A stretch of 49,497 bases of DNA, from the NCBI GenBank assembly GCA_009885085.1, contig VFLK01000013.1:1-49497 (forward strand), in the 5' to 3' direction. The DNA comes from Minisyncoccota bacterium. Lineage in GTDB: Bacteria > Patescibacteriota > Microgenomatia > UBA1400 > PJMF01. Of this stretch, positions 1 to 49,497 are shown in pieces (the first letter of the stretch is position 1; each line of letters opens with the position of its first letter). A program made the position numbers and the translations under genes. The notes beneath the pieces are model-generated. The model was not told the DNA's origin and ran no database searches. It saw only the letters and a program-made list of their open reading frames with translations.

Positions 1-781
1 AAATATTTTTCGCGCTGGCTGTTGCAATCGAAACGATTTCAGGAGGGAACTTAGCGAAAAACTCTCTTTCTCTAAGGTACATTTCTTGCTCCCATTCAGA
101 TAAAATTTGTTTTTTTCGATAAGAAATGTCTTGCAAAGTATCAAGGGAGTTCATTGTAGAGATGTCTAATAATACTTCTCTTTGTTTAGAGATTAGGATC
201 ACCTCACTACTGTCTGGTGACCAAATAAATTTGGCAATTTCCAAATCAAATCCCGGAGAATCTCCGGCAATTTGTTTGGCTTCTTTTTGAAAGGATAATG
301 GATTATTGACTAGTTCTAAGAGATACAAACCATTCTTTCTCTCTGAAGAATTTGAGTTAGAATAAAAAATAATTTTCTGTCCATCTGGTGACGGTGAAAG
401 ATTTTCTGCGCCTGAGAAAGTTAAAGTGCTAAGACTTGGAGCTTTTGGAAAAAGGACGGCATTTGTTTGAACCACCAGCTCCTTTTCAATTTTTATATTT
501 TTTGTCCAAGATGTGTAGCCATCTTTTTCAATTTTAATGTTATAGTTTCCTGGTTCAAGATAAACAGTATCGTCAGTAGCTGTGATAAGCTTGTCATCAA
601 TCAAGACTTCTGCCGCGGTTGGGAATGAGTTTGCAGCTAATAGGCCAGTGCCTTGAATAAAGCCTTCTGGAGTGACTCGGAATCCTCCTTTGGCATACTG
701 AATGGCAATTGCGGTACCAACCAAGATAACAAATGCGGATAATGCAGTATAAATAAAACGTTTGTTGACCCCGGTCATCAT
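1..781 (-). CDS. PEGA-domain membrane protein with TolB/WD40-like repeats (3'-truncated by window edge)
   Basis: Manual translation MMTGVNKRFIYTALSAFVILVGTAIAIQYAKGGFR...GLLAANSFPTAAEVLIDDK...LEPGNYNIKIEKDGYTSWTK (PEGA pattern), then SPSPDGQKIIF and IWSPDSSEV. Not in the ORF track because it runs off the edge. Confidence 0.75.
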   Translation of the reverse strand, partial: MMTGVNKRFIYTALSAFVILVGTAIAIQYAKGGFRVTPEGFIQGTGLLAANSFPTAAEVLIDDKLITATDDTVYLEPGNYNIKIEKDGYTSWTKNIKIEKELVVQTNAVLFPKAPSLSTLTFSGAENLSPSPDGQKIIFYSNSNSSERKNGLYLLELVNNPLSFQKEAKQIAGDSPGFDLEIAKFIWSPDSSEVILISKQREVLLDISTMNSLDTLQDISYRKKQILSEWEQEMYLREREFFAKFPPEIVSIATASAKNI

Positions 782-817
782 ATCTGTATTATATAGCTAA
801 GTCACAAAAGAATCTAA

Positions 818-1861
818 ATGAAAATACCACTTCTATCTAAAATAAATAAAAAAATCGGTTTGGATTTGGGAAGTAAAACAACTCGAATTTGGATTGAGGG
901 AAAGGGTGTCGTTTTTCAAGGACCTACCTGCATGGCTGTTGATACTTTAAAAGGAACTGGCGAGAGTGATAGAAACATTATCGCCGTTGGTGCCGAAGCA
1001 TTGGAAATGGAAGGAAGAGTGGGAAATCATATCAAAGTGATTTTTCCAGTTAGAAATGGTGAGATTTATGATGACAGAGCAATAAAATCTTATCTAAAAA
1101 TTTTGTTGAACAAGTGGGTTGGCTCAACCTTGATGTTAAACCCAATCATTATGGTCAGCGTACCTGCCTCGTCATCTCAGGCAGACAGAGAAATCATAAC
1201 GGAAATAATTTATGATTTGGGCGCAGCCGAAGTTTATACCATTGCTCAGCCGTTGGCAGCAAGTATTGGCGCTGGTGTTCCAATAGCGGATGCATCTGGG
1301 AGTTTTTTCTTACATTTAGGAGAAGGTGTTGTAGAAGGAGTAGTTATTTCATTGGGTAGCATAATTGCCTTAGTTTCAAACGAGTTGGGAGGGGAATATT
1401 TTTCGAATAGAATAATATTTTTTTTAAAAGAGAATTTTTCACTAAATATCAGCAAATCTGCATCTGAACAAATAATTCGTGAAATTGTTTCTGTTAACAA
1501 AAGAAATTCCAGGGAAAAGATGATCGGAGGTCAAGATAGCAAAACTGAAAGTCCAAAAGAGATTATGATAAGTTCTGCTGATCTAATGTCAGAAACACTC
1601 AATTTGATGAATAAAACTGAAGAGTTACTTAGAAATTTGTTGTCAAAAATGCCTCCAGAACTTACTGTTGATGTAATCGACAAAGGCTTACTCATATCTG
1701 GTGGTTTGGCCAACATAAACAGCATCGAAGACTATTTTGTTGAGAGATTGGGAATTCCGGTGACCGTTGTAGATAATCCTGAAAGCGTTGTGATCGAAGG
1801 TATTGGAACAGCACTAGAACATCTAGATCAATTCAAAACAAGTTTGGGCTATGGCGAGTAA
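818..1861 (+). CDS. mreB: MreB/Mbl-family rod-shape actin homologue (divergent)
   Basis: IGLDLGS, FPVRNGEI, PLAASIGAG, PPELTVDVIDKGLLISGG, V..GIG motifs. Confidence 0.8.
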   Translation: MKIPLLSKINKKIGLDLGSKTTRIWIEGKGVVFQGPTCMAVDTLKGTGESDRNIIAVGAEALEMEGRVGNHIKVIFPVRNGEIYDDRAIKSYLKILLNKWVGSTLMLNPIIMVSVPASSSQADREIITEIIYDLGAAEVYTIAQPLAASIGAGVPIADASGSFFLHLGEGVVEGVVISLGSIIALVSNELGGEYFSNRIIFFLKENFSLNISKSASEQIIREIVSVNKRNSREKMIGGQDSKTESPKEIMISSADLMSETLNLMNKTEELLRNLLSKMPPELTVDVIDKGLLISGGLANINSIEDYFVERLGIPVTVVDNPESVVIEGIGTALEHLDQFKTSLGYGE

Positions 1862-4800
1862 TTATTTTGAGTAGAGAACAAATTTTTTAAATTGGTCGCC
1901 TCTATCTTGATAATCTTTAAAGTGTCCAAAACTTGCGGCAGCTGGACTCAACAAAACAACATCTCCGCTTACGGCAAAAGATTTGGCTACAGCAACTGCT
2001 TCTTTCATATCTCCTACCAAAGTGAAGCTTATCTCTCGCTCGTAAGTTGGCTCTAGAGCTTTAATTTCTTCTAGAATTTTTTCTCCTGTATCTGGAAGCA
2101 GGATTAAGTGCTTAATATTGCTCTCAAGCAGGGACTTTGCCAACTCATCAAATTTAAGATTCCTAATGTGACCGCCTGCAATTAAAATTATTGGTGAGTT
2201 ATTGAAACTATTAATAGCAGCAATGCAAGACTTAGGAGTAGTCGACAGCGAGTCATTAACATAGAGAATTTTATTGGTGCTACTGACAATTTCAAGTCGA
2301 TGAGGTAGCGTTTTGAATGTTTTTAAACTTCGATTTATATCTGCTGTTCTGCAACCAAGCTCTTTTGCAATGATAATGCTAGGAATTGAGTTCAAAATAT
2401 TGTGTTTTCCAATTACTGGAAGCTGATCAAGATCAATAATTGATTCATTTCGATAAATAATCGAGTTATTTGAAACATTATTCTCAATGTTAAAGGTTAT
2501 TTGTTCGGCATTTCCAAGATTTGCCAGCTTAGTTGGGAGCTTTTGCTTGTCATTAAAAATTACAAGATCGGTATCGGTTTGGAATCTAGAAATTTGAGAT
2601 TTTGCTTGAACATATTCGTCAAATGAATCGTAATAATCTAGATGCTCTGGAGAAATATCCAAAATGACGGCGATAGATGGACTGAATTTAAGATCGCTTA
2701 GTTGATGCGATGACATTTCAAGGATTACAGTAATTGGCTTGTCAATAAATTCAGTTTCTCCTTCATCTTTTAAAACTTTAGAAATTTTAGTCCAAAGAGA
2801 TAGGGGAGGAATACCAATATTTCCGCCAAAAAAAGTTTTAAAACCACAGTCAGTTAAAACATGATTGATCATTGAAGTTGTGGTGCTTTTTCCCTTTGTC
2901 CCAGTGACGCCGATGGTTTTAATTAAATGAGAATCGCCATTCTTGGCAGAATTTATGGTTTCTAAAAGTTCAAAGAAAATGTTTGTGCTTGAAGTGAATT
3001 GCGCTTTAATTTTTTGGGCTTGCAAAATCAGAGGATTTTTTGGAGACAGTCCGGGTGATTTAATTGCCAAGATTTTATTTTTGTCAGTGTTATTTAATTT
3101 AAACTCTTTTCCTTTGGAGAGGCCTTCAATTTCGGTTGCGAACATTACATTGTCGTCGTTTTCTTTAATTTTTTGCCAGTCACTTCCTAGTTCTGAAAGT
3201 TTTTTTTCGTCTATAAGAAATAATTTTTTATTTGGAAAATTCTCACGTAAAAATTTGTAAATTGATAATCCTTCTCTTCCGAGACCAAGAATAAGAATCT
3301 TCTTAGATTCCATTGTATGAAGGAAATTTTCTAGCTTTTGATTGTCTGAATTGCCCCAGTGTAATTTTCTGTTGGAACTTAGTTCTGATCTTTGTGTTAG
3401 AGAGTCATTTTGTGGTTCGTTGTCTATCTTTTTTGGCTTTTGTTTTAGGGTACTTTCTTTCGTTTCTCGATGGCCTAGATCGGTCTCTTTTACTTCGCTA
3501 TTCTCCTTTATCGCCATATATTTTTTAAGTAATTTTGAAAATTGGTCTGGAACTGAGTTGTCTTCATTCCAAGCATTTAAGATATCGCTAGTTCTATTTT
3601 CTAGATTGGTCTCATGAATAATTATATTTTGATAAACTTTTTCGAGCAAAGCAGGAAATTTTTGGTTTTTATCCAAATATTTTTTTGCAGCTAGATAAAA
3701 GGCAACGATTGTTTCTTCGTGAGTGCCGACACATTCTAAAGGTTTTTTTGCACCAACTCCAAGCAATTCTTGAGCGATTGTCCAGAGCTTTTCATCATCC
3801 AAAATATCTTTGCCAAAGTAGGAATGTATTTTTTCGTCATCCACAAAGGGGTGAATAATAACGTAAGCGAACAAACACTTAGAACACTCTCCGCACCATG
3901 AGTTAGTTTTTTGACCTCGGTTGCAGCTCCTAAAAACTTGGTGATATTTATTCATTCCTGAGGTAAATTTAGAATTTCCTGAGAATATTTTAGCAATTTG
4001 TAGCTCATACAACGGTCTTAGAAAAGAAAAATAAAGTGGTGCGCTTTCTGGTAAATATTTTTTAACATATTTTTGGAAGTCAGTTTCAAACTCATATGTT
4101 TTTGAGTACTGATGATTAATTTCTCGGTCACAGAATTGAACGTTGCCTTCATTTGAGCTTCTTTCATTCGAAATTGCAACATGGGTGTAGCCAAAAAGAT
4201 CTGCTACAAAGACACTTAAAAAGGCAAAAAATGATGAAATAGGCACATGGCCGTTTAAATAGCCGAGATTGTTTAGATCAATTAGTCCAGAATCGATTGT
4301 TCTTTTAACTTCAATTTTTTCAAGTTTGTTTGATTGTAAATCGGTTGAAACTGAATTTTTCAATGCTAAATCGTCCAAAGCTGAATTTTCTTTTGCTGAA
4401 ATTAAATCTAGCGCAGCCTGAGTTGGACTGACTACGAAAGTTCCAACCTGAATTATGTCCTGTCCCTTGGCGCTACCAGGACTATTAGAGTTTCCAGAGT
4501 TACTTAAGATTTCTAAGGTGACCGAGGAATCTTTGCCTCCGCCGATTGGAATCAGAATTTTTGTGTCTCTATCCACAGCCCGGTGGTTTCCCCCCAAAGC
4601 ATTTGTGATCTGTCCAGCTGTAGAATTTTGGTTGCCCACAGCTTCTTGGTTGGCCGAGGAGTCATGGTTCTGTTTGGAAACAATCTTTACAAAATCATCA
4701 GCTGTGAACTTAATGTTATTTACAAAAAAATACTCACCCATACCTTTGATCAAGAGTTTATGCCACCATTCAATTTGTTCTTGATTGAGATCTCCTGCCA

Positions 4801-5086
4801 AGATTTCAATATTAGAAGAGGCAGTACTTTTCCAGTAACTAAACATTTCCGCCATGCCAATATTAAAAATGTAGGTGTCAATGCTATTTGATCCCTGATC
4901 ATCAATCATTTTTTGAGTGACGTTTTTAACGAGCAGAGTAGGGGAAAAATAAATGTCAGGTTCAATTTTATATAGAAATTTAATTTCTAAACCTGAATTT
5001 TTTTCATCATCGGACAACAATTTCCAAGAATATTTCTCAAATTTAAAACTATTATGTTTCTCTCTAAGTTCTTCAAAAGTTGGCAT
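1862..5086 (-). CDS. murL-murD: Fusion of MurL (UDP-MurNAc-L-Ala-L-Glu epimerase) and MurD-type ligase
   Basis: N-half: GGGKDS PP-loop, NGHVPIS, SNERSSNEGN, NHQYSK, FRSCN, WCGECSKC. C-half: ILGLGREG, KSPG, GVTGTKGKSTT, GGNIG, LEMSSHQL, HLDYY, HRLE, NDSLSTTP, LLSPAAASF..FKDYQDRG. Confidence 0.85.
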   Translation of the reverse strand: MPTFEELREKHNSFKFEKYSWKLLSDDEKNSGLEIKFLYKIEPDIYFSPTLLVKNVTQKMIDDQGSNSIDTYIFNIGMAEMFSYWKSTASSNIEILAGDLNQEQIEWWHKLLIKGMGEYFFVNNIKFTADDFVKIVSKQNHDSSANQEAVGNQNSTAGQITNALGGNHRAVDRDTKILIPIGGGKDSSVTLEILSNSGNSNSPGSAKGQDIIQVGTFVVSPTQAALDLISAKENSALDDLALKNSVSTDLQSNKLEKIEVKRTIDSGLIDLNNLGYLNGHVPISSFFAFLSVFVADLFGYTHVAISNERSSNEGNVQFCDREINHQYSKTYEFETDFQKYVKKYLPESAPLYFSFLRPLYELQIAKIFSGNSKFTSGMNKYHQVFRSCNRGQKTNSWCGECSKCLFAYVIIHPFVDDEKIHSYFGKDILDDEKLWTIAQELLGVGAKKPLECVGTHEETIVAFYLAAKKYLDKNQKFPALLEKVYQNIIIHETNLENRTSDILNAWNEDNSVPDQFSKLLKKYMAIKENSEVKETDLGHRETKESTLKQKPKKIDNEPQNDSLTQRSELSSNRKLHWGNSDNQKLENFLHTMESKKILILGLGREGLSIYKFLRENFPNKKLFLIDEKKLSELGSDWQKIKENDDNVMFATEIEGLSKGKEFKLNNTDKNKILAIKSPGLSPKNPLILQAQKIKAQFTSSTNIFFELLETINSAKNGDSHLIKTIGVTGTKGKSTTTSMINHVLTDCGFKTFFGGNIGIPPLSLWTKISKVLKDEGETEFIDKPITVILEMSSHQLSDLKFSPSIAVILDISPEHLDYYDSFDEYVQAKSQISRFQTDTDLVIFNDKQKLPTKLANLGNAEQITFNIENNVSNNSIIYRNESIIDLDQLPVIGKHNILNSIPSIIIAKELGCRTADINRSLKTFKTLPHRLEIVSSTNKILYVNDSLSTTPKSCIAAINSFNNSPIILIAGGHIRNLKFDELAKSLLESNIKHLILLPDTGEKILEEIKALEPTYEREISFTLVGDMKEAVAVAKSFAVSGDVVLLSPAAASFGHFKDYQDRGDQFKKFVLYSK

Positions 5087-5623
5087 GAATTTATTATAAC
5101 TTACTAAGGTCTTTTGTGTTTTGTCTTATTTGGAGTATGAGAAATCAAATTTGTAAACATATTATGACAAAAAGTTGCATTAGAGTCATTAAAATTTATT
5201 TACATTTTTTTTAGACAAATGTTCGGGTTTTGTCCAAAAAATGATCAAACTTTTTGTTTGCTGGGGGAGGGGTCTTGAGAAAATATTCTTTCTCAAGACA
5301 AAAGTTGTTCAATAAGGGTTTGAGCTAAAAATCACATCTTGAAGGTGATCACATAATGTATGGATTTTTTGTTTTTAAGTTTCGCAATATAGAACAAACT
5401 TAGTGTTCAGTACAAAAAACACGAAAATATAACGAATGTTAATACTTTTTATAAAATATTGTTGTATACTTAAATTTGATAAATTAAAACTAAAATTGTC
5501 AATTATTTGTAAAAAATGATGATTTTAGGCAAATCTTATAATTATTGATCAACTATATCAAAAGTAAGCTTTTTAACGGGTGTTGTATGGTAAGCGGGAC
5601 AGAATGATGATAATTGCAAAAAT

Positions 5624-6478
5624 ATGAAAAAGAGTGACATGACAACTAATTTATTTGGTTATGAAATATTTGGCAAAGAATATGATTCACTGCTAAATAT
5701 TTTAAATTTACACTTAAAAACTAAAGGCAAGACGCTTTCCGTTTTTACTCCCAACTCGGAGCAAATTGTTTTGGCCAAAAAGCAAAAAAGATTCGCTAAC
5801 TATTTGGGTTTTGCTGACTTTTTGATTCCTGATGGCGTGGGGCTGCTTTTTGCCGCTAAGATTTTGGCTTTTTTCAAAGGAACAAACAAAGGTAATGATA
5901 AACAGAATACTAGTCAGCAAGAAATTGTTCAACGAATCACGGGAATTGATTTAACAAAAGATTTATTAAAAATTGCAAAAAAAGATGACTTGAAAGTTTT
6001 AATTGTTGGCGGAAGAGGTTATGAGGGCAGGGAATATGATGGTCAAACAGTAAAAATTTTAAGTTTAGATAGTAATGGTAAGAGAAAATCTGCTGAGGAT
6101 GATTTAAAAACAATATGGTGGGCCGAAGGTTATAACAAGATTTATAGTCCAACAGACGGTGAGAGCAAATCGATAATTTCGACAATTATAGAACTACAAC
6201 CAGATCTGGTCTTTGTTGCCTTTGGCGCTCCTAATCAAGAAAAGTGGATTGTCGAGAATTTTGATTTGTTAAACGATTCTGGGGTTTCAATAGTAGTTGC
6301 CGTGGGAGGAAGCTTCGATGTGCTCTTAGGAAAGGTGCCCAGAGCTCCTAAATTAATGCAAAATCTGGGTTTAGAGTGGTTGTATAGACTGATAGTCGAA
6401 CCATGGAGATGGCGTAGACAAATGAGCCTTTTAGAGTTTATTGGATTAGTAATTAAAGAAATTTTTACTCTTCAGTAA
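5624..6478 (+). CDS. WecB/TagA/CpsF family glycosyltransferase
   Basis: TPNSE, IPDGVG, RITGIDL, VAFGAPNQEKWI, VGGSFDV, RAP...GLEWLYRL..EPWRWRR. Confidence 0.9.
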   Translation: MKKSDMTTNLFGYEIFGKEYDSLLNILNLHLKTKGKTLSVFTPNSEQIVLAKKQKRFANYLGFADFLIPDGVGLLFAAKILAFFKGTNKGNDKQNTSQQEIVQRITGIDLTKDLLKIAKKDDLKVLIVGGRGYEGREYDGQTVKILSLDSNGKRKSAEDDLKTIWWAEGYNKIYSPTDGESKSIISTIIELQPDLVFVAFGAPNQEKWIVENFDLLNDSGVSIVVAVGGSFDVLLGKVPRAPKLMQNLGLEWLYRLIVEPWRWRRQMSLLEFIGLVIKEIFTLQ

Positions 6479-6737
6479 CGCCTAGTAACCAAAGCACTGC
6501 TTCTTTCTTATATCTTCTGTCACCTCTAGAATTGATTCTGATTGCAGGAAGTTTTCCTCTTTTTCCCCATCTTTTGATTGTTAAAGGTGAAACTCTGAGT
6601 AAGTCTGCAACTTCTCTGACAGTTAGTAGATCAGGAAGATTTTTGATATCTAGTTTGCTGGCATCATCAGCTCTTCCAGTTCTTTTGTCGTCCACTTCGT
6701 TAGTAGTGTTGGTATTTGCTGAAACTTGATCATTCAT
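6465..6737 (-). CDS. Excisionase-type helix-turn-helix DNA-binding protein (HTH_17/MerR-like)
   Basis: LLTVREVADLLRVSPLTIKRWGKRGKLPAIRINSRGDRRY; ATG at 6737 preferred over the upstream start in the ORF track. Confidence 0.8.
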   Translation of the reverse strand: MNDQVSANTNTTNEVDDKRTGRADDASKLDIKNLPDLLTVREVADLLRVSPLTIKRWGKRGKLPAIRINSRGDRRYKKEAVLWLLGVTEE

Positions 6738-6943
6738 TTTAGACAGTCCTTTATGGTTTTTATAAGCAGGCCCATTTTTTTGGACCAAATTAAATACATT
6801 TTGAGCAAAACTAGATACTTTCTGCTCAAAGCATACCGGTGAAAAGTAGCTCAAATGTAAGCTTTGCTATTAATAAAGTAGCAGAGTGTGATGAACTAGG
6901 TCAATAGGGAATTTGGATTTAAAAGGTTTCTATGTTGCAATGA

Positions 6944-6981
6944 TTGACATTTTGAATTCTAAAGACTAGACTAAGTTTAGT
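6944..6981 (+). promoter_or_regulatory. Sigma70 promoter of the phd-vapC operon with overlapping palindrome
   Basis: TTGACA (6944-6949), 17 bp, TAGACT (6967-6972); ACTAA-gt-TTAGT inverted repeat overlapping the -10. Confidence 0.6.
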
Positions 6982-7005
6982 TAGGAAAAATGGGGAACTA
7001 TATTT

Positions 7006-7257
7006 ATGACAATTACCAATATGTACCAGGCAAAAACTCAGCTATCAGCATTGGTAGATAGTGCTTTGTCTGGAGAGGAAGTTATTATTGCTCGCGCAGG
7101 TAAGCTTCTCGTAAGGTTAGTGCCTTACAATCCAAGTATGAAACCAAGAGTGCCGGGTTTGCTTAAAGGAAAAATACAGATGTCAGATGATTTTGATGAT
7201 GAATCTGAAGAAATAGAAAAACTTTTCTATGAGGGTGGGATTACAAACAATGATTAA
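7006..7257 (+). CDS. Type II TA antitoxin, Phd/YefM family
   Basis: NMYQAKTQLSALVD.A..GEEVIIARAGK..VRLVP...R.PG.LKG.I...DDFD. Confidence 0.9.
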   Translation: MTITNMYQAKTQLSALVDSALSGEEVIIARAGKLLVRLVPYNPSMKPRVPGLLKGKIQMSDDFDDESEEIEKLFYEGGITNND

Positions 7258-7657
7258 AAAATACCTTTTAGACACTCACATTTTAATTTGGTGGCTTGCT
7301 GATGATTCAAGATTAAGTCAAAAAGTTAGAGATATACTGGAAAATCCTGATAACTTTATCTTTGTCAGTGTGGTAAATGCATGGGAAATGAGTATTAAAC
7401 TTAAGACAGACAGTAATCAATTAGCTCAAGGTAAAAAACTTAAGTTGTCTATTGGCTTGCAGGAGTGTTTTTTAAAAACTGGTTTTGAAGTTTTGCCAAT
7501 AAAATTGGAACATGCGTTTGCAATAAAGGAGCTGTCGACAATTCATAAAGATCCGTTTGATAGAATGTTAATTGCTCAGGCAATTTCAGAGGAGTGTGTG
7601 TTGATTTCTGCAGATAAGAAAATTGGACGATATCCCGAAGTTACTGTTGTAGAGTAG
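7250..7657 (+). CDS. vapC: Type II TA toxin, PIN-domain VapC family
   Basis: LLDTHILIWW, VSVVNAWE, HKDPFDRMLIAQA..E...LISAD; ATG at 7250 overlaps the antitoxin end. Confidence 0.9.
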   Translation: MIKKYLLDTHILIWWLADDSRLSQKVRDILENPDNFIFVSVVNAWEMSIKLKTDSNQLAQGKKLKLSIGLQECFLKTGFEVLPIKLEHAFAIKELSTIHKDPFDRMLIAQAISEECVLISADKKIGRYPEVTVVE

Positions 7658-7725
7658 AAATTAAGAAAATTGATTACAGTATAAAAATCCCCGCCAAGTT
7701 TTCAACCTGGGGTTTCCTATAAAAC

Positions 7726-7752
7726 AAAAAGAGCCCCTCGCGGGGCTCCTTT
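7726..7752 (-). terminator. Intrinsic terminator of rplJ-rplL (possibly bidirectional)
   Basis: AAAAA-GAGCCCC-tcgc-GGGGCTC hairpin between convergent vapC and rplL. Confidence 0.8.
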
Positions 7753-7770
7753 AATAAATTTAATTAAAAA

Positions 7771-8169
7771 TTATTTTACCTCAACAACACAACCTGCTGC
7801 TTCGAGATCTTTTTGAGCTTTTTGAGCGTCTTCTTTCTTAGCACCTTCCAAAACTGTTTTTGGAGCTGACTCTACGAAAGCTTTTGCTTCTCCTAAACCT
7901 AATTCTGGTTTAAGAACTCTTACTGCTTTAATAGCAGCAATTTTGTTTGAACCGGCATCTTTTAAGATTACGTCAAACTCAGTTTGCTCTTCAACTGCTT
8001 CTGCTGGAGCGGCTGCTGCTGCACCCATCATCATAGGAGCTGCTGCACTTACACCAAATTCATCTTCCAAAGCTTTTACGAGCTCTGAAACTTCAATTAA
8101 GGATAATTCCTTAACTGCATCTACTAATTTTTGCACTTTAGCTGAGAGTGCTTTTGTTTCTTCTGACAT
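7771..8169 (-). CDS. rplL: 50S ribosomal protein L7/L12
   Basis: [46 protein letters not shown]. Confidence 0.97.
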
Positions 8170-8237
8170 ATGTCCCTTTCTTACTTGGTTTGTTGGTCAG
8201 TCTATTACTACTTATGCCTTTGATAGGCTGCTAATTT

Positions 8238-8741
8238 TTACTTTTTATCTACGATTGCTTGTAATGCGTAAACCAGATTTCTTGGTCCTGCCTTAAGAAC
8301 ATTGACCAATCCAGTTGCTGGGCTTTGGAGTCTGTTAATAAGCATAGAAATGAGTTCGTTCTTGCTTGGAAGTTTGCTCAATGACATAACTTCATCAGCT
8401 GAAAGGACTTTATCATCCATAAATCCCTGTTTGATTTCCAATTTACTTACATCTTTTTGGAAGTTAAATAAAGATTTGATGGCAGCGACTGCATCTTGGT
8501 ATGAAAAAACGATTGCGTTCATTCCTTCAAGAGAATCAGTGAGTTTTCCTTTACCAACTGCGATGTCGATTAATGTATTCTTTGCAACTAGAACTTCGCC
8601 ACCGGCTAGGGTAACTTCAGATCTTAGTTTGACTTGATCATTTGCTGTTGTTCCTGAGTAATCAACGATAGCTATAGATTTAGCTTTTGCGATTTTCTCT
8701 TTTAAAAGCTCGACTTGTTTCAAGTTTTTTGCGTTTGGCAT
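8238..8741 (-). CDS. rplJ: 50S ribosomal protein L10
   Basis: [23 protein letters not shown]; upstream of rplL; start MPNAK at 8741. Confidence 0.95.
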
Positions 8742-8921
8742 AATTTTTTTCGCGGGGAAGCAACTTATTTTACCTCGAGCGCGCCTTCTTTTTAAATACA
8801 AAATAATTCTAATTTTTGTTAGCCAAAGTTCAAGAGGGAAGAGAGAATAATTTTTGAGTGATTAAAGTTGCTCGGTAAATTACTTGGTAATTTGCGATTG
8901 TTTTAAAACTCAAATTTAATT

Positions 8922-8975
8922 GTCTTTTGCCTCGGCGTGACTTATTTTTGTATTTGCACGCTGTCTTTGGATGAC
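8922..8975 (-). promoter_or_regulatory. L10 leader (rplJL autoregulatory RNA)
   Basis: Minus strand reads CCAAAGACAGCGTG-loop-CACGCCGAGGC, matching the L10_leader kink-turn pattern (CC.AAGACAG....loop....CCGAGG); TTGTAT/GATAAT promoter just upstream at ~8984-9011. Confidence 0.75.
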
Positions 8976-9065
8976 AGGAAGGAATTATCTCAATTATTTA
9001 TAAAAATACAAGTATCAATCAAGGTCTAGTTGTTTTTTAATCTGGATTTACATAATCATTACGCA

Positions 9066-9250
9066 TTGCAATCCGCCTGGAGATAACTTATGATTCATCT
9101 TGAATGAAAAGTAAATTTACATACCGCACCAGCAATCATATTTGTCTTATTCAATCAATTAAGATTCAAGGGGTTAGTGTGTTTATATGCTAAATAGAAA
9201 TAAAAAATAAAAAAAACACACAACCTCTCAAAAAAACGAGAGGTTTTTTT
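9066..9250 (+). promoter_or_regulatory. Promoter + 29-aa leader ORF + antiterminator/terminator (attenuator 1)
   Basis: TTGCAA-17-TATGAT; ORF 9104-9193 MKSKFTYRTSNHICLIQSIKIQGVSVFIC; 9169-9184 complementary to 9214-9228; terminator AACCTCTC-loop-GAGAGGTT+T5 at 9222-9250. Confidence 0.6.
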
Positions 9251-9483
9251 ATGAAAATATGTGCGCAAATTAAAGAAAAACTAAAGAATATGAAGTTATA
9301 TTATCGAAGAAAGGATCTATGAACACAGGGTTGGCTGTATTGCCATATAGTAGAAAAGCATTGGAAACATTGGCGGAAACATTAAAGATTCATCGCTCAA
9401 TGGTCTGGTTGGATCCTGTCACCAATAGAATTAGTATTAAGAAATTTGATTTATCAGACAAAGAACTTGACGCTCAACCATAG
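9251..9483 (+). pseudogene. Small ORF pair or single frameshifted ~77-aa ORF of unknown function
   Basis: 9251-9322 (23 aa) overlaps 9319-9483 (54 aa, MNTGLAVLPYSRKALETLAETLKIHRSMVWLDPVTNRISIKKFDLSDKELDAQP) via ATGA; one extra A in the run at ~9276-9280 would fuse them. Confidence 0.35.
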
Positions 9484-9533
9484 TAGGGGATAGTAAGAAA
9501 TGACTAGTATTTATTGTGATAGAATATATCTTA

Positions 9534-9587
9534 ATGTATCAAAAACTGATAGTTACCGCTACTTCAACAACTACAAACCCTGTTTAG
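9534..9587 (+). CDS. Thr-rich leader peptide of thrS attenuator
   Basis: MYQKLIVTATSTTTNPV*, with 5 Thr in 7 consecutive codons; extended -10 TGaTAGAAT 8 nt upstream. Confidence 0.8.
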   Translation: MYQKLIVTATSTTTNPV

Positions 9588-9621
9588 GGAGTTGAGGTGA
9601 TTGTGTTTAAAACATAAAACC

Positions 9622-9648
9622 AAAAGCTCCCCAAATGGGGAGCTTTTT
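9622..9648 (+). terminator. Attenuator terminator upstream of thrS
   Basis: AAAAGCTCCCC-aaat-GGGGAGCTTTTT; the left arm can alternatively pair with GGGAGTT at 9587-9593. Confidence 0.85.
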
Positions 9649-9703
9649 GCATTATAATAAGAAAAATGGCGGCGTCTTTATTGACACGCAAACGAAAGAA
9701 ATT

Positions 9704-11527
9704 ATGAATAAACAAGAAACATTAGATAGCGAAAAATCAGATTTACACAAACTCAGACATACTGCAGAGCATGTTTTGCACCAGGCAGTAAAAGAATTAT
9801 ATCCAGAAATCCAGTTGGCAATGGGTCCTGCAACCGACGAGGGTTTTTATTTTGATTTTGATAATAAGCCTGAAGGAAAGGCAGAAATACAGATTTCCGA
9901 ACTAGATTTTCCAAAAATCGAAAAAAGAATGAAGAAAATTGTAGAAAGAAATTTACCAGTTACTAGACATGAGATTTCGGTTGCCGAAGCTCGTGAGTTG
10001 TTTAAAGACAACCCTTACAAATTAGAATGGATTGCTGAAATTGAAGAAAAAGGGGAGATGGTCACAGTTTATTGGACTGGAAAACCAAGTGAAGCTGGAA
10101 AACCAGGCGAAAATGGCGCGATGGTCGATCTTTGTGCTGGCCCTCATGTTGAGTCGACAGGCAAGGTAAAGCATTTTAAATTACTTTCGGTTGCTGGTGC
10201 ATATTGGCGTGGAAGTGAAAAAAACAAGATGTTGACTCGTATTTATGGAACTGCTTTTTTCACAGCCGAGGAACTTGAAGCTTTTGTAAAAATGAAACAA
10301 GAAGCTAAAGATCGCGATCACAGAAAACTCGGAAAAGAGTTAGATTTATTTACTTTTTCAGATCTAGTTGGCCCTGGCTTGCCACTTTGGACACCAAGAG
10401 GTACTTTAATGAGAAACATTTTGAATGATTTTGTTTGGGAGCTTCGCAAGGCAAGAGGCTATGAGAGAGTTGAGATTCCTCACATTACCAAAAAAGATTT
10501 ATATGTAGTTAGTGGCCATTGGGACAAGTTTGGCGAAGAATTATTTAGTATGAAAACCAGAGAAGGGCATCATTTTGTGATGAAACCAATGAACTGCCCT
10601 CATCACACTCAAATTTTTGCTAGAAAGCCTCATTCATACAAAGAAATGCCACAGCGATATGCAAATACCACTATGGTTTATCGAGATGAACAAACTGGAG
10701 AGCTTTCTGGTCTCTCGCGTGTAAGGGCAATTACTCAAGATGATGCGCATGTTTTTTGTAGACTTACTCAGTTTAAGGATGAAGCATTGAAGATTTGGGA
10801 TATTGTCGATGAATTTTATAAGGCAGTTGGCTTTAAATTATCAGTTAGACTTTCTTTAAGTGACCCTGAAAAATCAGAGAACTACATGGGAAGCAAGACT
10901 GATTGGGCTATGGCCGAGAATGCACTAAGAGAGATCGCCAAGGAGCGCGGTGTAGTCGCGGTAGAGGCTTTGGGTGAAGCAGCTTTTTATGGTCCAAAGT
11001 TAGACTTTATGGCTTACGATTCACTTGGAAGAGAGTGGCAAGTGGCTACTATCCAGTTAGATATGAATATGCCAAAGTCTTTCGATCTTTCTTGTACAAA
11101 CGAAAAAGGTGAAAAAGAAGAAATTGTGATGCTCCATGCTGCAATTATGGGTTCAATCGAGCGTTATATGTCTATTTTGATTGAGCATTTTGCTGGTAAG
11201 TTCCCAACTTGGTTAGCTCCAGTACAGGCTAAAGTTTTACCAGTTTCTGACAAATATATGGATTATGCCCAAAAAGTTGTAGCTCAATTAATTGAAGCAG
11301 GAGTTCGTGTCGAACTTGATGATCGAGCAGAGCGTTTGCAGGCCAAAATTAGAGATGCCCAGATGGATAAGGTTCCTTATATGCTCGTTGTTGGCGAAAA
11401 AGAAGTTACTGACAATACTGTCGCAGTTAGAAAACTCGATACAAGAGAACAAAATGTTGTTTCTGTAGATGAATTCTCAACGAATATTTTGAAAGAAATT
11501 AATGAGAAAAGTTTATGGAATTCATAA
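9704..11527 (+). CDS. thrS: Threonine--tRNA ligase (lacking N-terminal TGS domain)
   Basis: RHTAEH, DLCAGPH, AGAYWRG, RDHRKLG, KPMNCPHH, QDDAH, AFYGPK, GSIER; ATG at 9704 is downstream of the terminator. Confidence 0.97.
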   Translation: MNKQETLDSEKSDLHKLRHTAEHVLHQAVKELYPEIQLAMGPATDEGFYFDFDNKPEGKAEIQISELDFPKIEKRMKKIVERNLPVTRHEISVAEARELFKDNPYKLEWIAEIEEKGEMVTVYWTGKPSEAGKPGENGAMVDLCAGPHVESTGKVKHFKLLSVAGAYWRGSEKNKMLTRIYGTAFFTAEELEAFVKMKQEAKDRDHRKLGKELDLFTFSDLVGPGLPLWTPRGTLMRNILNDFVWELRKARGYERVEIPHITKKDLYVVSGHWDKFGEELFSMKTREGHHFVMKPMNCPHHTQIFARKPHSYKEMPQRYANTTMVYRDEQTGELSGLSRVRAITQDDAHVFCRLTQFKDEALKIWDIVDEFYKAVGFKLSVRLSLSDPEKSENYMGSKTDWAMAENALREIAKERGVVAVEALGEAAFYGPKLDFMAYDSLGREWQVATIQLDMNMPKSFDLSCTNEKGEKEEIVMLHAAIMGSIERYMSILIEHFAGKFPTWLAPVQAKVLPVSDKYMDYAQKVVAQLIEAGVRVELDDRAERLQAKIRDAQMDKVPYMLVVGEKEVTDNTVAVRKLDTREQNVVSVDEFSTNILKEINEKSLWNS

Positions 11528-12342
11528 TTAAAAGTGTGCCAAATCTTGGGGAATTTCTTGTTCCTGATGACGTTATTTTAAACCTTCCTACTGGCATAGC
11601 CATTGATAAAAAAGATTGGCATTTTTTGGTTTCGATTCCATGGGAGGATAAATATTTTTTAAGCGTTCCAGATGATTTTAAAGATTTTTTTAAGTTTGTC
11701 TTGCCTCACTTAAATGTTAGAACAACCAACGTTCATGTCGCAACTTGTTTGAGCTATCTTGACCAGTTAATTTCTGAATTTCCAGAGGAAAATATTAATC
11801 GAAGAGTTGTTGCTTTGTCATTAATTCTTCATGATATTGGCTGGAGCAAGCTTTCTGAGCAAGAAATTGCCAATAGTTTGGGGGTTTCTGGGCTAAAACT
11901 AACGGACATAGCAATGGCACCAAAAGAAAAGCATGCAGTTGAGGGTGAGAGACTGGCTAGACAAATTTTAGGGGATGGCGATGGGGATGGCGAGTTTGGT
12001 TTCGAACCAAAATTATCTGAGCAAGAAAAAGATCTAATTTTTAAATCTATTCGTTTTCACGATAAACCAGAAATGGTGAATGACTCTGGAGATCGAGTAA
12101 TGCCAATAGAAGTGAAGCTATTAGTAGATTTGGATCACATTTGGTCATTTATTCATGAAGACTTTTGGTTGGACACAATACGCAAAGGAATTTCTCCATC
12201 AACTTATATAGAAAATTTGAGTAAAGATTTAGATTTTTATTTTGTGACAAATCCTGGAAAAGAGTTAGCTAAAAAACTTCTTAATGAAAGAAGGGTAGAG
12301 GTTGAGGAAGTTGTTTGGCGAATGAAAAATGACGAGGAATAA
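11515..12342 (+). CDS. HD-domain metal-dependent phosphohydrolase
   Basis: H..., LILHDIGW, KHAVEG, IRFHD, VDLD; overlaps thrS stop. Confidence 0.75.
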   Translation: MEFIIKSVPNLGEFLVPDDVILNLPTGIAIDKKDWHFLVSIPWEDKYFLSVPDDFKDFFKFVLPHLNVRTTNVHVATCLSYLDQLISEFPEENINRRVVALSLILHDIGWSKLSEQEIANSLGVSGLKLTDIAMAPKEKHAVEGERLARQILGDGDGDGEFGFEPKLSEQEKDLIFKSIRFHDKPEMVNDSGDRVMPIEVKLLVDLDHIWSFIHEDFWLDTIRKGISPSTYIENLSKDLDFYFVTNPGKELAKKLLNERRVEVEEVVWRMKNDEE

Positions 12343-12349
12343 GATATTA

Positions 12350-12382
12350 AAAAGCCCTCTTGCTTGACGCAAGAGGGCTTTT
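12350..12382. terminator. Bidirectional intrinsic terminator
   Basis: AAAAGCCCTCTTGC-ttgac-GCAAGAGGGCTTTT between convergent transcription units. Confidence 0.85.
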
Positions 12383-12512
12383 GTTTTGATATCTCAGTTA
12401 TACTTAGATCAGCGCCTATCTTCACGAGTGTGAAGGGGGCAGTGATCAACTCATTGAGCTGAGAAGTTTTACTAATTTGAATACAACAGCCCATCTTTGG
12501 GCAACCGCTTGG

Positions 12513-13817
12513 CTAATGCGGAAGGACTTGGAACCTTGTCGCCCATTCCGGGTGTTGGGTTACCCAGCTTGGAAGCCAGTCCCAACGGTGGTCAATTTCA
12601 GCTCGGAACATAGGGTAGAAGTTGTTCTTGTTGAAGTCCAAGTCAGCCGGATCAATCACCAGATCAAATCCTGGATCACTATCAACGATTGACTCGAGCT
12701 TCACCCACTGGCCATCGACGCCAGTTGGAGAGACCAACTCCACTTTAAAGATGCCAATCTCGTTGAACCCAGCCTTTTGCGCTGCCAGGCTCACATCCGC
12801 TTTGAGACGAGTGTATGGCCAGGGTGCTGATCCGGCAGGAGCATCTTCACTGAAGTGCCGCTTCATTTCAATCAGCAACCGGTCAAGGTTGTAGGTATCT
12901 CGACTGCCATCGAGACCTATTGGCGCGATCAGATCATAGTTCGCTAGCCAGCGAGCCATTGTGTCTGATTTGTCACTGTACGACGTCCAGCCTGGATTGT
13001 TGGTAAGCCAAGCATTGAAATTCTGCATGTCAGTGACAATTCCTAGCGGAGCTTCCAGCGAGTGCTTAACTTGATTGGTCGATTGCACTGACGCCGTTAG
13101 GAATCCGTACTCTAAATACAGAACAACATCCAAAGATTCTATTTCAGTAATAGTTTTGGATTCTGTATTTGTGATACTGCTGGGAACTTCCCGATAGACA
13201 GCATATGGTGGTTTAGGCTTCGCGCCATTGTTGATTTCTTCTACTGAATAGAATTGGAGTTGGCTAAGCGTGACCGAAGGTACGCCAGCAATCAATTCTC
13301 CCTCAACAACCCACATTGGACAGTCACGAGACTCCCAATCTTCTTCGATCGTCCCATCTTGTAACTGGACGGGATTGGGAATATTTGGATTATAAGTCTT
13401 TCCCCATTTATTTCTGAAGATGATTTCGCACCAAATACCCATTCCTAGGTGGGTATCACTACTGGTGATATTGAGATCGTATCCCATGGTACCGAAGACT
13501 TCTCGAGCTGATGTTTCCAGGAGATTTGCGTCTCCCAAATCCAAGATCGAAGTCCACGGAATCAAGGTGGCAACAGCACCAGTATCTTCACCTGGTTCTG
13601 GAGTGTATTCCACAATTTGCGTTGCCACATCCGCCGCCGTGAATTCTTTCGTGGCGAGTGGCGTGCCTTGTGCATCAACGACAATAATTTGTGGTGCTGG
13701 TTGTTCGCCTGGTTTTGGAAGGTAACCTTTGATTGGATCATAGATTCCTGGAACCAAAATTGGCGCTAACAGCAGAAGCAAAATCACAAGCGCAATATTT
13801 TTTACATCTTTGGACAT
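12513..13817 (-). CDS. Membrane-anchored extracellular protein, possibly DUF4230-like
   Basis: N-terminal TM after MSKDVK (SD GAGAGGA upstream); VEGELIAGV resembles the DUF4230 G.V.AG motif (weak). Confidence 0.55.
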   Translation of the reverse strand: MSKDVKNIALVILLLLLAPILVPGIYDPIKGYLPKPGEQPAPQIIVVDAQGTPLATKEFTAADVATQIVEYTPEPGEDTGAVATLIPWTSILDLGDANLLETSAREVFGTMGYDLNITSSDTHLGMGIWCEIIFRNKWGKTYNPNIPNPVQLQDGTIEEDWESRDCPMWVVEGELIAGVPSVTLSQLQFYSVEEINNGAKPKPPYAVYREVPSSITNTESKTITEIESLDVVLYLEYGFLTASVQSTNQVKHSLEAPLGIVTDMQNFNAWLTNNPGWTSYSDKSDTMARWLANYDLIAPIGLDGSRDTYNLDRLLIEMKRHFSEDAPAGSAPWPYTRLKADVSLAAQKAGFNEIGIFKVELVSPTGVDGQWVKLESIVDSDPGFDLVIDPADLDFNKNNFYPMFRAEIDHRWDWLPSWVTQHPEWATRFQVLPH

Positions 13818-13884
13818 TAGCTTATTCCTCTCTTCGAGAATTCGTAGCCCGCACACGATGTTTTATGCGCGGACTACGATCATG

Positions 13885-15687
13885 TTATTTCACGGGTCCA
13901 TAGCACCAGATCGTGTTCTGGTACTTGGACATTTTATATGACCCGTCGTTCAAGATTGAGTCACATTTACCCACGATCAATATGCCTTTTGACGTGTCGA
14001 TAAGGTCCCAGACTTCACTGAAGTCTACGTATCTTTGACCCTGACAGTTATAGGCTTGAGTCATGGTGCCGATTGTGCCATTAACTGAACAACTGTGTGT
14101 CCAGTACAAATTGGTAGTGTTGAGGTAGTTGATGTAGCCGGATAGTGAGACGTTGCCTGGATAGGGTGTTGAGGTCGGGATTGGTACTGGAGTTGGTGCT
14201 CCATAGCCTGACCCGATGATCATCGGGTAAAGCCACAAGCCTTGTTGCTTCAACTCAGCGCCGTTCCACGTGCCGTCACCCGCACCATAGAGTGCGTATA
14301 AACGTGCCTGGCCGATAAGCCACTGACTGCCCTTGCCATCCACGTTGTTAGCGTTTGGAGGATTGGTGATTTGCAAGATACAGACAGAGAAGCCGTTCTC
14401 GTTGCCTGACACAGTTACACGATCTCCGTAAGCATGGAGATATCCATCGTCTTCCCAGCGGAATTCAATCCGCGTGGTTACGCCGTCGTTCCAGAACTGT
14501 TGCTGATAGAGCAGATTGAAGTCGACCGACCCAATCGCTGTTATGCAGCTATTCTGTACCGATGTATTACTCCAAGTCAAATCAGTTCCGGTATCCGGAG
14601 CATAGACCTGAGTTGGATAGGCGATTTCGATGGTGGGAACAAATTCCAGAACCATCGTTGGCATAAGCGTCGGTGAAGGCGGGATGTAGACTTGCTCGGG
14701 CGTAGGAGTGTTGTCAGATGGTTGAAACGGTGTTGGCGTGATTCTTGGAGGTACCGGCAATGATTCTTGTTTAACTAGCCGGTCCATGTCAACATTGTCA
14801 ATCGGAGCCTCGCTCGGGAAAGTAACGACGAATTTACTGTCGTCACTTGGATTCCCAATATAAGCTTCAATTTTGTTGACAAACTCCGTGTACCACACCT
14901 GATTCCAACGTTTGAAGAAGTTGCTCTCCTTATCGTTGCTTTTAACACTCATTCGATATTTACTTGAAAACGCCGTAATGTACCGGCGCAAAATCGATCC
15001 GCCGTCTCTGAAAGAAGAGTCGTTGGCGATATCGAAATTTTTCAAGTCATCAAGAGTACTGTCCGCCATGAAGGCGCGCCAAAAAAGATCAGGGTCGGCG
15101 ATACAGTATGTTTCTCCTGGCATTGGTACCCAACTGCTTTCGGGATCGATGGTGTAGGTTTGATTCTCCAAGGTCGCTGGGACCAAGGTTATACCTGCGC
15201 AATTCGCCGGCAGTTCTGGAGTGACATAACCTTCCGGGACCGGCTCCTTCAAAGGGGGCGCGGGTTGGAAGGCTGGTTCTTGTGTTAAGGAGACTTGATT
15301 CGTCGGATATACGACAACATTGCCGGGGCCGTTCTTGTTGTTCATGGCGAGCAGCACCACAAAGATGATCGCTGCTATCCACCAAATGTTGCTTGATTTG
15401 CCCGTTTTTGTCTTATCTTTCGAACTGCGTCTGCTTCTTACATGCGCAAGAACTGTTTCTTCTTGAACTTCAGCGGGACTGTCAGCGCCAACCTGGTATT
15501 CTGGCCAGCTGGCAATAACGTCCAGATTCATGTCTTGAAGATTGGTCAGCCCCCACTTTTGAGCCTCTTGCGACCACACCCATGCGTGTCTTTTTGGTGG
15601 GTTGTATGGAGGATCATGTGCGGGAACTTCGTTCTTTTTGCAGTAGGCACAAGATGTTACGGGATGGAGTTTATAGTCTTCGTTCAC
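13885..15687 (-). CDS. Membrane-anchored Pro/Thr-rich protein, unknown function
   Basis: GTG start with AGGAGA SD; N-terminal CxxC..H, TM (IWWIAAIIFVVLLAM), PT-rich linkers separating Cys-containing extracellular domains. Confidence 0.65.
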   Translation of the reverse strand: MNEDYKLHPVTSCAYCKKNEVPAHDPPYNPPKRHAWVWSQEAQKWGLTNLQDMNLDVIASWPEYQVGADSPAEVQEETVLAHVRSRRSSKDKTKTGKSSNIWWIAAIIFVVLLAMNNKNGPGNVVVYPTNQVSLTQEPAFQPAPPLKEPVPEGYVTPELPANCAGITLVPATLENQTYTIDPESSWVPMPGETYCIADPDLFWRAFMADSTLDDLKNFDIANDSSFRDGGSILRRYITAFSSKYRMSVKSNDKESNFFKRWNQVWYTEFVNKIEAYIGNPSDDSKFVVTFPSEAPIDNVDMDRLVKQESLPVPPRITPTPFQPSDNTPTPEQVYIPPSPTLMPTMVLEFVPTIEIAYPTQVYAPDTGTDLTWSNTSVQNSCITAIGSVDFNLLYQQQFWNDGVTTRIEFRWEDDGYLHAYGDRVTVSGNENGFSVCILQITNPPNANNVDGKGSQWLIGQARLYALYGAGDGTWNGAELKQQGLWLYPMIIGSGYGAPTPVPIPTSTPYPGNVSLSGYINYLNTTNLYWTHSCSVNGTIGTMTQAYNCQGQRYVDFSEVWDLIDTSKGILIVGKCDSILNDGSYKMSKYQNTIWCYGPVK

Positions 15688-15730
15688 GATGTTTTCTCCT
15701 TATAGCTTAGTCATAGATGATTTGAGTATC

Positions 15731-16492
15731 TTACTTTGGAGGCGTGCCCACATATTGTTGATAGTGCCCGAAGATAACATCGGGATATGTGTCACTGCCG
15801 TTATAGCCAGCCAAAGAAGCTCGGTAAGTACCGTTGCTTCCGTAACCAGCGCCAATCATTTGAGCTCCCACAAAGATGTTATATTGAGGAGGCCAAAGTT
15901 CTTCCATGGTAGGTCTGTTTCTAAAAACGCTTTGAAAGGCAGAGTTGTAATTAGCAACGCTACCATTCTCGAGGTCACACTTGCTTTTGTTAGTAGGACC
16001 ATCAAGTTTCCCATCGCTGGGCATGACTTGCATGAGTCCTGTGTCGCAAGCATAACCTAAAGCATCTTTATTACCATTTGATTCTTGTTTCATCACCGCT
16101 GCGACTATGTTAGGGTCGACTCCAAACTGATTGGAGTATTGGGTGATCCATCCACACCATTGCTGAATGGTTGCTGGCCATTTCGCATCGATAGAACAGG
16201 TAGTGGGTTGATCTGGATCAATTGAGTATCCAGAATTGTCGATCGGAATTATTACTATAAATTCGATGTTTTTGAAGTTATAGGTAATTCCGGATATGCC
16301 ACTGTCATAGTTAACCACTGGGCTCGCAGCCTCTTTAGATTCTGTGGTTTCTATTGACTGAGCTGGACTAGCGCCTCCCTCGGGAATCTCAGTTATGAGA
16401 TTTGGGAGCAGCCTTGGTATTGCAATTGCAAGGAAGGTTATGGCCACTAGTATCTCAAGGAGACTAGGGCCTTTCTTTTTCCTCATCAGCAT
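15731..16492 (-). CDS. Membrane-anchored lytic transglycosylase (SLT domain)
   Basis: GVDPNIVAAVMKQES.G...A....GLMQVMP, NIFVGAQMI, LAGYNG. Confidence 0.88.
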   Translation of the reverse strand: MLMRKKKGPSLLEILVAITFLAIAIPRLLPNLITEIPEGGASPAQSIETTESKEAASPVVNYDSGISGITYNFKNIEFIVIIPIDNSGYSIDPDQPTTCSIDAKWPATIQQWCGWITQYSNQFGVDPNIVAAVMKQESNGNKDALGYACDTGLMQVMPSDGKLDGPTNKSKCDLENGSVANYNSAFQSVFRNRPTMEELWPPQYNIFVGAQMIGAGYGSNGTYRASLAGYNGSDTYPDVIFGHYQQYVGTPPK

Positions 16493-16596
16493 CTCCTTTT
16501 TGTCTCCTTGAGACAGAAATGGCCTTCCTCACCTCGAATATTCTGAGGTGAGGAAGTTGAATATGATAATTCACTGGGTTTAACCAGCTACTGAAA

Positions 16597-17895
16597 TTAC
16601 ATGGACATCAGCCAGGCTAGGGCGGTGGGGAAGAACAGCGAGCTGACTTTCATCGAGAAAATCAACAGCTCAAGATCTGCGATCCAGATTTTGAGCGGTC
16701 CCCAATAGAACACGTCTCCCATTGATTTCTCATCTGCGTTGCGGATGAGTGTTCCCGCGGGATTGAATGCCTTTGCGAGGCTTTCATCGACTCCCGCTAT
16801 CAGCATCGCCAAAGCAGTGCTGAAGGTGATGATCCAGACGGGGGGAACGTTTTTGTGGAAGTAGCCATTGATGGTGAAAAACATCATAAAGCTCACCACA
16901 GCATAAATAACGATGTGAATCACCGTGCTGAGGGTTGCGATGGTAGATGCTTTTCCAGCTTCAGCGGCAGTAGCAGGTTTTTCCGAACTTGGCCGTGAGA
17001 TTTCTCGCATGATGATGAAGAACTCGATCAAGAAACATACCACTACATAGAAGTAGGTGGCACTTGTCTGAGTTCCCCAAAATGATCCAGCAAACTTGCT
17101 GTTAGGAATGGTCGACGTGAACAGGGCTACAAAGCCACTGGCTGACCAAACAACTCCCATGCCTGACCCATCTTTGGTAGCGTCTTGGAAAAGTCTTAAA
17201 GTGAAGTAAATTTTCAGTGCTTCAATCAAGACAAATCCGTATCCGCTTCCGAGGTTGATCAGGATGTGGATGATCATGCGATAGTACCCTTTCCAGCCAA
17301 CAGTCGGCCAGAGCAAGTACTTGTTGCCGAACGTCAGGATGATAATTGTAAACGCTGCGGCTAGCAGCGGTCCGATATACCACTCTGAGTTTGAACTGTC
17401 GTCGCGGATGATGAGCGGTAGTGTGGCAATTAAAATTGCGGCCACGATTATCGGCGTGTCGATGAAGAATATCAAACCAAACATTGCCAACGCCACTACT
17501 GAGCCTATATCTGCGGCTTTCTTACCAAGCACTCCTTCGATGCTGTCCTTTATTGCCAATGCATTTTGAGCAATCAGCAGGACGAACAGAAATACCATCA
17601 GGGTCACAGTTGCTTTGTCCCAACCCTTAATCGCTTGGAAAGCGAGGGTGAAACGTTCGATATTGAGCGTGACCTTGAAATTCTCTATCAAGCTTGGATT
17701 TGTAACTTGCGGGCCGCCAGCCCATGCCCAGTTGTAATTAACTTGTCCGATGCCCAGATAGGGCTCCAGGACGTATTGGGTCAAGAGCGGCAAACCGAAC
17801 GGAATTGCGATGAGCAGAATTAACAGACCAATCTGGATTTGTTCCCAGGGTATTTCGGGCATCGTTCTCGGGGGGGCTTTCTTGTCGTCAGCCAT
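16597..17895 (-). CDS. Polytopic integral membrane protein (~10-11 TM), unknown function
   Basis: Many hydrophobic segments; start MADDKK with AGGAGA SD. Confidence 0.7.
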   Translation of the reverse strand: MADDKKAPPRTMPEIPWEQIQIGLLILLIAIPFGLPLLTQYVLEPYLGIGQVNYNWAWAGGPQVTNPSLIENFKVTLNIERFTLAFQAIKGWDKATVTLMVFLFVLLIAQNALAIKDSIEGVLGKKAADIGSVVALAMFGLIFFIDTPIIVAAILIATLPLIIRDDSSNSEWYIGPLLAAAFTIIILTFGNKYLLWPTVGWKGYYRMIIHILINLGSGYGFVLIEALKIYFTLRLFQDATKDGSGMGVVWSASGFVALFTSTIPNSKFAGSFWGTQTSATYFYVVVCFLIEFFIIMREISRPSSEKPATAAEAGKASTIATLSTVIHIVIYAVVSFMMFFTINGYFHKNVPPVWIITFSTALAMLIAGVDESLAKAFNPAGTLIRNADEKSMGDVFYWGPLKIWIADLELLIFSMKVSSLFFPTALAWLMSM

Positions 17896-17964
17896 CAGGT
17901 TTCTCCTTGCTATAATATGAAGTGGCACCAAGGTGGCGCCACTTATTTTGAATGAGGTGTGTGG

Positions 17965-18888
17965 CTACTTAGCCACGCCCTCGACAGTTGAACCATGCAC
18001 CCAAGATACTTGTCCGGTGCTAGTTTTGACCTTCACTCTCAGATTGCTTCCGCAACCTGCCTTGCCTTTAAAGTCATAGAAATTGCTTTTCACAACATCG
18101 AGAATAGTGACGCTGGTCCCGTTGTTAATTGGGGCGTCTTCATCGTCATCGATGCTGGATCCGCTACGTGCAGTTGCTTGACCAACAGTTTGACCTGCTT
18201 CGATCGGGCTACAATAGTTGATGGTTGTTACCTTATTAATCAACTCTTGTTTGATTTGCTCGAACGTTACAGTTGTGTCATCAATGGGGTTCGCTACTGC
18301 TGGTGTTGATTTTGCATTTTCTTCATCAATCGCGGCAAAAGGATCGAGCGGAGGTTCAGTTGCTACCGCAACATCCGTTTGCGCACCTTCTTCAGTCGGT
18401 GGATTTTTGGGCCCACCAAGCTGGGAAAGAATTGCGAAGATCAAGATCAAGACCACTACTTTACCAACATTGGACAATCCCATGAATTTCTGGAACAGTC
18501 CGCTGATTAGCGAGAAAATAGTGGCGGGTAGGCCTTTGGAGGCTTTCTTTTTCTGAACAGCTTCCTTAGACACGACGGCTTTCACTGGGGCGGCCTCTGC
18601 CTGTTCAGGCTCGGGTGCTACATAAGGAATGCCGTTGTACAGATCCATCAACCTTCGCGCAAGGTATTTGACGGTCAAGTCTACATCCTTGTCTTGTTCA
18701 AAGGTTTCCAGAGACCAATTAAGTCCTTTATCGGCTTTTTCCAAATCATCCTCAAGCCATACGAGGAACTTCACATCATTGATTAAATCCAAATATTCTC
18801 CGTATAGTGCTGGGTGAAATTTTGGGTTAGTCAGAATTATGGTCCCCACAATTTGTGCATTGAGTTTCGCTTTAGTCGTCATCGTCAT
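17965..18888 (-). CDS. Bitopic membrane protein with C-terminal bacterial SH3-like domain
   Basis: Central TM; C-terminal INNGTSVTILD...RVKVKTSTGQVSWVHGSTV fits SH3b pattern. Confidence 0.6.
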   Translation of the reverse strand: MTMTTKAKLNAQIVGTIILTNPKFHPALYGEYLDLINDVKFLVWLEDDLEKADKGLNWSLETFEQDKDVDLTVKYLARRLMDLYNGIPYVAPEPEQAEAAPVKAVVSKEAVQKKKASKGLPATIFSLISGLFQKFMGLSNVGKVVVLILIFAILSQLGGPKNPPTEEGAQTDVAVATEPPLDPFAAIDEENAKSTPAVANPIDDTTVTFEQIKQELINKVTTINYCSPIEAGQTVGQATARSGSSIDDDEDAPINNGTSVTILDVVKSNFYDFKGKAGCGSNLRVKVKTSTGQVSWVHGSTVEGVAK

Positions 18889-20350
18889 CTCCTTTATTTC
18901 GTTTTACTAGCACGTATAGTACTAGTATGATCAGGATTAGTACCTTGCCTTGCGCTTTATCCACTTGGTATTTGGTTCCAATTGGAATTTTCTCAGATGA
19001 GGTTTCAGATGAAGTGGTGGAGTTGTCCGTTGTATTCTCTGATGCAACGGAGGTTGTCCCATTCGCTTCTTCTTGTGATTGAGGCTGATTGACTTGATCA
19101 GACAATAAGCTATTCACATCAAAACTCATAGATACGTCGTAGATTGGAATGCTAGAAATTCGTTCTCCTGATGCATTTTTTGCTACCCAGGGAGTGTACG
19201 AACTTCCATTAACGGTCTCAACGGTAATACTGCTGAGACTACCACTGATTTGGAGAGTAATGTCTTGTTCACACTTGTTGTAAAACTTGACATCAGCGCC
19301 TCCAACTTGCGCCGTGGGATCCCGTGTGAGGGGAGTTCCTTTGGGCGCTGTAACAGCGATAGACCAATCTGGACCAGCTTCTGGCACGACATAGTTTCCG
19401 TGATCAGAGGCTGGGGTGACAACGATGCAACCATTAGTGTTCTCACTGGCGAACTTCGCCAGCGTACTAATTGCATCGCAGACGGCCATGCCTTCGTTTA
19501 CCCCTTCGCAGTTTCCTACGCAGTGGTATCCGATGGCTTTGTCATAGCTTCCGCCTCCCATCGCGTTCGCGTAATAGTTCACTCCTTTTTTAAAAACAAA
19601 AGATCCGGAGAAACTATCGAGAGAAGTGGTGGCAGTTTGCTCACTACTTACCATGTACCAGTAATACGCGATGTTATACCGCGCGTCTTGGTCACCATAG
19701 TTTGGGTAGTAATAGGTTGCTGAGGCGACAACTGGTGCCGTCTCACTATTATTTGTGGTGCTACTGCTAGCGCCACAGTAGAGAGCAATGTCGCGGACAT
19801 CGTAACCCCACGCATCCCCTAAGACTGATGTGCCTGGTTCAGACCAAGCGCGATCATCGGGAATGCCACATAAGCCTTTCTCAGTTGTAATAAAGCTTAC
19901 GTGATTGTGAGGAACGGGATTATTTCTGGGCAAGACATTTCCAGTTGTTCCTGGACTCATTAACGCAGCCTGTGGATTAAAACCACTTTTGATCCAGCTG
20001 ACGTCGTTGTTGTCATGCCAAGCAGCGAACACCATGTTGCTGCAGGCACCATTGCCTCGAATAATAATTCCATTCCCACCTCCAGAAAAGCCTTCTCCAT
20101 CTTTTTGTGCAAAAATGACGTTGCCGCCATCTGCAAAGATGGATCTAACTTCACCAGAGTAGGTCATATCTATCCCTGCCCATCCGCCGACCACTAAGTC
20201 GTGCATCCCCAGGACTGTACCTGGGTTTATGAGGGGATCCTGTAAAAGACATCCCGTTGTTTGTGCCTTTGCTTCACTTACTTGTAATCCAGCTCCTAGG
20301 AGGCAAAGTACTCCTAAAAGCAATACGGTCTTTCGCCATTTGTTTGTCAT
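18872..20350 (-). CDS. Secreted M23-peptidase-like + VanW-like protein with C-terminal TM anchor
   Basis: Signal peptide; GID..., DGGNV, GGGNGIII, AWH, GTTG, PHNH (M23); GY...G.AVCDAISTL...H...P...ADVKFYN...I.L (VanW); SD AGGAGGTG. Confidence 0.65.
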   Translation of the reverse strand: MTNKWRKTVLLLGVLCLLGAGLQVSEAKAQTTGCLLQDPLINPGTVLGMHDLVVGGWAGIDMTYSGEVRSIFADGGNVIFAQKDGEGFSGGGNGIIIRGNGACSNMVFAAWHDNNDVSWIKSGFNPQAALMSPGTTGNVLPRNNPVPHNHVSFITTEKGLCGIPDDRAWSEPGTSVLGDAWGYDVRDIALYCGASSSTTNNSETAPVVASATYYYPNYGDQDARYNIAYYWYMVSSEQTATTSLDSFSGSFVFKKGVNYYANAMGGGSYDKAIGYHCVGNCEGVNEGMAVCDAISTLAKFASENTNGCIVVTPASDHGNYVVPEAGPDWSIAVTAPKGTPLTRDPTAQVGGADVKFYNKCEQDITLQISGSLSSITVETVNGSSYTPWVAKNASGERISSIPIYDVSMSFDVNSLLSDQVNQPQSQEEANGTTSVASENTTDNSTTSSETSSEKIPIGTKYQVDKAQGKVLILIILVLYVLVKRNKGDDDDD

Positions 20351-20886
20351 GGCGCACCTCCTAGGTGAATAAAGTAGGTGAGGTTTTTTTTAAACGGGGG
20401 AACCTCTCACGAGAACCCGAGAATTTTTGTGATAATACACCACTTTTAAAAAGTGGAAAAAGAATGCTAAAAGAATGCTAATCGTTCATGCAAAACCTAC
20501 TAAGAATAAGAATCAGAATCAAATGAAAATACTAAAAATCATATAGGCTTTTATTGTCGCCAATGAATATTGAATAGTGTTAATCAATTAAATCTTAGAT
20601 AAGCTTTTTATCCTTTTTTGTTGTATTCAATTGTTAATGTGTATAGTTTTAATAATCGGTTTTTTGGCGCGTTGCCAAATAACAGATATATCAAAAAAAT
20701 ACACACCTATTATACCATTATTGAACATAAAAAGAATTTATATGGGTCATTTTATCCAAAATTTGAAATTTATTTATTTTATTTGTTAAGTTTGTGATCT
20801 GTAAATCGAGTATTAGCCCAAATTATTATCTAAAATATTACGATAATTTATCTATTTTGATACTCAAATATATAGTCCAAATTATT

Positions 20887-20917
20887 AAAAAACCGTCAAA
20901 TTTCTTTGACGGTTTTT
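20887..20917 (-). terminator. Terminator downstream of rplA
   Basis: AAAAAACCGTCAAA-tttc-TTTGACGGTTTTT. Confidence 0.85.
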
Positions 20918-20937
20918 ATTCTTATTTAAAATTGACT

Positions 20938-21684
20938 TTATTTAGCCAATTCGAGTTTAATACTTGGACTCATTGTTGCAGAAATTGTTGCTTGGAGCAT
21001 TTGATCCTTTAATCTACCAAGTAAGTACTCAACATTTTCAACTAACTTTTTGTCATTCATTGAAACTTTTCCAATATTTACATGAATAACTGGAGCTTTT
21101 TTCTCTGTTTTAAGATCAAAGCTTCCTTTTTCAAGTTCAGCTTTTTTCTCTTTTGGCTTAGATGTGACAGTACCACTCTTTGGGTTAGGCATTAAGCCTT
21201 TAGGACCCAAGACACGAGCGTATTTTGCTAATTTTGGCATGAAAGCAGGGGTAGTTACTAAAACATCAAAATCAATTGTTCCGGCTGCAATTTTCTCAAT
21301 AACTTCATCGGTAACGATCTCAACTTTAACAGTTTTTCCGGTTGAGTTTGGCAAACTTAATGTTGCAACTTTCCCAGCTTCTCTAACTACGCCATCAAGA
21401 GTGATTGTTCCATCAAAACTTGAATAAGAGAGACTTTTGATTAAAGCAATTGCTTCAGCAACTGGATAATTTTTGGTTTTGTCGACTTTACTACGAATTG
21501 AAACATATTTTTTGCTTCTAATTCTTCTTTTTGCAGTTCCGCCGTAACCGGTTTCTTTAGAGGCTTTTGCTTCAATTAAGCTGTCATCATTCACGACAGC
21601 GTCCATTTGAGCATCTGTTACTTCTTCAACAACTTTTACAGTTGTTTCTTTTGTAGACATGTCTACATTTTTTTTAGTTCCCAT
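20938..21684 (-). CDS. rplA: 50S ribosomal protein L1
   Basis: LPNSTGK, DFDVLVTTP, LGPKGLMPNPKSGTV, GKVS, SATMSPS. Confidence 0.95.
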   Translation of the reverse strand: MGTKKNVDMSTKETTVKVVEEVTDAQMDAVVNDDSLIEAKASKETGYGGTAKRRIRSKKYVSIRSKVDKTKNYPVAEAIALIKSLSYSSFDGTITLDGVVREAGKVATLSLPNSTGKTVKVEIVTDEVIEKIAAGTIDFDVLVTTPAFMPKLAKYARVLGPKGLMPNPKSGTVTSKPKEKKAELEKGSFDLKTEKKAPVIHVNIGKVSMNDKKLVENVEYLLGRLKDQMLQATISATMSPSIKLELAK

Positions 21685-21924
21685 ATTTTCTTTCTATCTC
21701 CTTGAAAGTTGTACAAGCCGGGAAGCTTGCGGTCTAATTTTAAAAGAAAAATTCTTTTAGTGAGACCAAACTTTAAGTTTGACGATATTTATTAATACTA
21801 CTTTGAGTCGATGATTCTAATATAATTTGATGTTTGCGTAAACAAGCCTCAGCGAGTTCTGCTTTAGCAGTAAGTACAAGAGCGTAAGCTTGTGTCGCGA
21901 ATATTAAATTATATTAGAAATTAT

Positions 21925-22347
21925 CTACTTAACTTCCACGCCCATACTTCGAGCAGCTCCAGCGACTGTTTTCATCGCTGCATCTATATCATTAGTATTT
22001 AGGTCTGGCAGTTTTTTTTCTGCGATTTCTTTTACTTGAGCAGTTGTTAAAGTTCCAACGACTTCTTTACCAGGAGTTTTACTGCCTAATTTAAGTTTTA
22101 ATGTTTGTCTGATCATGGCACTGACTGGAGGAAGTTTTAAAACAAAAGTGAATGATCTATCCGAATAAACTGTGATTTCTGCAGGAATAATTTGTCCTCT
22201 TTGATCTTGAGTTTTTGCGTTGTATTGTTTCAAGAAGTCCATCATATTGATACCTGCTTGACCCAAAATTGGTCCGACTGGAGGAGCTGGAGTAGCACTT
22301 CCTGCTGGAAGATTTAATTTAAGAACACTTGTAATTTTTTTTGCCAT
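21925..22347 (-). CDS. rplK: 50S ribosomal protein L11
   Basis: [31 protein letters not shown]. Confidence 0.97.
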
Positions 22348-22395
22348 AATTTTTTTGCGTCGGGTATTTATTATTCCGATTCGCTCTTTCTAATT

Positions 22396-23016
22396 TTAAA
22401 CTTTCTTAACTTGGAGGAAATCCAAAGTAACTGGTGTTTCTCTTCCAAAAATATTGACCAAAACTTCAACTTGACCTTTTTCTTCATCGATCGAGTTAAC
22501 TGTGCCGAGGAAGTCGTTGAAAGGTCCGTCGGTAATACGAACAGCTTCGCCTTCAACGTAGTCTGCTTTATATTGAGCAACTCCTTGGCTCATATATTTC
22601 TTGATTGCGTCAACTTCGTGTCTTGGAAGTGGGGTAGGCTTGTTTCCAATACCAACAAATCCGGTCACGCCTTGAGTTGTTCTAACTGCTAACCATGAAT
22701 TATCGGTTAACTCCATCTGAACAAGCATATATCCTGGGAAAATTTTCTCACTAACAGTCTTTTTTTGACCTCTTTTGATTTGAATTTTTTCTTGAGTTGG
22801 GATCAAAACTGAGATAATTTCACTTGTTAGGTCGAGAGTCTCTGCGCGTTGCTTTAAAGTTTCAGCAACTTTGTTTTCATGACCAGAATATGTGTGAACG
22901 ACATACCATCGAGCCTTTTTATTTTCAGCTGTTGAAATTATCACCAAATTTGGAGTGTCTACTTTGACCTCTTGAATCTCTGGTACTTCTGGTACGATCT
23001 GTGTTTTGTCAGTCAT
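22396..23016 (-). CDS. nusG: Transcription termination/antitermination factor NusG
   Basis: WYVVHTYSGHE, FPGY, VTGFVG, GPF..F.G, IFGRETPV. Confidence 0.97.
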   Translation of the reverse strand: MTDKTQIVPEVPEIQEVKVDTPNLVIISTAENKKARWYVVHTYSGHENKVAETLKQRAETLDLTSEIISVLIPTQEKIQIKRGQKKTVSEKIFPGYMLVQMELTDNSWLAVRTTQGVTGFVGIGNKPTPLPRHEVDAIKKYMSQGVAQYKADYVEGEAVRITDGPFNDFLGTVNSIDEEKGQVEVLVNIFGRETPVTLDFLQVKKV

Positions 23017-23026
23017 AATGTTTTTT

Positions 23027-23206
23027 TTATAAAATACTTGCCATTAGTTTTTGAAAGATAGTATCTAGTAAACCGATATATAGGCCGACCGCTATACTAA
23101 CTCCAATAACAAGCAAAGTCATGTCTTGAGTTTGCTTCTTGCTTGGCCACGTAACTTTTTTAATTTCTCTGATTACTTCTTTTATGTAGGTTGTGACCTT
23201 GAGCAT
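23027..23206 (-). CDS. secE: Preprotein translocase subunit SecE
   Basis: EIKKVTWPS + TM; upstream of nusG; ATG 23206. Confidence 0.93.
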   Translation of the reverse strand: MLKVTTYIKEVIREIKKVTWPSKKQTQDMTLLVIGVSIAVGLYIGLLDTIFQKLMASIL

Positions 23207-23245
23207 AGGCAAGTATTGTAACAAATAACTTGTTAATTTGAAACA

Positions 23246-24835
23246 CTAACCTTGATTTTGGTTTTTAGGTTGACCGTCAAGCTTTTTCATCAGCTCTTTT
23301 ATTCGTGCGTCTCTGGCTTCTTCTAGTGGGATAAGATTCTCTTTTCCAGACGGAATTACTGAGTTTAGCGATGATTTAAAAACTTTAGTGTGATTAGGAT
23401 CTTGGCTGATAACGTTATGAGTTATTAATCTTTCTGGTTCTTTAATTTTTGGATTTTGAGGTTTTCCACTAAATAATCTAGCAATTAAAAGTATTAATAA
23501 TGACAATGCTAATAGACCAGTGCCAATTAAAATTACCTTTGTTGGTAGACTTTGTTGTTTATCTTTAAGCATTTTTACTAGGAAATCTAAAGCCGTTTCA
23601 TCAACCGGCACTTCTTCATTTAGAACAGTATTTACTCTTGAGTTTAGTTTATCTTGATCAATTGAGTCAAACTTGAGTTCACTGTTAGGAATCATATTGT
23701 CACCCTTTTTAATTGGTTCGACAACTTTTTCAGTGTTTGCACTCTCACTTGCTTCTTTCTCTTCTTCAGTTTTATCGTAAATTATAGAAACTTTCTTTTC
23801 AGTGAAGGCAGAGCAGGTAAGACTACTTGGATTAGTAGCTAGCCTACAAGCAGATTGGTAGCATCTGAAATTGATGGCACAATCTCCGTTACTTGAGCAA
23901 GATTCTCCACAACTTTTAACTGAGACTTCTTTTTCTTTTACAGTTTGATTGGCACAACTGGTGCTTTCTACATTGCTTGGGTTTCTACAGGCATTGTTCC
24001 AGCAACTTAGTCCTTGAGCGCATTCTTTAGAAGTTGCACACCCTACATTGCATTTTTTATTTGGACTGACCACTTCTGGCTTTGAACAGGTAGAACTAGA
24101 TGGGTTTGTTGCTAATCTACATTTATTTTCTGATCCGGTATTAAAGCATCTATAGTTGACAGCGCAATCTGAGTTGGAGTCACAAGACTGATTACATTCT
24201 TTGAGAACTATTTCTTCTTCGTCTTGATCATCTTCTTCATCTTGTATCTCTTTGATATCAAAATCCATAGTTTCAGCCTCCATTAAGTATGCGAGAGAAG
24301 GCGTGACGATGTATGTATTGTCCTCATCGAAGTTAATGGAAATATTACCTTTTGATCTTGGAGTGAATTCAATTTTAATAAAGGTTTCACCATTCAGTTC
24401 TACTTGCTCGCTAGGTTTGCTTTTAACAGCAATTACACTTACCAAATAACCGTCTTCCACTTCTTCAACCTCTACTTGGTCTGCTCGAAGTCCAGATGCA
24501 GCATCAACTGTGACAATTAAATCTTCAATGTCATCATTAATGATGTTAAAAACTACATTTACTTTTCTAATCTTTAAACTTTCGGAGTTTAGGTTGAGAG
24601 CAATCTGAGAAACTTCATCTACATAAAAGACTTTGTCAGGCAGGCTTGTAGAAATTTTTGGCCAAAGGTCTTGATCTTGTGACGCATCACTGCGTAATTC
24701 TTGGGATTCATTAAGTGGCTTTTGTACAAAAATTAAGCCGAGTATGCCAGCAATAACCATCAAAAATCCCACGAAAGGAACTAGCTTATTGATGTTTCCA
24801 GCGAACCTCTTGATTGAATCAGACTTTTTATTCAT
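23246..24835 (-). CDS. CPR-type surface protein: TM, cohesin-like beta domain, three Cys-rich repeats, second TM
   Basis: N-terminal TM + QELRSDA; repeats C...C....C.....C....CR...NP....C. Confidence 0.65.
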   Translation of the reverse strand: MNKKSDSIKRFAGNINKLVPFVGFLMVIAGILGLIFVQKPLNESQELRSDASQDQDLWPKISTSLPDKVFYVDEVSQIALNLNSESLKIRKVNVVFNIINDDIEDLIVTVDAASGLRADQVEVEEVEDGYLVSVIAVKSKPSEQVELNGETFIKIEFTPRSKGNISINFDEDNTYIVTPSLAYLMEAETMDFDIKEIQDEEDDQDEEEIVLKECNQSCDSNSDCAVNYRCFNTGSENKCRLATNPSSSTCSKPEVVSPNKKCNVGCATSKECAQGLSCWNNACRNPSNVESTSCANQTVKEKEVSVKSCGESCSSNGDCAINFRCYQSACRLATNPSSLTCSAFTEKKVSIIYDKTEEEKEASESANTEKVVEPIKKGDNMIPNSELKFDSIDQDKLNSRVNTVLNEEVPVDETALDFLVKMLKDKQQSLPTKVILIGTGLLALSLLILLIARLFSGKPQNPKIKEPERLITHNVISQDPNHTKVFKSSLNSVIPSGKENLIPLEEARDARIKELMKKLDGQPKNQNQG

Positions 24836-24906
24836 TAATTCTCAGTATAAACTATTTTTTTGCAGTAGTAAAAGACTTTATTATGATAAAATGAAATTAG
24901 GAGAAT

Positions 24907-25800
24907 ATGAATATGGAAAAAAAAGTAAGAAAGGCAGTGATTACTGATGCGGGCTTCGCAAGCCGCTATTTGCCAATTACTAAAACAGTGCCTAAAGGAA
25001 TGCTGCCATTGGGGAATAAACCAATTATGCAGTATGTAGTTGAAGAGTGTGTTGAGGCCGGAATTGAAGAAATAATTATCGTGGCAACTGCTGAGGGAAA
25101 ACCAATTTACGAAGATTACTTTAATAATAGTGTAAACAAAATTAAAAAGCAGCTAACTGTAATGGGTAAGGCAGATCGATATGAACCTGTTCAAAAAGTT
25201 TTAGATTTTCCAAAGATAATTGTAATAACTCAGGATGAAACACTTCCATATGGAAATGGTTCTCCAGTGGTTTCAGCTCAAAAGTTTTTGGAAGGCGAGG
25301 AAGCTTTCCTAGTTCTATATAGTGATGATGTAATTTTTGGAAATCCTGGAGATTCAAAAATTATGGTCGATCTTTATGACAAAAATCCTGGTGTTGATGG
25401 AGTAATTATGGCTCAGGAGGTTACGGCGGAAGAAGTTGAAAAATATGGAATTATTGCTTTTAAAGAAGGATCTGAGACTGATTTAGATAATATAGTAGAA
25501 AAACCAGAACTCGGAACCGAACCATCTAGATTGGCTTCATATGGAAGATATTTATTAACATCTGATATTTTTGAGCATCTAAATAGTTCCAACACAGGTA
25601 AAGACAACGAGCTTTGGACAGTTGACGCAATTACAAAAATTGCTAGAAAAGGAAAAGTAATAGTTGGAAAAAGTAATGCTACTTGGCTTACGACTGGAGA
25701 CCCAGAGAACTATTTCAGAGCCCATATGAGATTTATAATTGAGCACGAGAATTACGGAAATAAACTTGAAACATGGATACAGGAGTTTAGAAAAGAGTAG
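24907..25800 (+). CDS. galU: UTP--glucose-1-phosphate uridylyltransferase / NTP transferase
   Basis: KAVITDAGFASRYLPITKTVPKGMLP, YSDD, VEKP, GRY, TGD. Confidence 0.85.
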   Translation: MNMEKKVRKAVITDAGFASRYLPITKTVPKGMLPLGNKPIMQYVVEECVEAGIEEIIIVATAEGKPIYEDYFNNSVNKIKKQLTVMGKADRYEPVQKVLDFPKIIVITQDETLPYGNGSPVVSAQKFLEGEEAFLVLYSDDVIFGNPGDSKIMVDLYDKNPGVDGVIMAQEVTAEEVEKYGIIAFKEGSETDLDNIVEKPELGTEPSRLASYGRYLLTSDIFEHLNSSNTGKDNELWTVDAITKIARKGKVIVGKSNATWLTTGDPENYFRAHMRFIIEHENYGNKLETWIQEFRKE

Positions 25801-25803
25801 CTC

Positions 25804-25957
25804 TTTAACAGTCGAGTGTGAAGGAGACGTAACATATTTTTCCTGAACGATTTTTATGAAGGGTTCATGGATTATCTACTAGCATCGCGGTGTTAGCAGT
25901 ATCCTACCCACCTGCTTTCTGCGGGAAAACTCGCCTCCTTCACGCTCGGCTGTTAAA
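25804..25957 (+). other. 154-nt structured element with 26-bp imperfect terminal inverted repeat (ncRNA or MITE candidate)
   Basis: 25804-25829 pairs with 25932-25957 (23/26 Watson-Crick, 2 G-U on + strand); inner TTTTCCTG/CGGGAAAA stem. Confidence 0.55.
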
Positions 25958-26037
25958 TTTTTTTTGCTAATGCTAATGATTTTAAGATTGTTTAATGATA
26001 AAATTCCTATCTGTGTAGATTAGTATTATAGTGAGCT

Positions 26038-26109
26038 GCCCAGGTAGTTCAGTGGCAGAACGCTTTCTTGGTAAGAAAGAGGTCGAGGGTCCGATTCCCT
26101 CCCTGGGCT
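26038..26109 (+). tRNA. tRNA-Thr(GGT)
   Basis: GCCCAGG/CCTGGGC acceptor, CTTTC-TTGGTAA-GAAAG anticodon arm; T-loop TCCGATT. Confidence 0.92.
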
Positions 26110-26176
26110 CACAACTGATATAATATACACAAGGCAAGTGCTAAGGAATATTCCAAGGCAAAATAGTTGCCACCAC

Positions 26177-26259
26177 GCCAGGTTACCCAAGTGGTCAACG
26201 GGGGCAGACTGTAAATCTGCTGACGTACGTCTTCAGAGGTTCGAATCCTTTACCTGGCA
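26177..26259 (+). tRNA. tRNA-Tyr(GTA)
   Basis: GCCAGGT/ACCTGGC, GCAGA-CTGTAAA-TCTGC, long variable arm, GGTTCGAATCC. Confidence 0.95.
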
Positions 26260-26273
26260 CAAGTGTGAATCTA

Positions 26274-26353
26274 CGCAAAAAATGTTGAGTACTAAATTGC
26301 GCTAAAAAATGTAAAGCACTGGCTAGCGCCAAAAAATGTGGAGTACAAACTAG
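26274..26353. repeat. Three degenerate 26-27 bp tandem repeats in tRNA spacer
   Basis: CGCAAAAAATGTTGAGTACTAAATTG / CGCTAAAAAATGTAAAGCACTGGCTAG / CGCCAAAAAATGTGGAGTACAAACTAG. Confidence 0.7.
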
Positions 26354-26374
26354 CGATAAAATAAAAAAATGAGT

Positions 26375-26447
26375 GCCACCTTAGCTCAGTTGGTAGAGCA
26401 ACGGTTTTGTAAACCGTAGGTCCAGAGTTCGAATCTCTGAGGTCGCT
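26375..26447 (+). tRNA. tRNA-Thr(TGT) with C3:C70 mismatch
   Basis: GCCACCT/AGGTCGC acceptor, ACGGT-TTTGTAA-ACCGT anticodon arm, GTTCGAATC. Confidence 0.9.
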
Positions 26448-26565
26448 CAAGGTGAATTTCGCAGGAAGAGAGGTTGGTCTGGGCCATTGCAAAGCAAGAG
26501 AAGGTGCCCTGGGGTACAAGGTGAAGAAGGTGAATGGCCATAGCCAGAGAAGGTGCTCTGGGGTA
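26448..26565 (+). repeat. Three degenerate tandem copies of tRNA-linked repeat CAAGGTGAATTGCGAAGCAAGAGAAGGTGCCCTGGGGTAC
   Basis: 26486-26517 is 31/32 identical to the reverse complement of 28893-28924. Confidence 0.8.
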
Positions 26566-26633
26566 TAATGCGACTCTGTTTAATTTTATATTAAAAACAA
26601 GTACCCAACTGGGTCCGAGTAGAAGAAGTAAAT

Positions 26634-26837
26634 ATGGCAAAAAAAAGTAAAGGCCCAAGACAAATTGTTGGATTAAAGTGTAGTGTTTGTAATGCTTTCG
26701 GTTATGTTACCGAATTCAATAAAAATAACGAGCAACTTAAAAAGCAGACTTCAAACGAGTCTACATTTCCATTAAGTAAATACTGTAAAGTTTGTCGCAA
26801 GCACACAGATCATAAACAGTCTAAAAAACTTAAATAA
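26634..26837 (+). CDS. rpmG: 50S ribosomal protein L33 (zinc-binding type)
   Basis: MAKK..RQIVGLKCSVC...YVTEFNK.N...LSKYCKVCRKHTDHK. Confidence 0.9.
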   Translation: MAKKSKGPRQIVGLKCSVCNAFGYVTEFNKNNEQLKKQTSNESTFPLSKYCKVCRKHTDHKQSKKLK

Positions 26838-26882
26838 TTTCACATAACTTAATATTTATTATAGTGCAATTTTTTGTGCGAA

Positions 26883-28193
26883 TTAGAATTCCTTGATTGC
26901 CTTGGCAATTTCTTTGGAACCATTTAGAAAAAGTGGATCTATTGAGTGAGCGTTATTCATGGCTTTTTCAATCCAAGATTGTGATTTACCTTCAGTTGAA
27001 GAAAGTACTTCTAGCTGGGCAATAATATCGTCGATCATAACTTTTCTTGAAATATCTTTTTGTTCAAAAATTTCTCTAATTCTTTCTTCCCATTCTCCCC
27101 ATTCTGCTAAGGTTAAAAGAAATGATCCAGATGTGACTGCATCGTAGGCCATGTCTCCAGAAGGTTTAGTCAAAAATCCATCAGCCCAAGGGAAAGCATA
27201 TTTTATTAGTAACTCATTAGCATCAACGAGTTGGGGATGATAAATAATTCTTAGTTTTGCGGCTTTCTCACTAATTTTAGAAATTATTATTTTGTGTTTT
27301 TTGGCTAGTTCTTTGATAAGTTTTTCAATATCTTGATGTGTGCTCACATAAACAAGCAGCTTGTATTTATTATTTTTTCTAAGCTCTGGAAGGAGTTGTT
27401 CTAGAAGTGCTTCCATCTCATTTTTATTAGTTCCCAAACCCCCGGTGGTAAGACAAAGGTTGATTGATCCATTTCTCCATGGATGTTTTTTCTCTCTGGT
27501 AATAATGACTCTTGGGTCAATTGGAGGTCCAGTAACAATAATTCTATTTGGATCGGCTTCAATATCGTGCTTCGCTGCTTTTTCAAGGAATTCAATTTTA
27601 GTAGCTTCATTAAAAACGCAAAACTTGATATTTTTTTGGTCGGCGTACTTAACAAATTCATCTCTCACATGTGGATCGGTAATTACTTGAAGAATTTTTT
27701 TACCTTGTCCGGCTAGGATGTTGCCGGCCGCAATATGAAAAGATAAAATAGGATGATGGATATTCTCGGTTAAATGTAAAAGTGGGGGAGTAATGCTTTT
27801 TAGAATGGGCATTTTTCCTCTTCCAAAAGTATCGATTAAATCTTTAATTGTTTTGAGAATTGGGTGGCGAGCAATAGTTTTGCCAATTATTTCGGTAAGT
27901 TCGATTGAGTTCCAATTCTTATGAGAAACGTAATTGGTTGGGTCTACGATCCAAGCCTTTTTTGGATCAATTTTCTTACCCCAAATCTGAATTGCAACCC
28001 CAAGCGCCATCGAGTAGTGAGCTCTAGAAAAAACCACATCCTGAATAGTGTCGTCATCTGGGTATCCGTGACTTTTCTTTAAATCCTCTTTGTAACTTGC
28101 AGAAACAGTGATGATTGGAACTTTCGAAGTTTCAAGGAATTTTTTATCTTCTTTGAAAGTTTTGACTAAGTAGGGGTCAAATAGTTCTGGCAT
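26883..28193 (-). CDS. GT-B glycosyltransferase-like (MGDG synthase/UgtP-like)
   Basis: VITDPH, TGPPID, TTGGLG, ADGFLTKPSG, EWE. Confidence 0.55.
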   Translation of the reverse strand: MPELFDPYLVKTFKEDKKFLETSKVPIITVSASYKEDLKKSHGYPDDDTIQDVVFSRAHYSMALGVAIQIWGKKIDPKKAWIVDPTNYVSHKNWNSIELTEIIGKTIARHPILKTIKDLIDTFGRGKMPILKSITPPLLHLTENIHHPILSFHIAAGNILAGQGKKILQVITDPHVRDEFVKYADQKNIKFCVFNEATKIEFLEKAAKHDIEADPNRIIVTGPPIDPRVIITREKKHPWRNGSINLCLTTGGLGTNKNEMEALLEQLLPELRKNNKYKLLVYVSTHQDIEKLIKELAKKHKIIISKISEKAAKLRIIYHPQLVDANELLIKYAFPWADGFLTKPSGDMAYDAVTSGSFLLTLAEWGEWEERIREIFEQKDISRKVMIDDIIAQLEVLSSTEGKSQSWIEKAMNNAHSIDPLFLNGSKEIAKAIKEF

Positions 28194-28247
28194 ATATATT
28201 AAAAGTATATATGAGATGAAGATGTTTTAGCCAGTAGTTAAAAATTC

Positions 28248-28598
28248 TTGAGTATATTTGATATAATAGCTAGATATAAGGATATATTTATGGATATAAC
28301 ATTAAGCAACGTGCGTGTTGCTGAACTTGCTGAAAAATATGGTGTTAGACAATCAGTAACTTCAAAATTATTTTCTGGCGAAGATGAAAGAAAAACTGCA
28401 CTTGATGAAATTGAGATGTTTTTTCTTAATATTGTAAGATGGTATTTAGTAGAAGCTGAGGACATAAAAGATGCTTTAGAAATTATCAATCAATTTGGTG
28501 CTTACTCATTATGTGGAATTTTTGCGGACGAGTATTTATTAGAATATAGAAGAATAAATCCTGAAATCGATGGCGATTCCCTGGATCTGGAGGTTTAA
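28248..28598 (+). CDS. Hypothetical protein
   Basis: 116-codon ORF with protein-like composition; start uncertain (ATG at 28290 possible). Confidence 0.4.
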   Translation: MSIFDIIARYKDIFMDITLSNVRVAELAEKYGVRQSVTSKLFSGEDERKTALDEIEMFFLNIVRWYLVEAEDIKDALEIINQFGAYSLCGIFADEYLLEYRRINPEIDGDSLDLEV

Positions 28599-28696
28599 AG
28601 ATTGTTTGTGATTTTTTCAGTCATTTTTTTGCGCTCATTAAGGTTTATGAGGGATTTTTCCTGGTAGAAATGATAAAATGCATCTTACTTGGAGTT

Positions 28697-28767
28697 AGGG
28701 CCATAGTTTAACGGTAGAATAGAGGTCTCCAAAACCTTTGATGGGGGTTCGATTCCCTCTGGCCCTG
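28697..28767 (+). tRNA. tRNA-Trp(CCA)
   Basis: AGGGCCA/TGGCCCT, GAGGT-CTCCAAA-ACCTT, GGTTCGATTCC, G73. Confidence 0.95.
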
Positions 28768-28768
28768 C

Positions 28769-28806
28769 AAAATAAAAGAGAACCCGAATGGGTTCTATTT
28801 TATTTT
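28769..28806 (+). terminator. Terminator after tRNA-Trp
   Basis: AAAATAAAA-g-AGAACCC-gaat-GGGTTCT-a-TTTTATTTT. Confidence 0.8.
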
Positions 28807-28831
28807 ATGGGGTCGATAGGAAATTTAACCC

Positions 28832-28938
28832 TTGCGAAGCATAGTTCTGACACCAAGTGCCGTAACGAAGTGAAGGCACCTGGGAAATGCAAGTACCCCA
28901 GGGCACCTTCTCTTGCTTCGCAATTCACCTTGTGAGCC
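28832..28938. repeat. Structured tRNA-linked repeat element
   Basis: TTGCGAAGCA (28832-28841)/TGCTTCGCAA (28914-28923) inverted repeat enclosing a CCAAGTGCC/GGCACCTGG hairpin; right half matches the repeats after tRNA-Thr(TGT). Confidence 0.7.
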
Positions 28939-28973
28939 ATCCAACAGGAAATATAAATAGGTGGCGAATCGTA

Positions 28974-28992
28974 GATTCCTTCTGGCCCTGCA
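28974..28992 (+). repeat. Duplicated tRNA-Trp 3' end (att-like)
   Basis: GATTCCTTCTGGCCCTGCA vs GATTCCCTCTGGCCCTGCA at 28751-28769 (18/19). Confidence 0.85.
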
Positions 28993-29048
28993 TCGAAGAA
29001 TCGAACCTAAAGTTGCTCGAGTGAGCTCGCATGTGTTAAGATAATTGT

Positions 29049-29804
29049 ATGGAAAATCATCACCAACCACAAACACCTCTAGCACCAGAAGACACAGTCT
29101 CTCACTCCAATAAAAATCCATCATTGTCCATGCTTTTGAGTGGAGTGGCTCTGGTAACAGCAATTGTAGCTGGAGGAATTGGATACTATTTGGGTTCAAT
29201 GCAAAAAACTCAAACCGCATTGCCTGAGCAGGAAGTTCAAGTTTCAACTAAGCCTGAAACTAATCAGGTCGCTTGTACTATGGAGGCAAAAATTTGCCCT
29301 GATGGCAGTTCAGTCAGTAGGGGTGGTCCAAATTGTGAATTTGCGGCTTGTCCAAATGAAGAGATTCAATCATCTCCTCTTGAAAGTCAGAAAGTGAAAC
29401 AAGAATATAAGAGTACTCAGTTTACATATAGTTTTGAGCATCCAAAGAGTTGGGTGCCATCTCGGACATCTAACGATGATGGTGAACTCATCATTTTGTC
29501 CGATAATGAAAAAAATACGATGGAAATTAGTGCCGCAAAATTACCAACAGAGGGTTTAGAAAAATTTCTTCAAGATCGAGTTAAAGATTATGAAATCAGT
29601 TCTTTTTCCCAAAATCCTCAATATAAATCCGAAAGTGTTTATAAATTAGGTGGATTTCCAACTAAAGAGATCTCATATCGATCAATGGATGGCATTGGAT
29701 ATGTAGAGTTATTTACTCAAGTGAGAGACGAGTATTTTGTTCGTGTTACAACTCCAGTTGATGAGCTCCACCAGCAAGTCATATCATCATTTGAGCTAAA
29801 ATAG
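29049..29804 (+). CDS. Membrane-anchored PsbP-like protein with CTMEAKICPDGS...CEFAACP mini-domain
   Basis: TM, CPR-typical Cys motif, YSFEHPKSW and C-terminal QVISSFE pattern. Confidence 0.65.
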   Translation: MENHHQPQTPLAPEDTVSHSNKNPSLSMLLSGVALVTAIVAGGIGYYLGSMQKTQTALPEQEVQVSTKPETNQVACTMEAKICPDGSSVSRGGPNCEFAACPNEEIQSSPLESQKVKQEYKSTQFTYSFEHPKSWVPSRTSNDDGELIILSDNEKNTMEISAAKLPTEGLEKFLQDRVKDYEISSFSQNPQYKSESVYKLGGFPTKEISYRSMDGIGYVELFTQVRDEYFVRVTTPVDELHQQVISSFELK

Positions 29805-29834
29805 GTTCGAACATCCTTCACTAGTCCCTGCAAA
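29801..29834 (+). repeat. Cassette-boundary repeat copy 1
   Basis: ATAGGTTCGAACATCCTTCACTAGTCCCTGCAAA; contains the TAG stop of the upstream gene. Confidence 0.85.
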
Positions 29835-29920
29835 ACATCAATTTTTGCCTATAAATCAATCTAAAATTGTTATATTATAGCTCAATCTATTCGTTTCTTT
29901 ATATCTGATAGAATTAAACA

Positions 29921-30493
29921 ATGAAACAAATAATCAGTTCTATTGCGGTAATTTTAACCTTCGCAGCATATGTTCCTTATTATAGAGATATTTTAAAAGG
30001 TAAAACCAAACCACACATTTACAGTTGGTCTTTATGGGGATTACTAACTGTTTTGCTTGTCATTCTACAGATTAGGGGTGGAGCTGGTCCAGCGATATGG
30101 GTGACAGCTTCAGCAGGTCTACTTTGTTTCGGTGTGGTTTTTTTAAGTCTTAAAAATGGCAATAAAAACATAACAACATCTGACACGATAACTGCAATTT
30201 TGTCATTAGTTGCTATTGGTTTTTGGCTTATTGCTGATCAGCCAGTGTTGTCAATAATTTTAGTAATTATTGCAGATGGCTTAGCATTTATTCCTACTGT
30301 TCGTAAATCTTGGTTAGATCCACATTCAGAAACATTATCACTGTATATTACAAATGCTTTGAGGTTTTTTTTGGCCTTAGCAGCTGTTGAGAGATATACT
30401 TTTCTTTCTACCTCATGGATAGTTTTTTGGGCAATTGGAAATGCAATGTTTTCTCTAATGCTCATTCAAAGACGAAGACAATTACAAAGCTAG
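29921..30493 (+). CDS. Six-TM membrane protein (PQ-loop-like)
   Basis: PY.RDIL.GKTKPH..SW..W, PT.RKSW.DP.SE duplication pattern. Confidence 0.65.
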   Translation: MKQIISSIAVILTFAAYVPYYRDILKGKTKPHIYSWSLWGLLTVLLVILQIRGGAGPAIWVTASAGLLCFGVVFLSLKNGNKNITTSDTITAILSLVAIGFWLIADQPVLSIILVIIADGLAFIPTVRKSWLDPHSETLSLYITNALRFFLALAAVERYTFLSTSWIVFWAIGNAMFSLMLIQRRRQLQS

Positions 30494-30573
30494 AATATTT
30501 TCAACCAAATTTTATTAATCAATAATCTATAAGTTTAGACACAGTCTTTTTGTTCTGGTATATAATTGTTCTC

Positions 30574-31044
30574 ATGAAATTAAAAATTCTCACAAAAAAA
30601 GATATCGATCTGATAATTGAGCTAGAGAAACATAGTGCTCCAGAAAAACCTCACTATGCTAGATATGACATAAAAGCTTTGAGCTATATTTTCGAAAATC
30701 CAAATAAATGTGGAGCCTTTGGGATGTTTGATGATAAAAAGTTAATTGGATGGGGAGCGTATAGATCTAATTGGAAAAAAAATAATAAGGAGAGTGAGAT
30801 TTGTGAGGTAAGTTCTATAGTTGTGGATAAAGATTATAGACGAAGTGGTCTTGGAAATACTATTTTGAATAAAATACTAGAAGTTTTAAAACTAAAAAAA
30901 CTTGATAAGGCTTTCTTAACAGTTTCACCACTTAATGTTGGGGCATTAATCTTATATTTGAAAAGAGGATTTCTAATTTACGACTTTAGAAAAGATATTT
31001 ATGGTCCTGGAGCAGACAGAATTTATCTTGAGATAAATCTTTAA
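30574..31044 (+). CDS. GNAT family N-acetyltransferase
   Basis: IVVDKDYRRSGLG, LTV...N..A..LY.KRGF. Confidence 0.88.
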   Translation: MKLKILTKKDIDLIIELEKHSAPEKPHYARYDIKALSYIFENPNKCGAFGMFDDKKLIGWGAYRSNWKKNNKESEICEVSSIVVDKDYRRSGLGNTILNKILEVLKLKKLDKAFLTVSPLNVGALILYLKRGFLIYDFRKDIYGPGADRIYLEINL

Positions 31045-31097
31045 TAAAATCAATCTTCCTATTATAAGCCCAAACCACCCTCCCAACTCGAGGAAAA

Positions 31098-31131
31098 ATA
31101 GGTTTGAACATCCTTCACTAGTCCCTGCAAA
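31098..31131 (+). repeat. Cassette-boundary repeat copy 2
   Basis: ATAGGTTTGAACATCCTTCACTAGTCCCTGCAAA (33/34 to copy 1). Confidence 0.85.
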
Positions 31132-31159
31132 TATCCTACACCTACGATATAATAACCTT

Positions 31160-31789
31160 GTGAAGAAAACTAAAAAAAAGATTTACCCTTGCTTGTTCAG
31201 CGCTTTTTTAATCTTTATAGGTGTAGTTGCGGCCTATCAATATTTTGTTCTTTTAAAGGATGGTCGTGAAACGTATGAGAGTGAAGCAAGGAGAGTCAAT
31301 ACAATGATTGCTAACAACCCCTCTTTTTTTAGTACTACTTTTGATGATATTTTCCCTTTTGCTTTGAATTGTCAGCAGAACAGAGATTAGTGTGTTGCTC
31401 AAACTCGACAAAAATTCGATGCAGTCGGGACTGCTGCTGAAGACTATCCTGTTGATCTTCAACCATCTAACAAGCATCCAATGTACTTTATTAAACTACT
31501 CCCTAATGGAACAATAGCTAAACTATTCTTTTCTGGCGACTTGATTTTAGAGCAGGTAAACACACGAGAAGAAATGAAAGTTATTACCTTACTTCAAGGT
31601 AAAAGAGATACATTATATGGTCCTTACTACGACCAGGAGATAATTGGAGTTGGTAAGACAGTAAACCACGCTTTTTTTGATCCCAAACCAGCATATTTGA
31701 AAGATTTATATGCTCAATTTGAGGCAATTATTCCCTATCATTCAAATTCAGAGATTATTGGCGGAATAGTTTATCTTCATGGAGAGTAA
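31160..31789 (+). pseudogene. Membrane-anchored 209-codon ORF interrupted by one in-frame TAG
   Basis: ORFs 31160-31390 and 31481-31789 are in frame; the 30 intervening codons are open after TAG at 31388-31390. Confidence 0.7.
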
Positions 31790-31823
31790 ATAGGTTCGAA
31801 CATCCTTTACTAGTCCCCGAAAA
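31790..31823 (+). repeat. Cassette-boundary repeat copy 3
   Basis: ATAGGTTCGAACATCCTTTACTAGTCCCCGAAAA (31/34), directly after TAA. Confidence 0.8.
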
Positions 31824-31920
31824 GTATCAAGTTTTTGTTTATACCAAAATCAACATCAACTTTAGCTAATATTAGGAATTTTATTTCTTTTTGATTTAAT
31901 TTCTCTGCTAAAATAGCAGT

Positions 31921-32271
31921 ATGATCATCGATGACGAAAATCAACATAAGCGCAATCAGTCAACAACTTCAGAGATATTTGATACCATACAAAAGCTGAG
32001 AAATGAAATTAGGCCAGAATTAGAATATGTTGCGGGAGCATTAGCAACATACTTGTATTTAGTTGCATTGATTAATCCTGAATTATTACCCATTTATGCT
32101 CAGCCAGTATTTGAAATACTTGGTAAATTACCCTTAAGCAAGTTTTCTCTTATGGCTTCTACTACCATTGCATTTATGGGATCTGTTGATGGCGCAAGAA
32201 GAATTGTTTTAGAATCCCTTCCTTTTTACAAAGCATATTTACAAGTTTTTTTACTGAATAAAATAGAATAA
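31921..32271 (+). CDS. Hypothetical membrane protein
   Basis: ORF with hydrophobic segments; TAAAAT 6 nt before ATG. Confidence 0.5.
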   Translation: MIIDDENQHKRNQSTTSEIFDTIQKLRNEIRPELEYVAGALATYLYLVALINPELLPIYAQPVFEILGKLPLSKFSLMASTTIAFMGSVDGARRIVLESLPFYKAYLQVFLLNKIE

Positions 32272-32361
32272 GGTTTAATTATCTATAGATAATTTGACGA
32301 TAATTCTCCGGTTTTTTTGTTGATGCCAACTTCTTACTAACTATTGTGATAGTATTTATTT

Positions 32362-32880
32362 ATGGAACAATTTTTGGCAATTATTAGAGGTGCTGGAGCA
32401 AGTGGGAAGACCACAATTGCAAAAAAGTTTAGAAATTTTGATAAGAAAGTAGTTTGGTTAAAAGTTGACAATTATAAGGATTTTTTTACAGAAAATTCTT
32501 CATTAGTTGAGCAAAAATATGTGGATGAGTGTGCAGTAGCTACGCTCAAATATCTTTTAGACAGTGGTTTTTCTGTAGTAATGGAGAAAATATTTTTTGA
32601 TCCACAAATTATCCCTTTAGCAGTAGATGAAGCCAACAAAAGACACATCAAAGTTGAAGTTTTTCAAATAAGATGTGCCTTAGAGGTTTTGCAAGAAAGA
32701 GATAAAAATAGACTGGGTATTAAAGAAGGTTGTCGCAAGCCTTTGGGAGATGATGTTATAAAAAATATATACGATCAATTGGAAGCGACCTATTATCCAA
32801 AGGCAATAGAATTGAATACAGATAAGTTAAGCGTTGATGAATCTGTTCAGAAAATTAAAAATAGTTTAGGATTAAATTAG
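32362..32880 (+). CDS. P-loop kinase-like (AAA_33) protein
   Basis: IIRGAGASGKTTIA Walker A, R...R lid. Confidence 0.8.
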   Translation: MEQFLAIIRGAGASGKTTIAKKFRNFDKKVVWLKVDNYKDFFTENSSLVEQKYVDECAVATLKYLLDSGFSVVMEKIFFDPQIIPLAVDEANKRHIKVEVFQIRCALEVLQERDKNRLGIKEGCRKPLGDDVIKNIYDQLEATYYPKAIELNTDKLSVDESVQKIKNSLGLN

Positions 32881-32946
32881 TTAAAATAGGTTAAAATACT
32901 TTTTCCGTTTATATTTTATCAAAAAATGTGATGATATGATTAAATT

Positions 32947-33867
32947 ATGTATGAGAGAGCACCACAATTTTCGACTTCTCCCAAAGATGTTTTTTCAAAG
33001 TTAAAAGATTCTGAGCTCAAATCAAAAGAGCCAAGTATTGTTGATTTAAGCTGGCTTAAGGATGCAAATTCGCTAACAGACGAAGAAATTATAAAGGACG
33101 TATTTAGAAATAATGAGTTGGCGGCTGAGATTTTTTTTGAACGAAGGGCAATTTTGCAGATACAAGTTTTTCAAGATCCGGAGGATCAAAAAAATGTTTA
33201 TATTGTTACCTCAAGAGAGAAAAACCTTGTAACGGTTATAAAGACAGATAAGCAAAATCTTCATGCCCAAATAGAAATATCTGCCAAAGAATTATTTGTC
33301 TCTAGCCCCTCAATGGAAAAGGCCATAGTTGTATCATCGTTATTTCCGAGTAATAACAAATCTTTAAATTTTGCAATGCTCGCATATTTGCGTATTCCAG
33401 ATAAAAATGGTCAGAAAAAAAGTGCTTTTGGTTTTGATTTACTAACGAACACTTTGCATTTTGATCAAATAGCTGATCAAGATACTCTGACTTCTTTGTG
33501 TCATGAACTTGGTCATATTTGGGCAGAAGCTCTAGGTATTGATAAGCAAACTTTGGAAAAAATTCAAGCTCTAAAAAATGGCTATGATGTTAATACACAA
33601 GATTGGGAAGTGATGAGCAAAGGAGTTTCTGAAGTCCTATTTTCTGAAAGAATGGCGAATATTATTGGAAAAATCATTGCTGAAAAAATTCAGAAGAGCA
33701 ACGTTTTTTCAGATAATATTACGAATCTTTTTTCTAGAGCATGGAGAGACAAACAAGAAGCTAAATATGATGAGCATTATTTAATACCAGCTATTGCCAA
33801 ATTTCCTGAGCTGACAGGTAAAATAAAGTCCTATTTTGCAAGTCGTTCAAATAGAACGAGAAATTGA
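32947..33867 (+). CDS. Hypothetical zincin-like protein (HExxH)
   Basis: LCHELGHIW followed by downstream SERMAN Glu. Confidence 0.55.
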   Translation: MYERAPQFSTSPKDVFSKLKDSELKSKEPSIVDLSWLKDANSLTDEEIIKDVFRNNELAAEIFFERRAILQIQVFQDPEDQKNVYIVTSREKNLVTVIKTDKQNLHAQIEISAKELFVSSPSMEKAIVVSSLFPSNNKSLNFAMLAYLRIPDKNGQKKSAFGFDLLTNTLHFDQIADQDTLTSLCHELGHIWAEALGIDKQTLEKIQALKNGYDVNTQDWEVMSKGVSEVLFSERMANIIGKIIAEKIQKSNVFSDNITNLFSRAWRDKQEAKYDEHYLIPAIAKFPELTGKIKSYFASRSNRTRN

Positions 33868-33910
33868 TTTTATTGTCAGAGGATTAAATGATCTTAAAAC
33901 TCTGGGATAA

Positions 33911-33944
33911 ACAGGTCAAAGCGTCCTTCACTAGGTTCAGTAAA
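33911..33944 (+). repeat. Cassette-boundary repeat copy 4 (degenerate)
   Basis: ACAGGTCAAAGCGTCCTTCACTAGGTTCAGTAAA (23/34; TCCTTCACTAG intact). Confidence 0.6.
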
Positions 33945-33967
33945 AGCAAAAAAGTAGTATTAAATCA

Positions 33968-34004
33968 TTGACAAAATAATGATATAGTAATAAAATATTG
34001 CTAT
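33968..34004 (+). promoter_or_regulatory. TA operon promoter with operator palindrome
   Basis: TTGACA-17-TAAAAT; ATAGTAATA-aaa-TATTGCTAT inverted repeat overlapping the -10. Confidence 0.7.
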
Positions 34005-34005
34005 T

Positions 34006-34263
34006 ATGACTAAAGTTCAACTTTCTCTTACCACACAAGAAGCTAGTCTTTTAGAAAATTATGGTTCTCAATTTGGCTATAATTTACCAAAAACAATTCG
34101 TTTCTTCATAAGTAAAGCATCAGAAGAAATCTTAAAAAATAAGATTCCTACTTTTTCTATGAGCGAGGAAACAGAAAAGAATGGTTTAGAAGCTTTAGAA
34201 GAACATCGTTTGGGTGAGACAGCAAAGGTTGATGATGTAGCAGACTTCTTTAGTTCTCTATGA
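34006..34263 (+). CDS. Putative antitoxin (RHH/RelB-like)
   Basis: N-terminal beta strand + helices, acidic C-terminus; ATGA overlap with downstream toxin. Confidence 0.7.
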   Translation: MTKVQLSLTTQEASLLENYGSQFGYNLPKTIRFFISKASEEILKNKIPTFSMSEETEKNGLEALEEHRLGETAKVDDVADFFSSL

Positions 34264-34520
34264 AGATTTATTTTTCCAAAAACTTCGCTAAGAAATCAAG
34301 CAAATTAATTAGCAAAAATCCTCAAATAAAACAAAAGCTGATTAAGCAAATTGCTTTGTTTAAGACAAATCAGCAACATCCTTCATTAAAACTTCATAAA
34401 CTTAAGGGTCAGAGATCAAGTCAGTTTGCTATTTGGATTGAAGGTGATCTGAGAGCGCTATGTATTCAAGACAATGACGAATATGTTTTCTTTGATTTAG
34501 TTAAGCATGATGAATATTAA
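34260..34520 (+). CDS. RelE/YafQ-family toxin
   Basis: F...F.K, HPSLKLHKLKG, I.GDLR, D...HDEY. Confidence 0.82.
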   Translation: MKIYFSKNFAKKSSKLISKNPQIKQKLIKQIALFKTNQQHPSLKLHKLKGQRSSQFAIWIEGDLRALCIQDNDEYVFFDLVKHDEY

Positions 34521-34583
34521 GTATTGAAACGAATAGGTTTCAGTATCGTCAGCTTGTTCCATTTTTTCTGTTAGAATTATCAT

Positions 34584-35162
34584 ATGAATAAACATGTTAA
34601 AGTTGCCGATTTAGTAAAAGAAGCTTACGAAAATTCTCAAGAATGGTTTGGACAATGGATGTGGAAGAATCATGTTCCAGTTGTTGCAAAAGAATCTGAA
34701 GAGTTGGCCGAGCGGTTTGGAGCAAATGCTGACTTAGCTGTAGCCGGAGCGTGGCTTCATGACTTTGGCGATGCGTTTGTTCATCGTAATTCAAAAGAAC
34801 ACAATGAAATTTCAAAAGTAAAATCAAAAGAGGTTTTGGAGAAAGCTGGATATAGTTTGGAAGAGATTGAAGAAGTTTTGAAAGTCGTAATTGCTCCGCA
34901 TTCCTGTAGAGATGGTTTTTTGCCAACTACTTTGGAAGGAAAAGTTCTGTCTACTGCAGATGCGCTAGCTCATATAACTACAGATTTTTTCGTTCATTTT
35001 ACTTGGATGCATCTTCCTGAAAACAAATCTTTAGCAGAATATAGGGAATGGGTAGCAAAAAAAATCGAACATGATTTTCAAATCAAGATTTTTTTTGAAG
35101 AAGTAAGAGCAGAGGTTAAAAATAGAGTAGAGGTTCTGAAAGAAGTATTTGTTGTCAAATAA
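34584..35162 (+). CDS. HD-domain protein
   Basis: NHV, WLHDFGD, H, APHS, STADALAH. Confidence 0.8.
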   Translation: MNKHVKVADLVKEAYENSQEWFGQWMWKNHVPVVAKESEELAERFGANADLAVAGAWLHDFGDAFVHRNSKEHNEISKVKSKEVLEKAGYSLEEIEEVLKVVIAPHSCRDGFLPTTLEGKVLSTADALAHITTDFFVHFTWMHLPENKSLAEYREWVAKKIEHDFQIKIFFEEVRAEVKNRVEVLKEVFVVK

Positions 35163-35187
35163 GTATAAATATTAATATTATAAAAAT

Positions 35188-35490
35188 ATGAATAATTTTA
35201 AAGTTTTCTTGCTAGTAATTTTTTCGATTGTTGTTACTGGTTGCACTCAAAAAGATGTTGATTCTAGTTTTAAAATAACAGACGGAGCCAGTTTAGAAGA
35301 AAAAAGTGGAGAATTCAGTTTGACAGGAAAAATTAGCAAGCCTGGCGATCAATATTTAATTACTCAGGCCTCTGGAGAAGTTCAAGAGCTTGAAAGCTAT
35401 ACGGTCAAGCTTGAAAACTATGTTGGGAAAACAGCTACCGTCGTCGGAGAGTTCAGCGGAAATACGCTGTTTATTACGGAAATAAAGTAA
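35188..35490 (+). CDS. Lipoprotein, OB-fold-like
   Basis: Lipobox VVTGC; L..YVGK.ATV.G.......ITEI. Confidence 0.6.
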   Translation: MNNFKVFLLVIFSIVVTGCTQKDVDSSFKITDGASLEEKSGEFSLTGKISKPGDQYLITQASGEVQELESYTVKLENYVGKTATVVGEFSGNTLFITEIK

Positions 35491-35503
35491 TATCTATAAA
35501 AGT

Positions 35504-36253
35504 TTATAATTTGTATGGAACCTCGAGCTTGAATGCTTGATTGTGAACCCGTTTAGCAACTTTTTCTACAATTTCTGGAGAAATATTTTCAATATTTATT
35601 TCTGAAGCTTCTTTGTTATTATCAATTATTTCCTTCAGAACCAAATCGGCTGCTTCATAACCAAAGCCTAGTTCGTTTTCGTCAGTTTGGTCTTTCCAGA
35701 GTCCAGCCGATGGTTTTTTGGTTAAAATTTCATTAGGAATATCAAAATATTGAGCTAATTGGCGAATCTGGGTTTTGTACAGGTGAACAATTGGCTCTAT
35801 GTCAGAGGCTTCATCTCCAAATCTAGTGAAATATCCTAAATAATGTTCTGATTTATTTTCAGTTCCAATTACAAGACCATTTTTTTCTTTAGCAATATCG
35901 TATGTAATTATCATTCTTACACGAGCCATAATATTTCCTTTGCGCATTATTTCATCTTGAGAAATATTGAGAGAACTACAAATCCCGTCAACGCTACTTT
36001 TAATATTTTTGATAACAATATTTTCTTTTGGAATCTGGTTCCATTCGCAGATTGATAAAGCATCTGTCATGTCTTGATCGCCGTAAGGCATTAAGACTGG
36101 ATAAATATTATTAGGAAGAATTGCTCTAGTGATCAAAGTTAAAGAAATGGCGGAATCAATCCCACCTGAAACTGCAATGATGGCGGAGTTAATGTTATTT
36201 TTGGTGAAAGTTCCTTTGAGGAATTTTTGTATTTTTTCAGCTTCTACTTGCAT
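35504..36253 (-). CDS. nadE: NH3-dependent NAD+ synthetase
   Basis: SGGIDS, GNIMARVRM, GTENKSE, GYFTRFGD, LYKTQ, PSAGLW..QTDE. Confidence 0.95.
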   Translation of the reverse strand: MQVEAEKIQKFLKGTFTKNNINSAIIAVSGGIDSAISLTLITRAILPNNIYPVLMPYGDQDMTDALSICEWNQIPKENIVIKNIKSSVDGICSSLNISQDEIMRKGNIMARVRMIITYDIAKEKNGLVIGTENKSEHYLGYFTRFGDEASDIEPIVHLYKTQIRQLAQYFDIPNEILTKKPSAGLWKDQTDENELGFGYEAADLVLKEIIDNNKEASEINIENISPEIVEKVAKRVHNQAFKLEVPYKL

Positions 36254-36260
36254 AATGTCA

Positions 36261-36809
36261 TTAATAAAGATTGTTTTCTTTAATAAAATTAATAATTTCT
36301 GGAGTGGTAAGTAATTCGAGGGATTTTCCCTCTTTGACCATTTTTTTTATCTGGGTTGAAGAAACATCAATATTTTCTACATGCTCAAGTTTTTTCATGT
36401 TTGGAAGCAGATTTACTAGAGGAAAGCCAGTTCTTGGATACACCAAAACTTGAAAGTTTTTAAGAATATCTTCGTACCTGTGCCATTTTTTAAAATCGGC
36501 CAACTGGTCGGATCCAATTATCCAAACAAACGTATCGTTTGGAAATAGTTTTTGAAAATATTCTAGAGTTTCAATCGAGTAGCTCGTTGAATTTTTATTT
36601 AATTCGTAAGCACAGATAGAAAAGTTTTTGAATGTTTTTAACATTGAAAAACGATCAGTTGCAGAGGAAATATCTTTTTGATATGGGTGCTGGGCGCATG
36701 GAACAAACCAAACGACATCGCAATATTCTTTTGCAATTATTGTATTAGCAACCGTTAAATGCCCGTTGTGCGGCGGATCAAAACTTCCTCCAAAAAGACC
36801 GATTTTCAT
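36261..36809 (-). CDS. nadD: Nicotinate-nucleotide adenylyltransferase
   Basis: GGSFDPPHNGH, IIGSD, W, VSST; adjacent to nadE. Confidence 0.93.
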   Translation of the reverse strand: MKIGLFGGSFDPPHNGHLTVANTIIAKEYCDVVWFVPCAQHPYQKDISSATDRFSMLKTFKNFSICAYELNKNSTSYSIETLEYFQKLFPNDTFVWIIGSDQLADFKKWHRYEDILKNFQVLVYPRTGFPLVNLLPNMKKLEHVENIDVSSTQIKKMVKEGKSLELLTTPEIINFIKENNLY

Positions 36810-36893
36810 TCCGTAATTATACATCATGGGTTAGAATATTTTTTATCTGTTAGAATAAAAACATAAAATACCTAAGGCAAATTGTAAATTAAT

Positions 36894-37721
36894 ATGAGTA
36901 TCCTATTTTTTCAGTTTTATCGTTGGATTTTTTGTAGACCATTTTTTTATAAATTTAATAAACATTTATTTAAGTTGTCATTGCGCGGCTTGGGAGTTTT
37001 AAATTCTGATATTGCTAGCGCCACGGGTGAAGATTATCTATTAGAGAAACTTTCCAAAAAATGGAACCCAAAAATAATCGTTGATGTAGGCTCTAATACT
37101 GATGCATATGGATACAAATTTTTTACTGATGCAAAAATATTTGCTATCGAGCCTCATCCGCTGACGTACAAGAAATTGAGAGAGATGTTTATTGGAATTA
37201 CCCGTATCAAGAAATGCAATTTGGCTTTGAGTAACAACAATGGGAATGCAAAATTGTGGGATTTTGCCGAAGAATCTGAGATTAAAAAAACTCAACCAAC
37301 TTCACAGCTTTCTTCCTTGGACAAAAATGTAATCAATAAAATTCATGGCCAAAAAGCTCAAGCATTTTTAGTAAAAAAGATGACTTTGGATTCTTTTGCC
37401 ACAAAGTATAGAATAGACAAAATTGACTTCTTGAAAATTGATACCGAGGGGCATGAACTTCAGGTACTCCAAGGAGCAAAGAAGCTATTGAAAGATAATA
37501 AAATAGATCTAATTCAGTTTGAGTTTAATGAAATGAATGTATTGTCGGGGAGTTTTTTGAGAAATTTTATGGATTTGCTGCCTGGATTTAAATTTTTCCG
37601 TTTAATGCCTAGAGGGTTATATTCGCTAAATGACTATAAGCCACTTACTCATGAAATATTTGGTTTTCAAAATATTTTAGCCGTTCGAATTAATAAATTA
37701 GACTTAATTAAAAATATATAA
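36894..37721 (+). CDS. FkbM family methyltransferase
   Basis: DVGSN, IEPHP, TLD, LKIDTEGHE..VL.GA, IQFEF. Confidence 0.88.
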   Translation: MSILFFQFYRWIFCRPFFYKFNKHLFKLSLRGLGVLNSDIASATGEDYLLEKLSKKWNPKIIVDVGSNTDAYGYKFFTDAKIFAIEPHPLTYKKLREMFIGITRIKKCNLALSNNNGNAKLWDFAEESEIKKTQPTSQLSSLDKNVINKIHGQKAQAFLVKKMTLDSFATKYRIDKIDFLKIDTEGHELQVLQGAKKLLKDNKIDLIQFEFNEMNVLSGSFLRNFMDLLPGFKFFRLMPRGLYSLNDYKPLTHEIFGFQNILAVRINKLDLIKNI

Positions 37722-37763
37722 TTTTTATTTAATTCGTAGGCGCAGATTCTTCCAATAGCAATA

Positions 37764-38423
37764 TTATTTTTTATCTAGCACAATTCTGGCGCCTGAAAAG
37801 TTAGCAACTTCACCGCTTGTTGATCTTATTTGGAGTGCGTAAGTGTTATTTCCGTTAAATAGCTTAAATTTAGGCGAACTTTTCCATGTTGTTGTACTAG
37901 TTGAGTGTGAAATTTCAGTAATCGCCATAATAGACCCGGTGGTTTTATTCACAAGTCTTGCCCAGGATTCGCCGCCAATGACCGACAATCCTACTTCAAA
38001 AACTGCATCAATATCAGTAGGGTAGTCAGCGCTATTTAAATTAACTTCGACTCCTGAATCTGTCCAATCATTATTTTTTGTATTTGCTGAACCAATATAT
38101 ATAATTTGTTTTTGAAAAATTGACGCAGCTGAATTTTTGTTAACGCTGGCAGGTAGGTTAGAATCGTCTTCTAATTTTTCTATTCTATTGAGCAAAGCTG
38201 AAGAGCTTGCTGAAAGATCTTTCATGTGATTCTCAAGGTCTACAATTATCAAGCTTGATTCATCCTGCGTGTTTACCACCGGCTTTTTGTTTTCAGTATT
38301 TACAATAATTTCTGGAAATTTTTTGTTGTTCTCGTCGATACGAAGGTAAAGGACAAATAGTGTCGACAATCCACATAAAAAAAAGAACAAAACGAAGGTG
38401 ATTATTTTTTCAAACTTTGACAT
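37764..38423 (-). CDS. Membrane-anchored hypothetical protein
   Basis: N-terminal TM, coiled coil, beta-rich C-terminal domain. Confidence 0.6.
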   Translation of the reverse strand: MSKFEKIITFVLFFFLCGLSTLFVLYLRIDENNKKFPEIIVNTENKKPVVNTQDESSLIIVDLENHMKDLSASSSALLNRIEKLEDDSNLPASVNKNSAASIFQKQIIYIGSANTKNNDWTDSGVEVNLNSADYPTDIDAVFEVGLSVIGGESWARLVNKTTGSIMAITEISHSTSTTTWKSSPKFKLFNGNNTYALQIRSTSGEVANFSGARIVLDKK

Positions 38424-38726
38424 AATTTAACTATCTTAATCAAAATCATATCATTTTTTTAGATTGAGAATGTCTTTAAAATGTTATTAAATCGGTCTTT
38501 TCTCTCTGGTGTCATAATATTCATTCTGATTGCGAAAACTGTTTTCCAAAGCATTGTTCTTAGTAAATATAAATTCCTCAAATCTTTGCAGCCACGTTTG
38601 CCAGAATGACTTCTCCATTAATTAGATATTCGAGTTCAGATTCTAAGCAAGTGACTAGGTAATCATAAAAAGAATTGTCAGATCCTCGTTCATATAAGCC
38701 ACAGCGTAGTAAATATTTGACATAAT

Positions 38727-39596
38727 TTAAAGTGATGTTAAAACGATTCCAATTATTGTAAGCAAAATTCCAAATGCCTGAACTTTGGTAATCTTTTCTT
38801 TGAGAAAAACTACCGCCATTAATATGGTTACTACAGAGAGGGCGGAGGCTATTGGCGAGACTAATATCAAGTCTCCAAATTCCAGCCCGTAATTCATGCT
38901 TGCAACTGCTGCTGCCTCTAGAACACCGACCAGAACAGTAACTAAAAGTATTTTTTTAGTTGCTTTTTCAATCTTAAGATTCTTCTTGGTGGAAAATGAG
39001 AAAATTATTAATGTGATAATTGCTCCAAATTTTACATATAGAGATGTTGGTAGCCAGCCAATCTTTTCAGAAATAAATTCACTTAAATTCCAAAAGATTC
39101 CAAAGAAAACTGATGCTAGCAGAGCCTCTTTAACACCAGCCAACAACTTAAACTCTTTATTTTTAATATCATTAAAATTAACTGAAACAAGAAAAACTCC
39201 TGATAATATTAGAAAAACTGAGAATAATTGAAAAGCAGTTAGACTCTGACCTGAAAAGATGATAGCGATCAGCATCGCGATAATTACATTTAAGTTGATA
39301 GTTGCTGATACAACTGAGACATTTCCAATTTCAAATGCTTTGTAGAAATATAAGTACGCAGTAGCATAGAATATTGATGAAATAAAAATAATTATTCCTA
39401 ATATTAGGGAAACTTGAGTATTGATTCCAAATAATGGAATCAATAAAATTGTAAAGATTATTCCAGCTAGTTGAGACCAGAAGAATGCCTTAAGATGACC
39501 TATCTGGTCAGAAGAAAGATTTGCAAAGAAATCAGAAATTCCCCAGCCAAACATGGCTCCTAAACCTGAAAGTACGCTAATTAGTGTTTTATCCAT
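38727..39596 (-). CDS. DMT/EamA family transporter
   Basis: 10 TM in two repeats, WG..DF, G.VSVVS, FLKEKI. Confidence 0.85.
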   Translation of the reverse strand: MDKTLISVLSGLGAMFGWGISDFFANLSSDQIGHLKAFFWSQLAGIIFTILLIPLFGINTQVSLILGIIIFISSIFYATAYLYFYKAFEIGNVSVVSATINLNVIIAMLIAIIFSGQSLTAFQLFSVFLILSGVFLVSVNFNDIKNKEFKLLAGVKEALLASVFFGIFWNLSEFISEKIGWLPTSLYVKFGAIITLIIFSFSTKKNLKIEKATKKILLVTVLVGVLEAAAVASMNYGLEFGDLILVSPIASALSVVTILMAVVFLKEKITKVQAFGILLTIIGIVLTSL

Positions 39597-39607
39597 AATG
39601 TTATCTA

Positions 39608-40831
39608 TTATGTTAGTTTTTTTGCCAAACTTAAAATTCCAATTTGCGATAGTGCGGCTAACAAAACAACTACAGAAACAGCAGTCTTGCTATCAAAATT
39701 ATAGATCAAAAATAAGTACAAAATTGTAGTAATTGTACGTCCCAGATTAATATAAATCTCATGGTCAAATAATAGTCGAAAGCTAGTGGTTATTCCTCCG
39801 TCACTATTTTGTTCAACCTGGCTATAGAAAATTGGAAAGAAAACAAACCAATAAAGTTTGTCAAAAATTATCATTGCTACCAGGTAAATCAAGATGCTTA
39901 GATAGTTGAAAGACACAAGCATAAAAATAGAACTGAGTATCAGTGGTACTAGTCCAAAAAGAAGTATTTTTGTTCGATTACTTGAAGCATTTTTTAATCT
40001 TCCTAATATATATAGAGATACACCAGCAACTACACTAATCAAGCTCATTATCGTTCCGAGTACTCCTTCGTTTCCAATGTAAGTAATTATTAATGCTCCA
40101 GGTAAAGCCAGTGCGAGAGCAAACTGCATGCTACCTAAGAAGGTAAATGCTCGAAACAATTTCCATTGTTTTGGAGGGTTAGTTACCCAGAGTTTAGTGA
40201 TGATAGGGTTTTTAGTACTGTGTTTTTTTACTATTAATCCGGCTAATACAAATATACTTATGCCAAACATTGCTAATAATCGATAAGCAGAAATTTTATC
40301 CCATCCCCATGAAGGTGAGAGCGCAATGAGCCAGCCAATTATTAATGGAGTGACTGTTCCAGTTATTGAACCCATTGATCCTGTTAAACCTGAAATATAA
40401 TCTCTCTGATCATTAGCCACTTCAGCGGTATATAGAAAACTTCTAGTTCCCCAATACAAGCCTAATGGAATTCCATAAAATAAACCAAAAATAAAAATGC
40501 TAGTAAAATTAATTACTGGCAAGAAAAATAAGATTAGTACCATTGAACCAAGGCCAATTAGTCCAGTTACAGAAACGTCGCGCAAAGAATATTTTCTGAG
40601 TAACTTTGCTGCTAAAATTAAGGCAAGTGGCATAGTAATGTACATGCCAAGAGCAAATACAGCTGGTGATTCAATTTTGCCAGATTGTTGAACTATGAAA
40701 GCCAACATAAAAATCCAAGTGCTGACGTCAGCTAATTGGTAAAGCAGGATCGACCAAGTTAAGGCTCTAGCTTTTTGGGACAAACTCTTAAAGTGAGCTA
40801 TTTCGGCTAATAAAATATTTTTGAGAAACAT
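39608..40831 (-). CDS. MFS-type transporter
   Basis: ~12 TM, GLYW...R.Y..G pattern. Confidence 0.7.
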   Translation of the reverse strand: MFLKNILLAEIAHFKSLSQKARALTWSILLYQLADVSTWIFMLAFIVQQSGKIESPAVFALGMYITMPLALILAAKLLRKYSLRDVSVTGLIGLGSMVLILFFLPVINFTSIFIFGLFYGIPLGLYWGTRSFLYTAEVANDQRDYISGLTGSMGSITGTVTPLIIGWLIALSPSWGWDKISAYRLLAMFGISIFVLAGLIVKKHSTKNPIITKLWVTNPPKQWKLFRAFTFLGSMQFALALALPGALIITYIGNEGVLGTIMSLISVVAGVSLYILGRLKNASSNRTKILLFGLVPLILSSIFMLVSFNYLSILIYLVAMIIFDKLYWFVFFPIFYSQVEQNSDGGITTSFRLLFDHEIYINLGRTITTILYLFLIYNFDSKTAVSVVVLLAALSQIGILSLAKKLT

Positions 40832-40915
40832 GGAAAGTATTATATATGGTTTTCGAAATATTTATGATATCATTTCGATAATTAAAAAACGTTCTGCCCA
40901 GAATAGAGATTTTTA

Positions 40916-42166
40916 ATGTTTGAAACTTTAAAAGGAGCCCCTCCCGAACCAAGTATCCATGTTCCTAAAAGCTTTGTGGTTTATAAACCTGAGTTATCTG
41001 TGGTATTGAAAAAAAAATTTCCAGAGATTCGTCTTGATATAACTGGATTTGATAATTTAATGAAGTTGATTTTATCTGGAAAATCTCCTCATGCTGTGAT
41101 GATGTGGTTATTAAATGGTGACAACTATGAGGCGGCTTTAGCAGACTTAGACAATGTACATGCATTTACTCAGGAAAATAAATATATAGGTCCAAATGTC
41201 GAATTATTAGGAGCGTTAATTCCATTTATGGATCTTCGACAAGACCAGCCAAGTCTGAAACCTGTTCCAGGAAAACCAGGTGAATATGCCATTGTTTCAG
41301 CTCAAGCAAGTTTTACCAAGGCTATTTTAGCTCCAAGAATGGCTAGTTTGGGAATAGATTATTTTGCTACTTTTGACCCACATAGCTATCTTGCTGGCAC
41401 TCATTTTAAGGAAGCAGGCGTCGAGCCTATCAATTTGACAGCTGCTATTTTAATGATTAAGGAACTCAAGAATAGGAGCTTGCTAAATGGCAATCTAGAA
41501 AATGTAATATGTGGTGTTGATTTGGGCAATTTACCTTTAGCGAAGACAGTCAAGGATTATTTAGAAATTAATATTGCCATGATTGATAAAATTAGAATCC
41601 CGGATGGTGATACTGGAGATTCAAAAGTTGAGAATAATTTTATTTATGGTAATGTTAGAGGCAAAAGGGTGATTGTAATGGATGACATGATTAGCAGTGG
41701 AACGACTCTGATAGAAACAGTTAAAGAACTTCTAAATCAGGGAGCTAAAGAAATTCTTGTTTGTGCTACTCATCCAGTATTTGTCAAAGATTATTACAAT
41801 AAGTTACAAGAATTACTTCAATTTGAAGAAGTAAAAATTGTTTTAACTACAAATACACTTCCATTAGAGAGACCTCATCCATATCCAAATAAAACATTGC
41901 CAAAAAATGATCTGGCAAAACCTAGTGATCCCCCTGAAAGAAAACAGGTTCAAATGCTTGATATCGATGCTGACATTTCTGAAGTTTTGGAATCAATGTT
42001 AAAAGGCGGAAGTGCTCCGGAGGTTAGAGAACTATTAAGTGGTCTAGCAATAGTTAGGGAGAGTCCAAGACAGATTTATAGAGATTTAACAGGAAAAAAC
42101 CTTCCAGAGAGAAAAGTTACTCATGAGTACGTTGAGGGAAAGTTTATTCCATTAAAGAATGCTTAG
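40916..42166 (+). CDS. Ribose-phosphate pyrophosphokinase-like (divergent PRPP synthetase)
   Basis: IPFMDLRQD, FDPHS, GVDLG, IDKIR, VMDDMISSGTT, CATHPVF, TTNT. Confidence 0.75.
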   Translation: MFETLKGAPPEPSIHVPKSFVVYKPELSVVLKKKFPEIRLDITGFDNLMKLILSGKSPHAVMMWLLNGDNYEAALADLDNVHAFTQENKYIGPNVELLGALIPFMDLRQDQPSLKPVPGKPGEYAIVSAQASFTKAILAPRMASLGIDYFATFDPHSYLAGTHFKEAGVEPINLTAAILMIKELKNRSLLNGNLENVICGVDLGNLPLAKTVKDYLEINIAMIDKIRIPDGDTGDSKVENNFIYGNVRGKRVIVMDDMISSGTTLIETVKELLNQGAKEILVCATHPVFVKDYYNKLQELLQFEEVKIVLTTNTLPLERPHPYPNKTLPKNDLAKPSDPPERKQVQMLDIDADISEVLESMLKGGSAPEVRELLSGLAIVRESPRQIYRDLTGKNLPERKVTHEYVEGKFIPLKNA

Positions 42167-42212
42167 TCTATTTATAGTTTATGAGTTTATTCATTCGTGT
42201 TAACATATCGAA

Positions 42213-43121
42213 ATGGATAAAGTTATAAAACTAAAAGTTATTTCATTGAATTTGTGGACGGGTGGATTATTATTTGATGAGATTCTTCAATTTCTGAAGG
42301 GTGAAAATCCAGATATACTATTACTCCAAGAAGTTTATAACAGCGACGATTTGTCATTGAAAAGAAATTTCCGATCTTTTTCTATTTTGAGGGACGAACT
42401 AAATTTTTCATATTCACATTTTGCGCCTGCTTTTTTGGAATCAATTAAAAGCTCTCAAGCAGTGAACGACTTATCTGCTGTAGCACCCGTTACGAATATC
42501 CCTAACCAAAAAATAGAGCAGGGTAATGCAATATTTAGTAAGTTTCCGTTGGAAGCACAAGAGACCAAATTTTATGATATTCCATTTGGTGATCGCATCG
42601 ATGAGTTTGCTTATTACTCAGTTACTCCAAGAAATTTGCAACATGTAATTCTTGATTTAAATCCTGCTGATAAAAAAGCTGACGGTCAAGCTTTGCTTGA
42701 TGGGAAAAGCACTTCCATAGAAGGTAATCAAAAACTTCATGTGCTTAACACACAGGGAATTTGGGGTACACATGGCAATGATACCGATCGAAGATTAAAA
42801 ATGGGTGATTTTATTGCTAATGAAGTTTCCACAAGTACTCAATCTGAAAAATATCCTGTGCTTTTGGCAGGCGATTTTAATTTAAATCCTTATACAAAGA
42901 CAGTTGAGAAAATTGAAAATATTTTGGAAAGTGTTTTTAAATCAAGTTTGAAAACGAGTTTTAATCTTAAGCGAAAGAACCTAGAAAAAGATCCTGGATA
43001 TGCAACTTCGGCTGTTGATATGATGCTTGTTTCCAGCGATATTAAAGTTCTAAAAAAAAGTTGTCCGAATGTCGACGTCTCGGATCACTTGCCTCTGGTA
43101 GTAGAGTTGGAGGTTGGTTAA
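42213..43121 (+). CDS. Endonuclease/exonuclease/phosphatase family protein
   Basis: SLN, LLQEV, GNAIFSKFP, AGDFN, VD, SDHLP. Confidence 0.88.
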   Translation: MDKVIKLKVISLNLWTGGLLFDEILQFLKGENPDILLLQEVYNSDDLSLKRNFRSFSILRDELNFSYSHFAPAFLESIKSSQAVNDLSAVAPVTNIPNQKIEQGNAIFSKFPLEAQETKFYDIPFGDRIDEFAYYSVTPRNLQHVILDLNPADKKADGQALLDGKSTSIEGNQKLHVLNTQGIWGTHGNDTDRRLKMGDFIANEVSTSTQSEKYPVLLAGDFNLNPYTKTVEKIENILESVFKSSLKTSFNLKRKNLEKDPGYATSAVDMMLVSSDIKVLKKSCPNVDVSDHLPLVVELEVG

Positions 43122-43181
43122 TAAGTCAGTCAGCTAGTTAGTTTGGCTCAAGTTTTTTCTCGAATTAAAATAATTTTTTAA

Positions 43182-43829
43182 TTAAGATTCTGCGCCAATC
43201 GATGTTGGCTCTCCATGACCTGGATAACAAATAGTTTCTTTGGGATAGCTAAACAATTTTTGTAGAGATTTTTCCATATCCAATGGCTTTGAATATTTAT
43301 GATCAGTTCTTCCAACTGCATCTTTAAAAAGTGTATCACCGGTAAAAATGATAGTTTTAGATCCTTTTGAAATTAAAGAAATGCTTCCTGGAGTATGTCC
43401 TGGGGTTTCAATTACCTCTAGCTTACAATTTCCAAATTCTAAAATTTTGCCTTCATTAATAAATGAAACTTCCGAAGGAACTGGAGCTACTTCATGTTTT
43501 TTTAGCCAGAAAATAGCACTTTTTTGCGCATCCTTAATCAGAAAATCATCATTTTTGTGCAGAAAAATTGGCAAATCAAAATTCAGTCTTAATTCAAGTG
43601 AGCCGAGTACGTGATCGAAATGCCCATGGGTGAAAACTACACAAAGTGGCTTGAGCTTTAGTTCAAGAATTTTTTCACTGATAAAACTTCCGTCATCTCC
43701 TGGGTCAATGATAATAGTTTCTTGCGTATCAGGACATGAGACTAAATAACAATTGGAATCAAGCTCTCCTAAAGTTAGAGTTAAAATTTCGGGATCTGAA
43801 TTGTGTGCCGAATTTTTGTTTTTTTGCAA
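43182..43829 (-). CDS. MBL-fold metallo-hydrolase (glyoxalase II-like)
   Basis: THGHFDH, PGHTPGS, FTGDTLF, PGHG. Confidence 0.9.
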   Translation of the reverse strand: MQKNKNSAHNSDPEILTLTLGELDSNCYLVSCPDTQETIIIDPGDDGSFISEKILELKLKPLCVVFTHGHFDHVLGSLELRLNFDLPIFLHKNDDFLIKDAQKSAIFWLKKHEVAPVPSEVSFINEGKILEFGNCKLEVIETPGHTPGSISLISKGSKTIIFTGDTLFKDAVGRTDHKYSKPLDMEKSLQKLFSYPKETICYPGHGEPTSIGAES

Positions 43830-43841
43830 AATAATTTTGTT

Positions 43842-44489
43842 TTAAATTGACCAAAGAAGCGACAAGATATTAGATATAAAATTAATGATAGGAGTAATTA
43901 AATGAGAAATAGGAGAGCCATTGCCATTCCAAGGTAAGATTAACCCAATAAGAACTAAGGTTCCATATTTGTTCATAAAAAGTTCGTATTCCAACGCAAT
44001 TTGCTTTGGAAGCAAGGCTTGAGCAATTTTAGATCCATCAAGCGGTGCAACAGGAATGAGATTAAAAATTGCTAACATTACATTGATAAAAATAATTGTA
44101 ATTAATACTGATAAAAGAATTCCAGAAATATTTGAAATCCCAATTAATAGTGAAAGTATGGCAGCTAAAATAATGTTTGAGGCTGGACCTGCGAGTGCAA
44201 TTAAAGCTGCATCTTTTCTGGGATTTTTTAGGTTGTAGGGATCAAATTGAACTGGTTTTCCCCAACCAAATCCAATCAGTAATATAGCTAGTGTACCCAT
44301 GGGGTCCAGATGTGCCCTAGGGTTAAGAGAGACTCTTCCTTGGTATTTTGGAGTTGGATCGCCCAACTTATCGGCAATGAATGCATGTGAGAATTCGTGG
44401 ATGGTAATTGACACGATTAAGCCAACAGCAATCATTGCAAATGATAGCGGGTCATTAAATAAAACTGACAATAATCCAATTTTAGGCAT
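43842..44489 (-). CDS. Site-2 protease, peptidase M50
   Basis: HEFSH, AGPASN, FNLIPVAPLDG. Confidence 0.92.
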   Translation of the reverse strand: MPKIGLLSVLFNDPLSFAMIAVGLIVSITIHEFSHAFIADKLGDPTPKYQGRVSLNPRAHLDPMGTLAILLIGFGWGKPVQFDPYNLKNPRKDAALIALAGPASNIILAAILSLLIGISNISGILLSVLITIIFINVMLAIFNLIPVAPLDGSKIAQALLPKQIALEYELFMNKYGTLVLIGLILPWNGNGSPISHLITPIINFISNILSLLWSI

Positions 44490-44577
44490 GTTCCAAATTA
44501 TAGACTATTGTGTTTGCCAATCAAGGGGGTAGGTAGTATAATTGCAATCTGATTGAAATTTAACTGGAACAATTATT

Positions 44578-44790
44578 ATGTCAAGTTTTGCATTTAAACA
44601 TAAAAGTATAGCCCATATTGGCAATAAAGTTTCTCATGCCAAAAACAGAAGTTCAAGACCATTTAGATTCAATTTACACACTGTTACCGTCCTAATTGAA
44701 GGTCAAAAACAAAAAATGAAAGTTCCTGCTAAGGTTCTTAAAATGCTAAAGAAATCTGGAATTACCACACACTGGAAAAAGCCAGAATAA
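44578..44790 (+). CDS. rpmB: 50S ribosomal protein L28 (Cys-less)
   Basis: GNKVSHAKNRSSRPFRFNLH. Confidence 0.88.
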   Translation: MSSFAFKHKSIAHIGNKVSHAKNRSSRPFRFNLHTVTVLIEGQKQKMKVPAKVLKMLKKSGITTHWKKPE

Positions 44791-44812
44791 ATTTATTTTC
44801 TACAAAACTAAT

Positions 44813-45778
44813 CTATTTAATAATTGAATTTTTGACGTCGTTCCACTTGCTAGGTTCTTTTCCTTCGATGTGAACAGTTTTTAGAACTAATCTGTCGGTG
44901 TTTTTACTTTGATCACAGTCACTTTTTTCAATTTCTAATTCTAACAATTTCATTCTTTTATCACCTTTTTGCGTAGGAACTATTGTCCACAGTCCTGGCC
45001 ATGGAGAGAAAGCTTTACTTGCTCTTTCTAAGGTTAAACTCAGTGATTTATTGTGTTCAAGAGCCTCTTCTAATAATTTGGAAAGTTGAGGTTTCTGATT
45101 TTCAATATTTTTACCTTTCATTGCCATTTTGACAACTTCCCATTCTACAAAAGTTTGATCTTTTTTTAGCAACTTTGTAATGATGGTTGGAGATTTTTCT
45201 GGCTGTGGTTTTGCAAACACAAATTTAGCAATTTTTTGTCCCAAATCTTTACAAATTAGATTAAATGCGTGCGAATAGTAGTTTTCGTGATTCCAGCTTT
45301 TATTAACTTCGAAGAAATCTTGATGAATTATTGGACCTTGATCAAATTTATCATTTATTTTCATTAAGGTAATCGCAGAATCTTCATCATTAAACAAAAT
45401 AGAAAATTGTCCTGGAGAAGTTCCTCGCCATTTTGGAAGTTCGGAAGGATGAATATTCAAAGGAGCGATTTTTGGAAGATCCAATAACCAATTTGGGATG
45501 AAGTAACCAAAATCTACGACAAGTAGAAAGTCTGGAGCAATTGAAATTTTTTGCTCAATGCTTTCGTCAATTTTATCTTCAACATAAATCACGGGTATGC
45601 TATTTTCTTTTGCAAAAACATCAAGCGGATTGGGAGTTAGGATTTTTTTCCTGCCAATAATTTTAGGTTTTGGAGTTAGGATCCAAATAATTTCAAAGTT
45701 TTTGTCATTCTTAAGAGTCTCAGCACAAATTGCAGTTCTTTTGGTTGATCCAGATATAGCGATTGTATAATTATTCAT
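44813..45778 (-). CDS. fmt: Methionyl-tRNA formyltransferase
   Basis: GRKK, VVDFG, NIHPSELPKWRG.SP, DQGPI, PWPG; next to def. Confidence 0.88.
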   Translation of the reverse strand: MNNYTIAISGSTKRTAICAETLKNDKNFEIIWILTPKPKIIGRKKILTPNPLDVFAKENSIPVIYVEDKIDESIEQKISIAPDFLLVVDFGYFIPNWLLDLPKIAPLNIHPSELPKWRGTSPGQFSILFNDEDSAITLMKINDKFDQGPIIHQDFFEVNKSWNHENYYSHAFNLICKDLGQKIAKFVFAKPQPEKSPTIITKLLKKDQTFVEWEVVKMAMKGKNIENQKPQLSKLLEEALEHNKSLSLTLERASKAFSPWPGLWTIVPTQKGDKRMKLLELEIEKSDCDQSKNTDRLVLKTVHIEGKEPSKWNDVKNSIIK

Positions 45779-45787
45779 TTATAAAGT

Positions 45788-46336
45788 TTAAAAAAGTTCC
45801 AAAAGTGCGTGGTCTACTTCTTCGTACTTATCTCCCTTGCTTTTTTTATAGACTGGCAAGTCATATTCTAGAGAGTAATCAGTAAATAAAACACCATTCA
45901 AATGGTCTAGTTCATGTTGAAATACTCTAGCTCTAAAATCTTCTATTCTAACTTTTTTTTCAGAAAGTTTATCGCCGTCTATAAATTGACACTCAATTTC
46001 AACCCATGAATATCTAGGAACTGGTCCGTAGAGATCTGGAATTGAGAGGCAAGCTTCTAGAATAGGATCATCTTCGTCTGGTCCAAAAGTAATTTCTTTA
46101 CTTTCCTTCACAACTCTTGGATTGATAAATGTTTCAATGCCATCAACGTTGATGGCAAAAATTCTCCATAATTTATCAACTTGTGGAGCAGCAAGTCCGA
46201 CGCCACGAGGATTTCTTTTTTTTATAAGTGTTTCTTCAAATTCTGCTATGAAATTTTTCAACTTTCTGTCAACATGCGTCACAATCTTAGCTGTTTTTCG
46301 CAGTGTTGGGTGAGGTATTGTAATAATTCTTTTCAT
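45788..46336 (-). CDS. def: Peptide deformylase
   Basis: GVGLAAPQ, EACLS, QHELDHLNG. Confidence 0.95.
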   Translation of the reverse strand: MKRIITIPHPTLRKTAKIVTHVDRKLKNFIAEFEETLIKKRNPRGVGLAAPQVDKLWRIFAINVDGIETFINPRVVKESKEITFGPDEDDPILEACLSIPDLYGPVPRYSWVEIECQFIDGDKLSEKKVRIEDFRARVFQHELDHLNGVLFTDYSLEYDLPVYKKSKGDKYEEVDHALLELF

Positions 46337-46354
46337 TGAGGGATATTATAGCAT

Positions 46355-48493
46355 CTAGAGCATTTCTAGCTTTGCTATTTTGTTCTTAGCTTCCTCATTT
46401 CCAGGAGAAATATAGTCAATGATATATTGAAGTTGCTCAATCGCTTTTTCAATTTCACCATTATTTTCATAGAGTTCTGAAGCCTTCCATCTTGCCTTCT
46501 CGTAATTTGGTTTAAGCTCTAGAGTTTTTTCAATCAATTGCAGTCCTGTTTCATTATTTCCATTGCTTAGTTCAATAATTGCTTGAGTATAAAAAAGTTT
46601 TGGATCGGTAGGCGAGAGCTCAATGGCCATATTGATAGTTTTTTGTGCCTCGGTTATAAATGACTCATCAATTTGTGACAAAGTGATGAAAACTCTAGAT
46701 CTGGTTTTATAGAAATTCAAGTGTCGATCATTATTTTCAATTGCAAGATCACTTGCTTTAATTGCTTCATTAGTGAGTTGAGCAGCAGCTGTTGCTTCTC
46801 CAGTTTTAGCAAATTCAGCTGCTAACATTGCATAGTTATCTGAGAGATTATCATAATATAAAGCTTCCTTTGGTGATTTTTGTGTAGCTTCTACTTGTTT
46901 TTGGATTCCCAAAAGGTAGTTATTAGAAGCAAAGTATGCTTTTCCTAAAGAAAATAATCTGTCTGCATCCCAGTAATTATAGATTTTTATTAATAATACA
47001 ATTGAAATGATACTTAACATTGTGATCGCAAAATATTGTTCAGGAGAATTAATTTCGGCTTTATTTTTTACTAAAGATTTTTGATTTTTTTGATTTTCTT
47101 CTTGATTTAAAGTGATAAATATTCCGAATAGGATAAACATTAGAGCATTTACCATAACGGTTGAAAATCCAAAAAAGTTTGAGATAAAAAGTCCAACAAT
47201 TCCTGCCAAAATGGCAACCGAGACGACTAGTGCTTCTTTATTCTTAAAAACAGCTTTGATGACTTCTATTCCAAATACTACAAAAATTAGTAAATAAGTT
47301 GCTAAGCCAAAAATTCCAGTAGTGGCCAAGAAGTTAATTAACTCGTTATGAGCTTTATTATATAGAAAGTCCCATTCAGAAACGTCATTGTGTTCTCTTG
47401 GTCTATCAAGATAATAGCTGTACGCAAATGTTTCAACTCCAGAACCTACGATTGGATACCTTTTCCAAATTTGTAGACCACCTTTCCAAACAATCTTTCT
47501 GATTTCTCCAGAGTCCGTTCCTCCTAATTCTAGTCGATTGGCAACGGGCTGCTCAGTTTCTTCTGAATTTGTTGAAGGAGCGGAGTTATTGTTTAAAATT
47601 TCAACTTGTTTATTTTTGTTGCTTATTTCCGAAAAAGAAGGAGTGTACATAGTTCCAAAAATTCCAGCTGTTAATACGATTATTGCTAGCAAGGCTGCAG
47701 CAAATTCAAGGTTGATTGCTTTTTCATTTCTCAAAAACGTTATTAATGCACCGATTAAAAAGATAAACATCCCGCCTGCCAAGCCAATTAATCCAGATCT
47801 CGATTTAGTAAATATTAATACTGCAAAAAGAAGCGCTGAAGCAACGCTAAAAAATAATTTTTGGGAGAAAATATTTTTCTTTTTTTGTATAGCAAGAGAT
47901 ATCCCAAGAGGTAAAATTGTAATTGCGTATGCAGCCAACCAGTTTGGTTGACCAAAAGTTGCATAAACTCTAGATTGTACGTCTTGTTTCCAACAACTAA
48001 CGCTAAAATCTTTAATTCCTGGTGCAAATAAACAACTTAATGAGTGCCCGAAGTGTTCAAGTATTCCGTATATTGAAACTATCGCTCCAGACATGAAGGT
48101 TGTTATCAAAATCCCAAGCAGATCCTTTTTCTTTACATTATTCACAAATGCAAAATAAAGTAGGGCATAGCTGATCATTGATATTAGTCCTCCATTAAAC
48201 CTAGAATAATAGCCCAGCATTGAGGTTCTTGGGTGAATGGAAAAAATTGTTGAAACAAGTTGGGAGACAATGAATAAAAAAATTGGAACGTCTAGCGGAG
48301 TTTTTTTGAAGATTAATTTCTTTTCTTGAATCATGCGGGCTAACCAGAAAAAAACGATTATTGTCGTCAGCGCGTAAACTAAAATCATTTTGTTAAACTC
48401 AAATAATTCTTCGTTAACAAATCTAAAGTAGAGAGGAACTGAAAATAGTAGAAAATTAAAAAAGAAGACTACTAATTTCCTGGGGTTTTTCAT
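46355..48493 (-). CDS. O-antigen ligase (Wzy_C) family protein with C-terminal TPRs
   Basis: RVYATFGQPNWLA, TKSRSG, R..VW, GSG.ETF, AHNE...G..G; TPR motifs. Confidence 0.85.
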   Translation of the reverse strand: MKNPRKLVVFFFNFLLFSVPLYFRFVNEELFEFNKMILVYALTTIIVFFWLARMIQEKKLIFKKTPLDVPIFLFIVSQLVSTIFSIHPRTSMLGYYSRFNGGLISMISYALLYFAFVNNVKKKDLLGILITTFMSGAIVSIYGILEHFGHSLSCLFAPGIKDFSVSCWKQDVQSRVYATFGQPNWLAAYAITILPLGISLAIQKKKNIFSQKLFFSVASALLFAVLIFTKSRSGLIGLAGGMFIFLIGALITFLRNEKAINLEFAAALLAIIVLTAGIFGTMYTPSFSEISNKNKQVEILNNNSAPSTNSEETEQPVANRLELGGTDSGEIRKIVWKGGLQIWKRYPIVGSGVETFAYSYYLDRPREHNDVSEWDFLYNKAHNELINFLATTGIFGLATYLLIFVVFGIEVIKAVFKNKEALVVSVAILAGIVGLFISNFFGFSTVMVNALMFILFGIFITLNQEENQKNQKSLVKNKAEINSPEQYFAITMLSIISIVLLIKIYNYWDADRLFSLGKAYFASNNYLLGIQKQVEATQKSPKEALYYDNLSDNYAMLAAEFAKTGEATAAAQLTNEAIKASDLAIENNDRHLNFYKTRSRVFITLSQIDESFITEAQKTINMAIELSPTDPKLFYTQAIIELSNGNNETGLQLIEKTLELKPNYEKARWKASELYENNGEIEKAIEQLQYIIDYISPGNEEAKNKIAKLEML

Positions 48494-48559
48494 ACTTATT
48501 ATAGTATCAGAAATTTGACTATTTCAAATTATAATAAAAAACTGCTATAGTTATCTTAT

Positions 48560-49357
48560 ATGAACGATAATACTGTCCAAAATCCACAAACAAACAATAC
48601 CTATGTTGATGATTATCAACCACCAGCACAAGTTTCTGATCCGGTAAATCCACCTACACAGGATATTCCAGAAACACCAGCTGAGCCTGTTAATTCTGGT
48701 TTTACACCTGAGCCTGTTAATTCTGGTTTCGAGCCTGAAAAGAAGTCTGAACAGATCACTGAACCAGCAATGCCAGTGGTAACAACTGACGTAGCTGATG
48801 ACGCCGCATCCGTTGATGAACCAGCAATGCCGGTGGCAACAGATGAACAAGCAATGCCTATGGAAACAAGTGATTTTTCAAATTCAGATAGCGAAACTCT
48901 AGAAGATCAAAATATTTTCTTTATGCTTGGGGTTGAAGACGGGAGTGACGAGGTAAAGGAAAACTTTTTAAATGAGCTTCAAAAAGTTATTTGGGATGAT
49001 TTTCTTGAAAATGATGTTAATCTGCTAATTACTTCTGAAGAAAAAGTGAAATTTGATGAATTAATTGCAAAAAAAGAACTGAGCGAGAAGCAAGGACTTA
49101 CCGAGGAAGCCAGTGAAGAAATTCAAGATGCACTAGTAACATATCTGGAATCATTAATTCCTGATCTAGAAGATATTATGCTAGAAAAAGCTTTAGATTT
49201 AAAATCTGACTTATATGTCGAAAGAATCAATGGACTAAGAGATTACTATGCAAATGATTCTGCTATGCTTGAAAAAATCAGTGAATCAGAAAAATTGATG
49301 AGTGAAGAGAAATGGTACTCATCTGCAGCATTATTGAATGGTTTTGGTATACAATGA
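48560..49357 (+). CDS. Acidic hypothetical protein, DUF5663-like C-terminus, repetitive N-terminus
   Basis: EPVNSGF x2, EPAMPV x2; NIF..LG......KE.FL......IP pattern. Confidence 0.6.
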   Translation: MNDNTVQNPQTNNTYVDDYQPPAQVSDPVNPPTQDIPETPAEPVNSGFTPEPVNSGFEPEKKSEQITEPAMPVVTTDVADDAASVDEPAMPVATDEQAMPMETSDFSNSDSETLEDQNIFFMLGVEDGSDEVKENFLNELQKVIWDDFLENDVNLLITSEEKVKFDELIAKKELSEKQGLTEEASEEIQDALVTYLESLIPDLEDIMLEKALDLKSDLYVERINGLRDYYANDSAMLEKISESEKLMSEEKWYSSAALLNGFGIQ

Positions 49358-49397
49358 TCGTAATATTTCATTACTTTTAAAGGATCATATTATGCAA

Positions 49398-49497
49398 GGG
49401 TCTTTCCTAGAATAACGGCTTAAAGCGGAGCATTTTTAACAGAATCTTGTAGATATTTTCGTTTCGGTGATTCCATCTCCACTCACTTTCTTTTAAG
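49398..49497 (-). mobile_element. End of IS1595-family (IS1016-like) insertion sequence
   Basis: Minus frame 49496-49407 LKESEWRWNHRNENIYKILLKMLRFKPLF* matches the DDE_Tnp_IS1595 C-terminus (E..WR.N.R); IR-like end GGGTCTTTCCTAGA at 49398. Confidence 0.75.

Follow-up and report, generated by a model that had tools for sequence, protein, structure and literature searches.

What brings unrelated genes together, one behind another, downstream of a single tRNA gene? In the window (the whole 49,497-nucleotide stretch of contig VFLK01000013.1, from a Minisyncoccota bacterium, that was analysed), a tRNA-Trp gene is followed by eleven ORFs on the + strand, all present and of the natures given in the first-pass annotation, and a tRNA-like repeat recurs between them (Table 1). 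That annotation had proposed an integron-like system. The explanation favoured here, at a probability of roughly 0.58, is that site-specific recombination at the tRNA-Trp 3' end has lined up small non-autonomous cassettes into a tandem island, through a tRNA-Trp-specific large serine recombinase (LSR) acting in trans.

Table 1. Features of the tRNA-Trp locus, in coordinates of the window.
Feature	Position	Strand	Remarks
tRNA-Trp (anticodon cca)	28697-28768	+	ARAGORN; Rfam tRNA 66.2 bits
Element X, 224-bp non-coding unit	28769-28992	+	terminator hairpin, GC-rich repeat, tRNA 3'-end copy
Inverted T-arm-like motif TCGAAGAATCGAACC	28993-29007	+	read from sequence
Cassette 1 gene, 251 aa, PsbP_2-like (weak)	29049-29804	+	Pfam E 2e-5, below cut-off
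Repeat R1	29799-29834	+	conserved block AAATAGGTTCGAACATCCTTCACTAGTCCCTGCAA; 53 bits
Cassette 2	29835-31095	+	leader, membrane protein, GNAT, 5' extension of next repeat
Cassette 2, conserved 3' extension or promoter-like leader	29835-29870	+	
Cassette 2, membrane protein, 190 aa	29921-30493	+	no family
Cassette 2, GNAT acetyltransferase	30574-31044	+	
Conserved 5' extension of R2, end of cassette 2	31059-31095	+	
Repeat R2	31096-31131	+	1 mismatch; 51 bits
Cassette 3 ORF, 209 aa if read through	31160-31789	+	in-frame TAG at 31388-31390
Repeat R3	31788-31823	+	3 mismatches; 44 bits
Cassette 4 genes	31921-33867	+	three ORFs; trace AATAGGTT at 32885-32892
Cassette 4, hypothetical protein, 116 aa	31921-32271	+	
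Cassette 4, zeta-toxin/AAA_33-like P-loop kinase	32362-32880	+	
Cassette 4, HExxH protein, 306 aa	32947-33867	+	
Decayed repeat	33909-33942	+	23/34; 60% identity over 48 nt; 7 bits
Toxin-antitoxin (TA) cassette	33968-34520	+	repeat trace afterwards at 34532-34539
TA cassette, promoter-like TTGACA-17-TAAAAT	33968-33996	+	
TA cassette, antitoxin	34006-34263	+	
TA cassette, YafQ/ParE-like toxin	34260-34520	+	
Distal genes without recognisable repeat	34584-35490	+	HD-domain protein, lipoprotein
HD-domain protein	34584-35162	+	in G004, HD gene ends at a repeat
Lipoprotein	35188-35490	+	

The repeat, designated R, is a sharply bounded 35-bp block, AAATAGGTTCNAACATCCTTCACTAGTCCCTGCAA. Among 70 unique copies, every position of the block from -5 to +30 is conserved at 71-100% except core position 6, which varies freely (C 28, G 23, T 16, A 3), and the flanking sequence is random. 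The 34-mer of R matches the window after tRNA-Trp at 29801, 31098 and 31790, as annotated, with 0, 1 and 3 mismatches respectively; none of 100 shuffled sequences gave a match. The weak copy proposed near 33911 was located at 33909, where it is not significant by itself (nhmmer E about 1-5) but is backed by a good repeat at the aligned position in a close relative (G002), ahead of a homologous TA+HD block. The fainter traces placed at about 32886 and 34533 are present at 32885 and 34532 as AATAGGTT, which has six occurrences in the window, all of them on the + strand and five of them within the array at gene ends. The annotated association of R with stop codons also holds: a stop codon lies inside R in 23 of 76 copies, and the TAG of the cassette 1 gene sits within R1. 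Neither strand of R folds notably (z -0.6 to +0.9), and R is therefore, by its appearance, a probable duplex-DNA site; on this point the integron analogy, with its attC-like fold, fails. By pattern search and nhmmer, R is confined to the array locus in the 978,695-bp (0.98-Mb) assembly, and is not scattered genome-wide at gene ends, the alternative that had been raised against a link to tRNA-Trp. Its 3' end, CCCTGCAA, matches only tRNA-Trp among the 36 tRNAs found in the genome.

The cassette 2 membrane protein is 84% identical to its counterpart in G035, versus 52% for a core protein of the same pair. The cassette 3 ORF is probably a pseudogene; its in-frame TAG showed no variant in four sequencing runs. 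The promoter-like sequence ahead of the TA pair is conserved in TA cassettes of other genomes. Promoter-like sites are not enriched in the array (24 versus 25.6 +/- 6.2 in shuffles), which does not bear out the idea that most of its genes carry their own -10 box. The link drawn to TA pairs is sustained by the array loci surveyed, where no other cargo is as frequent (12 antitoxin and 12 toxin ORFs).

The core pattern of R (at most 3 mismatches) was found in 17 of 101 related genomes, the window's genome included, and a reversed-pattern control gave no match in the same search; class-wide, R was found in 8 of 401 genomes. Matches are clustered in each genome on one contig and a single strand, except in G008, where a second contig holds one isolated copy. 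In 13 of 16 relatives, the tRNA-Trp gene lies upstream of the cluster and shares its strand, and the contig ends first in the other three; among eight metagenome loci, tRNA-Trp lies upstream in four, and the other four start inside the array. Two near-complete genomes of the same genus (G003 and G005) have tRNA-Trp and no R repeat. The clusters delimit 71 cassettes with a median of 861 bp, and 97 ORFs lie on the array strand versus 18 on the opposite strand.

Gene content after tRNA-Trp, which the first-pass annotation had proposed to compare between close relatives, does differ, with homology breaking at the repeat, and cassette content varies among species of one genus. Identical cassettes are found in different genera at 85-92% nucleotide identity, and their homology stops at R. 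The TA cassette, which is present between two repeats in G008, G022 and G042, is 90-92% identical at the protein level between genera of which a core protein is 56% identical. Cassette-sized blastn blocks terminate at the outer edges of R (for example, G008 versus G022, 89% over 668 bp, with ends at -6 and 0), and 40 of 95 left ends are within 10 bp of a block start. Within one species, arrays from different samples are colinear, with 99.6-99.9% identity; thus, movement is rare. No excised or circular cassette was seen in four runs, whose short assembled contigs contain no joint at any R. The suggestion that the oldest cassettes are distal fits G000 compared with G002, and G004, but is not general. 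Similarly, the reported fall in repeat identity with distance from the tRNA holds in the window (bit scores in Table 1) and in G004 (rho -0.80) but is reversed in G020, G042 and G035; pooled over arrays, rho is -0.24 (p 0.056).

As had been noted, the window's array and its flank encode no recombinase (Pfam scan, 10 of 11 own array ORFs); the divergent gene adjoining the array has a GT-B glycosyltransferase fold. None was found among twenty larger ORFs of the relatives' arrays (Pfam scan). A distinct clade of LSRs with Resolvase, Recombinase and Zn-ribbon domains is present in 4 of 140 genomes of the family, at least 57% identical to the LSR of G049; the next best LSRs are at most 41% identical to the latter and adjoin other tRNAs (Ser, Pro, Asn, Met, His). 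All four members of this Trp clade are encoded directly 3' of tRNA-Trp, on the opposite strand. The LSR element (6-8.5 kb) ends in R on the only two contigs that extend far enough (those of G049 and G536), and the direct repeat CCCTGCAAA is found at both junctions of the element in G049, the one genome in which this was checked. In G035, a C-terminal LSR remnant lies just after tRNA-Trp, with a repeat about 170 bp further on. Among 13 array-bearing genomes checked, G049 alone has a Trp-clade LSR. None was found in G004, bearer of the largest array, or in the window's genome, where the best match (38%) is at tRNA-Met; the window's array is therefore either mobilised in trans or currently frozen.

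The geometry of the two sites is consistent with such an enzyme. GGTTCGA and CCCTGCA are 10 nt apart in the tRNA and 15 nt apart in R, where the former motif lies 5 bp further out. The site description in PMC3783163 places a 9-bp zinc-ribbon-domain motif of LI integrase at attP positions 16-24, shifted 5 bp centreward in attB, with substitution tolerated at positions 18-19. When the crossover is set at core 24-25, the R motif falls on positions 24-16 and the hypervariable base on position 19. R thus appears to be related to the tRNA end as an attP half-site is to an attB half-site, a 5-bp relation that comes from one observation in one site family. The tRNA-Trp 3' end, GGTTCGATTCCCTCTGGCCCTGCA, may be read as an attB-type (B) half-site that anchors the array, and the inverted motif behind it as the B' half-site; together they form a 39-bp imperfect palindrome, the outer 10 nt of which match 10/10. 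The inverted motif is also found behind R copies; in all five occurrences it ends precisely 15 nt past TGCA, as it does at its own site in the window. Such an arrangement would yield a palindromic attB of 39 bp together with canonical attR junctions. In none of the four LSR elements does the right arm carry a mirror copy of the motif.

In the mechanism proposed, a cassette would consist of one to three co-oriented genes followed by the 35-bp R. A new cassette would enter at the tRNA end, so that the tRNA would stay intact, and its R would end up ahead of earlier content. The enzyme would most likely be the tRNA-Trp-specific LSR, carried by the autonomous element with the same two ends and working on cassettes in trans. 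The tRNA 3' end would serve as the B half-site and R as the attP-type (P) half-site, both holding GGTTCNA and a crossover-proximal CCCTGCA, with crossover at about the CC of TCCCTG. Conservation is limited to the left half-site plus some 6 bp on the other side of the crossover, which would permit repeated use of the tRNA junction. To our knowledge, canonical serine integrases recombine attP with attB only, and reuse of the tRNA junction with a variable right half is an assumption of the model.

The array as an integron in the strict sense was considered and rejected: IntI is missing, R does not fold like an attC, and neither within the arrays nor next to them was a recombinase found. The two conserved tyrosine recombinases of the window's genome are Xer-like (104 and 80 bits versus an integron-integrase cut-off of 265), and with an LSR at the same site in relatives, the tyrosine-integrase frame of the first-pass annotation is not supported. 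That annotation's integron-like model, with a phage-type integrase or one of the two Xer-like enzymes as the tyrosine recombinase acting in trans, the tRNA end as attI and R as the attC analogue, is judged unlikely. Such enzymes classically target tRNA 3' ends, according to 10.1101/2020.12.28.424599. PF00589 was matched in 60 of 61 genomes, and nearly every genome has two Xer-like recombinases, but this pair is just as present in genomes without arrays. A third recombinase (371-378 aa) is found in four genomes (G000, G022, G035 and G083), three of which bear arrays, but the 371-aa protein is part of an element of 6.7 kb that sits at tRNA-His in G022, and it was not found in G004, G001, G006, G008, G020, G028 or G084. 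Element X and seven other mini-elements at tRNA flanks contain tRNA copies, 14-21 nt long, beginning in the T-loop, as is usual with tyrosine integrases. However, no tyrosine recombinase is in or adjoins any array, R lacks a hairpin or attC-like symmetry, and only 7-9 nt are common to R and the tRNA end, too little for rebuilding of the tRNA after a T-loop crossover.

Natural transformation followed by homologous recombination, with repeats and tRNA end as mere homology anchors and no dedicated recombinase, would accommodate the homology blocks that stop at outer repeat edges, the many array genomes (most of them) without a cognate recombinase, and the location of the sole polymorphism seen between 19-nt direct repeats. 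This too is improbable: anchors need no set sequence, yet the sharp-edged 35 bp with one free position persists between genera with core-protein identities of just 52-58%; homology alone does not account for the fixed 5-bp offset from the tRNA motif or for the fixed 15-nt spacing of the inverted motif; and the LSR element has the same two ends. The arrays might instead be debris of complete LSR elements, integrated serially and each trimmed to its last gene(s) and right end, the cassettes never having been mobile alone. The remnant in G035 and the R-terminated LSR elements speak for this reading, which is nevertheless quite improbable considering that tblastn revealed no LSR fragment behind any R in the array loci examined, that individual cassettes reappear, enclosed by two repeats, in several genera, and that no R interrupts the 6-8.5 kb of the LSR elements, compared with one per about 0.9 kb in arrays. 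A role for R as a signal in expression or at the RNA level (as a terminator, processing site or stop-codon context), in an island of ordinary gene turnover, is very improbable; R is co-oriented at gene 3' ends and often supplies the stop codon, but it has no stable fold or T-run, is absent elsewhere in the genome despite hundreds of gene ends, is tied to one tRNA across genera, and bounds exchanged blocks.

For the favoured cassette island, the closest analogue would be the staphylococcal SCC composite island, in miniature. SCC/SCCmec units are described in PMC7029136 and PMC12648241 as inserting at one site, the 3' end of a conserved housekeeping gene, through large serine recombinases (Ccr) and as being flanked by short direct repeats in tandem stacks, with many pseudo-SCC units lacking recombinase genes and marked off by repeats alone. 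The likeness comprises a single target at a gene 3' end, an LSR (here in a presumptive role), and tandem units with direct repeats, many of them recombinase-less; the differences are the target (a tRNA rather than rlmH/orfX), the units (about 0.9 kb with one to three genes rather than tens of kb), the repeat (a 35-bp putative attP-type half-site, often with a stop codon), the LSR (52, 46 and 37 bits versus CcrA/B/C cut-offs of 700-900) and the hosts (uncultured bacteria with small genomes of about 1 Mb). Ccr enzymes are said (Misiura, 2013) to be relaxed in their choice of site. Chromosomal integrons (with IntI, attI and attC cassette arrays) and CALINs resemble the locus in their long, one-directional, tightly packed arrays of mostly single-gene cassettes, a 3'-end recombination site able to hold a stop codon, frequent TA pairs, insertion beside a fixed anchor, and stability within species with turnover between species, but here IntI and a folded, imperfectly palindromic attC are lacking, a tRNA gene serves as the anchor, a conserved promoter of their own is present in the TA cassettes at least, and the candidate enzyme is a serine rather than a tyrosine recombinase. 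Prochlorococcus tycheposon islands are seeded at tRNA genes, with older elements pushed inward and partial tRNA copies separating units; the screened elements each have an integrase, of the tyrosine kind per a figure legend, and apparently replication genes, as the gene-network legend reads (10.1101/2020.12.28.424599). They share tRNA seeding, successive integration and repeats between units with the arrays, but their separators are true partial tRNAs whereas R is tRNA-like at two ends only, and their elements have an integrase whereas the units here have no recombinase. Known phage serine integrases insert one phage a single time, and unless a directionality factor is present the products do not react further, whereas the same junction here seems to be reused many times, by mostly tiny integrase-less cassettes. 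The phage enzymes (A118/LI, Bxb1, phiC31) offer parallels to the 39-bp palindromic attB, the longer attP-type half-site, the 5-bp shift of the outer motif between attP and attB, and the one tolerant base inside the motif (PMC3783163).

Element X, with the tRNA terminator hairpin at 28779-28796, ends in an 18/19 copy of the tRNA-Trp 3' end (28974-28992) with AAATAGGT just before it, both recognised in the first-pass annotation. This copy is a longer one whose start lies in the T-loop, as would suit a different crossover point or a different enzyme. The element is polymorphic in the source population, as one run X1 contig joins 28757 to 28981, skipping 223 bp; 19-nt direct repeats enclose the element, and its loss could be due to slippage or homologous deletion. 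Copies of element X are found after the tRNA in G002 and after R repeats in G004 (five) and G001 (two), and all copies are bounded by CCCTGCA.

All 11 ORFs found 3' of the tRNA-Trp gene in the window are encoded on the plus strand, and they are punctuated by copies of the 35-bp repeat R, three of which (R1 to R3) match a 34-mer that had no matches in 100 shuffled sequences. A fourth copy is decayed, and the motif AATAGGTT, which occurs six times in the window (five of them inside the array), leaves further traces immediately after two stop codons. Within the 978,695-bp assembly (G000) R is confined to this locus. The tRNA-Trp-anchored, repeat-punctuated array described in the first-pass annotation is confirmed, its interpretation only in part, and the gene labels proposed there agree with Pfam (a weak PsbP_2 match, GNAT, a zeta-toxin/AAA_33-like kinase, a YafQ/ParE-like toxin and HD); an 85-aa partner ORF precedes the toxin ORF, and no Pfam family was found for the remaining array ORFs of the window. 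Upstream of tRNA-Trp are the usual cluster of tRNA-Thr, tRNA-Tyr, tRNA-Thr and L33 genes, with a 27-bp unit in three copies between tRNA-Tyr and tRNA-Thr, and then a conserved gene for a 436-aa protein, which adjoins tRNA-Trp in nearly all related loci examined.

Coordinates of the array, its flanks and other tRNA-associated features (window positions unless a contig or locus is named)
Feature	Position	Strand	Remark
27-bp unit (CAAAAAATGTNGAGTAC...)	26276-26361		3 copies
GC-rich repeat	26486-26517, 26542-26565 (+), 28893-28924 (-)		also on contigs C38, C7, C14, C47, C28, C6
436-aa protein gene	26883-28193	-	predicted GT-B glycosyltransferase
tRNA-Trp(cca)	28697-28768	+	anchor of array
Element X	28769-28992		non-coding, CCCTGCA at both borders
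tRNA-like copy	28974-28992
TCGAAGAATCGAACC	28993-29007		directly after tRNA-like copy
R, good copy	29801		0 mismatches
R, 3' leader	29835-29870
R, 5' piece	31059-31095
R, good copy	31098		1 mismatch
R, good copy	31790		3 mismatches
AATAGGTT trace	32885
R, decayed copy	33909
AATAGGTT trace	34532
nadE-nadD region	35504-43121
Downstream block	43182-49357		homologous in relatives
tRNA 3'-end copies	G000 C22:4902-5100, C24:34796-35000, C28:4494-4700, C47:14178-14400 (L082-L085)
tRNA 3'-end copy, tRNA-Asp	G000 C38:18155
tRNA 3'-end copy, tRNA-Leu	G000 C41:1146
AdoCbl-II riboswitch match	L086 196-294 = G000:C38:18045-18143	+
6.7-kb element	G000 C4 (L043, L073)
6.7-kb element	G035:C4 (L054 6554-13248)
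6.7-kb element	G022:C17 (L055 4203-10779)
6.7-kb element	G083:C60

With up to three mismatches to its core pattern, R was found in 17 of 101 genomes, that of the window included, and the reversed pattern in none. The matches always form a cluster on one contig and one strand, the exception being a single copy on another contig of relative G008, which is also the only copy recognized by nhmmer (E < 1e-3) that is not on the tRNA strand. The relative G004 has up to 12 exact-pattern copies, or 16 by nhmmer (E < 1e-3) over ~19 kb. In 13 of 16 relatives the cluster is preceded, on its own strand, by a tRNA-Trp gene; the contigs of the other three (G001, G008 and G041) stop within or just short of the array. 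When metagenome contigs were scanned for an exact 23-mer, eight loci were found, each a one-strand array, of which four have tRNA-Trp upstream and four come from stretches that begin within the array. In an even class-wide sample, R was found in 8 of 401 genomes, and outside the family only as single matches with three mismatches. The conserved block, AAATA-GGTTCNAACATCCTTCACTAGTCCCTGCA-A in 70 unique copies, is 71-100% conserved at each position except core position 6 (C in 28 copies, G in 23, T in 16 and A in 3), and conservation falls to background directly outside it. Because the core proteins of R-bearing genomes are only 52-80% identical to those of the window genome, the block is either under selection or constantly re-spread. 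Some copies have conserved extensions, a 5' piece (ATTATAAGCCCAAAACCACCTCCCAACTCGAGGAAAAATA, with a small CCTC/GAGG hairpin) or a 3' leader (AAACATCAATTTTTGCCTATAAATCAATCTAAA), which adjoin different genes in several genomes and tend to bracket one cassette. No Rfam family matches R or element X, a 224-bp unit that directly follows tRNA-Trp in the window.

The 71 cassettes that could be delimited range in length from 70 to 3193 bp (median 861) and contain one ORF in 36 cases, two in 22 and three in 9, with 97 ORFs on the array strand versus 18 opposite to it; a TAG inside the R block is the stop codon of the upstream ORF for 23 of 76 repeats. The loci are co-oriented cassette arrays with one site at each 3' end. 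Their cargo is of the defence and stress type (many TA pairs, Fic, HEPN, GNAT and zeta-like kinases), and also includes HD, P450, RecQ, isochorismatase and WbsX-type glycosyltransferase genes. The flanks are conserved, with genes for an NTP-transferase, tRNAs, L33 and the 436-aa protein upstream, and the downstream block of the window has homologs in relatives. Cassette content 3' of tRNA-Trp differs between species of one genus, with homology stopping at the repeats, as the first-pass annotation had predicted for a cassette array; the near-complete genomes G003 and G005 have tRNA-Trp and no R. Cassettes move between genera: a TA pair is 90-92% identical at the protein level between G002 and G022, compared with 56% for a core protein, and a window-encoded membrane protein and its counterpart in G035 share 84% identity, compared with 52%. 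Nucleotide homology comes in cassette-sized blocks that end at the outer edges of two repeats (G008 versus G022, 89% over 668 bp with ends at -6 and 0; G008 versus G042, 85% with ends at 0 and 0; G001 versus G022, ends at 0 and -1), with 40 of 95 left ends and 20 of 95 right ends at most 10 bp from a block edge.

Within species, arrays from different samples are colinear and 99.6-99.9% identical, and the short assembled contigs available from public runs contained no excision or circle joint and no fresh insertion at R. The proposal that the oldest cassettes are distal holds for the window and G002, which share the distal TA and HD block at core-like identity (74% nucleotide, 79% amino acid) and differ in their tRNA-proximal cassettes, but the gradient is weak overall (pooled rho -0.24, p 0.056). 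Most cassette starts belong to a small number of leader classes, among them one with CCTATAAT and one with TTGACA, and since the same classes also occur directly after tRNA-Trp in other genomes, junctions at the tRNA and at R are equivalent. Between the array and the downstream block of the window are nadE, nadD, an FkbM-type methyltransferase gene and several more genes that are present in G001 and G008 but absent from G003 and G004; thus, the variable region reaches past the last recognizable repeat.

Integrons possess IntI, a tyrosine recombinase with an IntI-specific insertion, encoded beside the array, and attC sites that are imperfect palindromes (R''-L''...L'-R') of 57-141 bp folding into hairpins. 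The array is not an integron, and the integron-like frame placed on it in the first-pass annotation is not supported. The genome of the window has three PF00589 matches, none of them near the locus on the array contig, and its two conserved tyrosine recombinases score 104 and 80 bits with TIGR02249, far below the cut-off of 265; both are Xer-like and present in nearly all relatives, array or no array. The 35-bp block has no dyad, its fold z-scores (-0.59, -0.41, -0.46 and +0.93, both strands considered) show no notable fold, and it does not have the shape of a terminator. That no integrase is present at the locus, as had been noted, proved correct in and beside the arrays: among 20 larger ORFs of relatives compared with Pfam, which include Fic, P450, WbsX, RecQ and isochorismatase, there is no recombinase. 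The 436-aa neighbour was considered as a hidden integrase and ruled out by its GT-B fold (AlphaFold model, pLDDT 79); it matches DUF6938 weakly and no family of Pfam or NCBIfam above the cut-offs, and because the top fold matches are MGD1 and MurG, it is predicted to be a GT-B glycosyltransferase similar to these.

Other sources of mobility were also considered. No tyrosine recombinase has a clean array-specific pattern over 61 genomes, the 371-aa class belonging to a tRNA-His-linked element, and Y1 (HUH) transposases are absent from three genomes of the same genus (G003, G004 and G005). For R as a dif-like site, a loose dif pattern gave 148 uninformative matches and no dif was identifiable; for R as a phage attP, viral contigs contained no exact 19-mer, and six exact 16-mer matches without the rest of the repeat are attributable to chance. 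In classical tRNA islands the borders are true partial copies of the tRNA, whereas R is tRNA-like only at GGTTCNA and CCCTGCA.

A candidate enzyme is the large serine recombinase (LSR) of G049, a 576-aa protein with Resolvase, Recombinase and zinc-ribbon domains, whose gene lies directly after tRNA-Trp on the opposite strand with its 3' end running into the tRNA. The element that contains it ends in R ~6.1 kb further on, CCCTGCAAA being present at both junctions, and is followed by ordinary R cassettes. With this protein as query, 140 family genomes gave 19 matches at E <= 1e-60, of which only those of G508, G549 and G536 are 57-60% identical. This Trp clade is thus present in 4 of 140 genomes and adjoins tRNA-Trp in all four; the three additional genes are directly 3' of the tRNA, which is whole in one case, the other two contigs starting within its 3' part. 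The G536 element ends in R after ~8.5 kb. The next relatives (at most 41% identical) have the same layout at tRNA-Ser, tRNA-Pro, tRNA-Asn, tRNA-Met (contig C31 of the window genome) and tRNA-His (G022). Thus, these LSRs are a family of tRNA-targeting serine integrases, one clade of which is specific for tRNA-Trp. G035 has an 85-aa LSR remnant right after tRNA-Trp, but none was found behind any R in the array loci examined, so that the cassettes are more than LSR elements trimmed down.

The genome of the window has two LSRs, both outside the Trp clade: the gene on C31 runs into tRNA-Met, and that on C4 is next to a 373-aa tyrosine recombinase. Higher LSR counts in genomes with arrays (G004, 5; G035, 8; G042, 4) than in those without (G003 and G005, 2 each) are at most suggestive of a tie to the arrays, and the C31 type does not correlate with arrays. 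Direct att repeats of at least 9 nt were not found for LSR elements at other tRNAs in the sequence examined. A 6.7-kb element encoding both an LSR and a tyrosine recombinase of 371-373 aa has protein identities of 53-100% between two genera (6 of 7 shared genes, 93-100%), compared with ~55% for core proteins; in G022, its LSR gene runs into tRNA-His.

The geometry of the two sites is consistent with recognition by a serine integrase. In the tRNA end, GGTTCGA is separated from CCCTGCA by 10 nt, and in R, GGTTCNA is separated from CCCTGCA by 15 nt, the two sites matching only at these motifs, with five extra bases between them in R. The zinc-ribbon domain of the Listeria LI/A118 integrase is described as binding a 9-bp motif at positions 16-24 of the attP half-site, the same motif being 5 bp nearer the centre of attB, at positions 11-19; this attB is given as ~10 bp shorter, with substitution tolerated at positions 18 and 19 (PMC3783163). 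When the crossover is set at the CC of TCCCTG, a register accurate to ~1 base, GGTTCNAAC of R occupies positions 24-16, with the hypervariable base at position 19, and GGTTCGATT of the tRNA occupies positions 19-11. The tRNA end and the 15 nt that follow the tRNA-like copy in the window form a 39-bp palindrome, its outer 10 nt matching 10/10, a putative attB in size and shape. The inverted motif was found behind R copies five times, always ending exactly 15 nt past TGCA, compared with three times at other distances for the forward-motif control; such junctions look like canonical attR sites (P-B'). A shared outer motif with a 5-bp shift and a ~40-bp attB-like site with inverted ends are both present, and tRNA-Trp alone, among 36 tRNAs identified in the genome, has 8 nt (CCCTGCAA) in common with the end of R. 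The mirror half-site on the other attP arm is absent at the expected distance from the right arms of four LSR elements and from most cassette starts.

A bolder reading, with a probability of roughly 0.4, is that these small-genome, CPR-like bacteria possess a platform for gene capture that fills the role of an integron with other parts: a tRNA landing site, an LSR acting in trans and half-site cassettes. A rare autonomous element would supply the LSR, and the single-gene cassettes would carry only one attP-type half-site, which would also serve as a stop codon. The universal T-loop of the tRNA would be the motif for the zinc-ribbon domain, and the acceptor end would confer specificity. If the left half-site suffices together with ~6 bp beyond the crossover on the right, recognition of a half-site would allow one junction to be reused without limit, which canonical serine integrases do not do. 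Sister recombinases would follow the same logic at tRNA-Met, tRNA-His, tRNA-Ser, tRNA-Pro and tRNA-Asn, which would account for the miniature elements found behind a fifth of the tRNA genes of the genome.

Uncultured bacteria of this small-genome type are generally regarded as having few classical mobile elements, and for this reason their gain and exchange of accessory genes is poorly understood. The locus is a defined, widely shared place where such gain and swapping occur, and the 35-bp R is a marker by which these arrays may be found in any assembly. If the serine-recombinase reading is true, the integron principle would have been invented a second time, independently, and the platform would offer a serine integrase that, with short, well-defined sites, uses its target repeatedly in nature, a matter with bearing on the control of integrase directionality and on integrase-based genome engineering.

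Literature searches turned up no prior description of such arrays among the titles and abstracts listed. Of the known systems, the staphylococcal SCC composite island comes closest; it is described as an LSR-driven island at a fixed site in a housekeeping gene's 3' end, with direct repeats and stacked units, many of them without recombinase genes (PMC7029136, PMC12648241). The arrays share with it a fixed 3'-end insertion site (tRNA-Trp in 13 of 16 relatives), direct repeats bounding the exchanged blocks, and LSR genes in some units at the site (4 of 140 genomes, all at tRNA-Trp), but differ in target, unit size (~0.9 kb), site and enzyme clade, the LSR being outside the Ccr family (CcrA 52, CcrB 46 and CcrC 37 bits, versus cut-offs of 700-900). 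Functionally, the array is akin to a sedentary chromosomal integron. Tycheposon islands are described as likewise seeded at tRNA genes with older units pushed inward, but their units each have their own integrase, and none was found among the 20 larger array ORFs.

Element X begins with the tRNA terminator and ends with a 19-nt copy of the tRNA. It also occurs behind R repeats, five times in G004 and twice in G001. In one contig of a public run (X1) it is missing, position 28757 being joined to 28981 with 12 shared letters, a loss that could be a deletion between direct repeats. As its longer tRNA copy starts in the T-loop, element X may reflect another crossover point or another enzyme. For six further tRNAs of the window genome, the last 14-21 nt of the tRNA are repeated exactly 110-250 nt downstream, without a mismatch. 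The copies examined (Cys, Ile, Ser, Ala, Asp and that of Trp itself) begin at T-loop position 57, and the Cys, Ile, Ser and Ala elements have a common ~60-nt body ending in TTGAGCMTGACGAGGGT, then the tRNA-specific copy; these make up a second miniature-element family at tRNA 3' ends, with no match in Rfam. A GC-rich repeat (~30-65 nt, core ...GCAAGAGAAGGTGCCCTGGGGTAC) occurs at 10 sites in the genome, 7 of them downstream of a tRNA gene at a distance of 22-198 bp (Trp, Thr twice, Asp, Glu, Ala and Arg), compared with an expectation by position alone of <1% per copy. One GC-rich mini-element, in the flank of tRNA-Asp, contains a match to the AdoCbl-II riboswitch (41.7 bits, gathering threshold 36.5) that is antisense to the tRNA. 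The tRNA-Trp gene itself has two alleles within one genus (G000, G002 and G004 versus G003, G006 and G007), differing in the D arm, anticodon stem and T arm, which suggests that the tRNA gene, not just its 3' end, has been replaced.
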